Shown piece by piece: positions 1 through 64,000 of a stretch of DNA of 64,000 nucleotides. The position numbers and the translations under genes were made by a program. The stretch is from positions 14,115-78,114 of the forward strand of contig JBBDJH010000004.1 of the NCBI GenBank assembly GCA_040879985.1. Reading direction: 5' to 3'. The notes below the pieces were generated by a model. That model was not told the origin of the DNA. It was given only the letters and a program-made list of their open reading frames with translations, and ran no database searches. This stretch comes from Solirubrobacterales bacterium (lineage in GTDB: Bacteria > Actinomycetota > Thermoleophilia > Solirubrobacterales > 70-9). How positions within the stretch are numbered: position 1 is the stretch's first letter; the number at the start of each line of letters is the position of its first letter.

Positions 1-262
1 CCTCGCCGCCGAAGTCGGCGTGGCCGGGGGTGTCGATGATGTTGAGCTTGACGCCCTGGTAGTCGACGGTCGTGTTCTTGGCGAGGATCGTGATCCCCTT
101 CTCGCGCTCCAGGTCCATCGAGTCCATCACCCGCTCGGCGACATCCTGGCCCTTGCGGAAGGTACCGCTCTGCCAGAGCATCGCGTCGACCAGCGTCGTC
201 TTGCCATGGTCGACATGGGCAATGATCGCGATGTTCCGGATGTCGTCTCGGGTAGTGGTCAT
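1..262 (-). CDS. typA: Translational GTPase TypA/BipA, N-terminal 87 codons (gene continues past window start)
   Basis: Hand translation of the minus strand from ATG (262-260) gives [70 protein letters not shown]. It has G1 AHVDHGKT, G3 DTPGH and the BipA-type QSGTF/ERVMDS segment. It is absent from the ORF track because it runs off the edge. Confidence 0.85.
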
Positions 263-277
263 TTGGCGGGGCGAAGC

Positions 278-308
278 ATAAAAAGAGGCCCGCCGCGAGG
301 CGGGCCTC
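278..308 (-). terminator. Rho-independent terminator after cspA
   Basis: Perfect 10-bp stem GAGGCCCGCC/GGCGGGCCTC (285-294/299-308) with a 4-nt loop, followed on the minus strand by a TTTTTAT tract. It lies about 25 nt downstream of the cspA stop. Confidence 0.8.
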
Positions 309-332
309 TTTGCAGCTGAGAGCGGTTCGCGA

Positions 333-539
333 CTAAGCGGTCGGCTGAACGCTCGCGGCGGCCGGGCCCTTGGGGCCTTCTTCGGACTCGTAGCTCACTT
401 TGGAACCCTCGGTCAGGGACTTGAAGCCCTCACCCAGGATCGCGCTGTGATGAACGAAGACGTCCTTCGAGCCGTCATCGGGCGTGATGAACCCGTAGCC
501 CTTGTCGTCGCTGAACCACTTGACAGTTCCAGTTGGCAT
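333..539 (-). CDS. cspA: Cold-shock protein (CspA family)
   Basis: 68 aa reading [34 protein letters not shown], with RNP1 (KGYGFI) and RNP2 (VFVHH) cold-shock-domain motifs. Confidence 0.95.
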
Positions 540-780
540 TCAATTGCCTCCACTTCATGTGCTGCGAACGCGGCACATGCGGTGAAGCAACGACACGCGA
601 GCGCTAGACACGACTTTTGCCGGATCTACCGGCCTATCGCGGGCCACCGTAGCAGGATCGACGCCCCCGGTGCCTTAACCCGGGTCCACCGATCTCGTCG
701 GTTTGCGCCACCGCCCTCGAGCGCCTGCGCCCGTTGCCGCACCGACCCGGCCAGGCCCGCCAGCCCCGATCGCGGCCCTT

Positions 781-823
781 CCGGTGTGCTTTATGTGCCC
801 CAGAGACACATAAAGCACACCGG
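781..823. repeat. Perfect 17-bp inverted repeat with 9-nt loop in the cspA/protease divergent intergenic region
   Basis: CCGGTGTGCTTTATGTG-ccccagaga-CACATAAAGCACACCGG. It has an AT-rich interior inside a GC-rich context. Confidence 0.7.
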
Positions 824-875
824 AAGCCGCAATTGGGGGTTGAAGAACCGCGATGAGCGGTCGATACCTTAGGAA

Positions 876-3218
876 GTGATGCAGCCAGGGAACCCGCCCC
901 GCCGCAGGGGAGCAAGCGCAATCGCGCTCGCCGCCCTCGCGCTGGCCTGCGCCCTCGCCCCCGCATCGGCCGGAGCCGCCGCGGCGCGTCCAGGCGACGG
1001 CGCCCTCTCGGCCCGGCTGGCGCCAAAGGTAGTCGAGGACGATGGCGCGTTCGCTCCAGGCGAGGCGATCGTGCGGTTCGAACCGGGAGCACCACCGGCG
1101 ATCCGCCGCGATGCTCGCGACGACGCCAACGTCGAGTTCGCAGACACGGTCGGGCTGCCCCACGCCCAGCTAGTCAGCCTCGACGGATCGGTCGAGGCAG
1201 CGGTCAGGCGCTTGGAGCGCCAGCCGGGAGTGGCCTACGCCCAGCCGAACTACCGCTACCAGGCGTCGGCTCCCGCCCCGATCCCGGACGACACCTTCTT
1301 CGACGAACTCTGGGGCCTCTCCGACCCCGCGATGCCAGATCCGGGGGTCGGCGCCCTGGAGGCGTGGGAAGTGGGCGAAGAAGGCGACGGCCAGGTGATC
1401 GCGGTCCTCGATACCGGAGTCGACCTGACCCACCCGGACCTAGTGGGAAACCTCTGGACGAACCCGAGCCCGGGCATCGATGGAGATGTTCATGGATATG
1501 ACTTTGTCGATGGGGACGGGGATCCTGACGACTACAACTTCCATGGAACCCATGTTGCCGGCACGGCTGCGGCAAGCGCCGGCAACAACCTGGGGGTCGC
1601 TGGGGTCGCTCCGCAGGCCGAGATCATGGCCGTGCGAGTGCTCGACGGCGACGGCAGCGGCACGACCGCCGACATCGCCGCCGGAATCGACTACGCCGCC
1701 GACAACGCCGCGGGCGTGATCAACATGAGTCTTGGGGGGCCCGCCAGCTCTGGCGGCGACAAAGCGATGTCCGAAGCGATCGCGAGGGCAGGCGAAGCCG
1801 ACACGGTCGTGGTAGTCGCGGCGGGCAACGAAGGTGCCGACAACGACACCGACCCGCACACGCCCTGTGCGCTCTCGAATCCGAACATCATCTGCGTTGC
1901 CGCTCTCAACCAGTCCGGCAGCCTCGCCGGCTTCTCCAACTACGGCCTCAAGACGGTCGACATAGCCGCGCCCGGTACGAGCACCCTCAGCGCCAAGACC
2001 GACTACGGCCCTTCCTTGTTCACGGATGATTTCGAGTCCGGGCTAGGGCTCTGGACCACCGAAGCATTCGATGGCGGCAAGCTGTGGGGCGAAAGCTCGA
2101 ACGCTGCGGGTGGCGTGCTGTCGGCAACCGACAGCCCTGGAGAGGATTACGGCCAGCAGGAGGCCGGCGCCGAATTCCTCGCCGAATCGGTTCTCTACAC
2201 CAGCTCACCGGTGGACCTCAGTGGAGAGCGCGGCTGCCGTGAGCACTTCAGGGCGGCCTACGAGATCGAGCCGTCCGACGGTTTCTTCGCCGGTGCGTTT
2301 GCGAGCGGCCTGGCATCAAGCTTCGACGGGGAACTCTTCGACGGCACCTCCCCCGGGTTCCCGAAATCGTTCTCCCGGGAGCAGGCGTCGGTCTCGGAGT
2401 TGGACAACCGCAGCGACGTACACGCGATCCTCGCCATCCTGTCTGACGAGGAAATCGAGCTGGACGGCGCCTATGTCGACGACCTCCGTCTCTTTTGTCG
2501 AGACGAGAGCTATGTGAACGAAATTGCGAACAGCAGCAACTACGACCAACCAGGCTCAGGCAACTACGTCCGTTTCGCGGGCACCTCGATGGCGACGCCG
2601 CACGTAGCCGGAGTAGTGGCACTGGTCCGCTCGGCGGCGCCTGGACTGAGCCTGCAGCAGGTCATCAGCGCGGTACTCGACGGAGCTTCCGCGATACCGG
2701 ACCCCGATCCGGAAAGGCCGACGGCGACGTTCGGTATCGCCGACGCCTGTAAGGCGATCGCCGTTGCGACCGGAAGCAACATTGAAGTGGATTGTCCGGC
2801 CAGCACGACTCCGGTGATTCCGCCACCGCCGGAGGAAGAGGAGGAGGCGGAGGAGGAGACGCCACCCGCGAGCCCGCTACCGCCGGCCGATATCGCCCCA
2901 CCCCCACTCAGCCAGCCGCGAGACAACACGGACCGCGTTCGCCCCCATACCTTCTTCCGCCACCGGCCGCCGAGGCTGATCCGGACCCGGCACCGCACGG
3001 CCAGGGTTGTGTTTCGCTTCCGCTCGAACGAGGCCGGCGTCACGTTCCTCTGCCAGTGGGACCGCAGGCGCTACCGGGTTTGTCGGGAGCGATTCGTGCG
3101 GCGGTTCGGGCGTGGCCGGCATGTGCTGCGGGTCAAGGCTCGCGACGCGGCGGGCAACGTCGACCGCACGCCAGCCGTGCATCGCTTCCGGGTGAAGCGG
3201 GTCCCGAAGCGCCGTTAG
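876..3218 (+). CDS. Secreted subtilisin-family (S8) serine protease with an inserted domain, P/E-rich linker and basic C-terminal domain
   Basis: N-terminal signal-like segment AIALAALALACALAPASAGAAAA. Catalytic motifs are VLDTGVD (Asp), HGTHVAGT (His), AAGNEG (oxyanion Asn) and GTSMATPHVAG (Ser). Confidence 0.9.
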   Translation: MMQPGNPPRRRGASAIALAALALACALAPASAGAAAARPGDGALSARLAPKVVEDDGAFAPGEAIVRFEPGAPPAIRRDARDDANVEFADTVGLPHAQLVSLDGSVEAAVRRLERQPGVAYAQPNYRYQASAPAPIPDDTFFDELWGLSDPAMPDPGVGALEAWEVGEEGDGQVIAVLDTGVDLTHPDLVGNLWTNPSPGIDGDVHGYDFVDGDGDPDDYNFHGTHVAGTAAASAGNNLGVAGVAPQAEIMAVRVLDGDGSGTTADIAAGIDYAADNAAGVINMSLGGPASSGGDKAMSEAIARAGEADTVVVVAAGNEGADNDTDPHTPCALSNPNIICVAALNQSGSLAGFSNYGLKTVDIAAPGTSTLSAKTDYGPSLFTDDFESGLGLWTTEAFDGGKLWGESSNAAGGVLSATDSPGEDYGQQEAGAEFLAESVLYTSSPVDLSGERGCREHFRAAYEIEPSDGFFAGAFASGLASSFDGELFDGTSPGFPKSFSREQASVSELDNRSDVHAILAILSDEEIELDGAYVDDLRLFCRDESYVNEIANSSNYDQPGSGNYVRFAGTSMATPHVAGVVALVRSAAPGLSLQQVISAVLDGASAIPDPDPERPTATFGIADACKAIAVATGSNIEVDCPASTTPVIPPPPEEEEEAEEETPPASPLPPADIAPPPLSQPRDNTDRVRPHTFFRHRPPRLIRTRHRTARVVFRFRSNEAGVTFLCQWDRRRYRVCRERFVRRFGRGRHVLRVKARDAAGNVDRTPAVHRFRVKRVPKRR

Positions 3219-3655
3219 CGGCGGAGTTCGCGCTGGAAGACGTCCTCGCCGATCGCGAGACGCCAGGGGCCATCGGCCGATTCCGTCGCGCGGAAGTCGC
3301 GGAAGTCGAAGGTGAGAATGGGAAGGCTGTGGCGCTCTGCGATCGCCATCACGCTGGCATCGACCAAACCGATCCCAAGCGAGGCGTACTTTCTGTCGAC
3401 CTCCACGGCCCGCCGCATCAGACCCGACGTCATGTAGGCAATCTCGTGCGAACCCCCCACTACCGTCTTCAGAAATCGGCGAGCCGCGTCGCCGCCGAGC
3501 CTATTGCGGGCCAGGTGGTCGACCTCGATCATCACGGGCGACGGTACGACGCCCATCCGACGCAGTCGGCGCAACGCCGTGGACGCCATCTGGTGGGCTG
3601 GATCTGACTTGTCAAGAGCCGAAACAAGCGGGCCGGTGTCAATCACGATCTGCAT
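3215..3655 (-). CDS. vapC: PIN-domain ribonuclease toxin (VapC-like)
   Basis: Trimmed to MQIVIDTGPLVSALD. Conserved PIN acidic residues are present (IDTG.., EVDHL, LVDASV, TFDFRDF). It overlaps the upstream antitoxin-like ORF by 17 nt. Confidence 0.8.
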   Translation of the reverse strand: MQIVIDTGPLVSALDKSDPAHQMASTALRRLRRMGVVPSPVMIEVDHLARNRLGGDAARRFLKTVVGGSHEIAYMTSGLMRRAVEVDRKYASLGIGLVDASVMAIAERHSLPILTFDFRDFRATESADGPWRLAIGEDVFQRELRR

Positions 3656-3914
3656 CGCCGGGCCCCTCCCCAGGGCCCCAGGGCTTGAGGCCGAGGTATT
3701 TCTCATTGTTGATGCCGAGGTCGGGGAGGCCACTCTCGCCGGCGCCGATGTAGTCGAGCGAAATCTCCTGCTCGTCCCCGCGTGCGCCCAACTCGATCAG
3801 GCGCACGATCGTGGCCGAGAACGACTCGCCCTCGCGGGCTCGCTCACGCACGAGCTCCTCGGCGTCATGGGGGATGTAGATCGTCCGTCGGGGCACAGCC
3901 TGAGCCTGAGTCAT
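3639..3914 (-). CDS. vapB: Antitoxin-like small protein (ribbon-helix-helix type, VapB-like)
   Basis: Trimmed to MTQAQAVPRRTIYIPHDAEELVRERAREGESFSATIVRLIELG (beta-strand plus two-helix pattern). It lies immediately upstream of, and overlapping, the PIN gene. Confidence 0.65.
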   Translation of the reverse strand: MTQAQAVPRRTIYIPHDAEELVRERAREGESFSATIVRLIELGARGDEQEISLDYIGAGESGLPDLGINNEKYLGLKPWGPGEGPGDADRD

Positions 3915-4016
3915 GTCAAGAGTATGAACGGGCCGATCATACCAATGGCACGCAGATCCAAAATCTTCCGCAACTTCAATCGCGCGGCTTTGCAACAACT
4001 GCCCAGCGCCCCCGGC

Positions 4017-6155
4017 TCAGCCCCGCAGGCGTTCGGCCAGTCCGGAGTAGCGGCTGCCGCTGTCGTCGCGGCGGATCGCCATCTCGAGCGCGGCGGGGTC
4101 GCCGATCAGGACGCAGTTGGTGCGGGCGCGGGTGATCGCCGTGTAGAGCAGCGGCCGGCTCAGCATGCGGGCGTGGGAGCGGTGGCAGACGGCGACGACG
4201 ACGGGGACCTCGCACCCCTGCGCCTTGTGGACCGAGATCGCGTAGGCGAGGCGCAGGGTCGCCGTCTCGCCGTAGGGGATGCTCAGCGCGGCGCCCTCGT
4301 CCGTGTCGACGAGGATCGCCTCCTCCCCCGGGTCGTCCTCGCGCAGGAAGACAATCGAGCCGTTCATCAGCCCCAGCTCGTGCGAGTTGCGGGTCTGGAT
4401 CAGCCGGTCGCCGATGCGGAAGCGCTCGCTCACCGCCGCCCGCCCGTCCGGGTTGAGCCGCGCCTGCAGGCGCTCGTTGAGCGCGTCGATCCCGACCGCC
4501 CCCTTGTACATCGGCGCCAGCACCTGCACCTCGCGGATCGGGTCGACGCCGAAGCTCGCCGGCGCCCGCTCGGCGACCACCTCGACCACGGTCTCCAGGG
4601 CGCGCTCCGGGCTCGGCCGGTCGATGAAGAAGAAGTCGTGGTCCTGGTCGCCCTGCGGCTGCAGGTGCGGCGGCCGGCCCTGGTTGATCTCGTGGGCGGC
4701 GGTGGTGATCATCGATCGCGCCGCCTGGCGGAAGATCTGGGTCAGCCGCACCACCGGGGCGACGCCGGCGGCGATCAGGTCCTCGAAGGGCTTGCCGGCG
4801 CCGATCGGCGGCAGCTGGTCGGCGTCGCCGACGAAGACGACGTGGGTCGTCTCGGCCAGGCCGCCGAGCAGGACCTCGATCAGGCGCAGGTTCAGCATCG
4901 AGGCCTCGTCGACGATCGCCAGCTCGGCGGGCAGCGGGTGGCCGGGCCGGTAGGCGGGCTCGCGCCCCGGCATCCACTCGAGCATCCGGTGGATCGTCTG
5001 CGCCTCGTGCCCGGTCGCCTCCTCGAGCCGGCGGGCGGCGCGGCCGGTCGGCGCGCAGAGCGCGATCGGGACGCCGGCCCGCTGGGCCTCGGCGACGATC
5101 GCCTTCGTGCAGGCGGTCTTGCCGACGCCGGGGCCGCCGGTGAGGACCGAGATCCGCGCCGCGAAGGCGCCGCGCACCGCCGCCCACTGCTCCTCGGTCA
5201 GCTCCGCCTCGTCCTCCACCCCGAGCGGCGGCGTCTCCCCCGGGTCGTGGTCGAGGTGGGGCTCGGCGGCGGCCCGGGCGGCCAGCGTCGCCGCGACGGC
5301 GACCTCGCCGGCGTGGGTCGGCTCGCGGTAGGCGCGCCCCTGGTCGAGCAGCAGGCCGCGCGCCTGGCCCGGCACGTCGGGGTCGGGCCGCAACCCGATC
5401 AGCTTCGCGGTGCGCTCGTTGAGCTCGTCCAGCGGCAGGTAGGCGTTGCCCTGCTGCTCGGCCTCGGAGAGGGCGAAGACCGCGGCCGCCTGGGCGCGCC
5501 GGTCGGACTCCGGCGGCACGTCGGCGGCGAGGGCGATCTTGTCGGCGCGGGCGAAGCCGACGCCGGCGACCTCGGTCAGCCGGTAGGGGTCCTCGTGCAG
5601 GACGGTCAGCGCCCGCTCGGCGAAGCGGGCGTGGATCGGCGCCGCCAGGTGGGCCAGCCCGTGCGGGGCCAGCTGCACGTGCAGGTCGCGGATCGCCCGC
5701 GAGGCGTGCCAGGACTCGGCCGCGGCGGCGGCCTGCGCGGCGCTGACCCCGCGCAGGTCGGCGAAGACGCCGGCCGGGTCGGCGGCGATCGCCCCCAGCA
5801 CCCCCTCGCCGTGCTCGTCGACGAGCCGCTCGGCGCGGGCCGGCCCGATGTGGCGCAGCGTCGTCAGGTAGGCGACCTGGCCGGCCCGGTCGGCCGGATC
5901 GAGCGGCAGCGCGCCGCGCGCCTTGAGCTGGCGCCCGTAGCGCGAGTGGGTCTGCCAGTCGCCGCTGACTTCGGCCCGGTCGCCGGCGCTCAGGTGGGCG
6001 ACCGGGCCGACCAGGGCAAAGCCCTCGCCGCTCTCGGCCTCCTGCACCTCGAGCACCGCGTAGCCGTCGTCCTCGGCGCTGAAGATGACGCCGAGCACCT
6101 CGACCGTGCCGGTGAACGCGGCCGCATCGGCGTCGAAGAGCGTCGCGGCATCCAT
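4017..6155 (-). CDS. recD2: RecD2-type ATP-dependent 5'-3' DNA helicase (RecD/TraA family)
   Basis: Walker A VLTGGPGVGKT, Walker B AIVDEASML, FVGDADQLPPIG, and C-terminal ISVHKAQG..TAITRAR. Start trimmed to MDAATLF (6155); the 149 upstream codons of the track ORF overlap the opposite-strand transporter gene. Confidence 0.85.
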   Translation of the reverse strand: MDAATLFDADAAAFTGTVEVLGVIFSAEDDGYAVLEVQEAESGEGFALVGPVAHLSAGDRAEVSGDWQTHSRYGRQLKARGALPLDPADRAGQVAYLTTLRHIGPARAERLVDEHGEGVLGAIAADPAGVFADLRGVSAAQAAAAAESWHASRAIRDLHVQLAPHGLAHLAAPIHARFAERALTVLHEDPYRLTEVAGVGFARADKIALAADVPPESDRRAQAAAVFALSEAEQQGNAYLPLDELNERTAKLIGLRPDPDVPGQARGLLLDQGRAYREPTHAGEVAVAATLAARAAAEPHLDHDPGETPPLGVEDEAELTEEQWAAVRGAFAARISVLTGGPGVGKTACTKAIVAEAQRAGVPIALCAPTGRAARRLEEATGHEAQTIHRMLEWMPGREPAYRPGHPLPAELAIVDEASMLNLRLIEVLLGGLAETTHVVFVGDADQLPPIGAGKPFEDLIAAGVAPVVRLTQIFRQAARSMITTAAHEINQGRPPHLQPQGDQDHDFFFIDRPSPERALETVVEVVAERAPASFGVDPIREVQVLAPMYKGAVGIDALNERLQARLNPDGRAAVSERFRIGDRLIQTRNSHELGLMNGSIVFLREDDPGEEAILVDTDEGAALSIPYGETATLRLAYAISVHKAQGCEVPVVVAVCHRSHARMLSRPLLYTAITRARTNCVLIGDPAALEMAIRRDDSGSRYSGLAERLRG

Positions 6156-6198
6156 GCCGTCGAGGCTAGTCAACCGACCCCGCAGCCACAATGCGGGC

Positions 6199-6900
6199 GT
6201 GGGCGAAGCGGTCCTCTTTGCGGTTGTTGCCTCGAGCGCGCTGCCGCTCGGCGCGCTGATCGCGGTCTGGCGCCCGCCGCCGCGCCAGGTCACCGCGGCG
6301 CTGCTCGGCTTCGCCTCCGGCGCCCTGATCACCGCGGTCGCCTTCGAGCTCTTCGAGAAAGCCTTCGTGCACGGCGGCGCCTGGCGCGCCGGGCTCGCCT
6401 TCTTCGCCGGGGCGACCGCCTTCATCCTCGTCGACGGCTGGCTCGAGCGGCGCCAGGCGCGCCAGCGGGCGCGCGGCGGCGTCGTCGGCCTCGCCCTGCT
6501 GGCCGGCGTGACGCTGGACGGGGTCCCGGAGAACCTCGCGATGGGAGTCGCCCTGCTCGAGGGCGGCGCCGTCACCCTGCTGGTGGCGATCTTCGCCTCC
6601 AACCTGCCGGAGGCGATCGTCGGCGCCGAGAAGATGCGCGAGGAACGCGGCGATCGCGAGATCGTCGCGATCTGGACCGCGACCGCGGGGCTGCTGGCGG
6701 TCGCGGTCGTCGTCGGCTACGTGGCGCTGCAGGGCGTCGGCGCGAGCGGCCTCGCCTGGCCGCTCGGCTTCGCCGCGGGCGCCGTGCTCGCCTCGTTAGC
6801 CGACACGCTGATGCCCGAGGCCTACGGCGAGGGAGGCCCGCCGGTCGCCTACGCAACCGCGCTCGGCTTCCTCACCTCGTTCCTGATCTCAGCAGCCTGA
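6199..6900 (+). CDS. ZIP-family divalent metal transporter (ZupT-like)
   Basis: Multi-pass membrane protein with the GVTLDGVPENLAMG and FASNLPEA motifs typical of ZIP permeases. The start is uncertain: I chose GTG 6199, but the ORF is open from 6085. Confidence 0.7.
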   Translation: MGEAVLFAVVASSALPLGALIAVWRPPPRQVTAALLGFASGALITAVAFELFEKAFVHGGAWRAGLAFFAGATAFILVDGWLERRQARQRARGGVVGLALLAGVTLDGVPENLAMGVALLEGGAVTLLVAIFASNLPEAIVGAEKMREERGDREIVAIWTATAGLLAVAVVVGYVALQGVGASGLAWPLGFAAGAVLASLADTLMPEAYGEGGPPVAYATALGFLTSFLISAA

Positions 6901-6907
6901 GCCGGGG

Positions 6908-6950
6908 GTGGTCGAGGTTTGGGTCGCATAGCGGTTCAAACCTCGACCAC
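6908..6950. repeat. Family-A palindromic element, copy 1 (loop inverted relative to copies 2 and 3)
   Basis: GTGGTCGAGGTTTG-ggtcgcatagcggttc-AAACCTCGACCAC. It lies between the convergent stops of the ZIP gene (6900) and the small Cys-rich ORF (6953). Confidence 0.85.
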
Positions 6951-6952
6951 GG

Positions 6953-7150
6953 TCATCGGCCGGGCGCCGGGCCGCCGGGCGGGGCGGGCGGCTCGTGGCC
7001 GCGGCACGCGAGTACCGGCAGCCGTGGGTAGCGCGGGTAGGCCGGGTCCTTGCGCGAGCGCATGCAGAGGCTGAAGACCGATCCCCGCGTGTTGGGGACG
7101 AGCTGCTGGTGGATGCAGTTGTCGCAGAGGCCGCGGCTCGCAGATCGCAC
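6953..7150 (-). CDS. Small Cys-rich hypothetical protein
   Basis: 65 aa with CDNC..(15)..C..(19)..C spacing (LCDNCIHQQLVPNTRGSVFSLCMRSRKDPAYPRYPRLPVLAC). The composition is not low-complexity, unlike the surrounding shadow ORFs. Confidence 0.4.
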   Translation of the reverse strand: MRSASRGLCDNCIHQQLVPNTRGSVFSLCMRSRKDPAYPRYPRLPVLACRGHEPPAPPGGPAPGR

Positions 7151-7284
7151 GGGCCGACGCTACCGCGACGGGCGCCCGCGCCGATTTGTTGGCGGCGATA
7201 GTTGCGCTCCGCGGCGATCCGGTTTAGGTTGTTTGCAACAAACCGGACCAGTACACGACTCAGGGGGGACCCGGATGAGTCTCG

Positions 7285-8568
7285 ATGTCTAGTCTCGACG
7301 TCTACCTGCATGGGAAGCCGATCGGCGCGCTCTCGCCGACCGGGGAAGACAGCTACAGCTTCGCCTACCGGCCGGAGACGGTCGCCGAGGCGGGCCCGGG
7401 CAAGGCGCCGCTCAGCCTCTCGCTGCCGCTGCGCGCCGAGCCGTTCGGCGCCGACGCCAGCCGCGCCTACGTCGAGGGGCTGCTGCCGCAGGGGCCGCGG
7501 CGGCAGGCGATCGCGGAGGAGCTGGGCCTCGACCCGGCCGACGGCTACGGACTGATCGCCGAGCTGGGGGCGGACTGCCTCGGCGCGGTCAGCTTCCTGG
7601 CCGAGGGCGAGGAGCCCGAGGAGGCGGCCCCGCTCGCCTGGCTCAGTGACGACGAACTGGCGGAGGCCGTGCACTGGTCGCCGCAGCGCTACTTCGACCC
7701 GGCCTGCCCGCAGCGGATGCGCTTCGCCCTGCCCGGCGAGCGCCACAAGCTCGCCCTCGTCCGCGACGAGGCCAACGACCGCTGGGCGTGGCCGCAGCCG
7801 GGATCGCCCAGCACCCACATCGTCAAGCCGGAAACGCCGGAACGCCCGGGCCTGGCGGCGACCGAGCACGCCTGCACGCTCGCCTACCGCGAACTCGGCT
7901 TCCCGGTCGTCCACACCGCCCTGGAGACGATCGCCGGGCAGGCCTGCCTCGTCTCCAAGCGCTTCGACCGCTGGGGAGAAGGCCCGCGGGCGGAGCGCCT
8001 GCACCAGGAGAGCTTCGCGCAGGCGCTCGGCATCGCCCCCGACAGCGCCGAGCGCAGGCTCGCCACCGGAACGCCGAGCCTCGGCGAGGCCAGCGGCCTG
8101 CTGCGGGCGATCGGCGAAGGCGACGCCGTGCAGACGCTGATGCGGGTGACCTTCTGCGACCTCTTCATCGGCTGCACCGAGCTGCGCGGCGCCAACGCTG
8201 CCCTGCTCTTCACCGACGGCGGGCCGATCCTGGCGCCGTTCTACGACATCGCCTCGACCGAGATCTACGGCGAGGTCCGCCCCCGTCCGATCGTGATCGG
8301 CTACGACGTGCCGCCGGCCCCGCTGCTGATCGACCTGCGCCACACGATCGAACTGTGCGACCTCGAGTTCCAGCCCTCGCTGATCGAATCGGTCGCGCTG
8401 ATGGGACAGATCAGCATCGCCCTCGGCGCCGTCGCCGCCGACGCCTGGGAGGAGGGCTGGCACCGCCGCGCGATCGACGAGGGGCTGCAGATCGCCACCT
8501 CGCGCGCGCTCGGCTTCCGCGAGGAATCGGAGTACCTGCGCCCGCCGGGCGCGGAGCCGATCAACTAG
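7285..8568 (+). CDS. hipA: HipA-like serine/threonine kinase (type II toxin family), no adjacent HipB
   Basis: N-terminal coupling domain MSSLDVYLHGKPIGAL..SYSFAY, followed by LPGERHKLALV, STHIVKPE and LAPFYDIAST, which are characteristic of HipA_N/HipA_C. Confidence 0.8.
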   Translation: MSSLDVYLHGKPIGALSPTGEDSYSFAYRPETVAEAGPGKAPLSLSLPLRAEPFGADASRAYVEGLLPQGPRRQAIAEELGLDPADGYGLIAELGADCLGAVSFLAEGEEPEEAAPLAWLSDDELAEAVHWSPQRYFDPACPQRMRFALPGERHKLALVRDEANDRWAWPQPGSPSTHIVKPETPERPGLAATEHACTLAYRELGFPVVHTALETIAGQACLVSKRFDRWGEGPRAERLHQESFAQALGIAPDSAERRLATGTPSLGEASGLLRAIGEGDAVQTLMRVTFCDLFIGCTELRGANAALLFTDGGPILAPFYDIASTEIYGEVRPRPIVIGYDVPPAPLLIDLRHTIELCDLEFQPSLIESVALMGQISIALGAVAADAWEEGWHRRAIDEGLQIATSRALGFREESEYLRPPGAEPIN

Positions 8569-8589
8569 CCAGCGGGACTCGGCCAGACC

Positions 8590-9591
8590 TCAGGCGCCGA
8601 CCGCGACGATCACGATGAACGACGTGTAGAGGGCGACCCAGCCGAGCACCGCGGGCAGGGCGAAGCGGTCGCGCCGGTGGAGGATCTCGTAGGCGAGCAG
8701 GCCGCCGGCGAGGCCGAGGCAGATCGAGATCGTCGCGTTGGTGGAGAGCTCCCAGTCGGTGAAGATCAGGCCGATCCCGATCGGGATCGTCGACTGGAAG
8801 ACCATCGCCCCGGTGATGTTGCCGAGCGCCAGCGAGTCCTTGCCTTCGCGGACCCAGAAGAAGCTGTTGACCTTCTCCGGCAGCTCGGTCGCCAGCGGGG
8901 CGAGGATCAGGGCGAGGACGAGCGCCTCGACGCCGATCGACTCGGCGATGTGGAGCAGTTCCTCGACGAAGAGGTGGGCGCCGCCGACCATCGTCCCCAG
9001 CCCGACGAGCAGCTGGATCGCGCAGAGCAGCAGGCTCGGGTCGGTGCGGCGCTCAGCGCGGCGCTCGAAGATCAGCGGGTCGAGCGTCGCGTGGTCCTGG
9101 ACCAGGCCTCCGGCGAGCAGGGTGCGGCGGACGTAGAAGAAGTAGGCGCAGATGACGACAATCCCGACCGGGATCCGCAGCGCGTCGGGCGCCCCCCAGG
9201 CCAGCGCCAGCGCGACCGCGAAGAAGAAGAGGAAGAAGAGCAGGTCGCGCTCCAGGGTCGGCTTGTGGGCTTTCAGCTCGAGCCCCTGCGCGCGCCGCTC
9301 GCGGTAGAGGTAGGCGAAGAGGCCGACCAGGCCCATCGCCAGGGTCGCGAGCAGGAAGGGGGCGCCGACGATCGCCCCGATCGCGACGTCTTCGGAGCCC
9401 TCGGCGGCGCTGAACAGCGCGACGACCGCGATCAGCGTCTCCGGCATCGCCGTGCCGACCGCGGCGAGCAGGCTGCCGACGGCGCCTTCGCCGAGCTGCA
9501 GCCGGTGGCCCATCCACTCGACCGCGTTGGTGAAGAGCAGCGCCCCGGCGAGGATCACCGCGAAGCTGAGGAACAGCAGGACGACGGTCAT
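8590..9591 (-). CDS. Na+/Ca2+ exchanger (CaCA family) membrane protein
   Basis: Two alpha-repeat-like segments (GSLLAAVGTAMPETLIA and GNITGAMVFQSTIPIGI) in a protein of about 10 TM helices. Confidence 0.85.
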   Translation of the reverse strand: MTVVLLFLSFAVILAGALLFTNAVEWMGHRLQLGEGAVGSLLAAVGTAMPETLIAVVALFSAAEGSEDVAIGAIVGAPFLLATLAMGLVGLFAYLYRERRAQGLELKAHKPTLERDLLFFLFFFAVALALAWGAPDALRIPVGIVVICAYFFYVRRTLLAGGLVQDHATLDPLIFERRAERRTDPSLLLCAIQLLVGLGTMVGGAHLFVEELLHIAESIGVEALVLALILAPLATELPEKVNSFFWVREGKDSLALGNITGAMVFQSTIPIGIGLIFTDWELSTNATISICLGLAGGLLAYEILHRRDRFALPAVLGWVALYTSFIVIVAVGA

Positions 9592-9609
9592 CGCGCTGGG
9601 CCTACCGGG

Positions 9610-10659
9610 TCAGCCGGCCGACGAGCCGCCGGGCACGCCCGGCACGCCCAGACCTTCGAACAGTTCGCCGAGGCCTTCGCCGCCGCCTTCGCCCTGCAGC
9701 AGGCCGAGCAGTTCGATCGGGTTGACGCCCAGTTTGAGGAACAGTTTGCTCAGCGGCCTGGCGTTTTCAGGCGCCGAGATCTGCTGCTCCTCGTTGACCC
9801 CGGTCAGTTTCAGGTCGATGTCGAGGTCGACTTTGCTCGGGCCGCTGCCGCCCTTCTGCGGCTCGATCGTGAGCTGCATCGAGATCTGCCGGACGATGTC
9901 GTCGTCGCCGACGTAGACGTCGACCCGGGCGGATTTGACCGAGTTGCCGACTTCCTCCTTGGCGCTTTCGATTTCCGCTGCGGAGGGCAGCGGGCCGGCG
10001 GCGGCGAGCTGCGTACGGCAGGCCTGGCTTTCGACCACTTCCAGCACCGCGTCGATCGCCGCGGAGACCTCGAGCTCGCCGCTGACCTTGGTCGTGCTCT
10101 CGCCGCCGACCTCGGCGGCGCCTTCGTTGGCGCCGTCGGCGAGGAAGTCGCCGACCTTCAACTTGCCGAATTCTTCCTGGCAGGCGGCGGCGCCGGCCGA
10201 GCCGCTTTCGGCGCCGCCTTCGCGCTGCGCCTGTTTGAGCGTCTGTTCGACGAAGCTGAAGGTCGTCGGGTCGACTTCGTACTCGATCCCTTCGTAGTTG
10301 ACGTAGGCGCTGTTGGGGAGCAGCACGATGCCGCCCTCGAAGTCGACTTTCTCACCTTCGTAGGTCCCGTCCGCTTTCGCCGTCATGTCGGCCTGCGGCA
10401 GGCTGCCCTGCCCTTCGCCCTGGAAGGGGCCGGAGAGGCTGACTTCGACGTTGCCGCCTTCGTTGCCCGGCGCGGCGAGCGCCAGCGTCAGGTCGATCGC
10501 GCCGCTCTCGATCCCCTGCAGGGTCGCTTCGTCGAGGACCGTCTGCGGGCTCTCGCCGCTCTTGTCGCTGCTGTCCCCGCCGCAGGCGGCCAGCAAGAGG
10601 CTGGTCGCGACCAGGGCGGCGACGGCGGCGATCACGTAGGGGAAACGAAGTCGGCTCAA
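9610..10659 (-). CDS. Putative lipoprotein, unknown function
   Basis: Lipobox LLLAACGG after a basic N-terminus. The mature part is acidic and Gly/Glu-rich with no recognised domain. Confidence 0.6.
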   Translation of the reverse strand: MSRLRFPYVIAAVAALVATSLLLAACGGDSSDKSGESPQTVLDEATLQGIESGAIDLTLALAAPGNEGGNVEVSLSGPFQGEGQGSLPQADMTAKADGTYEGEKVDFEGGIVLLPNSAYVNYEGIEYEVDPTTFSFVEQTLKQAQREGGAESGSAGAAACQEEFGKLKVGDFLADGANEGAAEVGGESTTKVSGELEVSAAIDAVLEVVESQACRTQLAAAGPLPSAAEIESAKEEVGNSVKSARVDVYVGDDDIVRQISMQLTIEPQKGGSGPSKVDLDIDLKLTGVNEEQQISAPENARPLSKLFLKLGVNPIELLGLLQGEGGGEGLGELFEGLGVPGVPGGSSAG

Positions 10660-10743
10660 GGCGGGGGCCTCCTGGAAGGTCGAGGATGCGGTTGCGGGAT
10701 GGTAAGGCTAGTACGGCGCGCGCGCCGGTCTCTCGGCGGTTGC

Positions 10744-10983
10744 TTATCTCGACATGCGCTCCAGCTGCGGCGGCGTGCCCTCGGTGATGTTGAGCGCCAG
10801 CGGGAAGAGGAAGGCGCCGAGGAAGATCAGCACGATGCCGGCAGCGACCAGCCAGCGCAGCGCGGTGAGGTGGCCGAGGATGCCGACGACGAAGCCGATC
10901 AGGACCAGGGCGACGTAGGCGCCGGGGCCGCGCGGCAGCAGGGCGGCGAGGGAGAGGGCGAGGTCGGGGTCGAGGTCGAGCAC
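10744..10983 (-). CDS. Possible small two-TM membrane protein
   Basis: Two hydrophobic helices (YVALVLIGFVVGILG and LVAAGIVLIFLGAFLF). It has only a GTG start and no clear SD. Confidence 0.3.
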   Translation of the reverse strand: MLDLDPDLALSLAALLPRGPGAYVALVLIGFVVGILGHLTALRWLVAAGIVLIFLGAFLFPLALNITEGTPPQLERMSR

Positions 10984-11005
10984 CGGGGCGGATTATCATC
11001 GCCCG

Positions 11006-11896
11006 ATGGCCGAGGCGCAGACTCCCGCTTCCGTGAGCGAGACCAAGCAGGCGCTCGCGGCCGCCTCCTACCTCGCCGACGAGCCGGCGGCGCTGGTCTC
11101 CTACCTCGCCCAGCGGCTCGGCAAGCCGATCCTGGTCGAGGGCCCGGCGGGGGTCGGCAAGACCGAGCTGGCCAAGGCGCTCGCGCGGGCCAGCGGCCGC
11201 GAGCTGATCCGCCTGCAGTGCTACGAGGGCCTCGACGAGGCCAAGGCGCTCTACGAGTGGAACTACCGCAAGCAGCTGCTGCGCATCCAGGCCGGCGGCG
11301 AGGACGGCTGGGAGGACGTCCACGGCGACATCTTCAGCGACGAGTTCCTGCTCGAGCGGCCGCTGATGCAGGCGATCGCCAGCCCCGAGCCGGTCGTGCT
11401 GCTGATTGACGAGATCGACAAGACCGACCAGGAGTTCGAGGCGATGCTGCTCGAGCTGCTCTCCGACTTCCAGATCACGATCCCCGAGCTGGGCCAGGTC
11501 GCGGCGAGCTCGATGCCTATCGTCGTGCTGACCTCGAACAACTCGCGCGAGCTGACCGAGGCGCTGAAGCGCCGCTGCCTCTACCTCTGGCTCGACTACC
11601 CGGACCTCGAGCGCGAGCTGGAGATCGTCCACCTGCACGCGCCGGAGCTGCCGGAGACGCTGGCGCGGCGGATGGTCGAGGTGGTGCGGATGGTGCGCGA
11701 CCTGGACCTCAAGAAGCCGCCCTCGATCGCCGAGACGATCGACTGGGCGCGGACGCTGCTGCTGATCGGCGCCGAGGACATCGACCGCGAGACCTTCGAG
11801 CAGTCGATGTCGATCATCGTCAAGCACCGCACCGACATCGACCTCGTCGCCGAGCGGGTCGGGATGAAGCTCGCGGCGCCGACCCAGGCGGGGTGA
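11006..11896 (+). CDS. MoxR-family AAA+ ATPase (CoxD-like)
   Basis: Walker A EGPAGVGKTELAKA, Walker B LLIDEIDK, and the CYEGLDEAKALYEWNY segment typical of MoxR/CoxD. Confidence 0.9.
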   Translation: MAEAQTPASVSETKQALAAASYLADEPAALVSYLAQRLGKPILVEGPAGVGKTELAKALARASGRELIRLQCYEGLDEAKALYEWNYRKQLLRIQAGGEDGWEDVHGDIFSDEFLLERPLMQAIASPEPVVLLIDEIDKTDQEFEAMLLELLSDFQITIPELGQVAASSMPIVVLTSNNSRELTEALKRRCLYLWLDYPDLERELEIVHLHAPELPETLARRMVEVVRMVRDLDLKKPPSIAETIDWARTLLLIGAEDIDRETFEQSMSIIVKHRTDIDLVAERVGMKLAAPTQAG

Positions 11897-13314
11897 GCCC
11901 GACGGCGGCCTCGCCCTACGGGCCGCGAGCCGAGGCCGGCCCGCCCGGGCTGGCCGCGCAGCTGCTCGGCTTCTGCGAGGAGCTGCGCGGCGAGGGGGTG
12001 GCGGTCGGCACCTCGGAGATCCTCGACGCCTTCGCCGCGCTCGAGCAGGTGCCCTGGGAGTCGCGCGACGACTTCCGCGAGGCGCTGGCGGCGACGATCG
12101 CCAAGTCGCAGGAGGACCGCCGGGTGTTCGAGCTGCTCTTCGAGCGCTGGTTCTTCCGCGCCGCCGAGGCGGAGGCGATCGGGCGCGAGGCCGGCGAGGT
12201 CGAGCGGCGCCACGAGGGCGCCGAGCGGCTCGACATCGACGAGCTGCGCGAGCAGATCCGCGCGGCGATCGTCGCCGGCGACGATGACCGGATGCGCGAC
12301 CTGGCGCGGCTGGCGATCGCCGCCTTCGGCCGCCGCGGCGAGGGCTCGGGCGTGGTCGGGGTCGACGTGCAGCGGATCCGCCGCACGCTCGAGCTCTCCG
12401 CCGGGACGCAGCCGCAGGGGCAGGCGAGCGACGGCGCCGCCGAGCTGCCGCCGATCGAGCGCGAGCAGCTCAACCGCTTCGAGCGCCACCTGCGCCGCGA
12501 GCTCGAGCGCGACCTGATCGAGCGCACCGAGACGCTGCCCCCCGCGCGGCCGCTGGCCGAGCTCGACCGGGCGCTGCCGACCAGCCCGACGCAGGACCTC
12601 GCCGCGGTCCACTGCGCCGTCGCGCAGATGAAGCGCCGCCTGGCGACGCTCGGCCACGAGCAGCGCGGCCGGCGCAAGGCGCGCAGCGTCGACGTGCGGC
12701 GCACGATGCGGGCCTCGCTGGAGACCGGCGGCGTGCCGATGCACCTGCGCTACCGGCCGAAGCGGCCGCGGCGGCCGGAGATCTACGTGCTCTGCGACGT
12801 CTCGACCAGCGTCACCTCGGCCAGCGTCTTCTTCCTCTCCGTGCTGCACGCCCTGCACGACTCCTTCCGCAAACTGCGCAGCTTCGTCTTCATCGAGCGG
12901 ATCAGCGAGGTGACCGAGGTCTTCGAGCACGAGCGCGACTTCCGCGAGATCGCCCGGCGGATCTCCAGCGAGGGCGGCGTCGCCGACGTCTCCGGCTACA
13001 CCGACTACGGCCGCGTCTGGCTCGAGTTCCTGACCGAGATCTCCGACGAGCTCGACCCGCGCTCGACCGTGATCGTGCTCGGCGACGCCCGCACCAACGG
13101 CCGCGAGCCGCACGCCGAGGTCTTCGCCCAGGTGGCGGAGCGGGCCGGCCGGCTCTTCTGGCTCAATCCCGAGCCGCGCCTGTACTGGAACTACGGCGAC
13201 TCGGTGATGGCCGCCTACGAGCGCCACTGCGACGGCGCCTTCGAGTGCTGGACCACCCGCCACCTGGAGAACTTCGTCAACGTCGTCGCCGGCGGCGTCC
13301 CGGCGGCGGACTAG
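11893..13314 (+). CDS. VWA-domain protein (CoxE-like), partner of MoxR ATPase
   Basis: Overlaps the MoxR stop by 4 nt. The MIDAS-like start of the VWA domain is YVLCDVSTSV. The architecture matches VWA_CoxE. Confidence 0.85.
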   Translation: MSPTAASPYGPRAEAGPPGLAAQLLGFCEELRGEGVAVGTSEILDAFAALEQVPWESRDDFREALAATIAKSQEDRRVFELLFERWFFRAAEAEAIGREAGEVERRHEGAERLDIDELREQIRAAIVAGDDDRMRDLARLAIAAFGRRGEGSGVVGVDVQRIRRTLELSAGTQPQGQASDGAAELPPIEREQLNRFERHLRRELERDLIERTETLPPARPLAELDRALPTSPTQDLAAVHCAVAQMKRRLATLGHEQRGRRKARSVDVRRTMRASLETGGVPMHLRYRPKRPRRPEIYVLCDVSTSVTSASVFFLSVLHALHDSFRKLRSFVFIERISEVTEVFEHERDFREIARRISSEGGVADVSGYTDYGRVWLEFLTEISDELDPRSTVIVLGDARTNGREPHAEVFAQVAERAGRLFWLNPEPRLYWNYGDSVMAAYERHCDGAFECWTTRHLENFVNVVAGGVPAAD

Positions 13315-13323
13315 CCTGCGGGC

Positions 13324-14256
13324 GTGCTCGAAGGATCGGGGACGAGGCTCGTTCGGCGGATTCCCGCAACGGCGGATCGCTCGCGGTTGCTCGGAGCGGC
13401 CCTCTCGTTCGGATTGGCGGCCGTTCTGCTCGGCGCCCCGGCCGCGTCGGCCAAATTCAGCGTCTTCCCGACCACCCTGGAGGCGCGGGCGAAGCCGGGC
13501 ACGGTCGCCTCCGGCGTCTTCAACGTGCGCATGGAAGGGGAATCCGCGCGCAGGTTCGTGGTCGGCGCGCAGGACCTCGTCCCCCAGCCCGACGGGTCGC
13601 TCGCCGTGGCGAGGCAAAGCGGCTCCCCGTTCTCGGCCTCCCGTTGGGTGTCGCTGACGCCGTCGCGGTTCCCCGGCCTGCCCAGCCGGGTGCAGCCGGT
13701 CGAGTACGCGGTCAGGGTCCCGCCCAGGGCCGAGCCGGGCGACCACCTGGCCTCACTCACGGTCACCCGCCTGCCCCGCGGCGGCGCCTCGACCACCGTG
13801 CCGGCGCAGGCCGTCTCCGTTCGCCTGCGGCTGCGGGTCGCGGGGCGGATCGAGCGCTCGGCTCGGGTCGCCGCGCTGGATGCGCCGAGGATCGCCGCCG
13901 GCAACCCTGTGAGCGTCGTGGCCGAGGTGGTCAATACGGGAAACGTGAGACTGGACTTCGACCGTGCGGCAAGCGGCTTGCTGACCATCCTCGACGGCTC
14001 CGAGCGCGAGGCGAGGCTGAGCTTCGCCGGGACGGTGTATCCGGGCCAGCGTCGTCCGTTCGAGCTCTCCTGGGACCAGGCCCCGCTCTTCGGCGACTTC
14101 CACGCGGTGGCGACGGTCGACGCCGGAAACGGCAAGCGGGTGCGGGACTCGGCTTCGATCCTCGTGCTTCCCTGGCGGCAGATCGGCGCCCTGCTCCTGA
14201 TCGCGCTGGCGGCGATCGTCCTCCTCGTCGGTCGCTCGCGGCGCCTCTACCCCTGA
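13324..14256 (+). CDS. Secreted two-Ig-like-domain surface protein with C-terminal TM anchor (DUF916/DUF3324-like architecture)
   Basis: Signal peptide ..LLGAPAASA, two beta-rich modules, and a C-terminal TM helix IGALLLIALAAIVLLVG plus RSRR. The family call rests on architecture only. Confidence 0.5.
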   Translation: MLEGSGTRLVRRIPATADRSRLLGAALSFGLAAVLLGAPAASAKFSVFPTTLEARAKPGTVASGVFNVRMEGESARRFVVGAQDLVPQPDGSLAVARQSGSPFSASRWVSLTPSRFPGLPSRVQPVEYAVRVPPRAEPGDHLASLTVTRLPRGGASTTVPAQAVSVRLRLRVAGRIERSARVAALDAPRIAAGNPVSVVAEVVNTGNVRLDFDRAASGLLTILDGSEREARLSFAGTVYPGQRRPFELSWDQAPLFGDFHAVATVDAGNGKRVRDSASILVLPWRQIGALLLIALAAIVLLVGRSRRLYP

Positions 14257-14283
14257 GGCGGCGGCAAAGCGACCGGCAACGGG

Positions 14284-15132
14284 TCAGGGCAGGCTGACGC
14301 TGACCTTCGACGGCCCGCCGACCCGGGGCTCGAACTCGAGCGCAAGCTCCTCGGTTTTGGCCGGCACCAGGAAGCCGAGGCGCACCTCGGCGCTCGCGCC
14401 GGCAGGCAGCGACCCGCTGCGGGCAAGCGAGGCGGGGCCGACGGTTCCCTGCTGGTCCGGGTAGTAGAGCGCGCCGCGGCCGTCGGCGAGCCGGAAGGAC
14501 AGCTCGGCCGGGTCGAAGCCCTTCGTCGTCGCCGTCGCCTCGACTACCACGGGGTACCACTCTCTTACCGTATCCGGTGGAGCCGGGAAGGCGGCGGCCC
14601 ATGCGGCGCCGGCGGCGGGTGCGACGTCGAAGCTCGCGCCGCCGGCCTCGAAGGCCACCCCTGAGGGCTGCCTGCGGATCGCCAGGTCGGGGACCGGCCC
14701 CGCGCGCACGCCGGCGTCGGCGGCGGGTGAGATTTCGGCCTGCCGATCTTCATGCCCCGTGATCGAGAGGCTGATGACCAAGATCGCCGCGACGATCAGG
14801 ACGGCGGCGGCGAGCGCCGGCCCGATGCCGATCTCGTCGCGAAGCTTCCACCACCAGGCGCTCGGGGTCTCGGCCAGGCTTGGCGGCAGCGGCAGGTGTT
14901 CCTGCCGGTAGCGCTCGAATCCGGCGCCGGCGAGGAAGCCGACGACCACCGCGGCCGCCCCCCATCCTGGCGGCAGCAACAGCACGACGCCCACAACCGC
15001 GGCGCAGAGCGCGACGAAGGTCCGCAGAGGTCGAAGCGGCCCCCCGCCGAGAAGGGCCGCTTCATCCCCATCCGCCGACTCAGTCGGCGTTGGAGGCCAC
15101 GAAGGTGACGACGCCACCGTCATAGGTACCAC
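14284..15132 (-). CDS. Membrane protein with extracytoplasmic beta-sandwich-like C-terminal domain
   Basis: Three predicted TM helices followed by a domain ending ..AEVRLGFLVPAKTEELALEFEP (DUF4352-like pattern). The start is uncertain because it overlaps the upstream ORF by about 50 nt. Confidence 0.45.
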   Translation of the reverse strand: MVPMTVASSPSWPPTPTESADGDEAALLGGGPLRPLRTFVALCAAVVGVVLLLPPGWGAAAVVVGFLAGAGFERYRQEHLPLPPSLAETPSAWWWKLRDEIGIGPALAAAVLIVAAILVISLSITGHEDRQAEISPAADAGVRAGPVPDLAIRRQPSGVAFEAGGASFDVAPAAGAAWAAAFPAPPDTVREWYPVVVEATATTKGFDPAELSFRLADGRGALYYPDQQGTVGPASLARSGSLPAGASAEVRLGFLVPAKTEELALEFEPRVGGPSKVSVSLP

Positions 15133-15643
15133 CGCGCGCCGAGCTGGGCACGTCGAGCGTGTATCTGTAGCTGAACGAGTTGGTTTCGGCCGGGGCCGCG
15201 CTGACCAGGCTTCGCGACTGATCGAGGCTGCAGACGGGTTCGGCTTCCGCTCCGCAGCTGGTCGTCGAGCCGGCCGGGGATTCGGTCACCGTCGCCGCGA
15301 AGTTGCTGGCGGCGAGATCCACTTCCTCGGCTGAGTTGTTGGGCGCCGTGGTCATGCTCGAGGCGACGTTCCAGGCCGCGTTCGAGGTGACACAGCCGGT
15401 GAACGTGGTGCTTTCGCTGGAGCCGCCGGCGCTGAGCGTGCCGAAGTCGAAGGCACTCATGTCCTGGGTGCATTCGCCGGCCGAGCCCCACGAGATCGTG
15501 CTCGCCACGGTGGCCGAGACGCCCTGGGTCTGTTCGGCGGTCGCGGCTCGCGTCGACTGGCTCGCGGAGAGCCAGAGGGCGAGAGCCGTGACGATAAACG
15601 CAGCGGCCACGGCCGTGCGCAAGAGTTGCATTCGCGCTTCCAT
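15080..15643 (-). CDS. Secreted surface protein, WxL-domain-like
   Basis: Signal peptide ..ALWLSASQSTRA. The mature part is Ser/Thr/Ala-rich and beta-type, with a C-terminal ..GGTYDGGVVTFVASNAD resembling WxL-type ends. Confidence 0.4.
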   Translation of the reverse strand: MEARMQLLRTAVAAAFIVTALALWLSASQSTRAATAEQTQGVSATVASTISWGSAGECTQDMSAFDFGTLSAGGSSESTTFTGCVTSNAAWNVASSMTTAPNNSAEEVDLAASNFAATVTESPAGSTTSCGAEAEPVCSLDQSRSLVSAAPAETNSFSYRYTLDVPSSARGGTYDGGVVTFVASNAD

Positions 15644-15847
15644 ATCTTTTTCTCCCAGCTCCAGCCGCCATCGCGGCTGGATGGTTGAGTTGGGCCCTAC
15701 CCCACCCCTATCGACGCTGTGGGCTTCTGGTTAGAACGGCCGGACGGACGTTCGATCCCGCTTCGTACGGCTACGCGGCAAGCGCCGGGGCGAGATCCTT
15801 GGCAGATGGCTGCAGCGCGGCATGCCGCTGGTTCTTGGCTCGCAGGC

Positions 15848-16303
15848 CTAGCGCGGGGCCCAGGCGTCGGCGGAGCCGGATAGCTCGGCGACGATCGGCG
15901 GCAGGTCGCCGCTGACCAGTTCGGCCAGGGTGACGTGCTCGAGCACGGCGCGGAGGTTGGCGCGGACGGCGATCCAGACCTCCTGCAGGTGCTCGGCGTG
16001 GCCGCGGTACTCGATCGACTCCGGCGGGGCCGACTGGACGTGGGCGATCGGCCCCTCGACCGCGCGGACGATGTCGGCGATCGTGATCGCGTCGGCCGGC
16101 TTGGCCAGCCAGTAACCGCCCTTGGCCCCCCGCCGAGCCCGCACGATCCCATGATGCTTCAACTCCAAGAGAATGTGCTCGAGAAACTGCAGAGGAATGT
16201 CCTGCGCCTCCGCCAGCCGCTCGCCCTTGATCGGACCATCCTTCTCAGCCGCCAACTCAGCGGCCGCCCGCACTGCGTAGTCGGCCTTGGCGGAAACCCT
16301 CAC
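15848..16303 (-). CDS. Rrf2-family transcriptional regulator
   Basis: Trimmed to GTG 16303: (M)RVSAKADYAVRAAAELAA..PLQFLEHILLELKHHGIVRARRGAKGGYWLA (Rrf2 wHTH). The upstream 45 codons of the track ORF are encoded by repeat D1. Confidence 0.85.
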   Translation of the reverse strand: MRVSAKADYAVRAAAELAAEKDGPIKGERLAEAQDIPLQFLEHILLELKHHGIVRARRGAKGGYWLAKPADAITIADIVRAVEGPIAHVQSAPPESIEYRGHAEHLQEVWIAVRANLRAVLEHVTLAELVSGDLPPIVAELSGSADAWAPR

Positions 16304-16328
16304 GAGAGAAGGATATCTGCCGCTGACA

Positions 16329-16455
16329 GTGGGTGGCGGGGCGTGTCCGGGCGGACGCGGCGTCCTGTTTTTCGCCCCGCCGACAACCTCGGACGGGTAA
16401 TTGCCCCCAGGCGAAAAACCCAGCGCCCGCCCGGACACCCCCCGCCGCCCACCAC
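16329..16455. repeat. Family-D nested-hairpin element, copy 1 (127 bp)
   Basis: Shares CGCGGCGTCCTGTTTTTCGCC .. AACCTCGG .. GGCGAAAAACCCAGCGCCCG with the copy at 30605-30709. Its outer arms GTGGGTGGCGGGGCGTGTCCGGGCGG / CCGCCCGGACACCCCCCGCCGCCCACCAC are palindromic. It lies between the TauE stop and the Rrf2 start. Confidence 0.85.
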
Positions 16456-16457
16456 GC

Positions 16458-17405
16458 CTACCCGATCTCCTCGAGCGCCAGCTCGTCGGAGCGGTCGTGC
16501 GGCGGCCCCTCGCCCTGCTTCGCTTCGCGCTCGGCCCGCCGCCTGCCCCACCAGCGCGGGAACCAGATCAGCAGCCCGAGGCCGACTCCGGCGACCGCTG
16601 CGGCGATCGGCCAGACCATCGGGTCGCCCTCCTGCACGGTGACGATCCCGGCGGCGACGAGGACGACGCCGAGCGCGGTGCGCAGGAAGCCGGTCGGCGC
16701 CCGGGCGGCGAAATGGGCGCCGACGATCACCCCCGGGATCGAGCCGAGCAGGATATTGCCGGCGAGGACGAAGTCGACGTTGCCGCTGACCCAGTGGGCG
16801 ATCCCCGCCGCCCAGAGCAGGATCGCCGCGTGGAAGACGTCGGTGCCGACGACTTTCTTCGGCGCCAGGCGGAAGACGGCGATCAGCAGGATCGCGATCA
16901 CCGTTCCCGAGCCGGCCGAGGTGATGCCGATGACGAAGCCGGTGACGATGCCGATCGCCACCGCGGCGATCTTGTGGCGGCGCTTGATCTCGAAGTCCTC
17001 GCGCTCCTCGACCAGGTCGCTGAGGATCAGCGCCCGCGCCAGGGTGATCAGGCCGACCATCAGCAGGGCGCCGCCGAGCAGCGCGTAGACGAGCGAGTCA
17101 AGCCGCTCTTCGCCGATCCGGCTCTGCAGGATCGCGATCGCCCAGACGCCGGCGACCGAGGCCGGCACGCTGCCGGCGGCCAACCACATCGAGAGGCCGA
17201 TGTTGACCGTGCCCATGCGCAGGTGGCGCCAGCCGCCGACGGTCTTGGTTACCGCCGCGTAGAAGATGTCGGTGCCGATCGCGGTCACCGGCTTGACCCC
17301 GAAGAGGAGGATCAGCAGCGGCGTCATCAGGGTGCCGCCGCCCATGCCGGTCATACCGACCATCGCGCCGATTCCGAAGCCGAAGATGATGATTGCCGGG
17401 TCCAT
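16458..17405 (-). CDS. TauE/SafE-family (DUF81) anion/sulfite exporter
   Basis: MDPAIIIFGFGIGAMVGMTGMGGGTLMTPLLILLFG and a second internal repeat ITSAGSGTVIAILL are typical of TauE. Confidence 0.85.
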   Translation of the reverse strand: MDPAIIIFGFGIGAMVGMTGMGGGTLMTPLLILLFGVKPVTAIGTDIFYAAVTKTVGGWRHLRMGTVNIGLSMWLAAGSVPASVAGVWAIAILQSRIGEERLDSLVYALLGGALLMVGLITLARALILSDLVEEREDFEIKRRHKIAAVAIGIVTGFVIGITSAGSGTVIAILLIAVFRLAPKKVVGTDVFHAAILLWAAGIAHWVSGNVDFVLAGNILLGSIPGVIVGAHFAARAPTGFLRTALGVVLVAAGIVTVQEGDPMVWPIAAAVAGVGLGLLIWFPRWWGRRRAEREAKQGEGPPHDRSDELALEEIG

Positions 17406-17478
17406 GGTGGGCTGCGCGAACTGGTTATCGACTTTCTTGACCTTCTAAGTCAGAAGCGCGCAGTGCGGCAGGATACCA

Positions 17479-18231
17479 ATGGTGCTCTCGGTCCGCGCCA
17501 TTTCCCATGCCTACGGCGAGCTGGAGGCAATCGAGCGCCTCGACCTCGAGCTTCCCGCGCACGGCGTGCTCGGCCTGGTGGGTCCTTCGGGGTGCGGCAA
17601 GTCGACCCTGCTTGAGCTGATCGCCGGCCTGCGCCAACCGAGCGCCGGCGAGATCGAGGTCGGCGGCGCCGGCGCGCCCGCCGAGCGGCTCGCCCGCTGC
17701 GCCTTCATGCCGCAGCGCGACATGCTGCTGCCCTGGCTCGCCGCGATCGACAACGCGGCGCTGGCCCTGCGCAACCGCGGCGTCCGCCGCGCCGCCGCGC
17801 GCGCCGAGGCGGGCCGGCTGTTCGAGCAGTTCGGCCTCGCCGGCTTCGAGCGCGCCCGGCCGGCCGAGCTCTCCGGCGGGATGCGCCAGCGGGTCGCCTT
17901 CCTGCGCACGCTCGTCGCCGGCAAGCCGGTGCTGGCCCTCGACGAGCCGTTCGCCGCGCTCGACGCGATTACCCGAGCCGAGATGCAGGCCTGGCTCGCC
18001 GCCGCGCTGGCGACCGACCCGCGCACCGTCGTCCTGGTCAGCCACGACGTCGAGGAGGCGCTCTACCTCTCCGACCGCGTCGTCGTCCTCTCGGGGCGCC
18101 CGGCGCGCGTCGTCACCGAGCTGAGCGCGCCGGCGCCGCGCACGCCCGACCGCGACGCCGCGGTCACCGACCCGGCCTTCGTCGCCACCCGCGAGCGCGC
18201 CCTCGCCGCCCTGCACAGGGGCTCGCGATGA
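17479..18231 (+). CDS. ABC transporter ATP-binding protein (nitrate/sulfonate/taurine type)
   Basis: Walker A GPSGCGKST, signature LSGGMRQR, Walker B LALDEPF. Confidence 0.9.
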   Translation: MVLSVRAISHAYGELEAIERLDLELPAHGVLGLVGPSGCGKSTLLELIAGLRQPSAGEIEVGGAGAPAERLARCAFMPQRDMLLPWLAAIDNAALALRNRGVRRAAARAEAGRLFEQFGLAGFERARPAELSGGMRQRVAFLRTLVAGKPVLALDEPFAALDAITRAEMQAWLAAALATDPRTVVLVSHDVEEALYLSDRVVVLSGRPARVVTELSAPAPRTPDRDAAVTDPAFVATRERALAALHRGSR

Positions 18232-18980
18232 GCCGCTGGCTGCCTCCGGCGCTGACCCTCGCGGCGCTGATCGGCGTCTGGCAGGTCGCCGCGTCGACCG
18301 GCGCGCTCGCCGACGTGCTCGGGCTCGAATCCTTCCTCGTCCCCTCCCCGGCGGAAATCGGCGCGGCGCTGTGGGAAAGCCGCTCGCTGCTTGCCGAGAA
18401 CGCCTGGGTGACGCTGCAGGAGATCCTCCTCGGCTTCCTCTGCGGGCTCGTCGCCGGGCTCGGCTTCGCCGTCCTGCTGCGCCTCTCGGCGACGCTGCGG
18501 CGGGCCTTCTACCCGCTGATGGTCGCCTCGCAGGCGGTCCCGATCATCGTCATCGCGCCGATTCTGGTCGTCTGGTTCGGCTTCGGCATCGGCCCCAAGC
18601 TGGTCGTCGTGGCGCTGCTCTGCTTCTTCCCGATCGCGGTCGCAACCGCCGACGGGCTGCGCTCGGTCGACCCCGAGGCGATCAAGATGATGCGCACCCT
18701 CGACGCCTCGCGGCGCCAGGTCCTGCTGCGGGTCGAAGCGCCGGCGGCGCTTCCCTTCGTCTTCAGCGGCGCCAGGATCGCCGCCGCCTTCGCCCCGATC
18801 GGCGCCGTCTTCGGCGAGTGGGTCGGCGCCGACTCCGGCCTCGGCCACATGATCCTGCAGGACAACGCGCAGCTGGAGACGGCGCGGCTGTTCGCCGCCG
18901 CCCTCGTGCTCGCCGCGATCGCCCTCTCGCTTTTCGGCCTGCTGGCACTCGCAGAGCGCCGCATCGTCACTTGGCGATAG
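18228..18980 (+). CDS. ABC transporter permease (BPD_transp_1)
   Basis: 4-nt overlap with the ATPase gene. Six TM helices and an EAA-like loop (TLDASRRQVLLRVEAPAALP). Confidence 0.9.
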   Translation: MSRWLPPALTLAALIGVWQVAASTGALADVLGLESFLVPSPAEIGAALWESRSLLAENAWVTLQEILLGFLCGLVAGLGFAVLLRLSATLRRAFYPLMVASQAVPIIVIAPILVVWFGFGIGPKLVVVALLCFFPIAVATADGLRSVDPEAIKMMRTLDASRRQVLLRVEAPAALPFVFSGARIAAAFAPIGAVFGEWVGADSGLGHMILQDNAQLETARLFAAALVLAAIALSLFGLLALAERRIVTWR

Positions 18981-19012
18981 AAGTCAACCCCGCAACACGA
19001 CCGAAGGAAGAG

Positions 19013-20041
19013 ATGAAGAACAAGCGTTCAGGCAGAAATCGTCACGGTTGGCAGATCGCCGCAATCGCGATCGTCGCCGCCGCGGCGGCCCTCGGACTCG
19101 CCGCCTGCGGTGAGAAGAGCGAGGACGGCGGCGGCACGGCGAGCGAGCCGTTCAGCCTGACGCTCGACTTCTACGCCAACCCCGACCACGCCGGGATCTA
19201 CATGGCGCAGAAGCTCGGCTACTTCGAGGACGCCGGGCTCGACGTCTCGATCCAGACCCCCTCCGACCCGGCGGCGCCGACCAAGCAGGTCGCCGCGGGC
19301 CGCACCGACCTGGCGATCTCCTACGAGCCCGAGGTCCTGCTGGCGCACGAGCAGGGGCTCGACGTGATCGCCGTCGGCGCCCTCGTCGACCGCCCGCTGA
19401 CCTCGATGATCTGGCTGGAGAAATCCGGGATCGGCGGCATCGCCGGCCTGCGCGGCAAGACGATCGCGACCGCCGGGATCCCCTACCAGGACGCCTACCT
19501 GGAGGCGATCCTCGCCCGCGTCGGGATGACGCCGGCGGACGTGAAGACCGTCAACGTCGGCTACGGGCTGCTGCCGGCGCTGGTCGGCGGCAAAGCGCAG
19601 GCGATGCTGGGCGGCTTCCGCAACATCGAGGGCGTCGACCTGCGCCTGCGCGGCAGGGACCCGGTCGTCACCCCGGTCGACCAGCTCGGCATCCCCACCT
19701 ACGACGAGCTCGTCCTGCTCGCCAACCGCGGCCGCCTCGACGAAAACGCGGAGAAGATCCGCCTTTTCCTCGGCGCGCTGGCGCGCGGCACCGCGGCGGC
19801 CGCCGAGAACCGCACCGCGACCACCGAGGCGCTGCTCGAGGCGAACCCCGACCTCAACCCGCGACTGACCGCGGCCGAGGTCGTCGCGACCCTGCCGCTG
19901 CTCTCCAGGACCGGCCGCATGGACCCGGCGAAGTGGGAGGCCTTCATCGCCTGGATGCGCGAGAACGGGCAGCTCTCGAGCCGCCCGGACACCGCCGAGG
20001 TGCTGACCAACGAGTACCTAGCGGGCGAGATCCCCGAGTAG
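19013..20041 (+). CDS. ABC substrate-binding lipoprotein, NMT1/THI5-like (ThiY/SsuA type)
   Basis: Trimmed to MKNKRSG.. with lipobox LGLAACG, preceded by GAAGGAAGAG. The segment TLDFYANPDHAGIYMAQKLGYFEDAGLDV is typical of NMT1-like binding proteins. Confidence 0.85.
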   Translation: MKNKRSGRNRHGWQIAAIAIVAAAAALGLAACGEKSEDGGGTASEPFSLTLDFYANPDHAGIYMAQKLGYFEDAGLDVSIQTPSDPAAPTKQVAAGRTDLAISYEPEVLLAHEQGLDVIAVGALVDRPLTSMIWLEKSGIGGIAGLRGKTIATAGIPYQDAYLEAILARVGMTPADVKTVNVGYGLLPALVGGKAQAMLGGFRNIEGVDLRLRGRDPVVTPVDQLGIPTYDELVLLANRGRLDENAEKIRLFLGALARGTAAAAENRTATTEALLEANPDLNPRLTAAEVVATLPLLSRTGRMDPAKWEAFIAWMRENGQLSSRPDTAEVLTNEYLAGEIPE

Positions 20042-22327
20042 GTCGAAGGCGTTCTCGCGCAGCAGCCCGGTCACCTTCTCGGCGGTGAGCGGGCGCGAGA
20101 AGAGGTGGCCCTGGGCGTAGTCGCAGCGGAGCCGGCGCAGCTCCGAGAGCTGCGCCTCGTTCTCGACCCCCTCGGCGATCGCGTCGAGTGAGAGGGCGCG
20201 GGCCATCCCGATCACCGCCTCGACGATCGCCGTGCGCTCCTGCTCGATGCCGAGGCCCTCGACGAAGGAGCGATCGATCTTCAGCGCGTCGAAGGGGAAG
20301 CGGTTGAGGTAGGCGAGCGAGGAGTAGCCGGTGCCGAAGTCGTCGAGGACGAGGCGGACGCCGATATCGCTGAGCTCCTCGAGGGTCGCTGTGGCGCCGG
20401 CCGACTCGCCGACGAGCGCGCTCTCGGTCACCTCGAGCCGCAGGTTGACCGGCTCGAGCCCGGTGCGGGCGAGGATCTCGCGCACGGTCGTGGCCAGGTC
20501 GCGGTGCGCCACCTGGCGCGCCGAGAGGTTGACGGCGACGTCGAGCGGGCGCTGGTCGGGGCGCAGCTCGTGCCAGCCGAGCGCCTGGCGACAGGCGGTC
20601 TCCTGCACCCAGCGGCCGATCGACTCGATCAGGCCGCTGTCCTCGGCGACCGAGACGAACTCGCCGGGGTCGAGCAGGCCGCGCTCGGGGTGCCGCCAGC
20701 GCACCAGCGCCTCGAGGCCGACGATCTCGCCGCTGCCCAGGCAGACCAGCGGCTGGTAGTGCAGCTCGAGCTCGTCGCGGTCGAGCGCGTGGCGCAGCTC
20801 GCGCTCGGTCTCGAGCCGGCGCAGCGCGTGGGCGCGCATCTCGGCGTCGAAGAGTTCGCAGCGGCCGCGGCCGCGCTCCTTCGCCCGGTACATGGCGGCG
20901 TCGGCGTCGCGGATCAACAGCTCGGCGTCGACCGGCTCGCTGCCGATCGGCCGGGCGATCGCGATGCCGACGCTGGCGGTGACGAAGTGGTCGGCGCCGC
21001 CCATCGAGTAGGGCTCCGAGAAGGCGCCCGCGACCCGGTCGGCGATCGCCAGCGCCTCGTTTTCGTCGCTGAGCCGGTCGACGAGGATGCCGAACTCATC
21101 GCCGCCGAAGCGGGCGACGAGGTCGCCGGGCCGCAGGTGGGCGCGCAGGCGCGGCGCGACCGCCTGCAGCAGTTCGTCGCCGGCGTGGTGGCCGATGCTG
21201 TCGTTGATCAGCTTGAAGTGGTCGAGGTCGAGGAAGAGGATGCCGACCGGCGAGCCCGAGGCGGTGCTGCGGTGCAGCGCGTCGCGCAGCGAGTCGACGA
21301 AGCTGAGTCGGTTGGGGAGGCCGGTGAGGGAGTCGTGCAGGACCCGATGGCGCAGCGCCTCGTCGGCGCTGTGGCGCTCCAGCGCGTCGGCCAGCACGTT
21401 GGCCGAGGCCTGGACGAAGTGGACGTCCTGGGGGGTGAAGCGGCTCGGCTCGGTGGAGTGGATGTCGAGCACACCGAAGGGGCGCTCCTTGCCGGCGATC
21501 GGCACGGCGAGGCTGCTGCGCACGTCGAGCACGCGCAGCGCCGGCGGCATCGAGTAGCGCCGCTCGCTGGACCAGTCGTCGACGATCACGTGCAGGCCCG
21601 ACTCCAGCGCCGCGCCGGCATGCGAGTCGCGCGCCGCCGAGGCGCGGCGCTCGGCGCCGCCGCCGCGCTCCTCGAGCCCGGCGCGCAGGTGCAGGCGGCG
21701 GCCCTCGCGGCCCGCCTCCCAGACGCAGGCCGCCTCGACGCCCTCGATCTCTGCCATCAGCGGCACCGCCTGCTTGGCGAGGCGCTGCGGGTCGCCGTCC
21801 TGCAGCGCGTGCCGGCCGAGTCGCGCCACCGCGGCCTGCTGGGCCGCCGCCCGGTGCAGCTCCTGCTCGGCGAGCTTGCGCTCGGTGATGTCGTAGAGGA
21901 CGCCGTGCCAGACCTGGATGCCGGCGTCGTCGGGCTCCAGCACCGCCTCGTCGAGGATCCAGACGACGGTGCCCTCGCGGCTGATCATCCGGTAGTCGAT
22001 CGGCGGCGCGTTGCAGCCGTCCCCGGCCGCCTTGCGCGTCTCCTGCTCGAGCGCGCTCGCGCGGTCCTCGGGATGGACTCGCGCGGCCCAGAGCCCCGCG
22101 TCGGCCATCCACTCCTCTGGGCTGTAACCGAGGATCTGCTCGATCTGGGGGCTGACGTAGCGCCAGCGACCGCGCTCGCCGAGCTCGCAGGAGTAGACGA
22201 TCGCGGGCAGGCGCTCGATCAGGCGGCGGTAGCCTCCGGCCGCCGAGGAGATCTCACCGAGGAACTCGGCGACGCGCTCTTCGGGCCAGCCCTCGCCCGT
22301 GGAGCCGATCTCGCCCGCGCGTTCCAT
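20018..22327 (-). CDS. PAS-GAF-GGDEF-EAL c-di-GMP signalling protein
   Basis: PAS (LPAIVYSC..YVSPQIEQILGYSPEEW), GAF (..SSLAVPIAGKERPFGVLDIH), GGDEF (RFGGDEFGIL), and EAL (LEALVRW, DDFGTGYSSL). Confidence 0.9.
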   Translation of the reverse strand: MERAGEIGSTGEGWPEERVAEFLGEISSAAGGYRRLIERLPAIVYSCELGERGRWRYVSPQIEQILGYSPEEWMADAGLWAARVHPEDRASALEQETRKAAGDGCNAPPIDYRMISREGTVVWILDEAVLEPDDAGIQVWHGVLYDITERKLAEQELHRAAAQQAAVARLGRHALQDGDPQRLAKQAVPLMAEIEGVEAACVWEAGREGRRLHLRAGLEERGGGAERRASAARDSHAGAALESGLHVIVDDWSSERRYSMPPALRVLDVRSSLAVPIAGKERPFGVLDIHSTEPSRFTPQDVHFVQASANVLADALERHSADEALRHRVLHDSLTGLPNRLSFVDSLRDALHRSTASGSPVGILFLDLDHFKLINDSIGHHAGDELLQAVAPRLRAHLRPGDLVARFGGDEFGILVDRLSDENEALAIADRVAGAFSEPYSMGGADHFVTASVGIAIARPIGSEPVDAELLIRDADAAMYRAKERGRGRCELFDAEMRAHALRRLETERELRHALDRDELELHYQPLVCLGSGEIVGLEALVRWRHPERGLLDPGEFVSVAEDSGLIESIGRWVQETACRQALGWHELRPDQRPLDVAVNLSARQVAHRDLATTVREILARTGLEPVNLRLEVTESALVGESAGATATLEELSDIGVRLVLDDFGTGYSSLAYLNRFPFDALKIDRSFVEGLGIEQERTAIVEAVIGMARALSLDAIAEGVENEAQLSELRRLRCDYAQGHLFSRPLTAEKVTGLLRENAFDLLGDLAR

Positions 22328-22357
22328 GCGGGCCTATCGGCAGCGGGCGGGGTTCCT

Positions 22358-23314
22358 TTATCTGTACAAGCCGATCGTCCAGATGCCCGCCAGGCCGCGG
22401 AAGGGCTCGTAGGGCGCGTAGAACTCCTCGACCTCCTCGACGGTGGCGCGGCGGCCGAGCCGGGCCAGGCGGCCGACCAGCTTGAGGAAGACCAGGTCGC
22501 CGGCCGGCAGCGAGTCGGGGTCGCCGCGCCCGAACAGGCCGAGGCACTGCACGGTCCAGGGGCCGATTTCGGGGATCGCCAGCAGCCGCCGGTCGGCGCC
22601 GGGCTCGCCGGGCGAGACCCGGCCGGCGGCGATCTCGCGGGCGACGGCGCGCAGGGCGACCGAGCGGCCGGGCGAGAGCTCCATCGCGGCCAGTTCGGCC
22701 GGCGCCCGGCCGGCGATCGTCGCCGCGGCCGGGACATCGCGCAGGGGGTGGTCGAGGTTTGAACCGCTATGCGACTCAAACCTCGACCACCCCCCGTTGC
22801 GATCGGGCTCGAGCCGCGCGCCCCAGCGGCCGACGATGCGGCGCTGGATGCGGGCGGCGCGCTCGCTCTCGATCAGCTGTTTGACGACGGCCCAGGCGAG
22901 CGCCTCCCAGGCCCAGGGCCGGCGCGCCGGCCGCAGCCAGGGCCGGCGACGCAGCAACGGGCCGAGCAGCGGGTCGCGGCTGAAGCGGCGGTAGAACTGC
23001 GTCAGGTCGTCATCGACCCCGAGCGCGAAGCGCATCCGCTCGATCGCCAGCCGCAGCTCGGCCTGGCCGGCGGGACGGCTGGCCGGCGAGGGGATCGAGT
23101 GCGGCGCGGCGACCGCCTCCGGGTCGAGCGGCTCGGCGCGCAGCGCGACCCGCCCGCCGCCCGGTTCCCAGGCCCGCACCAGGACGGGGCTCTCCCCCAC
23201 CCGCAGCAGCCGCGCGACAACCCCGCCGCCGGCCCGCATCACCCGGTCTTCGCTGCTGTAGCGGGGCAGCCGAAAGGGCGAAGCCGGCTTCGCCTCGACC
23301 GCGAGGCTCGTCAC
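22358..23314 (-). CDS. DNA-3-methyladenine glycosylase II-like (AlkA/HhH-GPD) carrying an in-frame repeat insertion
   Basis: HhH-GPD core PWEALAWAVVKQLI..AARIQRRIV.. then IPEIGPWTVQCLGLFGRGDPDSLPAGDLVF (HhH plus catalytic Asp). GTG start overlaps the upstream stop (GTGA). Confidence 0.75.
   Translation of the reverse strand: MTSLAVEAKPASPFRLPRYSSEDRVMRAGGGVVARLLRVGESPVLVRAWEPGGGRVALRAEPLDPEAVAAPHSIPSPASRPAGQAELRLAIERMRFALGVDDDLTQFYRRFSRDPLLGPLLRRRPWLRPARRPWAWEALAWAVVKQLIESERAARIQRRIVGRWGARLEPDRNGGWSRFESHSGSNLDHPLRDVPAAATIAGRAPAELAAMELSPGRSVALRAVAREIAAGRVSPGEPGADRRLLAIPEIGPWTVQCLGLFGRGDPDSLPAGDLVFLKLVGRLARLGRRATVEEVEEFYAPYEPFRGLAGIWTIGLYR
22744..22795. repeat. Family-A palindromic element, copy 2, inside the alkA-like CDS
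   Basis: GGGGGTGGTCGAGGTTTGAACCGCTATGCGACTCAAACCTCGACCACCCCC. It is translated in frame as GGWSRFESHSGSNLDHP. Confidence 0.85.
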
Positions 23315-23577
23315 TTGCCGAGCAGGTGCACGTCCACGAGAAACGAACGGCTGGCGACGACCTTGGGCTGCCGCTTGCGCCGGGGCAGCAACCGGCCCGG
23401 CGAGTTCTTCGCGGCGGCCCCCACAGCCCGCACAACCGCCACGGTAGCCGCGCCCAGGACGAGGCCACCGACCGCTGCTACCGCTGCCGTTCGCGCCTCG
23501 CCCTGCAAGGCAGGCAGGTTGGAGGGCTCACGCTCCAGAACACGGACTCGGACCGGCTCAAGCTCAAATTCACTCAT
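23311..23577 (-). CDS. Hypothetical small membrane-anchored protein
   Basis: Trimmed to MSEFELEPVRV... It has one hydrophobic helix (AAVAAVGGLVLGAATVAVV) and is translationally coupled to the alkA-like gene. Confidence 0.35.
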   Translation of the reverse strand: MSEFELEPVRVRVLEREPSNLPALQGEARTAAVAAVGGLVLGAATVAVVRAVGAAAKNSPGRLLPRRKRQPKVVASRSFLVDVHLLGK

Positions 23578-23645
23578 CGACCGACTGTAGCGGCAAGGCC
23601 AGCGCGACCCGCCATGAAAGCCGGAAACTGCGAGCAAGACAGGGT

Positions 23646-23748
23646 GATCCCGGTAGGGGTGGAACGTCTTGTACTTTTTCCGCGAAGACGACCTCGGACA
23701 GCCGCAATTTGTCTTCGGAAAAAGTTAAGTGGAACCCCTACCGGGATC
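23646..23748. repeat. Family-B nested-hairpin element, copy 1 (103 bp)
   Basis: GATCCCGGTAGGGGT GGAACGTCTTGTACTTTTTCCG .. GACCTCGGACAGCCGCAATTT .. CGGAAAAAGTTAAGTGGA ACCCCTACCGGGATC. About 95% identical to the copy at 27971-28079. Confidence 0.9.
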
Positions 23749-24888
23749 GCCCCCACCAAGTGCCTTTTCATAGATCCGGTACCGCTTGACGACGGTCCCC
23801 CCCATCCCCTCCATCGCCCGGTTCATCGCCTCGTTGGTCTCGAGGATCCAGCCGGTCTCGCCACCGGGCACGCCCTCGGGGCTGGCCGCCTCGAGGTGCT
23901 TGAGGTAGAGGCCGGCGGCGACGCCGCTGTGGCGGTAGGCGTCCTTGACCCCGAGCGCGAAGACCCGCACACGATCGATCCGGCGTTTGGCGAGCAGGAA
24001 CCTGGCCCAGCCGAAGGGCAGCAGGCGCCCGTTCGTCTTCGCCAGCGCCTGGTTGATATCGGGCAGGGTGAAGGCGACGCCGACCGTCTCGCCGTCCTTT
24101 TCGGCGATGAACCCCCAGTCCTCGTCGAGCACCTGCCTGAGCAGCTTGGCGTGGAACTCGATCTCGGCGTCGGTGGCGGGGACGAAGCCCCAGTTCTTCG
24201 ACCAGGCCTCGTTGTAAACCTCGCTGAAGCGACGCATCTCCGCCGGCAGGTCGCGCTTGCGGAAGTTGCGGATCGTCACACCTTCGTCGCTCAGCGCCTT
24301 GGTCGCCGCGGCGTGGATCTCGGGCGCGAACTGGTCGCCTTCCTTGAGCTCGCCGAGCTCGAGGTACCACATCAGCAGGTCCATCGCCTTGCCGTAGCCG
24401 AGCCGCTCGAGCAGCTCCCTGTAGAAGGGCGGGTGCCAGTTCTGCAGGATCATCGGCCGCAGCTCATGGCCCTCGATCAGGATCCCGACCTCGTCGTTGG
24501 TGGTGAAGTCCATCGGGCCGAGCAGGCGGCCGCGGCCGCGCTCGGCCAGCCAGGCCTCGGCGGCGCCGAGCAGGGCCGCCGCCACCGCCGGGTCGTCGAC
24601 CGTCTCGAAGAAGCCGAACATGCCGTCGCTGCCGCCCTGGGTGCGGTCCCATTCGCGGTCGATCTGGGCGCTGACCCGGCCGACCGGCTGGCCGTCGCGT
24701 TCGGCGACGAAGAGCTCGGCCTCGGCGTGCTCGAAGTAGGGGTTCTTGCCGCGGTCGAGGAACTGCATGCGGTCGAAGATCAGCGGCGGCACCCACTGCG
24801 GGTGGTCGCGGTGCAGGTGGAACGGCACCTTGACGAAGCGCTTCAGCTCACGCCGGGAGCGGACGGGGCGGATTTCGACGCTGGACAC
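23725..24888 (-). CDS. GNAT-like N-acyltransferase family protein (~390-aa type)
   Basis: MSSVEIRPVRSRRELKRFVKVPFHLHRDHPQWVPPL.. and an acetyltransferase-like C-terminal half (..VFALGVKDAYRHSGVAAGLY). The last ~8 codons and the stop lie inside repeat B1. Confidence 0.7.
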   Translation of the reverse strand: MSSVEIRPVRSRRELKRFVKVPFHLHRDHPQWVPPLIFDRMQFLDRGKNPYFEHAEAELFVAERDGQPVGRVSAQIDREWDRTQGGSDGMFGFFETVDDPAVAAALLGAAEAWLAERGRGRLLGPMDFTTNDEVGILIEGHELRPMILQNWHPPFYRELLERLGYGKAMDLLMWYLELGELKEGDQFAPEIHAAATKALSDEGVTIRNFRKRDLPAEMRRFSEVYNEAWSKNWGFVPATDAEIEFHAKLLRQVLDEDWGFIAEKDGETVGVAFTLPDINQALAKTNGRLLPFGWARFLLAKRRIDRVRVFALGVKDAYRHSGVAAGLYLKHLEAASPEGVPGGETGWILETNEAMNRAMEGMGGTVVKRYRIYEKALGGGDPGRGST

Positions 24889-24914
24889 GGCAGCCGGGAA
24901 CCTACACTCCCGGG

Positions 24915-26171
24915 ATGGACGAAACCGCCAGGACCCCCGTCGACGTGTTCGAGAAGGCGCGCAGCCACGAGCGGCTCGAGCAGCTCGAAGCGGCGAAGCA
25001 GCACGACCTGCTGCCCTACTTCCGCCTACTCACCTCGGAGGCCGGGCCGGTGGTCGAGATGGAGGGCCGCGAGACGATCATGCTCGGCTCCAACAACTAC
25101 CTTGGCCTGACCGGCGACGGGCGGGTCAAGGCGGCGGCGCGCGAGGCGCTGGAGACCTACGGGACCGGCGTCACCGGCTCGCGCCTGCTCAACGGGACGA
25201 CGCCGCTGCACGTCGAGCTCGAGCGCGAGCTGGCCGAGTGGATGGGGACCGAGGAGGCGATCGTCTACACGACCGGCTACCAGGCCAACGTCGGCTGCAT
25301 CGGCACGATCCTCGCGCCCGGCGACACGGTGATCTGCGACGCCGGCGACCACGCCTCGATCCTCGACGGCTGCAAGCTCTCCGGGGCGAAGCTGCGGCCC
25401 TTCCGCCACAACCGCATGGACAAGCTGGAGAAGATGCTGCAGCGGGCGGGCGAGGACGGCGGCGGCGTGCTGGTCGTCGTCGACGGGGTCTTCTCGATGG
25501 AGGGCGACGTCTGCGACCTGCCGCGGATCGTCGAGCTCTGCCGCGCCCACGGCGCCCGACTGATGGTCGACGAGGCGCACGGCGCCGGCGTGCTCGGCGC
25601 CCGCGGCGCCGGCGCCGCCGAGCTGTTCGGCCTCGAGGACCAGGTCGACCTGCGGATGGGCACCTTCTCGAAGAGCCTCGCCTCCTGCGGCGGCTTCATC
25701 GCCGGCCCGGCCGACGTGATCGAGTACCTGCGGATCGCCTCGCGCTCCTTCGTCTTCAGCGCCTCTGCGGTGCCGGCGGCGGTCGGCGCCGCGCTCGGCG
25801 CGCTGCGGGCGATCCGCGCCGACGGGCCGGCGCTGTTCGCGGCCCTGCTCGGCAACGCCGAGTACCTGCGCGAGGGGCTGCGCGGGCTCGGCCTGAAGGT
25901 GATCGAGCCCGGCCTGCTGCCCGACGGCACGGTGGCGACGACGCCGGTGGTGCCGGTGATCGCCGGCGACGACTGGCAGGCGGTACTGCTCTGGAAGGCG
26001 CTCTTCGAGGCCGGCGTCTACACCAACGTGGCGATCCACCCGGCCGTGCCGCCCGGCGGAGCGCTGCTGCGGACCAGCGTGATGGCGACCCACGAGCGGG
26101 CCCACCTCGACCGGGCGCTGGAGACGATCGCCCGCACCATTGAAGACTTTCCTGAGCTTCCAAGTACGTGA
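24915..26171 (+). CDS. PLP-dependent alpha-oxoamine synthase (AONS/KBL/serine palmitoyltransferase family)
   Basis: Class-II aminotransferase fold with the PLP-lysine motif GTFSKSLASCGGF and DEAHGAGVLG. Confidence 0.9.
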   Translation: MDETARTPVDVFEKARSHERLEQLEAAKQHDLLPYFRLLTSEAGPVVEMEGRETIMLGSNNYLGLTGDGRVKAAAREALETYGTGVTGSRLLNGTTPLHVELERELAEWMGTEEAIVYTTGYQANVGCIGTILAPGDTVICDAGDHASILDGCKLSGAKLRPFRHNRMDKLEKMLQRAGEDGGGVLVVVDGVFSMEGDVCDLPRIVELCRAHGARLMVDEAHGAGVLGARGAGAAELFGLEDQVDLRMGTFSKSLASCGGFIAGPADVIEYLRIASRSFVFSASAVPAAVGAALGALRAIRADGPALFAALLGNAEYLREGLRGLGLKVIEPGLLPDGTVATTPVVPVIAGDDWQAVLLWKALFEAGVYTNVAIHPAVPPGGALLRTSVMATHERAHLDRALETIARTIEDFPELPST

Positions 26172-26440
26172 GCGGCTATGCATACCCCAGCGGGGGTAGT
26201 TTCCGGCCCGGCCGATTCCGAGCGAGGCCGGCTCCGCACGAAAAAGATGCTCTTAGCGGGCGGGGCGGGGGCGATTCGCTCGGCGCGGGGTTGACGGTCG
26301 AGGCCCCCAGCACGTAGCTTGACCCCTCGCCGCGGATCCGGGTGAGGAGGACGCGGCGGCGACAGTTCAAGCGACCGAGCCGGGGCAGGCCCGGCCGGTG
26401 CATGGCACCAGTCAAGAAAACCCTAGAGGGAGGACTCCCA

Positions 26441-26803
26441 GTGGAAGCTGTATCGATCGCCCCTGCTTCGACGACCGCAATTGCGCCGCAGGCGCCGCAG
26501 CACATGCAGGCCCTGGCCCGCGCCAACCGGGTGCGGCTCGCCAGAGCGGAGCTGAAGCGATCGGTCGGGCGCGGCGAGGTGGACGTCGCCGAGGTGATCG
26601 AGGGCTGCCCCTGGGAGGCCGAGAGCATGACCCTGGCCGAGCTGCTGACCAGCCAGCGCCGCTGGGGACGCACGCGGGTGCGCAAGCTTCTGCAAACGTT
26701 GGCGCTGAGCGAGAACAAGCGGATCGGCACGCTGACGCCGCGCCAGCGAACCCTGCTGACCAGCGCCCTAAGCCCACGATCCCGCGACACGGTGCTCGTC
26801 TGA
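26441..26803 (+). CDS. Actinobacterial integration-host-factor-like protein (mIHF/sIHF type)
   Basis: Start set at the GTG 7 nt after GGGAGGA. ..ALARANRVRLARAELKRSVGRGEVDVAEVI..MTLAELLTSQRRWGRTRVRKLLQTLALSENKRIGTLTPRQ parallels the sIHF helix pattern (..RRERAEVK..L.EVI..V..LLESLPGVGKVRA..I...L.ISE.RR...L...Q). Confidence 0.65.
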   Translation: MEAVSIAPASTTAIAPQAPQHMQALARANRVRLARAELKRSVGRGEVDVAEVIEGCPWEAESMTLAELLTSQRRWGRTRVRKLLQTLALSENKRIGTLTPRQRTLLTSALSPRSRDTVLV

Positions 26804-26845
26804 GCGTCGCCGCCACGCTTGGCTGCGGGCGGGACTATCCCGGCA

Positions 26846-26959
26846 AGAGCCGATTCCGCTAGGCCTCCACTTAACTTTTTCCGAAGACAGTTAGCGGCCG
26901 TCCGAGAACGGCTGTTCGGAAAAAGTACAAGACGTTCCGACCTAGCGGAATCGGCTCTT
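26846..26959. repeat. Family-B nested-hairpin element, copy 3 (inverted orientation, different outer stem)
   Basis: Perfect 19-bp outer arms AAGAGCCGATTCCGCTAGG / CCTAGCGGAATCGGCTCTT enclose CCACTTAACTTTTTCCGAAGACA..GGCCGTCCGAGAACGG..CGGAAAAAGTACAAGACGTTCC. Confidence 0.85.
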
Positions 26960-27012
26960 AACGCAGCGATTGCGATTCTCGCCACTCCCGTGATCTAAAC
27001 TCGTAGCTGGGT

Positions 27013-27507
27013 ATGCCCGATCTGCTCGAAAGAGGGATGCGCAGCGAGCTTCGCCTCGATGGGGACGAGAAGCTGGCGCGAGTCGAGTTGCGGCGACAGA
27101 TCGGGCGGCTGGAAGCTGAGTTGGGCTCGCTTGTCTCCGATGCTTTTTCGCGTTTGCGATTGGACACCGGCGTCGCCGCCATCTCCGGCAGCCCCAGGGT
27201 GCTGGGGCTAGGCGAGCTGGAGGAAGTTCGGGATTCGCTGGCGACGCGGATCGGCGAGGCGCGCACCGCGCTGCGGGAGCAGGACGAGTTGGAGACCCGC
27301 AATCGTCAGCTGCTCGAGCGCATGATCGAGTCGCCCGCCGATTTCAAGTGGCTGCAGATCTCGCGCGACGACATCGGCGCGCCCGGCTGCGGCCACTGGC
27401 ACTCCCGACCCCGCCTCGGCTTGATCGGCATGCTGATGGGCTGGTGGCGGGTCAGGGTCTCCTCCGGATGCCCGTTATCCGGGCGGCTTGCGGCCGTTGA
27501 GCGATAG
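27013..27507 (+). CDS. Hypothetical protein (coiled-coil N-terminus, Cys/Trp-rich C-terminus)
   Basis: 164 aa of non-shadow composition (..RRQIGRLEAELGSL.. ; ..GAPGCGHWHSRPRLGLIGMLMGWWRVRVSSGCP). No family recognised. Confidence 0.45.
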   Translation: MPDLLERGMRSELRLDGDEKLARVELRRQIGRLEAELGSLVSDAFSRLRLDTGVAAISGSPRVLGLGELEEVRDSLATRIGEARTALREQDELETRNRQLLERMIESPADFKWLQISRDDIGAPGCGHWHSRPRLGLIGMLMGWWRVRVSSGCPLSGRLAAVER

Positions 27508-27907
27508 CGCCAAAAGGGCCCCCCGCGCCGACGAACGCCCGCCCGCTCCCTGGGGATCGTTCCCGCTGGCCGAGCTGACCGTGCTCGCCGGAATCGTCAT
27601 GCTCGCGATCGGGATCTTCAGCACGAGCCCGACCGCAATCGGCGTCGGCGTCGTGCTCGCCGGCCTCGGCGGCCTCGAGGTCTCCGCCCGTGAGCACTTC
27701 GCCGGCTACCGCTCGCACACCACCCTGCTCGCCGGCGTAGTCTTCGTCCTCGTCACCGGCGGCCTCTTCTACCTCGCCGGCTTGATCCTCGCGATCTGCC
27801 TCGCGGTCGGCGCCGTAGCCTTTGCAGCTACTTTCTACGCTCTGCGCCGCGCCTTCCAGAAGGCCTCGGGCGGACTCTCGTTCAGGGCCGGCGGCCTGAG
27901 GGGGTAG
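27488..27907 (+). CDS. Hypothetical 4-TM membrane protein
   Basis: Four hydrophobic helices (LAELTVLAGIVMLAIGIF.., AIGVGVVLAGLGGL, LLAGVVFVLVTGGLFYLAGLILAICLAVGAVAFAA). Confidence 0.5.
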   Translation: MRPLSDSAKRAPRADERPPAPWGSFPLAELTVLAGIVMLAIGIFSTSPTAIGVGVVLAGLGGLEVSAREHFAGYRSHTTLLAGVVFVLVTGGLFYLAGLILAICLAVGAVAFAATFYALRRAFQKASGGLSFRAGGLRG

Positions 27908-27916
27908 ATGGCTGAC

Positions 27917-27963
27917 ACGTGGTCGAGGTTTGAACCGCTATGCGACTCAAACCTCGACCACGT
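27917..27963. repeat. Family-A palindromic element, copy 3
   Basis: ACGTGGTCGAGGTTTGAACCGCTATGCGACTCAAACCTCGACCACGT. The 43-nt core is identical to copy 2. It begins 10 nt after the stop of the 27488-27907 ORF. Confidence 0.9.
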
Positions 27964-27970
27964 CGGACGA

Positions 27971-28079
27971 GGACATCCCGGTAGGGGTGGAACGTCTTGT
28001 ACTTTTTCCGCGACGGCGACCTCGGACGGCCGCAATTTGTCTTCGGAAAAAGTTAAGTGGAACCCCTGCCGGGATGTCC
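27971..28079. repeat. Family-B nested-hairpin element, copy 2 (109 bp), abutting A copy 3
   Basis: GGACATCCCGGTAGGGGTGGAACGTCTTGTACTTTTTCCG..GACCTCGGACGGCCGCAATTT..CGGAAAAAGTTAAGTGGAACCCCTGCCGGGATGTCC. It ends 5 nt before the stop of the 28084-28752 gene. Confidence 0.9.
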
Positions 28080-28083
28080 TCTC

Positions 28084-28752
28084 CTACGCCGCCAGGGTTC
28101 CCGCCACCAGCCACAGCGCCTCGTCGACTGCCAGCTGGGGGACGCCCTCCACCTGGATCGCGGCGATCGCGATTCGGCGGCTCTCGCGGCTCACCTCGCG
28201 GTCCTCGGCGGTGGCGCCGAAGAGCAGGCCGGCCGGGCCGCGTTCGTCGGCGATTACCAGGGTGCCGTGGGCGAGCTTTCCCGGCCGGCCGGCCAGCGAC
28301 TCCCCCGGCGCCGAGTCGCGGATGCAGAGCGCCCCCACGATCCGGTCGGCGTCGAAGGCGCGCAGCGCGATCCCGGTCTCCACCGTGGCGATCGTCAGCG
28401 CATCGTCGGGCAGGCCGCGGGCCTTGAAGGCGCCGCGCTGGAGGCGTTCGAGGGCGAACTGCTCGATTGGCGTGCGGGTCCGGTCGGGGTCGAGGCCGAT
28501 CTGGCGGAAGAAGACGCGGTAGGCACAGGGAACCGGCCGTTCGCGCAGGTGGATCGCGTGTGAGCCGTAGAAGCGGTTTGAGAGCTCGCCGAGGCGGCGC
28601 GCGACCGGCCTCGGGCTGCGCCGGGGGCGGGCCTCGACCGCTATCGAGGAGAGCCCCAGGCCGGGGAACTCGGCGGCGACGTGCGGGGCGACCCAGCCGA
28701 GTGAGGAGGTCGGCTCCAGGTCGAGCCGCGGATCGCTCGCGCCCGACCCCAC
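28084..28752 (-). CDS. B3/B4 tRNA-binding-domain protein (PheT B3/B4-like, COG3382 type)
   Basis: ..YRVFFRQIGLDPDRTRTPIEQFALERL..GLPDDALTIATVETGIALRAFDADRI..LVIADERGPAGLLFG resembles stand-alone B3/4 domain proteins. Confidence 0.65.
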   Translation of the reverse strand: MGSGASDPRLDLEPTSSLGWVAPHVAAEFPGLGLSSIAVEARPRRSPRPVARRLGELSNRFYGSHAIHLRERPVPCAYRVFFRQIGLDPDRTRTPIEQFALERLQRGAFKARGLPDDALTIATVETGIALRAFDADRIVGALCIRDSAPGESLAGRPGKLAHGTLVIADERGPAGLLFGATAEDREVSRESRRIAIAAIQVEGVPQLAVDEALWLVAGTLAA

Positions 28753-28753
28753 C

Positions 28754-29401
28754 TCAACGGCCTTCCGCGGCGCGGCTGGCGCGCAGCAGGCGCTCGATCC
28801 GGGCGCGCAGCTCGGTCTCGCCGAGTTTGCCGATCGAGGCGCTCTGCAGCGTGCCGCCGGGGTAGGCGTAGGCGAACGTCGGGCAGCCGCCGACGCGGTA
28901 GAGGCCGGCGACGGCGCCGTCGCGGTCGTAGCCGACCGGCATCGTCCAGCCGCGGTCGCGCACCAGGTGGCGAACCGTCTCGCGATCGTCGCGGATGTTC
29001 AGCGCGAGGAAGTTCACGCGTCCACGGTAGCGCGCGTGGACGCGGCTGACGACGTCCTGCTGCGCGGCACAGTCGCCGAACCAGAAAGAGATCGCCGCGG
29101 GGCGGTCGAAGAGGTCGCAGACGCGGATCGCGCCGCGCGTGCGCAGCCGGCAGGCCGGGGCGCGGCGGGCGTCCGCCGGGCAGGGCAGGGCCGCCGCCGA
29201 GCAGTCGTCCTGGGCGACGTTGGCGTCCCCTTCGAGCGGCCCGGTTGCGTCGGGAACGGCGAACTCGGGCAACGGCCAGCGCGGCGGCTGCTCGTCGAGG
29301 CCGAGCGTGCCGCCGCCACCGCCGGGAACGCCGTTGATCAGCGCGACGGCGAGGATCGCGGCGAAGAAGAGCCCGACCAGGATCGAGTAGCGGTCCCTCA
29401 C
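28754..29401 (-). CDS. Membrane-anchored thioredoxin-fold (TlpA/redoxin-like) protein with degenerate CxxC
   Basis: N-terminal TM helix, then a redoxin-like core AAISFWFGDCAAQQDV..NFLALNIRDD..GWTMPVGYDRDG..LYRVGGCPTFAYAYPGG. The CxxC position reads CAAQ. Confidence 0.55.
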   Translation of the reverse strand: MRDRYSILVGLFFAAILAVALINGVPGGGGGTLGLDEQPPRWPLPEFAVPDATGPLEGDANVAQDDCSAAALPCPADARRAPACRLRTRGAIRVCDLFDRPAAISFWFGDCAAQQDVVSRVHARYRGRVNFLALNIRDDRETVRHLVRDRGWTMPVGYDRDGAVAGLYRVGGCPTFAYAYPGGTLQSASIGKLGETELRARIERLLRASRAAEGR

Positions 29402-32004
29402 TCCGCCGGCCGCTTCCTGCGCAGGCCGAGGCCCTCGCCGCGGCCGAGGCGCTCGGCCAGGACCAGGGTGGCGGGCAGCGCCACCATCACACCGAGCAGC
29501 GCCACGGCGAGGTCGATCACGGTGACGAAACCGAAGTCGCGCAGCATCCGCACGTCGCTGGCGATCAGCACCGCAAAGCCGGCGATCGCGGTCACCCCGG
29601 AGGCGAGCACGGCCGCGCCGGTGCGCGCATAGGCCTGCCTCAACGCCGCACCGAGCTCCCGCCCGGCATGCCGCTCCTGGCGGAAGCGGGCGGCGAGGAT
29701 GACGCTGAACTCGGTCGCGATCGCGATCGTCAACGCCCCCAGCGCCGCCGACATCGGGTTGAGCGGGATGCGGGTCAGGAACAGCACCAGCGCCGCCCAG
29801 CCGGTCGCCATCACGATCGGAACCAGCGGCACCAGCGCCCGCGACCAGGAGCGGTAGACCGCCAGCAGGACCAGCGCCACCGCCAGCAACCCGGCCAGGG
29901 TCAGCAGGTAGCGGCTGTCGGACAGGTCCGAAGCCGCCGCAGCCGCGATCACCGGCAACCCGGCGAGCTCAACCTCCACCCCAGGCGGCGGGCCGCCCCG
30001 GGTCCCGGGCTCCCCCACCGCAGCCCGGATCCGCTCGATCAGGTCCTGCTGGTCCTCGAGCGACTGCGCCCTGATCCCGAACCCCAGCAAGGCCGTTCCG
30101 GCCGGCAGCTTGGTCTGCGGATCGACGGTCGCCAGCTGGCGCAGGTTGTAGGCGGGGATCTGGCGGAACGCCGCGCGGATGCCGCGCCCGGTCAGCGGGC
30201 CGCTGCTGAGCGGACCCGTCAAGCCGCCGCCGGTGACGAAATCCGACAGCGCCGGCCCGGGGCAGACTTCAGCTTCCTCACAACTCGGATTCGCCCCCTC
30301 AAACCCGCCGGCTTTCAGCGCCCGCCGCTTGAACCCGGCCATCCAGCGGATCGTCGCCGGGTCGGTCAGATCTGGAGCCTCCACCCGGACAGCAAGCTGC
30401 CCCGACACACCCGTCGCATCCTGCAGCTGATTCAGTTCCTTGACCGCATCGATGCTCTGCGGGGCCAACTTGCGAATATCGGTCTGCGTCTCGATCTGGG
30501 TACCGACTCCCCAGCCGATCACCGCCAGGGCCAACCCGACCGCCAGAACCCCCTGCGGCCGCGCCTGGGCCAAGCCCAGAACCCACTGCAACCAGGGCGG
30601 GAGTGACGGGTGCCCCGCAGCGGCGCGGCGTCCTGTTTTTCGCCGCGCAACCTCGGCGAGAGACCCAAACCTCCCGGCGAAAAACCCAGCGCCCGGAGGG
30701 GCACCCGTCGGTCCCGCCCGGCCCGAGCGCAGGCTGAGAGCCGCAAAGCCCGCGACGAAGGCCAGCGCGAAGGCGATCGCTATGCCGACGACCAGGAGTA
30801 GGCCGAAGCTGCGGACCATCGGCGTCGGTGAGAGCTGCAGGGCTACGAAGCCGGCGCCGGTGGCGAGGCAGGCGGTGGCGATTGCTGGGCCGCCGCCAGA
30901 CGCTGCAAGCCGGGCAGCCTCAGCTCCCGGGGATGCGCCGAGATTCACGGCCTCGTCGTAGCGCGCTTGCAGCTGGATCGCGTAGTCCACCGCCAGGCCG
31001 ATCAGGATCGGCAGGACGGCGATCGAGGCCATCGTCAGCGAGCCGCCGAGCAGCCCGAAGAGGCCGAAGGTCAGCGCCGCCGAGCAGAGCGCCAGCGCCA
31101 GCGGCAGCAGGCGCCAGCGCGAGCGGAAGACGAGCAGCAGGGCAGCTGCCATGACGACGAGGGCTACCCCGAGCAGGACGAGCAGGGCGTCCTTGAGCGC
31201 ATCGGTGACCGCCTCGACGACGACCGGGACGCCGGAGATCACGTAGCTGCCGCCGTGCAGCTCGAAGCAGCGCTCCGGCTCGCCTTTGAACTTGCAGGCT
31301 TTGCGGGCGACCGGGTCGCGCACGACCGTCTCGATCGTCGCCAGGGCGCGGCGACGCTCGGCCTCGCTGAGGCCGGGACGCAGGCGGAGGATGATCTGGG
31401 CCGAGTTGGAGTTCGGGAAGAGGTAGGCGAGGCGGGCCTTGGGGGTCCCGCGTGCGCGCTCGATGTCGAAGACGAGGGCGGCGAGGAAGTCCGGGTTGGA
31501 GAGGCTCGGCGCGCTGGTGATCCCGTACTGCGCGGCGATCTGGAGCAGCAGCTCGCGCAGTTTGTCGGGCGGGACGCTGGCGGCGAGCCGGCGCAGCTGG
31601 CGGTCGATCTGGATCACCGCCTCGTTGAGGAAGGTGGCCGGGCCGATCAGCGAGCGCACCGGGTCCTGTTCGGCCAGTTCGGTGCAGGGCCCCGGCAGCG
31701 CCCTCCCCCCCTCCGGCACCTTGCCCGAGAGGCACCCCTCGAGCCGCAGGAAGCGGCCCAGGTTTGCGGTCAGGATCAGCCGCTGCAGGTCGCCCCGGGC
31801 GAGGATGACGACGGGTTCTTCGCCGAATTCGCGCTTGACCTCTTCGGTCGCCCGGTAGCCGGGCGTATCGGAATCGACCAGCGTCTCGGTCGCGGCATCG
31901 GTCGGCAGCTGCGTGGCAACCGCCGCCGCCGCCACGGAGACGAGGGCCACGAGCGCGAGCAGCGCCCGCGCATGGCGCACCGACCATGCGGCTAGCGACG
32001 CCAT
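29398..32004 (-). CDS. MMPL/RND-superfamily membrane transporter
   Basis: 868 aa with two 6-TM bundles, each preceded by a large extracytoplasmic domain. Typical MMPL segments are ..SGVPVVVEAVTDALKDAL.. and ..GLAVDYAIQL.. / ..IAIATEFSVILAARF. Confidence 0.85.
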   Translation of the reverse strand: MASLAAWSVRHARALLALVALVSVAAAAVATQLPTDAATETLVDSDTPGYRATEEVKREFGEEPVVILARGDLQRLILTANLGRFLRLEGCLSGKVPEGGRALPGPCTELAEQDPVRSLIGPATFLNEAVIQIDRQLRRLAASVPPDKLRELLLQIAAQYGITSAPSLSNPDFLAALVFDIERARGTPKARLAYLFPNSNSAQIILRLRPGLSEAERRRALATIETVVRDPVARKACKFKGEPERCFELHGGSYVISGVPVVVEAVTDALKDALLVLLGVALVVMAAALLLVFRSRWRLLPLALALCSAALTFGLFGLLGGSLTMASIAVLPILIGLAVDYAIQLQARYDEAVNLGASPGAEAARLAASGGGPAIATACLATGAGFVALQLSPTPMVRSFGLLLVVGIAIAFALAFVAGFAALSLRSGRAGPTGAPPGAGFFAGRFGSLAEVARRKTGRRAAAGHPSLPPWLQWVLGLAQARPQGVLAVGLALAVIGWGVGTQIETQTDIRKLAPQSIDAVKELNQLQDATGVSGQLAVRVEAPDLTDPATIRWMAGFKRRALKAGGFEGANPSCEEAEVCPGPALSDFVTGGGLTGPLSSGPLTGRGIRAAFRQIPAYNLRQLATVDPQTKLPAGTALLGFGIRAQSLEDQQDLIERIRAAVGEPGTRGGPPPGVEVELAGLPVIAAAAASDLSDSRYLLTLAGLLAVALVLLAVYRSWSRALVPLVPIVMATGWAALVLFLTRIPLNPMSAALGALTIAIATEFSVILAARFRQERHAGRELGAALRQAYARTGAAVLASGVTAIAGFAVLIASDVRMLRDFGFVTVIDLAVALLGVMVALPATLVLAERLGRGEGLGLRRKRPAE
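30605..30709. repeat. Family-D nested-hairpin element, copy 2 (105 bp), in frame inside the MMPL CDS
   Basis: GACGGGTGCCCC..CGCGGCGTCCTGTTTTTCGCC..AACCTCGG..GGCGAAAAACCCAGCGCCCG..GGGGCACCCGTC. Translated as TGAPPGAGFFAGRFGSLAEVARRKTGRRAAAGHP in the inter-bundle cytoplasmic linker. Confidence 0.85.
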
Positions 32005-32041
32005 TCAGACGCTCCCCGGGCGTGAGCCGCCCGCCGGGCCC

Positions 32042-32956
32042 TCAATCCATCGACAGCGGACCGGTCACGTCCGCGTTGAGGAACTGGTTGACGAACTGGT
32101 TTTCGGAGTCGAACAGTTCCTCTTTGGGGCCGGACTCGACGATTTTGCCGTTCCAGAGGACGGCGATGAAATCGGCGATGCGGCGCGCCGTGTTGAGGTC
32201 GTGGCTGATCACCAGGTAGCAGCCGCCGTTCTCGGCGTGGACCTCGCGGATCAGCTCGCAGAGCAGCGCCGTGCGGACCGGGTCGAGGCCGGAGTCGGGC
32301 TCGTCGAACATCACGATCGCCGGTTCCAGCACCAGCGCCCGGGCGAAGCCGGCGCGCTTGCGCATCCCGCCCGAGAGCTCGTTCGGCATCTTGTAGATCG
32401 CCTCGATCAGGCCGACCTCGCGGAGGCGGCGGCTGACGATCTCGCCGATCTCATCCTCGCTTTTGTCGGTGTGCTGACGCAGCGGGAAGGCGGTGTTGTC
32501 GTAGATGTTCATCGAGCCGAAGAGCGCCCCGTCCTGGAACAGCAGGCCGAACTTTTTGCGCACGTCGAAGAGTTCGTCGTCGGTCATCGCCGGGATCGAC
32601 TCGCCGTGCACGAGGACATCGCCGGAGTCCGGGTAGAGCAGCCCGACGATGTGCTTGATCAGCACGCTCTTGCCGGTGCCAGACGGGCCCAGCACCATCG
32701 AGACCTGGTCTTCGGGAAGGCCGAGGTTGAGCCCGTTGAGGATCCGCGCTCGGCCGAACTGCTTGACCAGGTCGATGATCTCGATCGCGTCGGTGCTGCC
32801 GTGGTCGCGCTTGCGCCCGGTGTGGAAGCGGTAGGGATCCGGCTCGCCCGGGTCGACGCCGGGGATGACGAAGTCGCGGCCCATCGTGGCGCCGTCCTCG
32901 CTGATGTAGGGGCCGCCGGCCTGGCTCTGCTCGTCGGTTGACTCGTCGATGGACAT
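32042..32956 (-). CDS. ABC ATPase of the Mkl/MceG/MlaF type
   Basis: Trimmed to MSIDEST... Walker A GPSGTGKS, signature LSGGMRKR, Walker B VMFDEPDSGLDP. Confidence 0.9.
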   Translation of the reverse strand: MSIDESTDEQSQAGGPYISEDGATMGRDFVIPGVDPGEPDPYRFHTGRKRDHGSTDAIEIIDLVKQFGRARILNGLNLGLPEDQVSMVLGPSGTGKSVLIKHIVGLLYPDSGDVLVHGESIPAMTDDELFDVRKKFGLLFQDGALFGSMNIYDNTAFPLRQHTDKSEDEIGEIVSRRLREVGLIEAIYKMPNELSGGMRKRAGFARALVLEPAIVMFDEPDSGLDPVRTALLCELIREVHAENGGCYLVISHDLNTARRIADFIAVLWNGKIVESGPKEELFDSENQFVNQFLNADVTGPLSMD

Positions 32957-32964
32957 AAGGGTAC

Positions 32965-33762
32965 TCAGCCTCCTATCGGCGCTCTCGGGTTGGCACCCCA
33001 GAAGACCAGCGTGCCGAGCATCCCGATGATGTGGACTAGAACGATGTTGAGAACCATCGATTTGGCGGTCGCGGTGCCGACTCCGACCGGCCCGCCGGAA
33101 GCGGTGTAGCCGTAGTAGCAGCCGACCATCACGATCGCGGTCGCCATGAACATGCCCTTGGTCAGACTGAAGATCAGGTCGGGCGGGTTCTGGAACAGCC
33201 AGAAGATCAGCAGGTAGCCGCCCGAGGAGACGTCGCCGATCTGTTCGACCACGGCGATGTAGCTGGCGAAGTACATGATCCCGATCCCGACCAGGTACAT
33301 GAAGGGAAAGGCGATCCAGGCGGCGAGCAGGCGGGTTGCGCAGAGGAAGGTGACCGGCGGCACTCCCATCACCTCGAGCGCGTCGATCTCGTCGGAGATC
33401 CGCATCGCGCCGAGCTCGGCGACGATCCCGGTCCCGACCTTGGCCGAGAGCATGTAGCCGAAGGCGTAGGGCATGATCTCGCGCAGGTCGCACCAGGCCG
33501 CGAAGACGCCGGCGTAGGCGGGGGCGCCGTTGGCGCGCAGCAGGTAGGCGCCCTCGATCCCGCACTGCAGGCCGAGGATGAAGACCAGCCCCCAGATGAT
33601 CACGGCGGAGCCGAGGATCAGGATCCCCGCCTGGCGCAGGCTCTCGCCGAAGAAGCGCAGGACGCGGCCCGAGTAGACGAGGCCGGCGACGCGCGAGCCG
33701 AAGCGGGCGATCTCGCCGAAGGAGTCGAGCCAGCCGCGCGGGACGTCGAGCCAGGCGCCCAT
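32965..33762 (-). CDS. MlaE/YrbE-family ABC permease (second copy)
   Basis: Trimmed to MGAWLDVPRG... The segment ..VAELGAMRISDEIDALEVMGVPPV.. is diagnostic of MlaE/YrbE. The ATG overlaps the upstream stop (ATGA). Confidence 0.85.
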   Translation of the reverse strand: MGAWLDVPRGWLDSFGEIARFGSRVAGLVYSGRVLRFFGESLRQAGILILGSAVIIWGLVFILGLQCGIEGAYLLRANGAPAYAGVFAAWCDLREIMPYAFGYMLSAKVGTGIVAELGAMRISDEIDALEVMGVPPVTFLCATRLLAAWIAFPFMYLVGIGIMYFASYIAVVEQIGDVSSGGYLLIFWLFQNPPDLIFSLTKGMFMATAIVMVGCYYGYTASGGPVGVGTATAKSMVLNIVLVHIIGMLGTLVFWGANPRAPIGG

Positions 33763-34586
33763 CAGCGAATCGTCTGCAGATCGGGGTTCGTCGCCAGCAG
33801 GGTCTGGGTGAAGGCGTAGTTGAAGGCGAAGACCCCCATGAAGGAGATCACCACCGCCTGGTTGACGGCGCGGCCGACCCCGGCGGCGCCTCCGGACGCA
33901 GTCATCCCCTTGTAGCAGCAGACGACGGCGATGATCGCGCCGAACAGGGTGCACTTGATCACCGATCCCCAGAGGTCGGTGATCGAGGAGTTGGTGAAGA
34001 GCGTCGCGAAGAAGCCGCCGAGCGGCTGGTTGTAGAGCAGCTCGGTGAGGACGCCGCCGCTGATCCCGAAGATCAGCGCGTAGATGTCGAGCAGGCCGGT
34101 GATCACCATCAGCGCCAGGAAGCGCGGCACGACGAGGTTCTTGATCGGGTCGACGCCGAGCACCTGCAGGGCGTCGAGCTCCTCGCGGATCTTGCGGGCA
34201 CCGAGGTCGGCGGTGATCGCGGTGCCGGCGACGCCGGCGACGACGACGGCGGTGACGAAGGGGGCGAACTCGCGGATCGAGGCAAGCACGAAGAAGCCGC
34301 CGAGCCGGTCGAGCGAGCCGAACAGGGTGAGGAAGTTGGCCGCCTGCAGCCCCGGCGCGCCGAAGCCGAAGGCGACGGTCGAGACGAGCAGCGGGAACCA
34401 GCAGAGCTGCAGGGCAAACAGGAACTGGCCGATGAACTCCTCGCCGTAGGGGTAGGGCGGCTTGATCGCAGAGACGATCGTCCGCGCGGTGAGGATCATC
34501 ATGTCCCCGACCTGCTCGAAGAACGACTTGGCGGGAGCGAACCTCCTGCCTATCGATGCGGCTGCTTCCATCTCCTCCTCCGGCAC
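33762..34586 (-). CDS. MlaE/YrbE-family ABC permease (first copy)
   Basis: ..AITADLGARKIREELDALQVLGVDPIKNLV.. is the MlaE signature, with 5-6 TM helices. Confidence 0.85.
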   Translation of the reverse strand: MPEEEMEAAASIGRRFAPAKSFFEQVGDMMILTARTIVSAIKPPYPYGEEFIGQFLFALQLCWFPLLVSTVAFGFGAPGLQAANFLTLFGSLDRLGGFFVLASIREFAPFVTAVVVAGVAGTAITADLGARKIREELDALQVLGVDPIKNLVVPRFLALMVITGLLDIYALIFGISGGVLTELLYNQPLGGFFATLFTNSSITDLWGSVIKCTLFGAIIAVVCCYKGMTASGGAAGVGRAVNQAVVISFMGVFAFNYAFTQTLLATNPDLQTIR

Positions 34587-34742
34587 GGCGGGACCACATC
34601 GGGCGGTCCCTGCTCCGTGCGATCAGTCTATGGGATGCGCCAGCGGCCTCGGTTAGCCCAGTGTTGAGATCCGGCTAACCCCGCAGCAGCGAGGTTCGGG
34701 CCCCGCGGAGAGGCGGAAACCCCGTGGTATGTTCCGGCGGAT

Positions 34743-35432
34743 TTGGGGGGGAACCGCAGACAGCCCGGGCGTTCCCGCAGCGGCGCCGCCGTGGCGAGCG
34801 TGCTCGCCCTGGCGCTGGCCATCCTGCTGTCCGCCTGCGGCGGGGACGACTCGCCCCCCGCGGCGACCGAAGCGGCGGGCGCCTACCCGGTCGAGGTCGT
34901 CACCGCGGAGCTGCCGGCCCGCCAGCGGCTCGGTGAAACGACGCTGCTGCGCGTCGGCGTGCGCAACAGCGGCGAGGAGACGCTGCCGGCCCTGACGATG
35001 ACCTTCTCGACCGGCGGCGAGCAGGGCGACAACTCGAGGTTGCCGTTCGGCTACCGCAGCCCCGAACCGGGCCTTGCCCAGCCGGACCGGCCGATCTGGG
35101 TGCTGGCCGCGGACTACCCGAAAGTCGACGGCTCGTCGCGGCGGGCCGGCGCCGAAACCGCCAGCTACAAGACCTTCAACTTCGGCCCGCTGAAGGCGGG
35201 GGCGACGACCGAGGCGGTCTGGAAGCTGATCGCGGTCCGCACCGGCAACCACAGGTTGCGCTTCGAGATCGCCGCCGGGCCCAGCGGCAAGGCGAAGGCG
35301 AAGACGGCCGGGGGCGCCACCCCCGGCGGCACCTTCACGGTGCGGATCACCGAGGTTCCGCCGGAAACGGTGGTCAGGGACAACGGCGAAGTGGTGCCGG
35401 CGCCGCGGGACCCGACTGAAGCAAACCGGTAA
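34743..35432 (+). CDS. Putative lipoprotein, unknown function
   Basis: Lipobox LALAILLSACGG followed by a beta-rich mature part. TTG start; the exact start is uncertain. Confidence 0.5.
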   Translation: MGGNRRQPGRSRSGAAVASVLALALAILLSACGGDDSPPAATEAAGAYPVEVVTAELPARQRLGETTLLRVGVRNSGEETLPALTMTFSTGGEQGDNSRLPFGYRSPEPGLAQPDRPIWVLAADYPKVDGSSRRAGAETASYKTFNFGPLKAGATTEAVWKLIAVRTGNHRLRFEIAAGPSGKAKAKTAGGATPGGTFTVRITEVPPETVVRDNGEVVPAPRDPTEANR

Positions 35433-35464
35433 GAGGGTATCCGGGCAGGCCCTCCACTTAACTT

Positions 35465-35628
35465 CGATCTCCGAACAAAATTATCGCGGCCCGGATGAGA
35501 GCGATGACGCTGCGCGATTCGGCCCCTCCCCGACGTTCCGCGTAGCGCCGCTACGCGGAAGTCGTGTCGTGACCGCCTCGCTTGGTCCTCGCCCTCCCCG
35601 GTCTCGCGCTAATTTTGTTCGGAGATCG
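35465..35628. repeat. Large hairpin element (family C, 164 bp) related to family B
   Basis: 19-bp arms CGATCTCCGAACAAAATTA / TAATTTTGTTCGGAGATCG plus 4 further bp, with an internal hairpin TTCCGCGTAGCG-CCGCTACGCGGAA. The left flank CCTCCACTTAACTT matches the B3 left end. Confidence 0.75.
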
Positions 35629-36764
35629 TGAGAGGTAAATCAATCATCGTCGTCTGCGTCGCCCTTATGCTCGCCATCCCGGCCTGCGGCGAAGCCAACC
35701 CTCCTGAAACGACTTCGAAGCGCACTCCGCTCACCGGCGTGGGACTCAAGCAGGTCGGGAAGTTCGAGTCGCCGGTGTATGTCGCCGGGGCGCCTGGGTT
35801 TCCCAGGCTGCTGTTTGTGGTTGAGCAGGAAGGGCGGGTGCGGGTTTTGCGCGGTGGGCGGCGGGTGCGGGGGGCGTTTCTCGACATCCGCGGCCTGGTT
35901 TCCTTCGGCGGCGAGCGCGGGTTGCTCTCGATCGCCTTCCCTCCCGACTACCGGAGCAGCGGCCGCTTCTACGTCTACTACACCGATCCGCAGGGGGATA
36001 TCAGGATCGACGAGTTCAGGCGCAGGAGCGCGACGCGTGCCGCGCGGGGCACTCGCCGCGCCGTGGTCGAGATCCCGCACAGGGAGAACTCGAATCACAA
36101 CGGCGGCCAGCTGCAGTTCCTCGGCGAGCAGCTCTACTTCGCGACGGGCGACGGCGGCTCCGGCGGCGACCCGCCGAACAACGCCCAGAACCCGCGCAGC
36201 CGGCTCGGCAAGCTGCTGCGCATCGACCCGCGGCGGGCCGGGGCGCAGACGCAGATCTACAGCTCCGGGCTGCGCAACCCGTACCGCTTCTCCTTCGACA
36301 CGGTGACCCGGCCCGGACAGCCGCGAATCGCGATCGGCGACGTCGGCCAGGACCGCTTCGAGGAGCTCAACTACCTGCCGGTGGCCGCGGCGCGCGGCGC
36401 CAACTTCGGCTGGGACGCCTTCGAGGGGTTCGGCCCCTACCGCGGCGCCAACAGCGGCACGCCGGACCCCGGCGGCACCGTCAAGCCGATCTTCGCCTAC
36501 CCGCACAGCCGCGGCGGCAGCTGCACGATCATCGGCGGCTACGTCGTCCGCGACCGGCGCCTGCGCTCCCTCTACAAGCGCTACGTCTACGCCGATCTCT
36601 GCGAGGGCGAGTTGCGCAGCCTCGTCCCCCACCTGCGGCGGGCGAGCAACGACCGCAAGCTCGGCCTCAGCGTCTCCACCCCGAGCTCGTTCGGCGAGGA
36701 CACCCGCGGCCGCATCTACGTGACCTCGCTGGAGGGCCCGGTATACCGCCTGGTCCCGCGCTAG
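35628..36764 (+). CDS. PQQ-dependent sugar (glucose/sorbosone) dehydrogenase, secreted
   Basis: Lipobox-like VALMLAIPACG. Beta-propeller SGDH motifs are ERGLLSIAF, HNGGQLQF and ATGDGGSGGDP. Confidence 0.85.
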   Translation: MRGKSIIVVCVALMLAIPACGEANPPETTSKRTPLTGVGLKQVGKFESPVYVAGAPGFPRLLFVVEQEGRVRVLRGGRRVRGAFLDIRGLVSFGGERGLLSIAFPPDYRSSGRFYVYYTDPQGDIRIDEFRRRSATRAARGTRRAVVEIPHRENSNHNGGQLQFLGEQLYFATGDGGSGGDPPNNAQNPRSRLGKLLRIDPRRAGAQTQIYSSGLRNPYRFSFDTVTRPGQPRIAIGDVGQDRFEELNYLPVAAARGANFGWDAFEGFGPYRGANSGTPDPGGTVKPIFAYPHSRGGSCTIIGGYVVRDRRLRSLYKRYVYADLCEGELRSLVPHLRRASNDRKLGLSVSTPSSFGEDTRGRIYVTSLEGPVYRLVPR

Positions 36765-36819
36765 ATGCCCTAGCGGCTACCCTTGGCTGACCAGCCAAAT
36801 TCTTGAAGGGAGCGGTCAG

Positions 36820-38397
36820 GTGGAGAGCGGAACGGCACCGAAGGTGGACCAGGCGGCGAACGGCGCCGCCTCCGAGGGCGGCGCCCCGGAGCGGATCGAG
36901 GTCCTCAACCCGGCGACCGGCGCGGCGATCGGCAGCGTCGAGGTCGCCTCGGCGGAGCGCGTCGCGGCGACCGTGGCGCGGGTGCGCGGCAACCAGGCCG
37001 AGTGGGAGGCGCTCGGCAACGAGGGCCGCTACCGCTGGCTCGGCAGGCTGCGCGACTGGCTGCTCGACAACCACGAGCGGGTGCTCGACACGATGCAGGC
37101 GGAGACCGGCAAGGTCCGCGGCGACACCTCGGCCGAGACGATCTACCTCACCGACCTGATCAACTTCTACGGCAGCAAGGCGGAGAAGTTCATCGGCGAC
37201 GAAACGGTCCGCCCGCACTCGCCGCTGGCGGCCACGAAGAAGTTGATGGTCCAGTACCGGCCCTACCCGGTGGTCGGCGTGATCAGCCCCTGGAACTTCC
37301 CGCTGGCGCTGGCGCTGGGCGACGCGATCCCCGCCTTGCAGGCGGGCGCCGCGGTCGTCGTCAAGCCGTCCGAGTTCACGCCGCTCGGCCTGGCCGAGAT
37401 CGTCGACGCCTGGAAGCGCGAGATCGGCGGCCCCGACGTGTTCGACTGCGCGCACGGGACCGGCGAGACCGGCGGCGCCCTGGTCGACAACGTCGACTTC
37501 GTCCAGTTCACCGGCTCCGACCGCACCGGCCGCAAGGTGATGGCGCGAGCCGCCGAGACGTTGACCCCGGTCAGCCTCGAGCTCGGCGGCAAGGACCCGA
37601 TGATCGTGCTCGACGACGCAGACATCGACCGCGCCGCCAACGCCGCCACCTGGGGCGGCATGTTCAACTCGGGCCAGGTCTGCCTCTCGGTCGAGCGGAT
37701 CTACGTCGAGGAGCCTGTCTACGACGAGTTCGTCGCCAAGCTGACCAAGGCGGTCGGGGCGCTGCGCCAGGGCGCCGACGGCAAGGCGCCGGCCAAGGAC
37801 GTCGGCGCGATGACCTCGCCCAACCAGCGGGCGATCGTCGAAGCGCAGGTCGAGGACGCGATCGCGAAAGGCGCGCGGGCGGCGACCGGCGGCAAGGCGG
37901 TCGAGGGCCCGGGCGACTACTTCGAACCGACCGTGCTGGTCGACGTCGACCACTCGATGACGGTGATGCGCGACGAGACCTTCGGCCCGGTGGTCTGCGT
38001 GATGAAGGTGCGCGACTCCGAGCAGGCGCTGCACTTCGCCAACGACACCCGTTACGGCCTCGCCGCCTCGGTCTTCGGCGAGAAGCAGCGGGCCGAGCAG
38101 GTCGGGCGGCGAATCGAGGCGGGCGCAGTCAACGTCAACGACGTGATCGTCAACTACGTGCTGATGGACGTGCCGATGGGCGGCTGGAAGGAGTCGGGGA
38201 TCGGCTTCCGCCACGGCGAGTACGGGATCAAGAAGTACTGCCGGCCCGGCTCGGTGATCGTCGCCCGCTTCGGCGGCAAGCGCGAGCCGACCTGGTACCC
38301 GTACACCAAGACCCGCCACGGCCTAGTCGGCCGCATAGCCCGCGCCGCCAACGCCCGCGACTGGCGCCGGCGGCTCGGCCTGAGGGCGTTGCGGTAG
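36820..38397 (+). CDS. NAD(P)-dependent aldehyde dehydrogenase
   Basis: ALDH catalytic motifs LELGGKDP (Glu) and FNSGQVCLSVERIY (Cys). Confidence 0.9.
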   Translation: MESGTAPKVDQAANGAASEGGAPERIEVLNPATGAAIGSVEVASAERVAATVARVRGNQAEWEALGNEGRYRWLGRLRDWLLDNHERVLDTMQAETGKVRGDTSAETIYLTDLINFYGSKAEKFIGDETVRPHSPLAATKKLMVQYRPYPVVGVISPWNFPLALALGDAIPALQAGAAVVVKPSEFTPLGLAEIVDAWKREIGGPDVFDCAHGTGETGGALVDNVDFVQFTGSDRTGRKVMARAAETLTPVSLELGGKDPMIVLDDADIDRAANAATWGGMFNSGQVCLSVERIYVEEPVYDEFVAKLTKAVGALRQGADGKAPAKDVGAMTSPNQRAIVEAQVEDAIAKGARAATGGKAVEGPGDYFEPTVLVDVDHSMTVMRDETFGPVVCVMKVRDSEQALHFANDTRYGLAASVFGEKQRAEQVGRRIEAGAVNVNDVIVNYVLMDVPMGGWKESGIGFRHGEYGIKKYCRPGSVIVARFGGKREPTWYPYTKTRHGLVGRIARAANARDWRRRLGLRALR

Positions 38398-38400
38398 GCG

Positions 38401-38447
38401 TTCCGCTGTTACTTATGCCTCCTATAGATGCATAACTAACAGCGGAA
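38401..38447. terminator. 18-bp-arm inverted repeat filling the gap between convergent ALDH and metG stops (candidate bidirectional terminator)
   Basis: TTCCGCTGTTACTTATGC-ctcctatagat-GCATAACTAACAGCGGAA (one arm mismatch). It has no flanking U-tract, so the terminator function is inferred from position only. Confidence 0.5.
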
Positions 38448-38449
38448 GC

Positions 38450-39955
38450 TCAGGCCGGCGTCTCGATCTTGGGGAAGAGCGGCGGGACTCGCTCGACCTT
38501 CTGGCCGCCGGGGTGGGAGCCGAGGTCGCTGAGCTCGCGTGAGTCCTCGCCGAGCGCCGTGAGCAGCTGCTCGCTGGTCCGCGGCAGGTAGGGAACCAGC
38601 AGGAGGGTGACCACGCGCAGGCCCTCGCTGAGGTTGTAGAGGACTTCGTCGAGGCGCTCGGGGTCGGCCTCGTCCTTGGCCAGCTCCCAGGGGCGGGTCT
38701 CCTCGACGTAGCGGTTGAGCCTGCGGACCAGGGTCCAGACGACCTCCAGGGCCTGGGTCAGCTCGGCCCGGTCGAGCAGCTCGCTGAAGCGCCCGAGCGC
38801 GCCTTCGAAGTCCTCTTCCAGCACGGCGTCGACCTGGGCGGGCGGGACGACGCCGTCGCGGTAGCGCTCGACCATCGCCAGCACGCGGCTGGCGAGGTTG
38901 CCGAAGTCGTTGGCCAGCTCGGTCTCGTAGCGGGCCTCGAAGCCCGCCGTCGAGATCGAGCCGTCCCCCCCGAAGCTGACCTCGCGGAAGCAGTAGAAGC
39001 GCAGCGCATCGGCGCCGAAGCGCTCGATCGCAACAAAGGGGTCGAGCACGTTGCCGAGCGACTTCGACATCTTCTTCTCGCCCATCATCAAATAGCCGTG
39101 GATCGCCATCCGCTTCGGCGGCTCGAGGTCCGCAGCCCAGAGCAGCGCCGGCCAGATCACCGCGTGGAACTTGAGGATGTCCTTGGCCATCACGTGCAGG
39201 TCGGCCGGCCAGTAGCGCGCGGTCAGGTCCTCGCCCTCGCGGGCGAAGCCGAGCGCGGTGACGTAGTTGAGCAGGGCGTCGAACCAGACGTACATGCGCT
39301 GCTCGGGGTCCCACGGCAGCCGCATCCCCCACTTCAGCTTTGGACGCGAGAGCGAGACGTCCTCGAGCCCCCCTTTGATGAAGGCGACCGCCTCGTTGCG
39401 GCGGAAGTCCGGCACGACGAAGTCAGGCCGTTCCTCGTAGAGGCCTTCGAGCTGGGCCTGGAAGGCGGAGAGGCGGAAGAACCAGTTCTCCTCGCGCAGC
39501 TTCTCCAGCGCGATCTCGTGGATCGGGCAGGTCTGGCCGGGGCCGAGCTCGCGTTCGGTCTTGAAGTCGGCGCAGCGCGGGCAGTACCAGCCTTCCCAGG
39601 TGCCCTTGTCGACCCAGCCGTTGTCGTAGACGCGCTGCATGATCGCGGCGACCCGCTCGGCGTGGCGCGGGTCGGAGGTGCGGATGAAGAAGTCGTTGGT
39701 CGCGTCAATGATCGGCATCAGCGCTTCGAACTTGGCGGCGTTGCGGTCGGCCAGCTCCTGCGGCGTCACACCCTCGCGCTCGGCGGCGTTCTCGATCGGC
39801 TCGCCGTGCTCGTCGGTGCCGGTGAGAAAGAAAACGTCCTCGCCGCGCTGACGCATGTGGCGGGCGAGCACGTCGGCGGCCATCGTCGAGTAGGCGTGCC
39901 CCAGGTGGGGCTCGGCGTTGACGTAGTAGATCGGCGTCGTGACGTAGTAAGCCAT
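38450..39955 (-). CDS. metG: Methionyl-tRNA synthetase
   Basis: Class I motifs: HIGH-type (PHLGHAYS) and KMSKS (KKMSKSLGN). Confidence 0.95.
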   Translation of the reverse strand: MAYYVTTPIYYVNAEPHLGHAYSTMAADVLARHMRQRGEDVFFLTGTDEHGEPIENAAEREGVTPQELADRNAAKFEALMPIIDATNDFFIRTSDPRHAERVAAIMQRVYDNGWVDKGTWEGWYCPRCADFKTERELGPGQTCPIHEIALEKLREENWFFRLSAFQAQLEGLYEERPDFVVPDFRRNEAVAFIKGGLEDVSLSRPKLKWGMRLPWDPEQRMYVWFDALLNYVTALGFAREGEDLTARYWPADLHVMAKDILKFHAVIWPALLWAADLEPPKRMAIHGYLMMGEKKMSKSLGNVLDPFVAIERFGADALRFYCFREVSFGGDGSISTAGFEARYETELANDFGNLASRVLAMVERYRDGVVPPAQVDAVLEEDFEGALGRFSELLDRAELTQALEVVWTLVRRLNRYVEETRPWELAKDEADPERLDEVLYNLSEGLRVVTLLLVPYLPRTSEQLLTALGEDSRELSDLGSHPGGQKVERVPPLFPKIETPA

Positions 39956-39974
39956 CGAGCGCGAGGCTAATCGA

Positions 39975-40802
39975 TCACTTGCGCGGCTCGCGGCCCGTCA
40001 ACGCACGGTAGAGGTCGTTGGCGCGGGTGCCGGTGAGGGCGGCGACGACGCCGGCGGCGGCACGCGGCCGGGCGCCCGACTGGACCAGGTGGCGCAGCGC
40101 GTCGACCGCGAAGCCGACGTCCTTGTCGTGGTCGTCGGCGGAGGCCGGCGCGATGACCAGCACGATCTCCCCCTTGACGTCGCCGCGGAAGCGGCGGGCG
40201 AGCTCGCCGAGGCTGCCGCGCGAGACCTCCTCGTGGACCTTGGTCAGCTCGCGGCAGACGGCGGCCGGACGGTCGGCGGCGATCGCCGCCAGGGCGGCCA
40301 GCGAGTCGCCGATGCGGCGCGGCGACTCGAAGGCGACGACGGTCTCGGTCGAGCGCAGCACGCGCTCCATCTCACCGGCGCGCTTCGGCAGGAAGCCCTC
40401 GAAGCGCCAGCGGTCGGTCGGCAGGCCGGAGGCGACCAGCGCCACCGGGACCACCGAGGGACCGGGCAGGACGGTGACGTCGAGGTTGCGCTCGATGCAG
40501 CGGCGGATCAGGCGGAAGCCGGGGTCGGAGATCGCCGGCATGCCGGCATCGGAGACAAGCGCGACGGTCTGGCCGCGTTCGATCCGCTGCGCCAGCTCGA
40601 TCGCCCGCGGCGCTTCGTTGCCCTCGTGGATCGAGATCAGCTGCGGCGCCGGGCGGATGCCGAGCTTGTCGAGCAGGCCGCCGCTGCGGCGGGTGTCCTC
40701 GCAGGCGATGTAGTCGGCGGCGACGAGGGCGTCGCGGACGCGGATCGTGATGTCGTCGAGGTTGCCGATCGGGGTCGGGCAGACGACCAGCAGGCCCGGC
40801 AT
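39975..40802 (-). CDS. rsmI: 16S rRNA (cytidine1402-2'-O)-methyltransferase
   Basis: Trimmed to MPGLLVVCPTPIGNLDDITIRVRDAL..IACEDTR (tetrapyrrole-methylase-fold RsmI N-terminus). The ATG overlaps the upstream stop. Confidence 0.9.
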   Translation of the reverse strand: MPGLLVVCPTPIGNLDDITIRVRDALVAADYIACEDTRRSGGLLDKLGIRPAPQLISIHEGNEAPRAIELAQRIERGQTVALVSDAGMPAISDPGFRLIRRCIERNLDVTVLPGPSVVPVALVASGLPTDRWRFEGFLPKRAGEMERVLRSTETVVAFESPRRIGDSLAALAAIAADRPAAVCRELTKVHEEVSRGSLGELARRFRGDVKGEIVLVIAPASADDHDKDVGFAVDALRHLVQSGARPRAAAGVVAALTGTRANDLYRALTGREPRK

Positions 40803-41761
40803 CAGCCGGCCTTGCCCAGTTCGGCCCGGGCCATCTCCGCGGCGCCGATCATGCCGGCATCCTCGCCCAGCTCGGCGGCGACGACCGGGGTCCGGTTCAT
40901 CGGCCGCAGCGCCCGCGCTTCCAGCTCGCGCCGGGCCGGGCCGAGCAGCAGCTCGCCGGCGGCGACCACACCGCCGCCGATCACGATCGTCTCCGGCTCG
41001 AAGATGTTGGCGTAGCTGGCCAGGGCGACGCCGAGCCGGCCGCCGACCAGGTCGAAGACCTCGATCGCGGTCCCGTCGCCGTCCTGCGCCGCGACCGTGA
41101 CCGCCTTGCCGTCGACCGTCCCCCCCGCGGCGAGCAGCTCGCCGAGGGCGGAGTCGGGATGGCCTTCCGCCGCCGCCAGGCCTTCGCGGCCGAGCGCGGT
41201 GCCGGAGGCGAGCGCCTCGACGCAGCCGCGGTTGGGGCAGTTGCCCTGACAGCCGGGGCCGTCCATCTGGATCGCCATGTGGCCCAGCTCGGCGCCGGCG
41301 CCGGTCGAGCCGCGGTAGATCTCGCCGCCGAGGATCAGACCGCCGCCGATCCCGGTGCCGATCGTCAGCATCACCGCGTTCGCGGTCCCGCGGGCGGCGC
41401 CGGAGCGGTGCTCGGCGAGCGCGGCGACGTTGGCGTCGTTGTCGACGAAGGTCGGCAGGCCGGTCCGCTCGGCGACCAGGTCGCGGATCGGCAGGTTCTC
41501 GATCGGCAGGTTGACGGCGGCCACCGCGAGGCCCCTGGCGTGGTCGATCGTCGCCGGGATCCCCATCCCGATCGCCTCGACCCCGGGGTGCTCGGCGCGC
41601 GCCTCTTCGACCTCGCGGACAAGCAGCTCGACCAGCGCCTCCTCGCCCTCGCCGGCGGAGCGCTCGCGGCTCTCCCAGACGGTCCTCGAGTCGCCGTCGA
41701 GGACGCCGAGCAGCATCTTCGTCCCACCCAGATCGACGCCGATAGCTTGCGGCCGGCTCAT
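40802..41761 (-). CDS. ROK-family glucokinase
   Basis: Trimmed to MSRPQAIGVDLGGTKM. ROK Zn motif: HMAIQMDGPGCQGNCPNRGCVE. Confidence 0.85.
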   Translation of the reverse strand: MSRPQAIGVDLGGTKMLLGVLDGDSRTVWESRERSAGEGEEALVELLVREVEEARAEHPGVEAIGMGIPATIDHARGLAVAAVNLPIENLPIRDLVAERTGLPTFVDNDANVAALAEHRSGAARGTANAVMLTIGTGIGGGLILGGEIYRGSTGAGAELGHMAIQMDGPGCQGNCPNRGCVEALASGTALGREGLAAAEGHPDSALGELLAAGGTVDGKAVTVAAQDGDGTAIEVFDLVGGRLGVALASYANIFEPETIVIGGGVVAAGELLLGPARRELEARALRPMNRTPVVAAELGEDAGMIGAAEMARAELGKAG

Positions 41762-41812
41762 CTCCACTCGGGGCTGGTTTCGCGGGCGACCGCGGACATC
41801 GGCATGATTCCT

Positions 41813-41974
41813 GGAGTCTCTCTGAAAATCGGCGTGTGCGTCTGACGTGCGCCGGACCGAGCGGGGCAAGGACGCAGGGAGGCCGAATAGCAGAGCTATT
41901 TGGCCGACCGAGGACGCCGCACCGCGAAGTGTCCGCCGCCGTCAGACGTGCGCGAGGATTTTCGGAGAGACTCC
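41813..41974. repeat. Nested-hairpin element (family F, 162 bp) in the glucokinase/LCP divergent intergenic region
   Basis: Outer arms GGAGTCTCTCTGAAAATC / GATTTTCGGAGAGACTCC (1 mismatch), inner arms GCGTCTGACG / CGTCAGACG, and core ..CTATTTGGCCGACCGAGGACGCC.. similar to the B/D apical core. Confidence 0.7.
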
Positions 41975-41982
41975 GGTCTTTC

Positions 41983-43212
41983 ATGGGCAACGATGACGAG
42001 CAGCGGCCGCAAGGACCGCCCGACTACAAGGTCTACCGAGCCCGCCGGGGGCTCTTCTCGCGCTTCCGCAAGCCCGACCTCTCCAGCCTGCGCGAGCGCG
42101 AGTGGCGGGCGCCGAAGCTGCCCGGGCGCCCCGGCCGCCCGCGCCGCGAGCGCGGCCCGCGCCGGCCGCGGCCGGGCCTGCGCCGGGCGCTGAAATGGGT
42201 CGGGATCGCCGCCGCGGGCTGGATCCTGCTCAGCTTCCTCGCCTTCGCCGTCTCCGCCCAGCTGCAGTCCTTCAAGCTCTCCGGCGAGGCGAAATCCGCC
42301 CTGCACGGCAACCCGCTGCTGCTCTTCGACTCGCAGACGATCCTGGCGATCGGCACCGACGCCCGCCCGCCCGACAGCAACGAGCCGGTCGGCGTGCCCT
42401 CGGAGGAGTGCTACGAGCAGCAGGCGCACGGCGATGCCCCGCACGGCGAATGCACCGCCGGCCAGTTCCGCGCCGACACGCTGATGCTGATCCACGCCGG
42501 CGGCGGCGCCTTCCGCAAACTCTCGATCCCGCGCGACGCCTACGCCGAGATCCCCGGCCAGAGCCCGCAGGAGATCAACGGCGCCTACTCCTTCGGCGGC
42601 GCCGGGGCGCAGATCGAAGCGGTCGAGGATTTCCTCGGGACCGAGATCGACCACGTCGCGATCGTCGACTTCACCGGCTTCGAAGACCTGATCGACGCCG
42701 TCGGCGGGGTCGTCGTCGACGTGCCGCGGAAGCTCTGCGCCGACATCTCGGGCGGCGCCGGGGGCGGCCAGGGCGGCGGCACCCTGCGGCTCGGCAAGGG
42801 CGAGAACACGCTCGACGGCGAAAAGGCGCTGATCTACTCGCGCATCCGCAAGCCGAGCGAATGCCCCGGGCCCGGCGCCAGCGCCTTCACGCTGGGCTAC
42901 GACGACTTCGACCGGGCGGCGGCCCAGCAGGCGGTGATCAGCGGCATCAAGGGCCGCCTCACCGACCCCCTGCGCCTCCCCTACAACTTCGTCCGCGGGC
43001 CGATCATCGGCTGGAACGCCCCGAAGGCCTTCGTCAGCGACATGGGGCTGCTGACGATGCCGCAGCTGGTCCTCGCCGCCGCGATCGGCGGCGACAGCAA
43101 AGCCGACGTGCTCTGCGAGGGCGCCAACTCGGGCTGCTCGGAAGGCCCGGGCGCGTCGATCGAAGTGCCGGACTCCGAGCGGCGGCGCGCCGTCAAGAAG
43201 CTGCTGGGGTAG
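41983..43212 (+). CDS. LytR-CpsA-Psr (LCP) family cell-envelope phosphotransferase
   Basis: Trimmed to MGNDDEQ... One TM helix, then the LCP core ..DTLMLIHAGGGAFRKLSIPRDAYAEIPG..INGAYSFGG..VDFTGFEDLIDAVGGV. Confidence 0.85.
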   Translation: MGNDDEQRPQGPPDYKVYRARRGLFSRFRKPDLSSLREREWRAPKLPGRPGRPRRERGPRRPRPGLRRALKWVGIAAAGWILLSFLAFAVSAQLQSFKLSGEAKSALHGNPLLLFDSQTILAIGTDARPPDSNEPVGVPSEECYEQQAHGDAPHGECTAGQFRADTLMLIHAGGGAFRKLSIPRDAYAEIPGQSPQEINGAYSFGGAGAQIEAVEDFLGTEIDHVAIVDFTGFEDLIDAVGGVVVDVPRKLCADISGGAGGGQGGGTLRLGKGENTLDGEKALIYSRIRKPSECPGPGASAFTLGYDDFDRAAAQQAVISGIKGRLTDPLRLPYNFVRGPIIGWNAPKAFVSDMGLLTMPQLVLAAAIGGDSKADVLCEGANSGCSEGPGASIEVPDSERRRAVKKLLG

Positions 43213-43251
43213 GGGACGGCGGGGTCGTCTCGCCGCCGTCCCTCCCATCGC

Positions 43252-43551
43252 CTACTCCGCTTTGGCGGGAGCTTTCGAGTCGCTTGGCTTCGAATCCGAG
43301 CTCTTTGAGTCAGAGCTCTTCGAGTCAGAGGAGTCCTTTGAGCCCTCTGAAGAGCTTCCGTTGCTCCCGGTCTTCTTCTTCGCGTAGTCGGTGTTGTGGA
43401 AGCCGCTGCCCTTGAAGTGGATCGCCACCGGGTGGAGGACACGCTCGGCCGGGGCGCCGCACTCCTGGCACTCGGTGAGCGGCTCGTCGGCCATCCGCTG
43501 GATCACGTCGAAGACGTGCCCCTTGGCGCACTTGTACTCGTAGATCGGCAT
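43252..43551 (-). CDS. FmdB-family zinc-ribbon protein with Ser/Asp/Lys repeat tail
   Basis: Trimmed to MPIYEYKCAKGHVF..CQECGAP (CxxH..CxxC zinc ribbon). The tail is SSDSKSSDSKSSDSKPSDSK. Confidence 0.85.
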   Translation of the reverse strand: MPIYEYKCAKGHVFDVIQRMADEPLTECQECGAPAERVLHPVAIHFKGSGFHNTDYAKKKTGSNGSSSEGSKDSSDSKSSDSKSSDSKPSDSKAPAKAE

Positions 43552-43636
43552 GCGGCCGGGGATTATCGCAGTCGCCAAGCCAGGCGCCCGGCGACAGAGC
43601 GGCGGCGCTCCGGCTCCGCCCTATACGTTTCCTCCG

Positions 43637-45013
43637 ATGACCGCCCAGCCCGACCTGGCGACGATGGACGAGATCGTCGCCCTGTGCAAGCGGCGCGGCT
43701 TCGTCTTCCCCTCCTCGGAGATCTACGGCGGGCTCGGCTCGACCTACGACTACGGCCACTACGGGGTGCTGCTGAAGAACAACGTCAAGGCCGAGTGGTG
43801 GCGGGCGATGCTGCAGGAGCGTGACGACATCGTCGCGCTCGACTCGGCGATCCTGCAACACCCGCGGGTCTGGGAGGCCTCGGGCCACCTCGAGGGCTTC
43901 ACCGACCCGCTGGTCCAGTGCCTCGGCGAGTGCAAGCGGCGCTGGCGCGAGGACCATCTGCGCGAGGCGGTCGAGGCCGCGGGCGGCGACCCCGAGGCCG
44001 AGCTGCACTGCCCGGAGTGCGGCGGCGAGCTCTCGGAGCCGCGCCAGTTCAACCTGATGTTCGAGACCCACGTCGGCCCGGTCGCGGGCGAGGGCTCGGA
44101 GGTCTACCTGCGGCCGGAGACCGCGCAGGGCATCTTCATCAACTTCAAGAACGTGCTCGGCTTCGCCCGCAAGAAGCCGCCCTTCGGGATCGCCCAGATC
44201 GGCAAGTCGTTCCGCAACGAGATCACGCCGGGCAACTTCATCTTCCGCACGCGCGAGTTCGAGCAGATGGAGATGGAGTTCTTCGTCCCCCCCGCCGAGG
44301 CGGAAAAGTGGCACCAAGCCTGGATGGACGAGCGCGAGCGCTGGTACACGGAGCTCGGCATCCGCCCCGAGCTGCTGCGGGTCCGCGCCCACGGCGAGGA
44401 CGAGCTCTCGCACTACTCCTCGGCGACGAGCGACATCGAGTACCTCTTCCCGATCGGCTGGTCGGAGCTGGAGGGGATCGCCAACCGCGGCGACTTCGAC
44501 CTCAAACAGCACGCCGAGTTCAGCGGCGAGAAGCTCGAGTACTTCGACCAGCAGACGAAGGAGCGCTACACGCCGCACGTGATCGAGCCGGCCGCCGGCG
44601 CCGACCGCGCCACGCTCGCCTTCCTGGTCGACGCCTACGACGTCGAGGAGGTCGAGGGTCGCCCGCGCACGGTGCTGCGCCTGCACCCCCGCCTCGCCCC
44701 GGTCAAGGTCGCCGTCCTGCCCCTGCTCTCCAAGCAGGGCATGCCGGAGAAGGCGCGGGCGATCTTCGAGGAGGTCCGCCGCCGCGTCCCCGCCGAGTAC
44801 GACGAAGGCGGCAACATCGGCAAGCGCTACCGCCGCCAGGACGAGATCGGCACCCCCTGGGGGATCACCGTCGACCACCAGACGATGGAGGACGACACCG
44901 TCACCCTGCGCGACCGCGACTCCCTCGAGCAGACCCGAGTCCCGATCGAGGGCCTCGCCGACGAGCTGGCCAACCGCCTGGCACAGCCCTGGCAGAGCCC
45001 GAAGCTGGGCTGA
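43637..45013 (+). CDS. glyQS: Glycyl-tRNA synthetase (homodimeric class II, GlyQS)
   Basis: Trimmed to MTAQPDLATMDEIVALCKRRGFVFPSSEIYGG... Class II motifs ..FRNEITPG.. and ..EPAAGADR.. Confidence 0.95.
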   Translation: MTAQPDLATMDEIVALCKRRGFVFPSSEIYGGLGSTYDYGHYGVLLKNNVKAEWWRAMLQERDDIVALDSAILQHPRVWEASGHLEGFTDPLVQCLGECKRRWREDHLREAVEAAGGDPEAELHCPECGGELSEPRQFNLMFETHVGPVAGEGSEVYLRPETAQGIFINFKNVLGFARKKPPFGIAQIGKSFRNEITPGNFIFRTREFEQMEMEFFVPPAEAEKWHQAWMDERERWYTELGIRPELLRVRAHGEDELSHYSSATSDIEYLFPIGWSELEGIANRGDFDLKQHAEFSGEKLEYFDQQTKERYTPHVIEPAAGADRATLAFLVDAYDVEEVEGRPRTVLRLHPRLAPVKVAVLPLLSKQGMPEKARAIFEEVRRRVPAEYDEGGNIGKRYRRQDEIGTPWGITVDHQTMEDDTVTLRDRDSLEQTRVPIEGLADELANRLAQPWQSPKLG

Positions 45014-45033
45014 CAGACAGGCTTCAGCGAACC

Positions 45034-45053
45034 GGCGGTTCCGCGGAACCGCC
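45034..45053 (+). terminator. Perfect 20-bp palindrome after glyQS (candidate terminator hairpin)
   Basis: GGCGGTTCCGCGGAACCGCC lies 21 nt after the glyQS stop and is followed by TTGGGG (weak U-tract). Confidence 0.45.
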
Positions 45054-45074
45054 TTGGGGAGGGCGCCTGGTTGC

Positions 45075-45121
45075 AAATCACTCAGTACATTGAGTAAAAT
45101 CACTCAGTGTCGTGAGTGATT
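45075..45121 (+). promoter_or_regulatory. AT-rich direct/inverted repeat cluster overlapping the start codon of the DUF4143 ATPase gene (candidate operator)
   Basis: The 12-nt direct repeat AAATCACTCAGT occurs at 45075 and 45097. The 9-bp-arm inverted repeat AATCACTCA-gtgtcg-TGAGTGATT (45098-45121) spans the GTG at 45112. Confidence 0.3.
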
Positions 45122-46287
45122 CGCAGACATACAGGCGACCGATCCTCGCCGTGCTCACCGCCCGGCTGGCGGAGGACGCCACGCGGATCCAGGTGGTGAG
45201 CGGGCCGCGGCAGGTCGGCAAGACGACCGTCGTGCGGCAGGCCCTGCGAATCGTGGACCAGCCGAGCCACTACGCCAGCGCTGACGATCCGGCCCTGCGC
45301 GACGCAGCCTGGCTCGAGGCGCAATGGGAAGAGGGGCGGCGGCTGGCGAGGGATCGACGCGGCGGCGCGATCCTTGCCGTCGACGAGATCCAGAAGGTCA
45401 CCGGCTGGGCCGAGACGGTCAAGCGCCTCTGGGACGAGGATCGCCGCGGCGAGCTTCCCCTCCGGGTCGTCCTGCTCGGCTCGGCGGCGCTGCTCGTCCA
45501 GCGCGGCCTCGGCGAGAGCCTGACCGGGCGCTTCGAGCTGATCCGGGCGCCGCACTGGTCCTTTGGCGAGATGCGCGACGCCTTCGGGCTGACTTTCGAC
45601 GAGTTCATCTACTTCGGTGGCTATCCGGGCTCGGCGGGATTGATCGAGGACGAGCCGCGCTGGGCTGCCTACGTGCTCGACTCGATCGTCGAGACGACGA
45701 TCTCCCGCGATCTGCTGCTGCTCACGCGGGTGGACAAGCCGGCGCTGCTGCGCAGCCTCTTCCGCCTCGTCTGCGACTACTCCGGTCAGATCGTCTCCTA
45801 CCAGAAGCTGACCGGCCAACTCCAGGACGCCGGAAACACCACCACCCTCGCCCACTATCTCGACCTCCTCGCGGCAGCCGGACTCGCCCTCGGGCTCGAG
45901 AAGTTCGCGTCCGGGAAGGTGCGGCAGCGGCGTTCGACGCCGAAGCTGATCGCGCTCGACACGGCGCTCGTCTCGGCTACCTCGGGCAGGACGTACGCCG
46001 AGGCCCGCGCCGATCGCGAGCACTGGGGACGTTTGGTCGAGACCGCCGTCGGCGCCCATCTCGTCGCGACTCGCGATCCCCGGGCCGAGATCCTCTACTG
46101 GCGCAACCGGGGCAAGGAGGTCGATTTCGTCGTCGAACGCGGCAAGCAGCTGACCACGATCGAGGTGAAGAGCGGCCGACACGGCGGCGGGCTGCCGGGC
46201 ATGGCAGCCTTCGAGGAGTCGTTCGGCCCCGCCCGCAAGCTCCTGGTCGGCGGCGACGGGACTCCGCTCGTGGAGTTCCTCACGTGA
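45112..46287 (+). CDS. AAA_14 P-loop ATPase fused to a DUF4143 (PD-(D/E)xK-like) domain
   Basis: Walker A SGPRQVGKTT, Walker B ILAVDEIQ, and a C-terminal nuclease-like motif GKEVDFVVERGKQLTTIEVKSG. Confidence 0.85.
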   Translation: MSDSQTYRRPILAVLTARLAEDATRIQVVSGPRQVGKTTVVRQALRIVDQPSHYASADDPALRDAAWLEAQWEEGRRLARDRRGGAILAVDEIQKVTGWAETVKRLWDEDRRGELPLRVVLLGSAALLVQRGLGESLTGRFELIRAPHWSFGEMRDAFGLTFDEFIYFGGYPGSAGLIEDEPRWAAYVLDSIVETTISRDLLLLTRVDKPALLRSLFRLVCDYSGQIVSYQKLTGQLQDAGNTTTLAHYLDLLAAAGLALGLEKFASGKVRQRRSTPKLIALDTALVSATSGRTYAEARADREHWGRLVETAVGAHLVATRDPRAEILYWRNRGKEVDFVVERGKQLTTIEVKSGRHGGGLPGMAAFEESFGPARKLLVGGDGTPLVEFLT

Positions 46288-46531
46288 AAGCCAGCCCGTT
46301 TCGGGATCGGGGACTTCCGTCTGGTCGCCAAGTCGGTGGAGGACCCTTTGCCGCTTACACGGAATCCGCAGCACCGCCGAGGAGGCGTCTTCGGCCCTGG
46401 CCGGGCTGGTCGGCGTGCTGGTGCTGCTGCGCATGTACCGCGGCTGGACCTGCCGAGCGGCTCGATCAGCGCGCCGATCAAACTCGATGGTGGTGCAGAG
46501 GAACCCGGGGCTGGTTCGGCCGAGAGTTGAC

Positions 46532-49500
46532 TCAGGTTAGCTCTGGCAGACGCGCCGAACGCCTGTCGTTGTCACCGGTCTTCGGGAGGGTCTTTATCCT
46601 CCGCGCAATCTCCCGATCAGACCAAGGCTCGCCAAAGTAGTACGCCACGGTCAAGGCCGCCCGAGCTCGATCAGCCCTCCGCTCGAGTTTTCGATCGAAG
46701 ATGTCGCTCTGATTTTCGAGAAACGAGCAGAGTTCGACGTCGGGCGCACCAAAGGGCGCCAGCGACCGTTCAACGGGGGAAAGACACGTGATTGCCCACG
46801 CAGCCTGCAACTGAGCCTGAGGGCACCAACTATGCCGCCAGAGCGCGAGGAGCGCCGGGAAGACCCTGAGTCGATCCTCGATATCGATCAAATCCAAGCG
46901 CCCGACCCAGGCCAAAGCCGACACCGCCGCGAATGCGACGTAAGGTCGGCCGATCTCGCATAGCTTCGTGAGCTGGCCAGCCCACATTCGCATCGGTTCG
47001 AGCATAGTCGGGACACCGACCCACCCCTCCTCCCAGAGCTGGCGCCCCCACACTGCTGCTTCCATCGCCGCCGCCGCCGCGGCGCCCTCATCGTCCGATT
47101 GGATCGCCTTGCCAATCAGTTGTGCCCGTGCGGCCTCCGGGAATGCGCTCGGCAGGCGGCTTTCGAGACAGCTCGCATAAACGTGCGCGAATTCCGCGAA
47201 GTGCGGTCTGGAATCGTCTCGGTAGCCAGCCTCCACCGTTGCCCTGAACGCATCGCCGTACCGACCCTCGAGAATCTCGACGACGAGCTCCTCGATTTCG
47301 GGATCGGGCTCGCCGGAAAGGCGACCGAAGGCAAAGGCGGCATCACTCACGTGCCCAGGAGGCATTTGGACCTCGTCCGCCAAGGCCCTGCCAAGAAGGC
47401 GCTTGGCGTGCGTAGGTGAGGACGGATCGAGCGCCTCCCTCCCTGAGCAGAGGATTGCGGCAATCACATCTCCGGCAGAGCGCCCAGCCAATACGTTCAC
47501 CAGGGTTAGGACTTCAAACCACTGCGGATCTGAAACGTGAGACGCTAGTCGACCCGCCAAGCGATCCCCGTCACGGTGACCACTGTAAAACCCCTCCACG
47601 AGGGCCAAGGCGGCTAGATACTCCTGAAACGTAAGGTGACGGAACTCGTAGACTGGGACCAGCCTGCCTCGTTCCTCGACATGCCCCGTCATGATCAGCA
47701 AGCTGCTCCTACCCTCGATTCGCTCTACAAACTTCACCACCGACGTCCGTGCGAATCCGAGCACCTCGGGCATCTGGCTGCGGGCCTCATTCAACAAGTC
47801 AGTTAGTTCGACCGCGCTGACGCTCTGGACGCCTCGCTCGGTGAGCGAATGAGCGACAAATGCCAGCTGTGGAATCGCCTCGTCTTGGGCTATTGGCTCA
47901 TAAGCTGCAACATTCCACGTCATCAGCAGCACCTCGATGGCCTTCTCGTACAGGACCGTACGCTTACGGGGAAGATCGCCAACCCATCTCTTCACTAGCA
48001 ACAGGGTGGTCAGCAATAGGGGGTTCCTTGCCAGACGCCTGACCCTGTCCGTGGCCACAATCGTCTGGGCCAGCTCCTCCGCTTCTCCGGCAACTTTCGG
48101 CGAACGCCCAACAACCGTCGCATGCCATGCCTTCGTAAGCTGGTGAATGTCTGTGTCTACAAACTCGGCCAACCTATACCACGTGCAGATCGACGACAAG
48201 GCACCGGCCACGCTACGGAATCCTGGCTCCCTAGAAGTGACTAGCAACCCGACGTTTGGATACACCGACAGAAACGTCCTCATCTTCCGAACGAACGCCA
48301 GCCGATTTCCGGCATCGGAGACCTCGTCCAACCCATCTATCAACAACAGGATCTGTCCGCTCTGGAGAGCGTTGGCGATTAGTTCCGCGAAGCTTTCCGC
48401 CAACTCTGGGAACTCCCCCCTTCGTGGCGTGTCGTCAAGGATTTCGCGAAAAGACATCTCACGCTGATCGGTACCCAGATCGCGGCAGCGAATCAACAGT
48501 GGTAGCCAGCCTCGATCAGGCAACTCATCGTTGACACGATCTCGATGCGACTCGTCGACGTATGCAACTGCCAGTCGCTTGATCAAGGTCGACTTTCCTG
48601 AGCCCGGCGCACCGAGCACCGCCAAGCGGCGCGAGTGAGTCAGCACCCACCCGATCGACTCGGGCTCCCCCGCTCCCTCCTCCCGGCCGTCCCACCCGGC
48701 GGTCTCCCGCCGACCCCCGAAGGTTGCACCGCTCCCCTCCTCCAGCCGTTCCACCCTAAGGGGCACATATAGATCTTCCAGGGCTATTCGCTTCACACCG
48801 GCATCCTCGTCAGCCGGCAAGCCCTCCAGCGTGATGTCTCCAAGCTCAGCCATGAGATAGTCGCGATATCGCCTCTCAGCCACCCTGGTCGAATCGCGAT
48901 GTTTCGTCTCCTTGGGCGCTAGATAGCCCAGATCGCCCAGCGTCGCCCCAGTCACACCGTCCGAATATGCAGAGAACCGCTCCGCTATGCCCGGTGAGAG
49001 TGGTTGCCCGTCTGCATGAACAAGCGAAAAATAGGTTGGAGCGTGATCACGCTCCAGGACGGACAGCCAAATCCATCCCAGCGCATGGCCAACAAGCTCA
49101 GGCGGCCTGACAACAAGCGTGTCCAACTTCGATTCGGCCATCAGGCCGCCCACGATCTCGCCCACCCTTTGCGGTGACACCACAGTCAATCCAGCAACGA
49201 GTTGATGCTGGGCGTCGAGGCCGTCGAGGCAGACAAAGCGAGGGCTGCTGAACCCTGCCTCCTGCTCCATGGCGGCTTCGGTAAAGCCACTCAGCGAGAT
49301 GAAGTAGCCCTGGACGGCATCCTCGCCTTTCGCACTTTCCTCTGCCTGAAGCACCCCCGCAAACTTGTTCAGATCCGCACCACCAATCGGATTCTTCGTC
49401 GCCTTACACTCGGCGATTGCATATTTTGGCTCGACTCGATGCCGAGCAACAACATCTACCTCTCTTCCCGCTTTCTGGATGTTGAGTCGTGGGTCCTCGT

Positions 49501-49582
49501 ACCCCAAGGCCAAGAACACGTCGGCCACGAGCCGGGAGAACAGGCTGCCTTTGATGTTGCTCTCACGGGCCAGAAGTCGCAT
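46532..49582 (-). CDS. STAND NTPase: N-terminal Mrr-like PD-(D/E)xK nuclease domain + NACHT + C-terminal alpha-helical repeat region
   Basis: Trimmed to MRLLARESN.. (the upstream 47 codons overlap the AlkZ-like gene end). Nuclease motif GREVDVVA..AIAECKAT. NACHT motifs: Walker A GAPGSGKST, Walker B LLLIDGLDEV, LVTSREPGF, NPLLLTTLL, FRHLTFQEYLAA. Confidence 0.85.
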   Translation of the reverse strand: MRLLARESNIKGSLFSRLVADVFLALGYEDPRLNIQKAGREVDVVARHRVEPKYAIAECKATKNPIGGADLNKFAGVLQAEESAKGEDAVQGYFISLSGFTEAAMEQEAGFSSPRFVCLDGLDAQHQLVAGLTVVSPQRVGEIVGGLMAESKLDTLVVRPPELVGHALGWIWLSVLERDHAPTYFSLVHADGQPLSPGIAERFSAYSDGVTGATLGDLGYLAPKETKHRDSTRVAERRYRDYLMAELGDITLEGLPADEDAGVKRIALEDLYVPLRVERLEEGSGATFGGRRETAGWDGREEGAGEPESIGWVLTHSRRLAVLGAPGSGKSTLIKRLAVAYVDESHRDRVNDELPDRGWLPLLIRCRDLGTDQREMSFREILDDTPRRGEFPELAESFAELIANALQSGQILLLIDGLDEVSDAGNRLAFVRKMRTFLSVYPNVGLLVTSREPGFRSVAGALSSICTWYRLAEFVDTDIHQLTKAWHATVVGRSPKVAGEAEELAQTIVATDRVRRLARNPLLLTTLLLVKRWVGDLPRKRTVLYEKAIEVLLMTWNVAAYEPIAQDEAIPQLAFVAHSLTERGVQSVSAVELTDLLNEARSQMPEVLGFARTSVVKFVERIEGRSSLLIMTGHVEERGRLVPVYEFRHLTFQEYLAALALVEGFYSGHRDGDRLAGRLASHVSDPQWFEVLTLVNVLAGRSAGDVIAAILCSGREALDPSSPTHAKRLLGRALADEVQMPPGHVSDAAFAFGRLSGEPDPEIEELVVEILEGRYGDAFRATVEAGYRDDSRPHFAEFAHVYASCLESRLPSAFPEAARAQLIGKAIQSDDEGAAAAAAMEAAVWGRQLWEEGWVGVPTMLEPMRMWAGQLTKLCEIGRPYVAFAAVSALAWVGRLDLIDIEDRLRVFPALLALWRHSWCPQAQLQAAWAITCLSPVERSLAPFGAPDVELCSFLENQSDIFDRKLERRADRARAALTVAYYFGEPWSDREIARRIKTLPKTGDNDRRSARLPELT

Positions 49583-49605
49583 AGACGGAACAATATTGCG
49601 ATTAG

Positions 49606-50634
49606 TTAGGGAGCGGTCAGGAAGCGGGCGATGTCGGCGGCGTCGACCTCCAGTGCGGCCGCGACCGCGGCGGGCAGGCGCTCGAGCGGCTGCAGGTTCA
49701 CCTTGCCGGCTGGGAAGCCCCACCTGGCGACGGCGCGTCCGCCCGCCATCGCGAACGGGTGGAAGATTCCGTTGCGGGTGACCAGGCTCGTGTGGCGCCC
49801 GATCACGTCTTCGCGCGAGGTCCAGCCGAGTAGGACCGGGTCAAAGGCGCCGAGCAGCCGCGGGGGTGGGATATCCCCGTCTGCGGGACGCTTCTTCAGC
49901 CGCACCAGCCCGCCCTCCCCCTCCTCCAGCTCGGCGGCAATCGCCGCCAGCCCGGCGCGCGCGTCGCGCAACGGCAGGCCGGCCCACCTGGCGAGATCGC
50001 GGTCGGTCGCCGGTTGGTGACCGACCAGGTAGCGACGCGCCAGCTCGGCCAGCGCGACATCCCGCTCGATCGCCGCTGCCTCGCCGAGCCACTCGCGCGT
50101 CAACACGTAGGCGTGCTGCTTGCCGATCATCGGGCCGCGCACGACGAGCCCGCGCACCGCGGCGAGAAAGAGCAGGTGGATCAGCGCCTGGCCCTCGGTC
50201 GGCACGCCGGCGGAGTCGAGTCGCTCGCGCAGCTGCTGCCGCGGCAGCGGCCCGTCGTCGGCGAGGGCCCGCTCGATCGTCTTCAGGGCCAGCTCCGCCA
50301 CCGCCTCGCCTACCCCCTCCTGGCGTAGGCGCCGCTTGCAGGAGGTGAACAACGGCGGCGCGGTCAGCGCCTGCAGCAGCGGGTAGTCCTCGCTGCGCAC
50401 AAGGTGCAGCGTGCCCCGGTTGAGCCAGGTGACGACCAACTCCCGTCCTGCCAGCGCCCGCTCGACATCAGCCGCGCTCAAGCCCTCGGTCCGAGCGCGG
50501 ACCGCGAGCCGGAACCCGCGCGGGTCCTGCCCCTGCACAGCGAGCAGGCGCTCGGCGACAGCGACGGCGTCAGGCAGCGGCGGGCCAGAGAGACCCTGCG
50601 CCGTGAGGCGCTCGGCGAGGATGGAGTCTGGCAT
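49606..50634 (-). CDS. Winged-helix DNA glycosylase-like protein (AlkZ/YcaQ, DUF1006 family)
   Basis: MPDSILAERLTAQGLSG..VAERLLAVQGQDPRG..LVVTWLNRGTLHLV matches the family N-terminus, including a Q-x-Q motif (QGQ). Confidence 0.7.
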   Translation of the reverse strand: MPDSILAERLTAQGLSGPPLPDAVAVAERLLAVQGQDPRGFRLAVRARTEGLSAADVERALAGRELVVTWLNRGTLHLVRSEDYPLLQALTAPPLFTSCKRRLRQEGVGEAVAELALKTIERALADDGPLPRQQLRERLDSAGVPTEGQALIHLLFLAAVRGLVVRGPMIGKQHAYVLTREWLGEAAAIERDVALAELARRYLVGHQPATDRDLARWAGLPLRDARAGLAAIAAELEEGEGGLVRLKKRPADGDIPPPRLLGAFDPVLLGWTSREDVIGRHTSLVTRNGIFHPFAMAGGRAVARWGFPAGKVNLQPLERLPAAVAAALEVDAADIARFLTAP

Positions 50635-50742
50635 CGACCGGAATCATCCCGATCGGTGACCGACAGGGTGCTATGGGTAACTGACATGCAACGTCGGTGA
50701 CATCGGATGTCGGTTATGTGGGATGTCGGTAAGCTCTTGGGC

Positions 50743-52110
50743 ATGTTCGTCAACCGCCGTGAAGAGCTGGGGGCGTTGAACGCCTGGTGGGACCGGGCGG
50801 GCGCCGCGCTGGGGCTGGTCTGGGGACGGCGCCGGGTTGGCAAGACCTCGCTGCTAGAGGAGTTTGCCCGCGACAAGCGCGCGATCTTCCACACCGGCGC
50901 CGGCCGGCCGGCCGGCGACGAGCTGCGGATGCTCAGCGAGAGCGCCGGGCAGGTTGCCAAGTTCGGGGCGCGCGATCTCGGCGAGCGACCCTTCGCCGAT
51001 TGGGACGACGCCCTCGACGCGCTCGCGGCGGCGGCCACCCGCGAGCGGCTGTTGCTCGTGATCGACGAGTTCCCCGACTTGGCCGCCGGCAGCCCCGAGC
51101 TGCCGGGCGTGCTGCGCGCCTTCTGGGATCGCGCTCAGGGCAAGACCAAGCTGCGCATCCTCGTCTGCGGCTCCGCCGTGCGCACAATGGAGGCCCTGCA
51201 GGAGGAGCGGGCGCCCCTCTATGGGCGCTTCGACCTCAGCCTGCTCCTGCACCCGTTCCGACCGCACGAGGCGAGCGCGATGCTGAAGGGCCTCGATCCC
51301 GCCGACAAAGCGCTCGTCTGGGGCCTCGTCGGCGGCGTGCCGCTCTACCTGAACTGGTGGGACAGCGAGCGCAGCGTGAAGCAAAACCTGCTGCGGCTGG
51401 CCTGCACCCCGGGTGGCCGACTGCTCGACGAGGGCAGGCTCGTGCTCGCGACCGAAGGCGACCTCGGCGGCCTCGGTGGGCTGGCCCTGCGGGCGATCGC
51501 CTCCGGCCGCACCCGGCACAACGAGATCGAGCAGGCGATCGGGTCGGATCCCAGCCGCGTGCTCGAGCGCCTGGTCGAGCTGCGCCTGGTCGAGCGGCTT
51601 GTCCCGGTCACCGAGAACCCGGCCAGAACGCGTCGTCGCATCTACCGGATCGCGGACAATTTCCTCGCCTTCTGGCTCGGGGTCCTCGATCGCCATCGTT
51701 CCGCGATCAGCCGAGGCCTGGGTGGACAGATTCTCTCGGTCCTGACCGAGCAGCTGGACGACCACATGGGCGACCGCTGGGAGGCAGCCTTCCGGCAGCA
51801 CCTGCTGCGGCTGGCGGCGGGCGGTGAGCTCGGCGAGCGGATCGTCGACATCGGCCGCTGGTGGCAGGACGCCCCGCCGGTCGAGATCGATGCGGTGGCG
51901 CTTGCCGGGCGCAGCAGGGAGGCCGTGCTTCTCGGCGAGGCGAAGTGGGCACGCAGGGCGGATGGCACGGCGCTCAGAGCCGGGCTGGAAGCCAAGGCGA
52001 CGGCGTTGCCGGCCCTGGCCGACGATGTCTCCTACGCGATCGCGGCTCGCGACCAGGTCAAGGGTGGCGACGGCGTGCTGCCGATCACCGCCGCCGACAT
52101 CTTCGGCTGA
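50743..52110 (+). CDS. Archaeal-type P-loop ATPase fused to a DUF234 (PD-(D/E)xK-like) domain
   Basis: Start moved to MFVNRREEL (the typical family N-terminus). Walker A GRRRVGKTS, Walker B LLVIDEFP, and C-terminal EIDAVALAG..VLLGEAKWA. Confidence 0.8.
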   Translation: MFVNRREELGALNAWWDRAGAALGLVWGRRRVGKTSLLEEFARDKRAIFHTGAGRPAGDELRMLSESAGQVAKFGARDLGERPFADWDDALDALAAAATRERLLLVIDEFPDLAAGSPELPGVLRAFWDRAQGKTKLRILVCGSAVRTMEALQEERAPLYGRFDLSLLLHPFRPHEASAMLKGLDPADKALVWGLVGGVPLYLNWWDSERSVKQNLLRLACTPGGRLLDEGRLVLATEGDLGGLGGLALRAIASGRTRHNEIEQAIGSDPSRVLERLVELRLVERLVPVTENPARTRRRIYRIADNFLAFWLGVLDRHRSAISRGLGGQILSVLTEQLDDHMGDRWEAAFRQHLLRLAAGGELGERIVDIGRWWQDAPPVEIDAVALAGRSREAVLLGEAKWARRADGTALRAGLEAKATALPALADDVSYAIAARDQVKGGDGVLPITAADIFG

Positions 52111-52113
52111 GCG

Positions 52114-52629
52114 CTAGCCGACTTTGACCAGGTCGACGACGAAGATCAGCGTTTCGTTCGGGCCGATCGCCGGTGGGGCGCCCGCTTCGCCGTAGGCGAG
52201 TTCGGGCGGGATGATCAGCTCGCGCTGGCCGCCGACCTTCATCCCGGCCACGCCCTGGTCCCAGCCGGGAATCACTTCGCCGGCGCCGAGCGTGAAGCTG
52301 AACGGTTCGTTGCGGCTCCAGGACGAGTCGAACTCTTCGCCGCTTTCGTAGCCGACCCCGACGTACTGGACGCTGACTTTGTCGCCGGATTTGGCTTCCG
52401 CCCCGGTGCCTTCGATCAGCTCTTTCTCTTCGAGCTGCTGCGGCGGTTCGCCGTCCGGCACCTCGACCGCCGGTTTGCCGCGGTTCGAGGCGTCGCCGCT
52501 CGTTTCCGCCGCGGCCGAGCCGGACGGCTGGTTCGAATCGGCCGCCTCGGTCGTGGTGTCGTCGTCGCCACCGCAGCCGGCGATGGCGAGGGCGGCGCAG
52601 GCAAGGATCGTCAATATCGCGGTCTTCAT
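52114..52629 (-). CDS. FKBP-type peptidyl-prolyl isomerase lipoprotein
   Basis: Lipobox LAIAGCGG. FKBP core GDKVSVQYVGV..FDSS..PFSFTLGAGEVIPGWDQGVAGMKVGGQRELIIPPELAYG. Confidence 0.9.
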   Translation of the reverse strand: MKTAILTILACAALAIAGCGGDDDTTTEAADSNQPSGSAAAETSGDASNRGKPAVEVPDGEPPQQLEEKELIEGTGAEAKSGDKVSVQYVGVGYESGEEFDSSWSRNEPFSFTLGAGEVIPGWDQGVAGMKVGGQRELIIPPELAYGEAGAPPAIGPNETLIFVVDLVKVG

Positions 52630-52690
52630 CGTGCGCGCAGCTTAAGCAATCGTTCGCTCAACCTGCGTGCCGCCGGGATAGGGTCAGCCG

Positions 52691-53587
52691 ATGGACAGCC
52701 CGCTGCTGACCTCCCTCGTCCTGCCCGCGGCGATCGCGGTGATCATGTGCAGCCTCGGAATGACGCTGACGACGGCCGACTTCCGGCGCATCTTCGTCGC
52801 CCCGCGCGGCATCGCGATCGGGATGCTGAACCTGGCGCTGATCTCGCCGCTGCTCGCCCTGGCGATGGCCGAGCTGTTCAACCTGCCGCCGGAGCTGGCC
52901 GTCGGGCTCGTCCTGCTCGGCGCCTCGCCCGGCGGAATGATGGCCAACATGCTGACCCACCTCTCGCGTGGGGACACCGCCCTCTCGGTCTCGATGACGG
53001 CGATCAGCAGCGTCGGCGCGATCGTCACCGTGCCCCTCTTCCTCGCCCTCGCCTCAGCTCACTTCGGCGCCGAGGACCTCGGCGAGGCGAGCATGCTCGG
53101 CGTCGTCGCCCGCGTCTTCGCGATCACGATCGTCCCGGTCGCGATCGGGATGAGCCTGCGCCGGCGCTATCCGGAGACGATCGAAGCGATCTACCCGCGC
53201 GTGCGTGACGTCTCCCTAATTCTGTTCGGCCTGGTCATCCTCGGCGCGATCGCCAGCGAGCACGACACGGTCGCCGAGAACGCGCTCGCCGTCGGCGGCG
53301 CCGCGCTTGCCCTCAACGTCGCCGCGATGACGGTCAGCTTCACGATCGCGAGACTGGCCCGCCTCAACGACCGTCAGGCGACCGCGATCTCGCTCGAGCT
53401 GGGCATCCACAACGCCGCCCTGGCGATCGCCGTCGGCGCCACGCTGTCGCCGGACCTGACGATCCCGGCCGCGGTCTACGCCTCCTTCATGCTGGTCACC
53501 GGCGGCAGCTTCGCCTGGGTGATGAGCAAGCGCAACACGGCGCCCGCGGGCGCCCCGGCGGCGACACCCGCGTTCGAGGCGGAGTGA
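52691..53587 (+). CDS. Bile acid:sodium symporter (BASS) family transporter
   Basis: ..GMTLTTADFRRIF..P..AIGMLNLALISPLLA..LGASPGGMMANMLTHLSRGDTALSVSMTA is typical of the SBF/BASS family. Confidence 0.85.
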   Translation: MDSPLLTSLVLPAAIAVIMCSLGMTLTTADFRRIFVAPRGIAIGMLNLALISPLLALAMAELFNLPPELAVGLVLLGASPGGMMANMLTHLSRGDTALSVSMTAISSVGAIVTVPLFLALASAHFGAEDLGEASMLGVVARVFAITIVPVAIGMSLRRRYPETIEAIYPRVRDVSLILFGLVILGAIASEHDTVAENALAVGGAALALNVAAMTVSFTIARLARLNDRQATAISLELGIHNAALAIAVGATLSPDLTIPAAVYASFMLVTGGSFAWVMSKRNTAPAGAPAATPAFEAE

Positions 53588-53609
53588 AGCGCTTAGACTT
53601 GGCCGCGGG

Positions 53610-55115
53610 ATGGGGATGAACCTGGCATCGATCGTCACCGCCGGCGCCGAGCGCTGGCCCGATGCGGCGGCGATCCGGCTCGGTGAGAGCGAGCTGACCT
53701 ACGCCGAGCTCGACGAGCGCAGCGCCCGCCTCGCCACGCTGCTGGCCGAGCAGGGCGTCGCAGCCGGCGACCGGGTCGGCGTGATGCTGCCCAACGTCCC
53801 CGATTTCCCGATCGCCTACTACGGCGTGCTGCGCGCCGGCGCCGTCGTCGTGCCGATGAACGTGCTGCTCAAGCGGCGCGAGATCGCCTTCTACCTGGAG
53901 GACTCGGGCGCCGGGCTGCTGCTCGCCTGGCACGGCTTCGCCGAGGAGGCGCGGGCGGGCGCGGACGAGGCCGGCGCCGAGCTGGTCGAGGTCGAGCCCG
54001 CTGCCTTCGCCGCGACGCTGAGCGAACGCGAGCCGACCGCCGGCCTGGCCGAGACCGGCGAGGACGACACCGCGGTCATCCTCTACACCTCGGGCACGAC
54101 CGGCAAGCCGAAGGGCGCCGAGCTGACCCACGCCAACCTCTGGCGCAACGCCGACGTCACCCGCCGCACGACCTGCGAGATCGAGGCCGGCGACGTCGTG
54201 CTCGGCTCCCTGCCGCTCTTCCACTCATTCGGCCAGACGGTCGCGATGAACGCCTCGCTCGCGGCCGGCGCCTGCCTCACCCTGGTGCCCAAATTCGAGC
54301 CCGGCGAGGCGCTGGCGACGATGCAGCGCGACCGCGTCAGCCACTTCTACGGCGTGCCGACGATGTTCGGCGCGCTGCTCCACCACCCCGAGCGCGAGAG
54401 CTTCGATACCTCGGCGCTGCGCACCTGCATCACCGGCGGCGCCTCGATGCCGGTCGAAGTCCTGCGCGGCTTCGAAGACGCCTTCGGCGCCGTCGTGCTC
54501 GAGGGCTACGGGCTCTCGGAGACCTCCCCGGTCGCCTGCTCCAACCACCCGGAGAAGGGAGCCAAGCCGGGCTCGATCGGCGCCCCGATCGAAGGCGTCG
54601 AGATGAAGGTCGTCGACGAGGACGACGCGGAGGTCGCGCAGGGCGAGGTCGGCGAGATCGTGATCCGCGGCCACAACATCATGAAGGGCTACTGGCGGCG
54701 CCCGGACGCGACCGCGGAGGCGATGCGCGGCGGCTGGTTCCACAGCGGCGACATGGCGCGCGTCGACGAGGACGGCGACTTCTTCATCGTCGACCGCAAG
54801 AAGGACCTGATCATCCGCGGCGGCTACAACGTCTACCCGCGCGAGGTCGAGGAAGTCCTCTACGAGCACCCGAAGATCCGCGAAGCGGCCGTGGTCGGCG
54901 TCCCCCACGACGAGTGGGGCGAGGAGATCGGCGCCGCCGTCGTCCTCATCGAGGGCGAGCAGCTGAGCCCGGAGGAGGTCAGCGCCTACGTCAAGGACCG
55001 CATCGCCGCCTACAAGTACCCGCGCCTCGTCTGGTTCCTCGACGACCTCCCCAAGGGCCCGACCGGCAAGATCCTCAAGCGGGAGATCGAGACTCCCGCC
55101 GCTGTCAACGACTAA
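53610..55115 (+). CDS. AMP-dependent acyl-CoA synthetase/ligase
   Basis: AMP-binding motif ILYTSGTTGKPKGAEL, then GYGLSET, and C-terminal PKGPTGKILKRE. Confidence 0.9.
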   Translation: MGMNLASIVTAGAERWPDAAAIRLGESELTYAELDERSARLATLLAEQGVAAGDRVGVMLPNVPDFPIAYYGVLRAGAVVVPMNVLLKRREIAFYLEDSGAGLLLAWHGFAEEARAGADEAGAELVEVEPAAFAATLSEREPTAGLAETGEDDTAVILYTSGTTGKPKGAELTHANLWRNADVTRRTTCEIEAGDVVLGSLPLFHSFGQTVAMNASLAAGACLTLVPKFEPGEALATMQRDRVSHFYGVPTMFGALLHHPERESFDTSALRTCITGGASMPVEVLRGFEDAFGAVVLEGYGLSETSPVACSNHPEKGAKPGSIGAPIEGVEMKVVDEDDAEVAQGEVGEIVIRGHNIMKGYWRRPDATAEAMRGGWFHSGDMARVDEDGDFFIVDRKKDLIIRGGYNVYPREVEEVLYEHPKIREAAVVGVPHDEWGEEIGAAVVLIEGEQLSPEEVSAYVKDRIAAYKYPRLVWFLDDLPKGPTGKILKREIETPAAVND

Positions 55116-55196
55116 ACCCCGGCCGCATGCAAGCAGAGGCGAACCGGGGCCTTCCTGGCCAACTGTAGCAACCCTGTCCGGCCGATTTGCGATGAA

Positions 55197-55867
55197 ATGA
55201 GTCGTATGCGCCCCGAGCAGGCAAGGAAATGGATCAGCGAACCCCGCTTCAACGGATATCGCAAGGCGGTCGCCGATCAGAGTCACGAGTCGGCGGTGGC
55301 CCTGTATCTATGGAACGCGGAAGTTTCGCGGCCTACCTCGGAGTCCTTCACCACGTCGAGGTATTGCTCCGCAACGCCATCGACCAGCAGTTTCCCGCCA
55401 CAGACGCCGATCACGTCGCTTCGATCTGCGACACGGACGTCTGGCTGACGGATCCGGCATTCCTCGAGGATCAAGGCCGAGAAAAGGTCAACGACGCGAT
55501 CAGGCGACTGGTCGGCGAAAACCGAAGGCCGACGCGGGGTCGTCTGGTTGCCTCGCTGACACTGGGCTTTTGGACGGCTCTCTTCTCGGGGCGCTACGAG
55601 GACCTCTGGCGGTCGCATCTCGTCCAGGCATTCCCGAACGGCGGCGGACGGCGCAGTGAGGTCAGGGGAGCCCTAGCCCGCATTCTCCAGCTGAGAAACC
55701 AGATCGCCCACCACGAAGCGATTTTCGCCCGTGACCTCGCCAAGGATCATGCGCATTTACTGAGCGTCGCCGGTTTGATCGACCCCGAGGCGCAGCGGTA
55801 TATCGCGAAGCATTCAAGGGTGGTGGCACTGTTTCCCCGTAGACCTGACCTTTTGCTTGACCGGTAA
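55197..55867 (+). pseudogene. Abi_2 (AbiD/AbiF-like) abortive-infection family gene interrupted by a -1 frameshift near 55328
   Basis: Frame a (55197-) reads ..KWISEPRFNGYRKAV..AVALYLWNAEVS. Frame b (55229-55867) continues AAYLGVLHHVEVLLRNAID..LTLGFWTALF..ILQLRNQIAHHEAIF. Joined, they give a full-length Abi_2 pattern. Confidence 0.65.
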
Positions 55868-56060
55868 CGGCTCCCAGTCGTCCCCAAAATGGCGAAAAAC
55901 CCTCCAGTCCTCGAAGGGCGGCGGCGGAATAGTGCAAAGAAAATCATGCGTGTGAGGCACATCACATAGCGGATAGCTGGCTGGCTGGCCAGGATCGCGG
56001 TAACCTCTGCATCGAAAGCCGTCGTGAAGCGCCCCGCGGGCGCGCAGCCAAAGGAGAGAG

Positions 56061-57347
56061 ATGAGCGTCGCATCCCAGAGCCTGATGGACAACGTCACCT
56101 ACGTCGACCTCTACAAGCGCTGGGAGCAGGGCAACTGGAGCGCCTACGACATCGACTTCTCCGAGGACCGCAAGGGCTGGGAGGCGCTGAGCGACATGCA
56201 GCGCCGCTCGGCGATGTGGATCTACTCGATGTTCTACTACGGCGAGGACCGGGTCGCCGACACCCTCGCCCCCTACATCAACGCCGCGCCGACCGAGGAG
56301 CAGTCCTACTTCCTCGCCACCCAGCAGGTCGACGAGGTCCGCCACTCGGTCTTCTTCCACCGCTTCTTCAAGGAGGTGATCGGAGTCGGCGGCGACTCGA
56401 TCCAGCAGACCCTCTCCTCGACCATGCCGCAGCTCAACTGGGGCTACCGCGGCGTCTTCGACCGGCTCGACCGGATGGCGGAGGAACTGCGCAAGGACCG
56501 CTCGCTGCCCAAGTACGCGCAGGCGATCACCCTCTACCACCTGATCGTCGAGGGCAGCCTCGCCCAGCCCGGCCAGCACTTCATCGAGGACTTCTTCGCC
56601 TCGAAAGAAACGATGCCCGGCTTCAGCGACGGGATGGGCAACGTCTCCCGCGACGAGCAGCGCCACATCGGCTTCGGCGTCAAGGTCCTCGCCGAACTGC
56701 TCGGCGAAGGCCACCCGGGGTGGGAGGAGAACCGCGCCGCCGTGATCGAGCTGCTGCGCGAAACGCTGCCCTACGGGCCGGCCGTGTTCTACCCGCCCAA
56801 CATGGACCGCGAGTACACCGAGTGCTACGGCTTCTCACTCGAGGACATCTTCGCCTTCGGGCTGAAGCTGATCCGCCAGCGCTGGCGCACGATCGGCTAC
56901 CCGACCGAGGAGATGCCGCCCGGCGTCTTCCCCTTCGACCCCGAGGCCTCGGCCGAGGAAGTCGCCAAGCGCCAGGTGACGCTGATGGAGGCCGGCGTCC
57001 TCGGCCCGCCGAACGAGCGTGTCCCCGACGCCTCGGCGGAGACGCAGCGCCTCTACTTCGACGTGGTCAAGCGGGTCGCCGACCCGGCGGCCGCGAACGG
57101 CTCGCCGCTGGTCTACCAGTACCGCTTCAGCGACGCCGACCCGTGGCACCTGACGCTCGACAACGGCTCGACCCGGGCCGAGCCGGGCGAGGCGCCCGAC
57201 CCGACGCTGACCCTGGAGGCGAGCTGGGCCGACTTCGTCGCGATGGGCAAGCCGGAAGCCAACCCGCTGAAGATGATGCTGCAGCGCCGCATCCGCCCGC
57301 GCGGCCCGATCCGCGAGATCGCCCGGCTGCGCAAGGTTTTTCGTTAG
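56061..57347 (+). CDS. Ribonucleotide-reductase-R2-like di-iron (ferritin-like) protein fused to a C-terminal SCP2 lipid-binding domain
   Basis: Two ExxH metal motifs (VDEVRHS, RDEQRHIG) plus bridging Glu candidates (YYGEDRV, LIVEGSL). The C-terminus ..LTLEASWADFVAMGKPEANPLKMMLQRRIRPRG is SCP2-like. Confidence 0.7.
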   Translation: MSVASQSLMDNVTYVDLYKRWEQGNWSAYDIDFSEDRKGWEALSDMQRRSAMWIYSMFYYGEDRVADTLAPYINAAPTEEQSYFLATQQVDEVRHSVFFHRFFKEVIGVGGDSIQQTLSSTMPQLNWGYRGVFDRLDRMAEELRKDRSLPKYAQAITLYHLIVEGSLAQPGQHFIEDFFASKETMPGFSDGMGNVSRDEQRHIGFGVKVLAELLGEGHPGWEENRAAVIELLRETLPYGPAVFYPPNMDREYTECYGFSLEDIFAFGLKLIRQRWRTIGYPTEEMPPGVFPFDPEASAEEVAKRQVTLMEAGVLGPPNERVPDASAETQRLYFDVVKRVADPAAANGSPLVYQYRFSDADPWHLTLDNGSTRAEPGEAPDPTLTLEASWADFVAMGKPEANPLKMMLQRRIRPRGPIREIARLRKVFR

Positions 57348-58753
57348 GAGATCGGCGGGCGGCGATCCGCCCAGGGGCGCTCGGACTCCAGCTGAGCGGC
57401 CAGGGAGAGCAGCGTTGCCTCGTCGCCGGGGCGACCGACTAGCTGGACCGATAGCGGCATGCCGTCGGCGGCGAAGCCGGCGGGCAGCGCCATCGCCGGG
57501 TTGCCGAGGTGGTTCCAGGGCACGCAGTAGGGATAGAAGCGGCTCATTCCGAGCACCGTGCTGAGCGCGCCGCGTCCCTCCCAGCGGCGTACCGGCAGGG
57601 CGGTGCCGCCCATCACCGGCATCACCAGAACGTCATGGGAGTCGAAGATCGCGTTGACGCGGGCGGCGTCGGTGGCCTCGGCCGCGCGGGCCATCGCGAA
57701 CAGCCGATCCGGGATCAGCCTGCCCAGCCGGGCGAAGCCGCGGGTGCGCCGTTCGAGCCGCTCCGGGTGCGGGACCCGGGCGAAGTCTTCGGCCGCGCCG
57801 CGCAGGTAGCGCGGCGTGATGCTGTTGCCGATCCCGCCCCATTCCGGGTCGCGCTCACCGACCTCGTGGCCGAGCGAGCGCAGCAGCTCCGCGGTGTCGG
57901 TGACGGCACCCTTGGCGACCGCGTCGACCGTCGGCGGCGCGGCGGCGCGCGGCGGCGCGGTCGACCAGGCGATCCGCAGCTTCCCGGGTGGCGTCCGCGC
58001 CGACTCGACGAAGGGCGTCTGCGGCGCGGCGGGAGCGCCCGGCTCGGCCGAGCTGCCGCTGACGATGTCGAGCCATAGCGCCGTGTCGGCGACGCTGCGG
58101 CTGACGCAGTTGTAGGCGGATAAGCCGTTCCAGTGCTGCAGGTCGGGCGCCAACGAGACCCGGCCGCGCTGCGGCTTGAGCCCGACCAGGCCGCAGCAGG
58201 CAGCGGGGATGCGGATCGAGCCGGCCCCGTCGGTGGCGAGCGCGATCGGCACCAGGCCGGCCGCGACCGCCGCGCCGCTGCCGCCGCTCGAGCCGCCCGG
58301 GGTGCGCTGCGGGTCCCAGGGGTTGCGCGTCACCCCCCAGGTCGCCGACTCGGTGAAGCCGCAGATCGCCAGCTCCGGCAAAAGGGTCTTGCCGACGACG
58401 ATCGCGCCCGCCTCGCGCAGCCGCCGGACGATCTCGCTGTCGGCCCTGGCGGGATCGGTGAAGCCGTCGGTCCCGTAGGTCGTGACGTCGCCGGCGACAT
58501 CGACGCAGTCCTTGATCGCGACCGGGACGCCGAGCAGCGGGCGCCGGTCACCGGCGCTGAGCCGCGCCTCGGCCTGCTCGGCCTCGAGCAGCGCCTTCTC
58601 GGCGAAGACCTTGCGGAACGAGTTGAGCTGCGGGTCGAGGCGGGCGATCCGGTCGAGGGAAAGCTGCACCAACTCGCGCGGCGAGACCTCGCCCGCCCGC
58701 ACCATCTCCGCCTGCCTGACAGCTCCCTCAAAAGCTAGGTCGTCTCCCGTCAC
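57344..58753 (-). CDS. Amidase (amidase-signature family)
   Basis: AS signature GGSSGGSGAAVAAG with the catalytic Ser-cisSer-Lys context (VAIKD..). Confidence 0.9.
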   Translation of the reverse strand: MTGDDLAFEGAVRQAEMVRAGEVSPRELVQLSLDRIARLDPQLNSFRKVFAEKALLEAEQAEARLSAGDRRPLLGVPVAIKDCVDVAGDVTTYGTDGFTDPARADSEIVRRLREAGAIVVGKTLLPELAICGFTESATWGVTRNPWDPQRTPGGSSGGSGAAVAAGLVPIALATDGAGSIRIPAACCGLVGLKPQRGRVSLAPDLQHWNGLSAYNCVSRSVADTALWLDIVSGSSAEPGAPAAPQTPFVESARTPPGKLRIAWSTAPPRAAAPPTVDAVAKGAVTDTAELLRSLGHEVGERDPEWGGIGNSITPRYLRGAAEDFARVPHPERLERRTRGFARLGRLIPDRLFAMARAAEATDAARVNAIFDSHDVLVMPVMGGTALPVRRWEGRGALSTVLGMSRFYPYCVPWNHLGNPAMALPAGFAADGMPLSVQLVGRPGDEATLLSLAAQLESERPWADRRPPIS

Positions 58754-58838
58754 GCCGTCATCCTAAGCGCCCGGGCGCTTTACACCTTCGCAGGAGACGG
58801 CTCGCGCCTACCGCCCTCGAAGCTGAACGTCCAGCGCG

Positions 58839-59447
58839 TTACTCGCCGGCGAGCAGGAAGCGCGCCGAGGCGGCGCCGGCGGCGAGCGCGGCGCTGATGT
58901 CGCGGCCGGGCTCGGAGAGGGCCTGCAGGGCGAAGCCGTCGGCGGCCGCGAAGAGGTAGGCGACGATCGCCTCGGCGTCGAAGCGCAGCTTGAGCACGCC
59001 CTCGCGCTGCTTCTGCTCGAGGATCTCGGCGACGTGGCTGCGCGTGCGGTCGAAGAGCTGGCCGACCTCGTGCTGGATCTCGGGGTTGCGGCGGCCGGCG
59101 CTGAACAGCTCGTAGAGCAGCAGGAAGAAGGCCGGTTCGTTGTCGATCAGATCGGTCAGGCTCGAGACGAGCACGTCGAGCACGTCGTCGACGCTCGCGG
59201 CCTTGGCGAGCGGCTCGTCGAGCCGGGCGACGCGGATCTCGGAGTCGCGGCGGACTACCTCGACAAGCAGCCGCTCCTTGGTGCCGAAGTAGTAGTGCAG
59301 CAGGCCGCGGCTGACCCCCGCCTCGCGGGCGACGTGCTCGAAGGTGGAGCCGGCGGCGCCGCGCTTGGCGACGCTCTCGCGCATCGCGTCGATGATGCGC
59401 TGCGCCTTTTCCCCGCTCAGCTCGCGCTCTTTGGTCGCTGCCTCCAT
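58839..59447 (-). CDS. TetR-family transcriptional regulator
   Basis: N-terminal HTH: GAAGSTFEHVAREAGVSRGLLHYYFGTKERLL. Confidence 0.9.
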   Translation of the reverse strand: MEAATKERELSGEKAQRIIDAMRESVAKRGAAGSTFEHVAREAGVSRGLLHYYFGTKERLLVEVVRRDSEIRVARLDEPLAKAASVDDVLDVLVSSLTDLIDNEPAFFLLLYELFSAGRRNPEIQHEVGQLFDRTRSHVAEILEQKQREGVLKLRFDAEAIVAYLFAAADGFALQALSEPGRDISAALAAGAASARFLLAGE

Positions 59448-59491
59448 CGACTCAGTCTACGCCGCGGGCCGGGCGAACCGGGCCCGCGGGG

Positions 59492-59920
59492 CTACGAGCC
59501 GTTGATGCTGGTGGTTGACGTGTACTCGAACTCCTCCTCGGCGCCGAAGAGGGCGTCGAGAACCTTCTTGCGGGCGTCCTCGCTGAGCACCAGCGCGATC
59601 CCGGCGGCGACGATGCCGAGCAGCAGGATGCGCCCGAGGCGGCTCTTCTTGCGCTTGCGCTTGCCCTGCAGCTGCTCGGAGGCGTCGCGCAGGCTCTCGG
59701 CCGCGGTGCGCAGGTCCTTCTGCACCTTCTTGTCGCTGGTCACGGCCTTGACCGCGCCCTTGCCGTTGCCGGTCGCCCGCCCGTAGGCGCCACGCGCGGC
59801 TTCGAAGGCGTCGCGAAGGTTGTCGCGCAGCTCTTCGTCCTCGATCAGCCGCTGCACGTAGGGGTTCTCGCGCGCGGTCGAGTAGAGGTCCGCGGCCTGG
59901 TTCGCCTTCGTCTTGCTCAT
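59492..59920 (-). CDS. Hypothetical protein with C-terminal TM helix
   Basis: Trimmed to MSKTKANQAADLY.. (142 aa). Charged helical N-part, KRKRKKSR, then the TM helix ILLLGIVAAGIALVL. The longer 570-aa track ORF is a shadow of the GT39 gene. Confidence 0.5.
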   Translation of the reverse strand: MSKTKANQAADLYSTARENPYVQRLIEDEELRDNLRDAFEAARGAYGRATGNGKGAVKAVTSDKKVQKDLRTAAESLRDASEQLQGKRKRKKSRLGRILLLGIVAAGIALVLSEDARKKVLDALFGAEEEFEYTSTTSINGS

Positions 59921-59980
59921 GCCATCTCCTCGCTGGGGTGAAGTCTTATGCCCCACTGAGGATAGCCCCAAACCTCCCTT

Positions 59981-60022
59981 GGCGCATGTGGCCGACCGAG
60001 GACGCAGAGATGCGCCGGCCAC
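59981..60022. repeat. Small GC hairpin region carrying the GGCCGACCGAGGACGC 16-mer also present in element F (tentative family member)
   Basis: GGCGCAT/ATGCGCC and GTGGCCG/CGGCCAC form alternative stems around GGCCGACCGAGGACGC (59990-60005, identical to 41902-41917). Confidence 0.3.
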
Positions 60023-60027
60023 ACGAG

Positions 60028-61570
60028 TCACGGCGGGCCGATCCCGTCCAGCAAGACCCCGTTGCTGCGAAAGCCCAGCTCGGCCCGGCGCACCTTGCGC
60101 AGGCGCAGGTGGGCCAGGTCGGGGCCGGGCAGCGCGTAGCGCCTCAGGTGCAGGCGGCCGATCCGCTCGTAGCCGACCTGGCGGAAGCGCGGCCCGAGCA
60201 GGTGGGCGGGAACCGGCGGCGCCGGGCCGTCGGAGACGAAGTTGACCTCGTGCACGTTCCATGCGTAGCCGTCCGAGGGCTGCACCTGGAAGGAGCCGGT
60301 CGAGAGGTAGTAGCGCAGCGATGCCGCCCCCAGGGTCCAGAGCACGGTCGCCCGCGGCGTTTCGGACTCCCCCATGCGCACCGCGACCGCCTCCCAGTCG
60401 GGCCGGTGCAGGCTCGGCGAGAAGCTCGCCCAGAGGCTGAAGCCGAGCGAGTAGACGACCAGGACCGAGGCGAGGACCGCGCCGACGCGACGCGCCCGGC
60501 GCAGGGTCAGGCCGATCGCCACCGCGACGAGCAGCGGCGCCAGCGCCGCGATCAGGTTGCGGCCGAGCACGTAGTCCTTGCCCGGCGCGAGCAGCGCCAG
60601 GGCCAGCGGCACGACGATGGTGGCGGCCGCGACGGCCAGGATCAACCCGCCGGCCCGCCGCTCGCGAGGCTCGCCGCGCACGGCGAGCAGCGCCAGCGCG
60701 GCGAGCGCCGCGAGCAGCGGGACGACCGCCGGCAGCACCGCCTCGGGGCGGGCGACGATGTGGCCGGTCTCGCCGACCGCGAAGGCGACGCCGGTCTCCC
60801 AGAGGCGCTGGGCGAGGCCGTGGTCGCCGATCCACTCGGCGTGGCCGAGCGACATCTGGTGGATCGCCAGCGGCGCCAGGGCGAGGCCGGCGAGGACGAC
60901 GATCCAGATCCCCGCCAGGGCCCGGCGCCGGCGGCGCCAGAGCAGCCAGAGCGCCTCGAGCGCGATCGGGAAGATCGCGAAGTAGTGGGTCGCCAGGGCG
61001 AGGGTGGAGAAGACGCCCCACAACCTCAAATCCCCCCTCCCACCCGCGGACGCGCCGTCCCCGGCGGGACGCAGGGCGCGGACGAAGTAGAGCGCGGCGG
61101 CCGCGGTGAAGAGGACGAGCAGGGAGTAGCCGCGAGCCTCCTGCGAGTACCAGAGCAACATCGGGTTGACCGCGACCAGGGCCGCGGCGACCAGGCCCGT
61201 CCAACTCGCTGCGCTGTTCCTTTCCCCCGTATCACCGGGATAAGGAACAGCGGAGCGGGGTTTTGACAGCTCGGCGCCGAGCAGGTAGGCGACCGGCACC
61301 GTCGCCACGCCGGCCAGGGCGGAGAGCGAGCGCAGGCCGGCCTCGCCCGTCCCGGCCAGCTGTGTCCAGGCCCAGGCCAGCGCGTAGTAGAGCGGCGGGG
61401 CCGACTCGCTGAAGCCGACCGCTTCCATCGCGTGGATGAAATCGCCGCGCAGGATGCGACTGGCGGTGACGATCTCGTCGTGGTGGTATCCCTGCGTGCC
61501 GAGCGTGACGAAGCGCAGCACGGCCGCGCCGGCGGTCAGGCCGGCGACGATCCAGAAAGCCCGCGACCTC

Positions 61571-61578
<8 letters not shown>
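60028..61578 (-). CDS. Membrane glycosyltransferase, GT39/PMT_2 (ArnT-like) family
   Basis: About 12 TM helices. The N-terminal loop LGTQGYHHDEIVTA (DE motif) and ..SAPPLYYALAWAW.. are typical of PMT_2 glycosyltransferases. Confidence 0.8.
61212..61252. repeat. 11-bp-arm inverted repeat inside the GT39 CDS (possible in-frame palindromic insertion)
   Basis: CGCTGTTCCTT-tcccccgtatcaccgggat-AAGGAACAGCG. It is lower in G+C than the surrounding codons and is translated as ..RSAVPYPGDTGERNSAA.. Confidence 0.5.
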
Positions 61579-63960
<2,382 letters not shown>

Positions 63961-63961
<1 letters not shown>

Positions 63962-64000
63962 CAGTCCCGCCCGATCGGCACGCGGCGGGTCGTCTGCGAG
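63961..64000 (-). CDS. 3' end of an unidentified gene (..SQTTRRVPIGRD*), stop overlapping the lon ATG
   Basis: The minus-strand frame is open to the window edge and ends at TGA 63963-63961 (TGATG overlap with the lon start). It is too short to identify. Confidence 0.2.

What the first reader, a model, noticed from the sequence alone, without database searches (positions are those of the whole stretch)
45075..52110. Island of three P-loop NTPase + PD-(D/E)xK-like fusion genes between glyQS and the FKBP gene
Within 7 kb, three unrelated NTPase families each carry a restriction-endonuclease-fold-like module.
- AAA_14 + DUF4143, with EVDFVV..IEVKSG.
- Mrr + NACHT, with EVDVVA..AECKAT.
- Archaeal-type ATPase + DUF234, with EIDAVA..GEAKWA.

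They surround an AlkZ-like DNA glycosylase gene. The segment is bounded by a tRNA-synthetase gene with a terminator hairpin on the left and by a housekeeping FKBP gene on the right. This clustering of ATPase-nuclease fusions is the organisation expected of a defence island. The DUF4143 and DUF234 ATPases have no established function, so co-localisation with an NLR-like gene is a useful guilt-by-association lead.
Basis: partly seen in the sequence, partly recalled or inferred. Interest (0 to 1): 0.65.

Follow-up and report, generated by a model that had tools for sequence, protein, structure and literature searches.

The report
Variable defence-gene slot after glyQS
In a soil actinobacterium (Solirubrobacterales), the stretch between the glycyl-tRNA synthetase gene and an FKBP gene is a slot whose content differs between close relatives; here it holds an NLR-like nuclease and two ATPase-nuclease genes that are already catalogued as candidate anti-phage genes, so it is a clear example of a known kind.

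Summary
Three intact P-loop NTPase genes with PD-(D/E)xK modules lie at 45112-46287(+), 46532-49582(-) and 50743-52110(+), around an AlkZ-like glycosylase gene. The quoted motifs are present and conserved.

The "defence island" reading is partly right. Fourteen configurations of the glyQS-FKBP interval in related Solirubrobacterales show a variable slot. The three genes come and go independently there. A complete Kiwa system, a PemK toxin-antitoxin pair and other genes also occupy it.

Four corrections apply:
- AlkZ is backbone, not cargo.
- There is no integrase, tRNA gene or flanking repeat.
- Only the Mrr-NACHT gene looks foreign (GC3 0.68 against about 0.95; dS saturated against its same-slot homologue).
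- The DUF4143 and DUF234 ATPases are under strong purifying selection (dN/dS 0.09-0.17). Both have ORC/clamp-loader-like AAA+ modules, so the three families are not all unrelated.

The guilt-by-association lead is not new. The two ATPases match PADLOC's candidates PDC-S01 (E=1.7e-162) and PDC-S27, still unvalidated; one published test did not list either among the protective systems. Mrr-NACHT has the architecture of the validated bNACHT25/32.

Also seen: gene-specific palindromic operators on leaderless promoters of both ATPases, and a frameshifted Abi_2 gene in a second insertion at 55106-55976.

The parts
43550..45013 (+). glyQS (glycyl-tRNA synthetase), the conserved left flank of the slot. 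The true start is probably the Met at 43637.
   Evidence: tRNA-synt_2b plus HGTP_anticodon. 80-93% aa identity in relatives.
45034..45053 (+). GC-rich hairpin (GGCGGTTCC-gc-GGAACCGCC) with no T-tract. It precedes the G1 promoter even in relatives where the upstream gene is not glyQS.
   Evidence: Read from the sequence. Conserved in L081, L084 and L090. Not called by the terminator scan.
45071..45121 (+). G1 promoter TTGCAA-18-TAAAAT, overlapped by two copies of the palindrome AAATCACTCA-N6-TGAGT, 22 bp apart. The second copy covers the GTG start, so the mRNA is near-leaderless.
   Evidence: It is the only sigma-70-like site in 44900-52800. The motif gives 4 strand-matches against 0.32 expected. 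In 1.59 Mb of loci it occurs only upstream of G1 orthologues. Conserved in L081-L085 and L090.
45112..46287 (+). G1: AAA+ ATPase (AAA_14) plus DUF4143 (predicted wHTH plus PD-(D/E)xK). It matches PADLOC candidate PDC-S01.
   Evidence: Pfam. PDLC04791 E=1.7e-162. D338/E351/K353 conserved. The AF2 C-terminus has alpha-beta-beta-beta-alpha-beta order at pLDDT 58-79. The AAA+ part matches RFC/ORC/RuvB. dN/dS 0.15-0.17.
46281..50679 (.). 4,399-bp block (Mrr-NACHT plus AlkZ) that is present here but absent from L081 and L090, where G1 and G4 (or its remnant) are adjacent.
   Evidence: blastn junctions are identical against L081 and L090. The block is collinear with L086 at 70.7% nt identity.
46532..49582 (-). 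G2: NLR-like STAND protein. It has an N-terminal Mrr-type PD-(D/E)xK nuclease, a central NACHT module and a variable C-terminal region of about 450 aa that is the presumed sensor.
   Evidence: Pfam. Catalytic and Walker residues are invariant in 120 homologues, and the C-terminal 256 aa are the most divergent part. It has the lowest GC in the window (0.60; GC3 0.68). Homologues at 68% and 53% identity occupy the same slot in L086 and L088, and another lies in a mobile element in L087.
49606..50634 (-). G3: AlkZ-like (HTH_42) DNA glycosylase. It belongs to the conserved backbone, not the cargo.
   Evidence: PF06224 E=6e-55. Syntenic next to FKBP in L001, L002, L004, L084, L086, L088, L091 and L092; in L007 and L008 it directly follows glyQS and FKBP is absent.
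50690..50742 (+). G4 promoter/operator. It has clustered GATGTCGGT / ACCGACATC half-sites and a -10-like TAAGCT (50730-50735) 7 nt before ATG 50743, so the mRNA is leaderless.
   Evidence: Read from the sequence. Clusters of two or more half-sites occur upstream of G4 or its remnant in the window, L081-L083, L090 and L092; L002 has one exact half-site there plus variant copies. L092 has a perfect palindrome of four half-sites.
50743..52110 (+). G4: AAA+ ATPase (ATPase_2) plus DUF234 (PD-(D/E)xK). It matches PADLOC candidate PDC-S27.
   Evidence: Pfam. PDLC04984 E=1.1e-31. D383/E399/K401 conserved. The AF2 C-terminal module has pLDDT 83-96 and alpha-beta-beta-beta-alpha-beta order. The AAA+ part matches 2qen, ORC/Cdc6 and TnsC. 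dN/dS 0.09-0.14.
52114..52629 (-). FKBP-type peptidyl-prolyl isomerase gene, the right flank of the slot.
   Evidence: FKBP_C E=5e-34. Present in most relatives, duplicated in L091 and reduced to a fragment in L090.
55106..55976 (+). A second, smaller variable insertion of about 870 bp (GC 0.62). It carries an Abi_2 (HEPN) abortive-infection-type gene that appears frameshifted near 55325-55335.
   Evidence: Absent from L081, L084, L001 and L090. The joined conceptual protein hits Abi_2 at E=8e-6, 26.7 bits, above the gathering score of 25.6. The 212-aa ORF alone gave no Pfam hit.

Best explanation
The glyQS-FKBP interval of this Solirubrobacterales chromosome is a recombination-prone slot for accessory genes. 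No dedicated mobility machinery is present. In this genome the slot holds three independent single-gene NTPase-nuclease cassettes, inserted around a resident AlkZ-type DNA glycosylase gene.

**G2** is an NLR-like STAND immune receptor of the bNACHT25/32 type.
- Shown: an intact Mrr-type catalytic site, intact NACHT Walker motifs, a hypervariable C-terminus and foreign composition. Deeply diverged alleles occupy the same slot in relatives.
- Inferred by analogy: the C-terminal region senses a phage-derived cue, the NACHT module oligomerises with ATP, and the nuclease domains then degrade DNA. This stops the infection, at the cost of the cell if necessary.

**G1 (PDC-S01) and G4 (PDC-S27)** are AAA+ (ORC/clamp-loader-like) - predicted wHTH - PD-(D/E)xK proteins.
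- Shown: conserved catalytic residues, strong purifying selection, presence/absence polymorphism and residence next to Kiwa, PemK and Mrr-NACHT. Each has its own near-leaderless promoter covered by gene-specific palindromes that travel with the gene.
- Inferred: each represses its own promoter through its DNA-binding domain. On some trigger it acts as an ATP-dependent DNA nuclease against invading DNA, in the general manner of an AAA+ motor coupled to a PD-(D/E)xK nuclease.

The three cassettes most likely act independently, not as one system, because each occurs without the others in relatives.
For: **Domains and motifs**
- Pfam domain calls for all three genes.
- Conserved catalytic residues.

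**PADLOC candidate models**
- G1 matches PDC-S01 at E=1.7e-162. G4 matches PDC-S27 at E=1.1e-31.

**Variable slot, 14 configurations**
- G1 alone (L081, L085).
- G1 plus G4 plus PemK toxin-antitoxin (L090).
- KwaB plus G1 (L084).
- KwaA/KwaB plus G4 (L002; PADLOC KwaA 5.5e-21, KwaB 8.9e-22).
- NACHT alone (L086, L088).
- G4 alone (L091, L092).
- None of the three (L001, L004, L007, L008).
- Identical indel junctions at 46280|50680 against L081 and L090.

**G2**
- GC3 0.68 against about 0.95 in flanking genes. dS is saturated (3.4) against L086, where the flank dS is 0.30.
- A 60% homologue lies among a resolvase, an IS66 transposase and a relaxase.
- The same NACHT module is fused to SIR2 on an Agrobacterium plasmid.
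- bNACHT25/32 have a PD-(D/E)xK effector that is required for defence and degrades DNA (PMC12169576).

**G1 and G4**
- dN/dS 0.09-0.17.
- Promoters and operators are gene-specific.
- Relatives are widespread on plasmids: 201 records for G1 and 151 for G4. They are nearly absent from phage records.
- A Thermus AAA_14+DUF4143 gene next to a CRISPR array is induced 6.6-fold when plasmid DNA is present (PMC4406477).
- Literature classifies DUF234 and DUF4143 as PD-(D/E)xK families (PMC3424549). It describes PDC-S01 and PDC-S27 as ATPase-PD-(D/E)xK defence candidates (PMC12988326).
Against: - No anti-phage activity has been shown for PDC-S01 or PDC-S27. One representative of each was tested in E. 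coli B against T4, T5 and T7. Neither was among the four candidates that protected.
- G1 and G4 are unusually conserved for immune genes. Their top 120 database clusters are 79-94% and 68-98% identical. dN/dS is lower than in the neighbouring housekeeping genes.
- In this clade they were found only in this slot. That pattern also fits vertical inheritance with loss.
- No integrase, tRNA gene or flanking repeats are present.
- In the only unbiased sample (loci retrieved through glyQS with the backbone intact), just 1 of 5 slots holds defence-type genes. The other informative loci were found by searching with G1, G2 or G4 themselves.
- In more distant relatives the space after glyQS holds ordinary genes.
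- The PD-(D/E)xK fold of the DUF4143 and DUF234 modules was not confirmed by a structure search here. Whole-chain Foldseek hits were dominated by the AAA+ domain. hhalign against the Mrr_cat profile was not significant.
- Autoregulation is pure inference.
Confidence: 0.6

Rival explanations
1. Only G2 is an immune gene. G1 and G4 are conserved genome-maintenance or DNA-damage-response ATPase-nucleases. They would belong functionally with the resident AlkZ glycosylase and the glyoxalase/VOC-type resistance gene seen in relatives. On this view the cluster is a genotoxin and DNA-damage locus that a defence gene happened to enter.
For: - AlkZ is the conserved core of the slot. In L001, L002, L088 and L092 it is paired with a glyoxalase/bleomycin-resistance-fold gene.
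- AlkZ-like genes are reported near VOC resistance genes and act against genotoxins (PMC9040887).
- G1 and G4 have dN/dS of 0.09-0.17, lower than the flanking housekeeping genes. Against the closest relatives their dS equals that of the flanks.
- Their AAA+ modules resemble ORC/Cdc6, clamp loaders, RuvB and DnaA.
- The one published phage test did not list PDC-S01 or PDC-S27 among the protective candidates.
Against: - G1 and G4 are absent from many close relatives that keep AlkZ (L001, L004, L007, L008, L086, L088). A core repair function is therefore unlikely.
- They occur with AlkZ absent (L081, L085, L090).
- In relatives they sit directly next to Kiwa and PemK.
- The families are widespread on plasmids across phyla and in archaea.
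- They were picked up embedded inside BREX, DISARM and type I restriction-modification systems.
Confidence: 0.2
2. G1 and G4 are selfish or addiction-type cassettes. They could be remnants of mobile elements, such as a TniB/TnsC-like AAA+ fused to a TnsA-like PD-(D/E)xK nuclease. They would persist and move within the slot for their own benefit, and the palindromes would be recombination or recognition sites, not operators.
For: - G4 has a weak TniB hit (E=0.0044). Its model matches TnsC structures.
- The conserved unit is exactly 'palindromes plus gene' in four different contexts.
- G4 changes position relative to AlkZ between genomes.
- The palindrome cluster survives in the G4 deletion remnant of L081.
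Against: - There are no terminal inverted repeats or target-site duplications around the units.
- No transposase or integrase partner is present.
- There is one copy per locus and no paralogues in 1.59 Mb of related loci.
- The palindromes overlap the -35/-10 elements and the start codon, which is where operators are expected.
- Movement is confined to one chromosomal slot, which fits homologous recombination between conserved flanks.
Confidence: 0.07
3. The clustering has no functional meaning. Three common P-loop/PD-(D/E)xK families lie side by side by chance in a region of ordinary genome flux.
For: - PDC-S01 is reported as one of the most common 'defence' calls in prokaryotes, so chance adjacency is not rare.
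- PDC candidates associate less with other defence systems than candidates found by enrichment.
- Distant relatives have ordinary genes after glyQS.
Against: - All but one homologue context inspected for the three families (the exception is L087) lies in this one slot.
- The slot also recruits Kiwa and PemK. A second insertion 3 kb away carries Abi_2.
- No other copy of any of the three families exists in the 64-kb window.
Confidence: 0.1

Closest known systems
bNACHT25 / bNACHT32 (bacterial NLR-related proteins, clade 6 of Kibby et al.; PMC12169576)
   Same: Both have a tripartite architecture: an N-terminal Mrr-like PD-(D/E)xK DNase effector, a central NACHT NTPase and a C-terminal non-enzymatic region. 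Both are single-gene systems. The catalytic D/ExK and Walker motifs are intact in G2.
   Different: No sequence comparison with bNACHT25/32 was possible here, so clade membership is unknown. The C-terminal region of G2 has no Pfam match; some homologues show HEAT_2. The host is a high-GC soil actinobacterium. The trigger is unknown. PADLOC v2.0.0 models do not recognise G2, and the NCBIfam EruA hit is far below its cut-off (28 against 1000 bits).
PADLOC phage-defence candidate PDC-S01 (AAA_14 + DUF4143; COG1373)
   Same: G1 gives a full-length match to model PDLC04791 (E=1.7e-162) and has the same two-domain architecture.
   Different: PDC-S01 is only a candidate, found by 'guilt-by-embedding'. 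One representative tested was not among those reported to protect. The sub-family here is very conserved and tied to one locus in Solirubrobacterales.
PADLOC phage-defence candidate PDC-S27 (ATPase_2 + DUF234; COG1672; structures 2qen, 2fna)
   Same: G4 matches models PDLC04984 and PDLC04985 (E=1.1e-31 and 7.5e-23). It has the ATPase_2 plus DUF234 architecture. Its best structural match is 2qen.
   Different: The family is a candidate only. The match is weaker than G1's match to PDC-S01. The solved archaeal structures match the ATPase part, and their function is unknown.
Chromosomal defence hotspots / defence islands
   Same: Conserved flanks enclose swappable defence-type cargo, including a validated system type (Kiwa) in a relative. 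Deeply diverged alleles of the NLR-like gene occupy the same site.
   Different: No integrase, tRNA gene or repeats are present. Part of the content (AlkZ, glyoxalase, DUF4234, a BTAD regulator) is not defence-related. Two of the three 'defence' genes evolve slowly.
McrBC-type restriction (AAA+ motor plus PD-(D/E)xK nuclease): a mechanistic analogy only, from general knowledge
   Same: Both combine an AAA+ NTPase with a PD-(D/E)xK nuclease, which suggests NTP-dependent DNA cleavage.
   Different: G1 and G4 are single-chain fusions. Their AAA+ modules are ORC/clamp-loader-like, and they gave no hit to McrB or McrC models. Membership is not claimed.

Membership tests
bNACHT / NLR-related anti-phage STAND proteins with a nuclease effector | [quoted passage not shown] | tested here: met
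   PF05729 E=5.1e-12. P326, G327, G329, K330 and D416, G417, L418, D419, E420 are invariant in 120 homologues.
bNACHT / NLR-related anti-phage STAND proteins with a nuclease effector | N-terminal effector domain: Mrr-like PD-(D/E)xK nuclease with catalytic residues | tested here: met
   PF04471 E=8.4e-11. E41, D43, E58 and K60 are present in 119 of 120 homologues.
bNACHT / NLR-related anti-phage STAND proteins with a nuclease effector | C-terminal sensor region (NCH1 helical domain in clade 6) | tested here: inconclusive
   A C-terminal region of about 450 aa is present and is the most variable part (57% falling to 20% identity). It has no Pfam hit, and no NCH1 model was available.
bNACHT / NLR-related anti-phage STAND proteins with a nuclease effector | Phylogenetic placement within a validated bNACHT clade | not testable with these tools
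The papers read give no sequences.
bNACHT / NLR-related anti-phage STAND proteins with a nuclease effector | Protection against phage that depends on the nuclease and NTPase | not testable with these tools
   This needs an experiment.
PADLOC PDC-S01 | Match to a PDC-S01 profile over the full length | tested here: met
   PDLC04791 E=1.7e-162, residues 7-390 against profile positions 2-386 of 395.
PADLOC PDC-S01 | AAA_14 ATPase fused to DUF4143 with PD-(D/E)xK residues | tested here: met
   Pfam. D338, E351 and K353 are conserved. The AF2 model shows alpha-beta-beta-beta-alpha-beta order, at only moderate confidence.
PADLOC PDC-S01 | Anti-phage activity | not testable with these tools
   The literature has one heterologous test; the PDC-S01 representative was not among the four systems reported to protect.
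PADLOC PDC-S27 | Match to a PDC-S27 profile | tested here: met
   PDLC04984 E=1.1e-31 and PDLC04985 E=7.5e-23. PADLOC's own score thresholds were not available.
PADLOC PDC-S27 | ATPase_2 fused to DUF234 with PD-(D/E)xK residues | tested here: met
   Pfam. D383, E399 and K401 are conserved. The AF2 C-terminal module has pLDDT 83-96 and alpha-beta-beta-beta-alpha-beta order.
PD-(D/E)xK fold for the DUF4143 and DUF234 modules | Significant structural or profile similarity to a solved or accepted PD-(D/E)xK nuclease | tested here: inconclusive
   - Whole-chain Foldseek hits were all to AAA+ proteins.
- hhalign against the Mrr_cat profile gave E=0.12-0.32 with Neff of only 1.6-2, although the D and ExK motifs aligned in two of the three comparisons.
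- There are weak hits to CARF_PDDEXK (E=2e-4) and UPF0102 (E=0.087).
- The literature lists both families as PD-(D/E)xK.
Defence island / hotspot | Variable gene content between conserved flanks in related genomes | tested here: met
   14 configurations. Indel junctions are defined.
Defence island / hotspot | Experimentally validated defence system types occupy the same site | tested here: met
   KwaA plus KwaB in L002 and KwaB in L084. A PemK toxin-antitoxin pair in L090.
Defence island / hotspot | Mobility signatures (integrase, tRNA target, flanking repeats) | tested here: not met
   No tRNA gene in the window. No flanking repeats. No recombinase among the genes annotated in 43550-57347.
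Defence island / hotspot | Statistical enrichment of defence genes relative to the genome background | not tested
   This needs whole genomes. In the unbiased sample retrieved through glyQS, only 1 of 5 intact slots has defence-type genes.
AlkZ/YcaQ (HTH_42) DNA glycosylases | HTH_42/AlkZ-like domain over the full length | tested here: met
   PF06224 E=6.1e-55, residues 28-338 against profile positions 2-329 of 329.
AlkZ/YcaQ (HTH_42) DNA glycosylases | Catalytic motif: Q-phi-D (YcaQ-like) or (Q/H)-phi-Q (AlkZ-like) | tested here: inconclusive
   The sequence has Q34-G-Q36-D37. This was read by eye against the motif definitions in PMC9040887, not aligned to AlkZ or YcaQ.

The most novel reading that the evidence does not exclude
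PDC-S01 and PDC-S27 would be self-contained, autorepressed modules. Each would be a leaderless gene preceded by its own palindromic operator, recognised by the protein's own DNA-binding domain. The glyQS-FKBP slot of Solirubrobacterales would be a natural allelic series in which these modules, an NLR-like nuclease, Kiwa and a toxin-antitoxin pair are exchanged by homologous recombination. That would give the first regulatory and population-genetic handle on two of the commonest but still uncharacterised defence candidates. It might instead show that they are something other than anti-phage genes.
Probability: 0.25. Interest if true: 0.5.

Novelty: new member of a known kind. Interest (0 to 1): 0.3.

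Why it matters
[quoted passage not shown] This locus adds no new family. It does give a clean natural experiment: one chromosomal slot in which the two candidates, a bNACHT-type NLR, Kiwa and a toxin-antitoxin pair are independently present or absent among close relatives.

It also yields two testable observations. Both candidates carry gene-specific palindromic operators on leaderless promoters. Both are under unusually strong purifying selection for supposed immune genes. These observations could guide the first mechanistic experiments, or cast doubt on the anti-phage label.

Tried and rejected
- **Wrong ORFs for G1.** The ORFs at 45100-46434(-) and 45324-46640(+) gave no Pfam hits. The real gene is 45112-46287(+).
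- **Sequence search of the PDB.** Nothing useful came back for G1 or G2. G4 gave only a marginal 2fna hit.
- **Whole-chain Foldseek.** Hits for the G1 and G4 models were dominated by AAA+ proteins, so the nuclease fold was not tested.
- **hhalign of the nuclease modules.** Comparisons against the G2 Mrr_cat profile and against each other were not significant because the alignments are too shallow (Neff 1.6-2).
- **Pfam scan of the isolated nuclease fragments.** It returned only DUF4143 or DUF234 plus a weak UPF0102 hit.
- **Mobile-element reading of the island.** Rejected: there is no tRNA gene, integrase or flanking repeat.
- **AlkZ as island cargo.** Rejected on synteny.
- **Viral collections.** There are no close relatives in IMG/VR. 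The phage database holds only 7 weak records each for G1 and G4 and none for G2.
- **Literature search for 'DUF234'.** It returned mostly type VI secretion papers about DUF2345, because terms match at the start of a word.
- **Distant relatives.** The gaps after glyQS in L012, L033 and L042 hold ordinary genes, so the hotspot is confined to one sub-clade.
- The single search of protein representatives and the metagenome scan were not run. They would not have changed the verdict.

Full report
**1. What is there**

The window is high-GC DNA (about 0.70). By glyQS similarity it comes from a Solirubrobacterales (Thermoleophilia) bacterium; the best matches are soil MAGs at 79-91% aa identity.

Gene calls, supported by third-position GC and Pfam:
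- A Zn_ribbon_8 gene, 43252-43578(-).
- glyQS, 43550-45013(+). The real start is probably the Met at 43637.
- G1, 45112-46287(+), 391 aa: AAA_14 plus DUF4143.
- G2, 46532-49582(-), 1016 aa: Mrr_cat plus NACHT. The longer mechanical ORF to 49723 is not used. The database holds exactly the 1016-aa product, P0121.
- G3, 49606-50634(-), 342 aa: AlkZ-like.
- G4, 50743-52110(+), 455 aa: ATPase_2 plus DUF234. The ORF begins at 50707, but most homologues are called at 455 aa, which points to ATG 50743.
- FKBP, 52114-52629(-).
- An SBF transporter gene, an AMP-binding enzyme gene, an RNR-small-like gene and an amidase gene.

The D and ExK residues are conserved in homologue alignments.

One correction: the three NTPases are not all unrelated. 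G1 and G4 cross-hit each other's Pfam and PADLOC models. Both predicted structures match ORC/Cdc6, clamp loaders, RuvB/DnaA and TnsC, and G4's best hit is the archaeal Walker ATPase 2qen. NACHT is a STAND NTPase.

**2. Is it an island?**

I compared the interval in relatives in two ways:
- Loci retrieved through glyQS, mapped by tblastn.
- Loci retrieved through the closest database homologues of G1, G2 and G4.

The backbone in the sub-clade is glyQS | ... | AlkZ(-) | FKBP(-) | AMP-binding | RNR-small | amidase. Between glyQS and FKBP the content is:

| Genome | Content of the slot |
|---|---|
| window | G1 - NACHT - AlkZ - G4 |
| L081, L082, L083 | G1 - (G4 remnant) |
| L090 | PemK toxin plus small ORF - G1 - G4 |
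| L084 | KwaB-like - G1 - AlkZ |
| L085 | G1 - DUF4234 |
| L086 | NACHT - AlkZ |
| L088, L089 | NACHT - glyoxalase - AlkZ |
| L091 | second FKBP - AlkZ - G4 |
| L092 | G4 - glyoxalase - AlkZ |
| L002 | KwaA - KwaB - 149-aa ORF - G4 - glyoxalase - AlkZ |
| L001 | DUF4234 - glyoxalase - AlkZ |
| L004 | unknown - BTAD regulator - DUF4234 - AlkZ |
| L007, L008 | AlkZ only |
| more distant genomes | glyQS directly followed by RNR-small, or ordinary genes (MMPL, FUSC, LtrA, xanthine dehydrogenase, RTX) |

KwaA and KwaB in L002 match PADLOC Kiwa models at E=5.5e-21 and 8.9e-22.

So the slot is truly variable, and each of the three NTPase-nuclease genes occurs without the others. AlkZ, by contrast, is backbone.

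blastn gives identical junctions against L081 and L090. The window carries an extra 4,399-bp block (46281-50679: NACHT plus AlkZ) between G1 and G4. L081 has an internal G4 deletion that leaves the first ~130 bp and the operator region.

There is no tRNA gene, no flanking repeat and no recombinase among the annotated genes. Exchange by homologous recombination between the conserved flanks is therefore the likeliest route (inference).

A caveat on sampling: most informative loci were found by searching with the cargo genes. In the unbiased sample retrieved through glyQS, only 1 of 5 intact slots (L002) carries defence-type genes.

**3. The three genes behave differently**

*G2*
- It is the lowest-GC stretch of the whole window (0.60; GC3 0.68 against 0.95-0.96 for glyQS, SBF and AMP-binding).
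- Its nearest database relatives are only 68%, 61%, 60% and 59% identical. Identity then falls to 40-53% over the full length, and the relatives include an Acidobacteriota and an archaeal protein.
- The 68% and 53% homologues sit in the same slot in L086 and L088, where glyQS is 92% and 84% identical.
- Against L086, dS is saturated (3.4, where the flank is 0.30) and dN is 0.24. These are deeply diverged alleles or independent acquisitions at one site.
- A 60% homologue lies among a serine recombinase, an IS66 transposase and a relaxase.
- The same NACHT module is fused to SIR2 on an Agrobacterium plasmid.
- The catalytic and Walker residues are invariant. The last 256 residues are the most divergent part, falling from 57% to 20% identity. 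That is the pattern expected of a sensor domain.

*G1 and G4*
- Their top 120 database clusters are 79-94% and 68-98% identical.
- Their amino-acid identity tracks the flanks: G1 is 94/89/83% in L081/L084/L085, and glyQS is 93% and 90% in L081 and L085.
- dN/dS is 0.09-0.17, lower than the neighbouring housekeeping genes at 0.19-0.38.
- Against the closest relatives their dS equals that of the flanks. Against L085 and L091 it is 2-3 times higher (0.64-0.68 against 0.23-0.29), as it is for AlkZ. This suggests that slot alleles are exchanged between lineages, or that their synonymous sites are less constrained.
- More distant relatives (31-55% identity) occur on 201 and 151 plasmid records across phyla and in haloarchaea. 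They are almost absent from phage records.

**4. Regulation (new here)**

The only sigma-70-like promoter in 44900-52800 is TTGCAA-18-TAAAAT at 45071-45100.
- Two copies of AAATCACTCA-N6-TGAGT, 22 bp apart, overlap it. The second copy covers the GTG start, so the transcript is near-leaderless.
- In 1.59 Mb of related loci the motif occurs only upstream of G1 orthologues. A diverged but still palindromic version is present in L085.

G4 has a -10-like TAAGCT 7 nt before its ATG.
- Upstream lie clustered GATGTCGGT / ACCGACATC half-sites. L092 has a perfect four-half-site palindrome.
- The cluster accompanies G4 in different neighbourhoods and survives in the L081 remnant; in L002 only one half-site is exact and the others are variants.

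No separate regulator gene travels with either gene, and the DUF4143 and DUF234 proteins are predicted to contain DNA-binding helical regions. Autorepression is therefore the simplest reading. It is an inference and was not tested.

**5. Comparison with what is known**

- DUF234 and DUF4143 are already listed as PD-(D/E)xK families (PMC3424549).
- G1 matches PADLOC candidate PDC-S01 (E=1.7e-162). G4 matches PDC-S27 (E=1.1e-31).
- These candidates were defined because members are embedded in BREX, DISARM and type I restriction-modification systems (bioRxiv 10.1101/2024.01.29.577857).
- One representative of each was tested in E. coli B against T4, T5 and T7. Neither was among the four candidates that protected (bioRxiv 10.1101/2024.09.26.614923).
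- A Thermus AAA_14+DUF4143 gene near a CRISPR array was induced by plasmid DNA (PMC4406477).
- G2 has the architecture of bNACHT25/32, whose PD-(D/E)xK effector is required for defence and degrades DNA on activation. Clade membership could not be tested.
- AlkZ-like glycosylases protect against genotoxins and are reported near VOC/glyoxalase resistance genes (PMC9040887). That matches the AlkZ-glyoxalase pair seen in several relatives and feeds the main rival explanation.

**6. Fold check**

- The AF2 model of G4 is confident in the C-terminal module (pLDDT 83-96). It has the alpha-beta-beta-beta-alpha-beta order, with D383 on the second strand and E399-x-K401 on the third.
- The G1 model has the same order at lower confidence (pLDDT 58-79).
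- Whole-chain Foldseek hits were all to AAA+ proteins. Profile-profile comparison was not significant.
- The fold assignment therefore rests on motif conservation, topology, weak profile hits and the literature. It has not been confirmed by a structure match.

**7. Verdict**

This is a real, variable accessory-gene slot. It holds one credible NLR-type immune gene and two already-catalogued but unvalidated defence candidates, around a resident DNA-repair gene.
The proposed lead is already known.
- Novelty: a new member of a known kind.
- Interest is modest. The operators, the selection pattern and the natural allelic series are the useful additions.

Noticed in passing
window 55106-55976: An insertion of about 870 bp with low GC (0.62) lies between the AMP-binding and RNR-small genes and is absent from L081, L084, L001 and L090. 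It carries an Abi_2 (HEPN, RNxIAHH) abortive-infection-type gene. The gene needs a frameshift near 55325-55335 to read through. The joined protein hits Abi_2 at E=8e-6, just above the gathering score.
   Followed up: partly
window 45071-45121; L081-L085 and L090 upstream of the G1 orthologues: Tandem palindromes AAATCACTCA-N6-TGAGT overlap the G1 promoter and start codon. The motif occurs only upstream of G1 orthologues in 1.59 Mb of loci. It is probably an operator on a near-leaderless gene.
   Followed up: partly
window 50690-50742; L090 8484-8546; L092 7974-8024; L081 9217-9267: Clusters of GATGTCGGT / ACCGACATC half-sites lie upstream of G4. L092 has a perfect four-half-site palindrome. 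The cluster is retained in L081, where most of G4 is deleted.
   Followed up: partly
L002 11413-12857: A complete Kiwa system (KwaA 176 aa, KwaB 314 aa) sits directly after glyQS. It lies two genes upstream of the G4 orthologue.
   Followed up: yes
L084 6759-7713: KwaB is split into two ORFs (226 aa and 80 aa). glyQS and several downstream genes in this long-read contig are fragmented in the same way. This is either assembly indel error or real decay.
   Followed up: no
L090 6286-6863: A PemK-family toxin gene plus an upstream 86-aa ORF (a presumed antitoxin with no family hit) is inserted between glyQS and the G1 orthologue. FKBP is reduced to a 93-aa fragment, and the AMP-binding gene is missing.
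   Followed up: partly
L091 6267-9832: Two FKBP genes flank AlkZ-G4 (glyQS | FKBP' | AlkZ | G4 | FKBP). This may be a footprint of the recombination that moves slot content.
   Followed up: no
L087 1-18880: A 60% homologue of G2 lies among a serine recombinase, an IS66 transposase, a Replic_Relax relaxase and XRE-type regulators, so it sits on a mobile element. The gene call there lacks the Mrr part, although the open frame extends about 70 codons further upstream.
   Followed up: partly
window G1, G3 and G4 compared with L085 and L091: Synonymous divergence of the slot genes (0.54-0.68) is 2-3 times that of the flanking genes (0.23-0.29). Against L081 and L090 it equals the flanks. This fits either exchange of slot alleles between lineages or weaker codon constraint.
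   Followed up: partly
L080 456-1736: A G1-like gene (50% identity) lies about 8 kb upstream of glyQS in an Acidimicrobiales genome. This is probably coincidence.
   Followed up: no
window 43252-43637: The Zn_ribbon_8 gene (minus strand) overlaps the long mechanical glyQS ORF. Homologues are called at 462-463 aa, so glyQS probably starts at the Met at 43637.
   Followed up: partly

Follow-up and report, generated by a model that had tools for sequence, protein, structure and literature searches.

A stand-alone Mrr-NACHT-ARM/HEAT gene of Solirubrobacterales, a probable bacterial NLR-related immune gene

Described relatives among NACHT and Avs proteins

Animal inflammasome sensors have their prokaryotic counterparts in the bacterial NLR-related proteins. 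Proteins annotated as 'Mrr_cat+NACHT' or 'REase+NACHT' have already been catalogued in clade 2 of Table S1 of Kibby et al., with examples from Hymenobacter sp. HMF4947 (WP_157567192.1), Kibdelosporangium aridum (WP_125728006.1) and Planctomycetes (KAF0246040.1); no functional data on these clade 2 entries were found. The Mrr-NACHT-ARM/HEAT gene analysed here lies at 46532..49582 (minus strand; 1016 aa plus stop codon) of a window of 64,000 nt, the whole stretch of Solirubrobacterales DNA that was studied. Its product has a layout and bounds like those of the catalogued proteins (Mrr at about 16-133, NACHT at about 233-737), although overall identity is only ~37% and the mid domain and C-terminal solenoid are not annotated in the table. 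Domain HMMs detected all four modules in the copy from the HMF4947 genome (L031; Mrr 148 bits, mid 92, NACHT 521 and C-terminus 70), which also has Pfam Mrr_cat and NACHT. The architecture is already catalogued and the gene is an additional member of a known family; the domain combination, which the first-pass annotation wished to see placed among the known clades, is not new. No tested protein with the exact Mrr+mid+NACHT+ARM architecture was found in the literature.

The closest experimentally handled relative is bNACHT37 of Enterobacter roggenkampii (WP_023325860.1; clade 2, SIR2_2+NACHT+HEPN), whose 'Phage Defense' field is empty in Table S2 of Kibby et al. Identity over the NTPase core reaches 40% (E 2e-51) and the pre-NACHT helix region also aligns (28%, E 8e-9), whereas bNACHT37 carries a SIR2 effector instead of Mrr and has no mid domain. 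SIR2-type homologues like bNACHT37 (L040-L052) scored ~500 bits on the NACHT HMM and weakly on the C-terminal HMM. Clade 2 is the probable placement of our protein, judged from four-module homology to the HMF4947 protein and from pairwise identity: 40% to the core of the clade 2 protein bNACHT37, as against ~24% to bNACHT25 of clade 6, where the alignment is confined to the P-loop.

The E. coli proteins bNACHT25 and bNACHT32 (clade 6, REase+NACHT+NCH1) are likewise encoded by single genes and combine an N-terminal PD-(D/E)xK DNase with NACHT and a helical C-terminal domain. Defence by bNACHT25 requires nuclease residue D48, and hyperactivating winged-helix His mutations are toxic in bNACHT25/32. 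They belong to another NACHT clade and differ in length (752 aa), in carrying an NCH1 sensor instead of a ~316-aa ARM/HEAT solenoid and in sensing through DnaJ. Orthology with them was rejected: BLASTP aligned the P-loop region only (24%), with the nuclease and other regions unaligned. Avs4 and Avs8A (PD-lambda-4) also join an Mrr-family nuclease effector to a STAND NTPase and a helical sensor, and the Avs8A nuclease is switched on by the phage major capsid protein with ATP and Mg2+. Their NTPases, however, lie outside the NACHT clade and their sensors are unrelated in sequence; no PADLOC Avs model matched our protein, nor did HMMs for Avs1-4 or the other PADLOC-modelled STAND systems. The model for EruA, a NACHT antiphage protein (NCBIfam NF058535), gave a partial match to residues 397-553 (28.4 bits against an equivalog cut-off of 1000). 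PADLOC had been named as a check in the first-pass annotation. No model in PADLOC-DB 2.0 recognised the protein; there were marginal matches only, PDC-S02 and mREase_IV over the Mrr core and mad8 over a P-loop fragment.

Domain architecture and conservation

Opened at its first GTG, the minus-strand ORF spans 46532..49723; a start at ATG 49582 yields the 1016-aa protein, which is identical to NCBI MAG protein P0001, 'NACHT domain-containing protein [Solirubrobacterales bacterium]'. An AlphaFold (AF2) model of the whole protein had a pLDDT of 88.6 and a pTM of 0.80. Searching PDB sequences with the single protein as query returned 0 matches. All motifs quoted by the first-pass annotation (GREVDVVA, AIAECKAT, GAPGSGKST, LLLIDGLDEV, TSR, NPLLL and FRHLTFQEYLAA) are present in the translation. 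The Mrr-type nuclease and true NACHT NTPase that it had proposed were both borne out by significant Pfam matches above threshold (E 7.8e-11 and E 4.6e-12, respectively) and by invariant catalytic and NTPase residues. Judged by profiles and structural models, the protein is an Mrr-type nuclease joined to a NACHT ATPase switch and an armadillo/HEAT-like repeat putative sensor.

Residues 1-120 (49223..49582, minus strand) are assigned by Pfam and the model to an Mrr-type PD-(D/E)xK nuclease, the putative effector domain. The Mrr_cat (PF04471) match covers residues 10-112 and scores 42.6 bits (gathering threshold 21), and the region was modelled as an alpha/beta fold (pLDDT ~90). Within the catalytic motif D43 ... 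E58-x-K60 (GREVDVVA ... AIAECKAT; 49403..49456, minus strand) and beside it, residues E41, D43, E58, C59 and K60 are the same in all of 103 homologues. The above-threshold profile match and the D...(E/Q)xK residues place this domain in the Mrr/PD-(D/E)xK fold, and it is predicted to be a DNase. It is followed by a 'mid' domain (residues 121-225; 48908..49222, minus strand), confidently modelled as helices with a three-stranded sheet, for which Pfam gave no match even at E<=10. An HMM for this domain found it in all Mrr-bearing homologues and in 0 complete SIR2-type homologues. The mid domain is fast-evolving (36-60% identity).

The NACHT module (residues 226-700; 47483..48907, minus strand) comprises a pre-NACHT helix, the P-loop NTPase, and helical and winged-helix subdomains. 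The Pfam NACHT (PF05729) match spans residues 318-488, or profile positions 1-165 of 167, and scores 46.5 bits (gathering threshold 26.7). Across the 103 homologues there is no variation at G327, G329 and K330 of the Walker A motif GAPGSGKST (48587..48613, minus strand), nor at D416, G417, L418, D419 and E420 of LLLIDGLDE (48323..48349, minus strand), the Walker B and NACHT signature (D[GAS]hDE in the definition of Kibby et al.). Sensor-1 R451 (TSR) and winged-helix H649 (FRHLTFQEYL) are equally invariant, and the position of its motif suggests that H649 is the equivalent of NLRC4 H443. When the model was compared with the PDB by Foldseek, the top 35 matches were all animal NLRs (E 2e-11 to 8e-7), the best being NOD2, NLRC4 and NLRP3 at E ~1e-11, with other NLRP-family proteins also in the top 35. 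The NACHT signature motifs recur in these animal proteins, as does the conserved winged-helix His, but they are 11-15% identical and have LRR sensors instead of ARM/HEAT repeats and CARD/PYD adaptors instead of an enzyme effector. The Pfam match, Walker A and B motifs, sensor-1, winged-helix His and NLR-type modelled fold place the protein in the NACHT clade of STAND NTPases.

Residues 701-1016 (46535..47482, minus strand) appear to form an armadillo/HEAT-like alpha-solenoid, the presumed sensor. The C-terminal ~340 residues were confidently modelled as all-helical, and the model of the C-terminus has a pLDDT of 90.2. Helical repeats had been recognised here from the start and are upheld; the accompanying view that they could not be assigned to any family is not, since the family profile of this region matched importin-alpha (E 3.6e-6) and Foldseek returned armadillo structures. 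Those Foldseek matches were generic designed-armadillo and importin-alpha ones only (E 1e-4, low TM of 0.3-0.39), and Pfam HEAT_2 reached E 0.07 only. By profile and model the C-terminus is an ARM/HEAT solenoid, a membership at class level only. The module is specific to the family, being detectable in 117 representative clusters among 1.84 billion; full-length cluster members are ~1000-1100 aa (two are longer) and the match sits at their C-terminal end. It is also the most divergent module, with 32-55% identity compared with 61-76% for NACHT.

Quick divergence of the sensor fits an arms race with variable phage ligands better than recognition of a conserved host chaperone. It weighs on guard-type indirect sensing, in which the effector logic would be the same and the solenoid would monitor a host factor perturbed by infection, not a phage protein. 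There are precedents for such sensing, as the REase-NACHT proteins bNACHT25/32 require host DnaJ to sense phage and Avs7 incorporates EF-Tu, and the holding of alleles at one chromosomal slot over related genomes is what co-evolution with a host partner might produce. The sensor, however, is unrelated to the NCH1 of bNACHT25, to which alignment is limited to the surroundings of the P-loop (~24%), and direct binding of phage proteins is the rule among tested Avs families. We consider indirect sensing unlikely and prefer a phage protein as the ligand.

The family has >1000 homologues, and copies with all four modules come from at least 26 species over many phyla. Among annotated phages it was not found, and among annotated plasmids it was found once, as the SIR2 type. 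Homologous NACHT chassis with a SIR2 effector are present in Enterobacter, Pseudomonas, Rhizobium and an Agrobacterium plasmid, and some SIR2-type homologues retain a weak match to the C-terminal module. The exchange of Mrr and SIR2 on one NACHT chassis is effector swapping of the kind typical of immune STANDs. It argues for the chassis as the sensor and for an N-terminal effector that can be exchanged. The joining of the same chassis to SIR2, a non-DNA effector, speaks against a Type IV-like restriction enzyme that is both NTP- and modification-dependent, in which the Mrr domain would recognise and cut modified foreign DNA, NACHT and the repeats would be a regulatory or assembly scaffold and there would be neither protein-ligand sensing nor abortive infection. 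Such an enzyme is suggested by Mrr_cat itself, the domain responsible for catalysis in the Type IV enzyme Mrr, by the weak N-terminal PADLOC matches (mREase_IV, E 0.0098; PDC-S02, E 8e-5) and by the conserved residues 121-225 after the nuclease, which could bind DNA. These matches are nevertheless marginal and confined to the catalytic core. NACHT NTPases act as switches and do not translocate, and the fold matches autoinhibited NLRs. We judge a restriction enzyme of this kind highly improbable.

Composition and genomic context

At 0.604, the G+C content of the gene is below that of the whole window (0.70), and the two lowest-G+C 1-kb bins of the window both lie inside it. GC3 is 0.68 compared with 0.87-0.96 in nine surrounding genes and is evenly low over all four domains (0.63-0.71); GC1+2 is ordinary (0.566). 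Windowed G+C and GC3 thus agree with the first-pass observation that the gene is AT-richer, with a break at its borders. The neighbouring genes had been put at 'well above 70%' and measure 68-73.5%, a contrast with the gene of ~10 points. Across the family, G+C of the gene was below that of its flanks in 21 of 26 loci.

The gene occupies a slot with two conserved borders, glyQS (43550..45013, plus strand; NCBIfam glycine--tRNA ligase, E 4e-194) and an AlkZ-like gene (49606..50634, minus strand; Pfam AlkZ-like, E 6e-55). In relatives, glyQS adjoins the slot both where the NACHT gene is present (L002, L004, L088) and where it is lacking (L090-L098). The AlkZ-like gene lies 23 nt upstream of the NACHT gene in the same direction, so co-transcription is possible. 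No promoter or ribosome-binding site (Shine-Dalgarno) was recognisable in the 23-nt spacer, the promoter and terminator scan was uninformative, and there were no Rfam matches within the window. A functional AlkZ-NACHT pair, suggested by the spacing, was rejected: AlkZ adjoins glyQS in NACHT-less relatives (e.g. L098), is absent beside homologues of other phyla and is separated from the NACHT gene by intervening genes in L004 and L088. Linkage with the two flanking ATPases was also discarded, as neither was seen in 80 family loci and in L095 the slot holds the DUF4143 ATPase but no NACHT gene. Two PADLOC defence candidates are close by: PDC-S01 is matched by the adjacent gene (E 2e-162), and a PDC-S27 match lies two genes away. 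Conservation of the neighbouring genes is limited to the lineage, and the NACHT gene stands alone. Its unconserved neighbours outside the lineage, together with the HMM matches, the NLR-like model and the 40% identity to the bNACHT37 core, favour the original proposal of a stand-alone candidate NLR-like antiphage protein.

Divergent alleles (52-68%) were found within or next to this glyQS/AlkZ slot on at least four related contigs of Solirubrobacterales. A glyQS-anchored metagenome scan showed the NACHT gene to be absent from 10 of the 10 closest metagenomic relatives. Sister alleles adjoin mobile-element genes (Replic_Relax, resolvase, IS66 and HTH), and alleles from mobile-element contexts fall inside the slot-allele group in a neighbour-joining tree. 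A vertically inherited, core-like gene, as suggested by synteny in L002, L004 and L088, was dropped because the ten closest relatives lack the gene and the tree nests mobile-context alleles among slot alleles. Given the variable slot, the gene-less closest relatives and the sister alleles in mobile contexts, the gene is therefore accessory and mobile. Horizontal acquisition, proposed initially from composition, is in keeping with the polymorphic slot and mobile sister alleles, but it is supported only in part: divergent alleles share the slot, and the qualifier 'recent' is not borne out. Other cargo of the slot in relatives is mostly non-defence (DUF4234 membrane proteins, a secreted protein, an MFS transporter and a glyoxalase).

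The L006 allele apparently lies between two identical glyQS 3' ends, which hint at single-gene cassette exchange by homologous recombination anchored in glyQS. The copies are identical (137/137) up to where a k141 contig ends, which makes an assembly artefact just as likely, and the duplication was not relied on as proof of cassette integration. A wider proposal, that Mrr+mid+NACHT+ARM proteins form a phylum-spanning Avs-like family whose private solenoid recognises a novel STAND trigger and which undergoes glyQS-anchored cassette exchange in Solirubrobacterales, is speculative and in our view doubtful.

Mobile surroundings of sister alleles, unrelated cargo in the slot of relatives, the atypical GC3 and the lack of a recognisable promoter or Shine-Dalgarno sequence might also be expected if the gene were inactive here, either a silent or decaying foreign gene or a mobile-element gene, for instance for addiction or exclusion, parked in a variable slot. 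The ORF is nonetheless full-length at 1016 aa, free of frameshifts and with every family-invariant residue kept, and all slot alleles are intact (1006-1032 aa). The window holds no integrase, transposase or att-like repeat around the gene. Inactivity is, on this evidence, very unlikely.

Proposed mechanism and meaning for the family

We favour, with a probability of roughly 0.7, a stand-alone bacterial NLR-related (bNACHT) immune protein of Kibby clade 2 that works as follows. In the resting state, the ADP-bound NACHT and the ARM/HEAT-like solenoid would keep the protein monomeric and the Mrr nuclease off. Upon infection by a phage or mobile element, the solenoid would bind a trigger, for which a conserved phage protein is the likeliest candidate, and nucleotide exchange in NACHT with oligomerisation would bring the Mrr domains together. 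The assembled PD-(D/E)xK nuclease would then cut DNA indiscriminately, leading to abortive infection and loss of the cell. The PADLOC defence candidates near the gene and the lower G+C than the flanks in 21 of 26 family loci count in favour of this reading. Weighing against it are the empty 'Phage Defense' field of bNACHT37, the failure of PADLOC and EruA models to recognise the protein, the near absence of the family from sequenced phages and plasmids, the mostly non-defence cargo of the slot and the spacer in which neither a promoter nor a ribosome-binding site could be recognised. The antiphage role, ligand-induced oligomerisation, DNA cleavage and abortive infection are all proposed by analogy with bNACHT25/32, Avs4 and Avs8A, and on that footing the protein is probably a ligand-activated abortive-infection nuclease.

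The practical value of these findings is modest and the current understanding of such systems is unchanged. PADLOC models currently miss the family, and its high-confidence four-module architecture could be added to defence-finder models. The gene itself is a candidate for trigger screening, and the family gives a clean case of Mrr versus SIR2 effector swapping on one NACHT chassis.

Domain architecture and composition of the Mrr-NACHT gene

The minus-strand open reading frame spans 46532..49723 when counted from the first GTG, and the ATG at 49582 gives a product of 1016 aa (46532-49582). NCBI has an identical protein from a metagenome-assembled genome, annotated as a NACHT domain-containing protein, and an independent Logan assembly yielded the same locus. 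The first-pass annotation had read this product as an NLR-like protein combining an Mrr nuclease, a NACHT NTPase and a helical sensor, and this interpretation was essentially right. All six motif strings that it had quoted were found in the translation, and both domains that it had named scored above their curated Pfam thresholds (Mrr_cat, residues 10-112, E 7.8e-11; NACHT, residues 318-488, E 4.6e-12). Residue invariance was judged on alignment A1, which comprises 103 full-length homologues. The PD-(D/E)xK set of the nuclease (E41, D43, E58, K60) was invariant, as were G327, G329 and K330 of Walker A, S450, R451 and H649 in the winged-helix motif FRHLTFQEYL. Walker B (D416-G-L-D-E420) was likewise invariant and matches exactly the D[GAS]hDE signature that separates NACHT from other STANDs in the survey of Kibby et al.

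AlphaFold2 with A1 produced a confident model of the 1016-aa protein (mean pLDDT 88.6, pTM 0.80). When this model was searched against the PDB with Foldseek, the top 35 matches were all animal NLRs (E 2e-11 to 8e-7), including NOD2, NLRC4, NLRP3 and other NLRP-family proteins. The model also revealed a compact helix-plus-sheet domain between the nuclease and NACHT (the mid domain, residues ~121-225), which was absent from the first-pass annotation and had no match in Pfam.

The C-terminal helical repeats had been described as unassignable. Modelled alone, residues 675-1016 formed an all-helical solenoid (pLDDT 90.2), and these repeats can be placed in the ARM/HEAT class, albeit with no specific solved relative. 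This assignment follows from a sequence match between the C-terminal family profile and the ARM repeats of importin-alpha (E 3.6e-6), from Foldseek matches to generic armadillo and importin-alpha proteins only (E ~1e-4; TM low, at 0.3-0.39), and from Pfam HEAT_2, which was sub-threshold in our protein (E 0.07) and is annotated in a few homologues. With this domain as the sole query, a complete phmmer search across 1.84 billion representative proteins retrieved only 117 clusters, whose full-length members are ~1000-1100 aa (two are longer) and match at their C-terminal end. The sensor is therefore private to the Mrr-NACHT family. Together with the mid domain it is the fastest-evolving part of the protein, being 32-55% identical to the nearest homologues compared to 61-76% for NACHT and 61-75% for Mrr.

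The compositional break at the gene is real (60.4% G+C, versus 70.1% for the whole window), and the two lowest 1-kb G+C bins of all 64 kb lie in its interior. The contrast originally counted by hand was slightly too large, the neighbouring genes having 68-73.5% G+C. The deficit resides in third codon positions (GC3 of 0.68, compared to 0.87-0.96 in nine neighbouring genes); GC1+2 is ordinary and GC3 is uniform across the four domains. The 23-nt spacer between the AlkZ-like and NACHT genes (49583-49605) is also rich in A+T (ctaatcgcaatattgttccgtct), with no purine run that resembles a Shine-Dalgarno sequence; the spacer of the orthologue at locus L002 is of equal length and largely different in sequence.

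Other compositional features were seen in the window. A second low-GC patch (1-kb bin of 0.617) coincides with a 212-aa ORF (55229-55867, +; GC3 0.68), which stands in place of the lipase gene of relatives. It carries HEPN-like RNxxAH motifs ('LLRNAI', 'LRNQIAHHE') and has only weak matches, to PD-T4-5 (E 1e-4), AbiD (E 0.02) and Pfam Abi_2 (E 0.026). This ORF could be an abortive-infection gene of the AbiD/F kind. The left end (1-4000) is somewhat low in G+C (0.65-0.68), and a subtilase (Peptidase_S8 with a fervidolysin-like prodomain) is encoded at 876-3218 (+). The most GC-rich bin (0.79, 5001-6000) falls within a 1175-aa ORF (3504-7031) that had no Pfam match.

A variable slot between glyQS and the AlkZ-like gene

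The gene order in the window is LCP, glyQS, a PDC-S01-type DUF4143 ATPase, Mrr-NACHT, the AlkZ-like gene, a DUF234 ATPase, FKBP, SBF and AMP-binding. Three related loci carry an allele of the Mrr-NACHT gene in the same slot, with 68% (P0002 in L002), 53% (P0009 in L004/L005, from a Solirubrobacterales MAG) and 53% (P0007 in L088) identity to the window protein, and each lies on the AlkZ/FKBP side, tail-to-tail with glyQS. A Solirubrobacterales MAG contig, L006, has a fourth allele (P0025, ~52% identity) between AlkZ and glyQS sequence. On that contig, the NACHT gene has a copy of the glyQS 3' end on either side (5897-6178 and 9274-9405); the two copies are identical over 137/137 nt up to the contig end, and this duplication is the scar of a cassette integration or else an artefact of k=141 assembly.

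Backbone proteins across these genomes are 66-92% identical (glyQS 89-92%, AlkZ 71-80%, FKBP 66-67%), and the order of NACHT divergence is that of the backbone. GC3 is also depressed in the NACHT orthologues (0.79-0.81). A metagenome scan anchored on glyQS showed that the Mrr-NACHT gene is missing from all of the ten closest loci, at which glyQS is 82-93% identical and most of which have the same LCP, AlkZ and FKBP neighbours. At one of them, L098, only 13 bp separate glyQS from AlkZ; elsewhere among the NACHT-less slots there are DUF4234 membrane genes, a secreted protein of 650 aa, or nothing but the DUF4143 ATPase. The small DUF4234-type gene (MAYEMKIRGTE...) occupies the slot of most relatives (L089, L090, L093, L096, L088 and L006) and is missing from that of the window; L091 and L094 instead have the ~650-aa protein, which carries a signal peptide.

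In a neighbour-joining tree of the alleles, built without support values, the window and L002 proteins pair as sister to P0003, P0004 and P0005, and the remaining slot alleles form separate subclades. The P0003 and P0005 genes sit among Replic_Relax, resolvase, IS66 and HTH genes. Across the family, G+C is below that of the flanks in 21 of 26 loci (mean difference -7 points, largest -23). Taken together, the slot alleles, the NACHT-less closest relatives, the sisters in a mobile context and the low G+C mark this as an accessory, horizontally mobile gene in a variable slot. The acquisition by this particular genome may or may not have been recent, as first proposed: slot alleles that track the backbone and orthologues with low GC3 speak against a very late arrival, but the closest relatives lack the gene. 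Within the window, the surroundings of the gene contained no repeats, integrase or transposase. That the gene is silent, or serves a mobile element, was scored lower than a role in defence.

Homologues elsewhere do not have the AlkZ-like gene or either ATPase as a conserved partner, and the single-gene reading therefore stands. The AAA_14+DUF4143 ATPase (45112-46287, +), between glyQS and the NACHT gene, is a full-length match to the PADLOC defence candidate PDC-S01 (E 1.7e-162); L002, L004 and L088 have no copy of it in the slot, and in L095 it stands alone beside glyQS (75% identity). A 21-nt tandem direct repeat (AAATCACTCAGT...) lies across its start codon (45075-45117) and could be an operator. 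The ATPase_2+DUF234 ATPase (50707-52110, +), inserted between AlkZ and FKBP, matches PDC-S27 (E 1e-31) and is absent from this position in L002, L004 and L088; copies with 69% identity are found downstream of glyQS in L104 and L106.

Family distribution and relation to known nuclease-armed NLRs

A word-indexed search with the window protein returned 1165 matches. The best 120 of these are almost all 1000-1090 aa, annotated Mrr_cat+NACHT, and take in proteins from Acidobacteriota and from a Methanogaster MAG, which is archaeal. Among the species representatives of GTDB, 553 relatives were found. Domain HMMs cut from A1 identified all four modules at 26 loci whose flanks were long enough for comparison. 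These loci are spread over many phyla and include members of Actinomycetota (Solirubrobacterales, Spirillospora, Streptosporangium, Rhodococcus rhodnii, Acrocarpospora), Acidobacteriota, Planctomycetota, Chlorobiaceae, Bacteroidota, Gemmatimonadaceae, Myxococcota and Pseudomonadota. One four-module protein, from Hymenobacter ginkgonis HMF4947 (L031; Pfam Mrr_cat 21-133 and NACHT), shows that the domain combination is not new, as clade 2 of Kibby et al. includes the HMF4947 protein WP_157567192.1 as "Mrr_cat 18..133, NACHT 240..737" and, as equivalent entries, proteins of Kibdelosporangium, Planctomycetes and Deltaproteobacteria. The phylogeny of Lee et al. 2026 probably included the family too, because a B. 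cereus seed in that paper, WP_255289543.1, resembles the family consensus by eye. Neither PADLOC-DB 2.0 nor NCBIfam recognised a named system in the window protein, and no tested protein with the Mrr+mid+NACHT+ARM architecture was found in the literature.

Second-tier genome matches (L040-L052; Enterobacter mori, Pseudomonas, Rhizobium and others) share a homologous NACHT module, and most match the C-terminal module weakly. Those scanned have a SIR2_2 N-terminus and lack the mid domain, and the single match in a plasmid search was also of the SIR2 type. These comparisons indicate that effectors (Mrr versus SIR2) are swapped on a common NACHT chassis, as is characteristic of immune STANDs.

Among the bNACHT proteins, bNACHT37 has a 40% identical NTPase core (E 2e-51, against the seed fragment from Lee et al.) and an alignable pre-NACHT helix; its "Phage Defense" field is empty in Table S2 of Kibby et al. 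Lee et al. found bNACHT20, of clade 2 and with another effector, to be active. A well-studied REase-NACHT protein, bNACHT25 (clade 6, 752 aa), which senses through DnaJ with an NCH1 sensor, aligns with the window protein only around the P-loop (24%). In bNACHT25/32 the nuclease residue D48 is needed and winged-helix His mutants are toxic, and in Avs8A capsid protein, together with ATP and Mg2+, activates an Mrr nuclease.

By analogy with bNACHT25/32, Avs8A and the wider Avs families, a nuclease-armed, NLR-like antiphage protein is the best-supported model. The solenoid would bind an infection-specific ligand, upon which the NACHT module would oligomerise; the clustered Mrr domains would then degrade DNA and abort the infection. 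Guard-type sensing by the solenoid was scored lower than such ligand binding, and so was a Type IV-like restriction enzyme as the role of the Mrr-bearing protein. The nuclease-armed model follows the logic of known bacterial NLRs in an already catalogued architecture.
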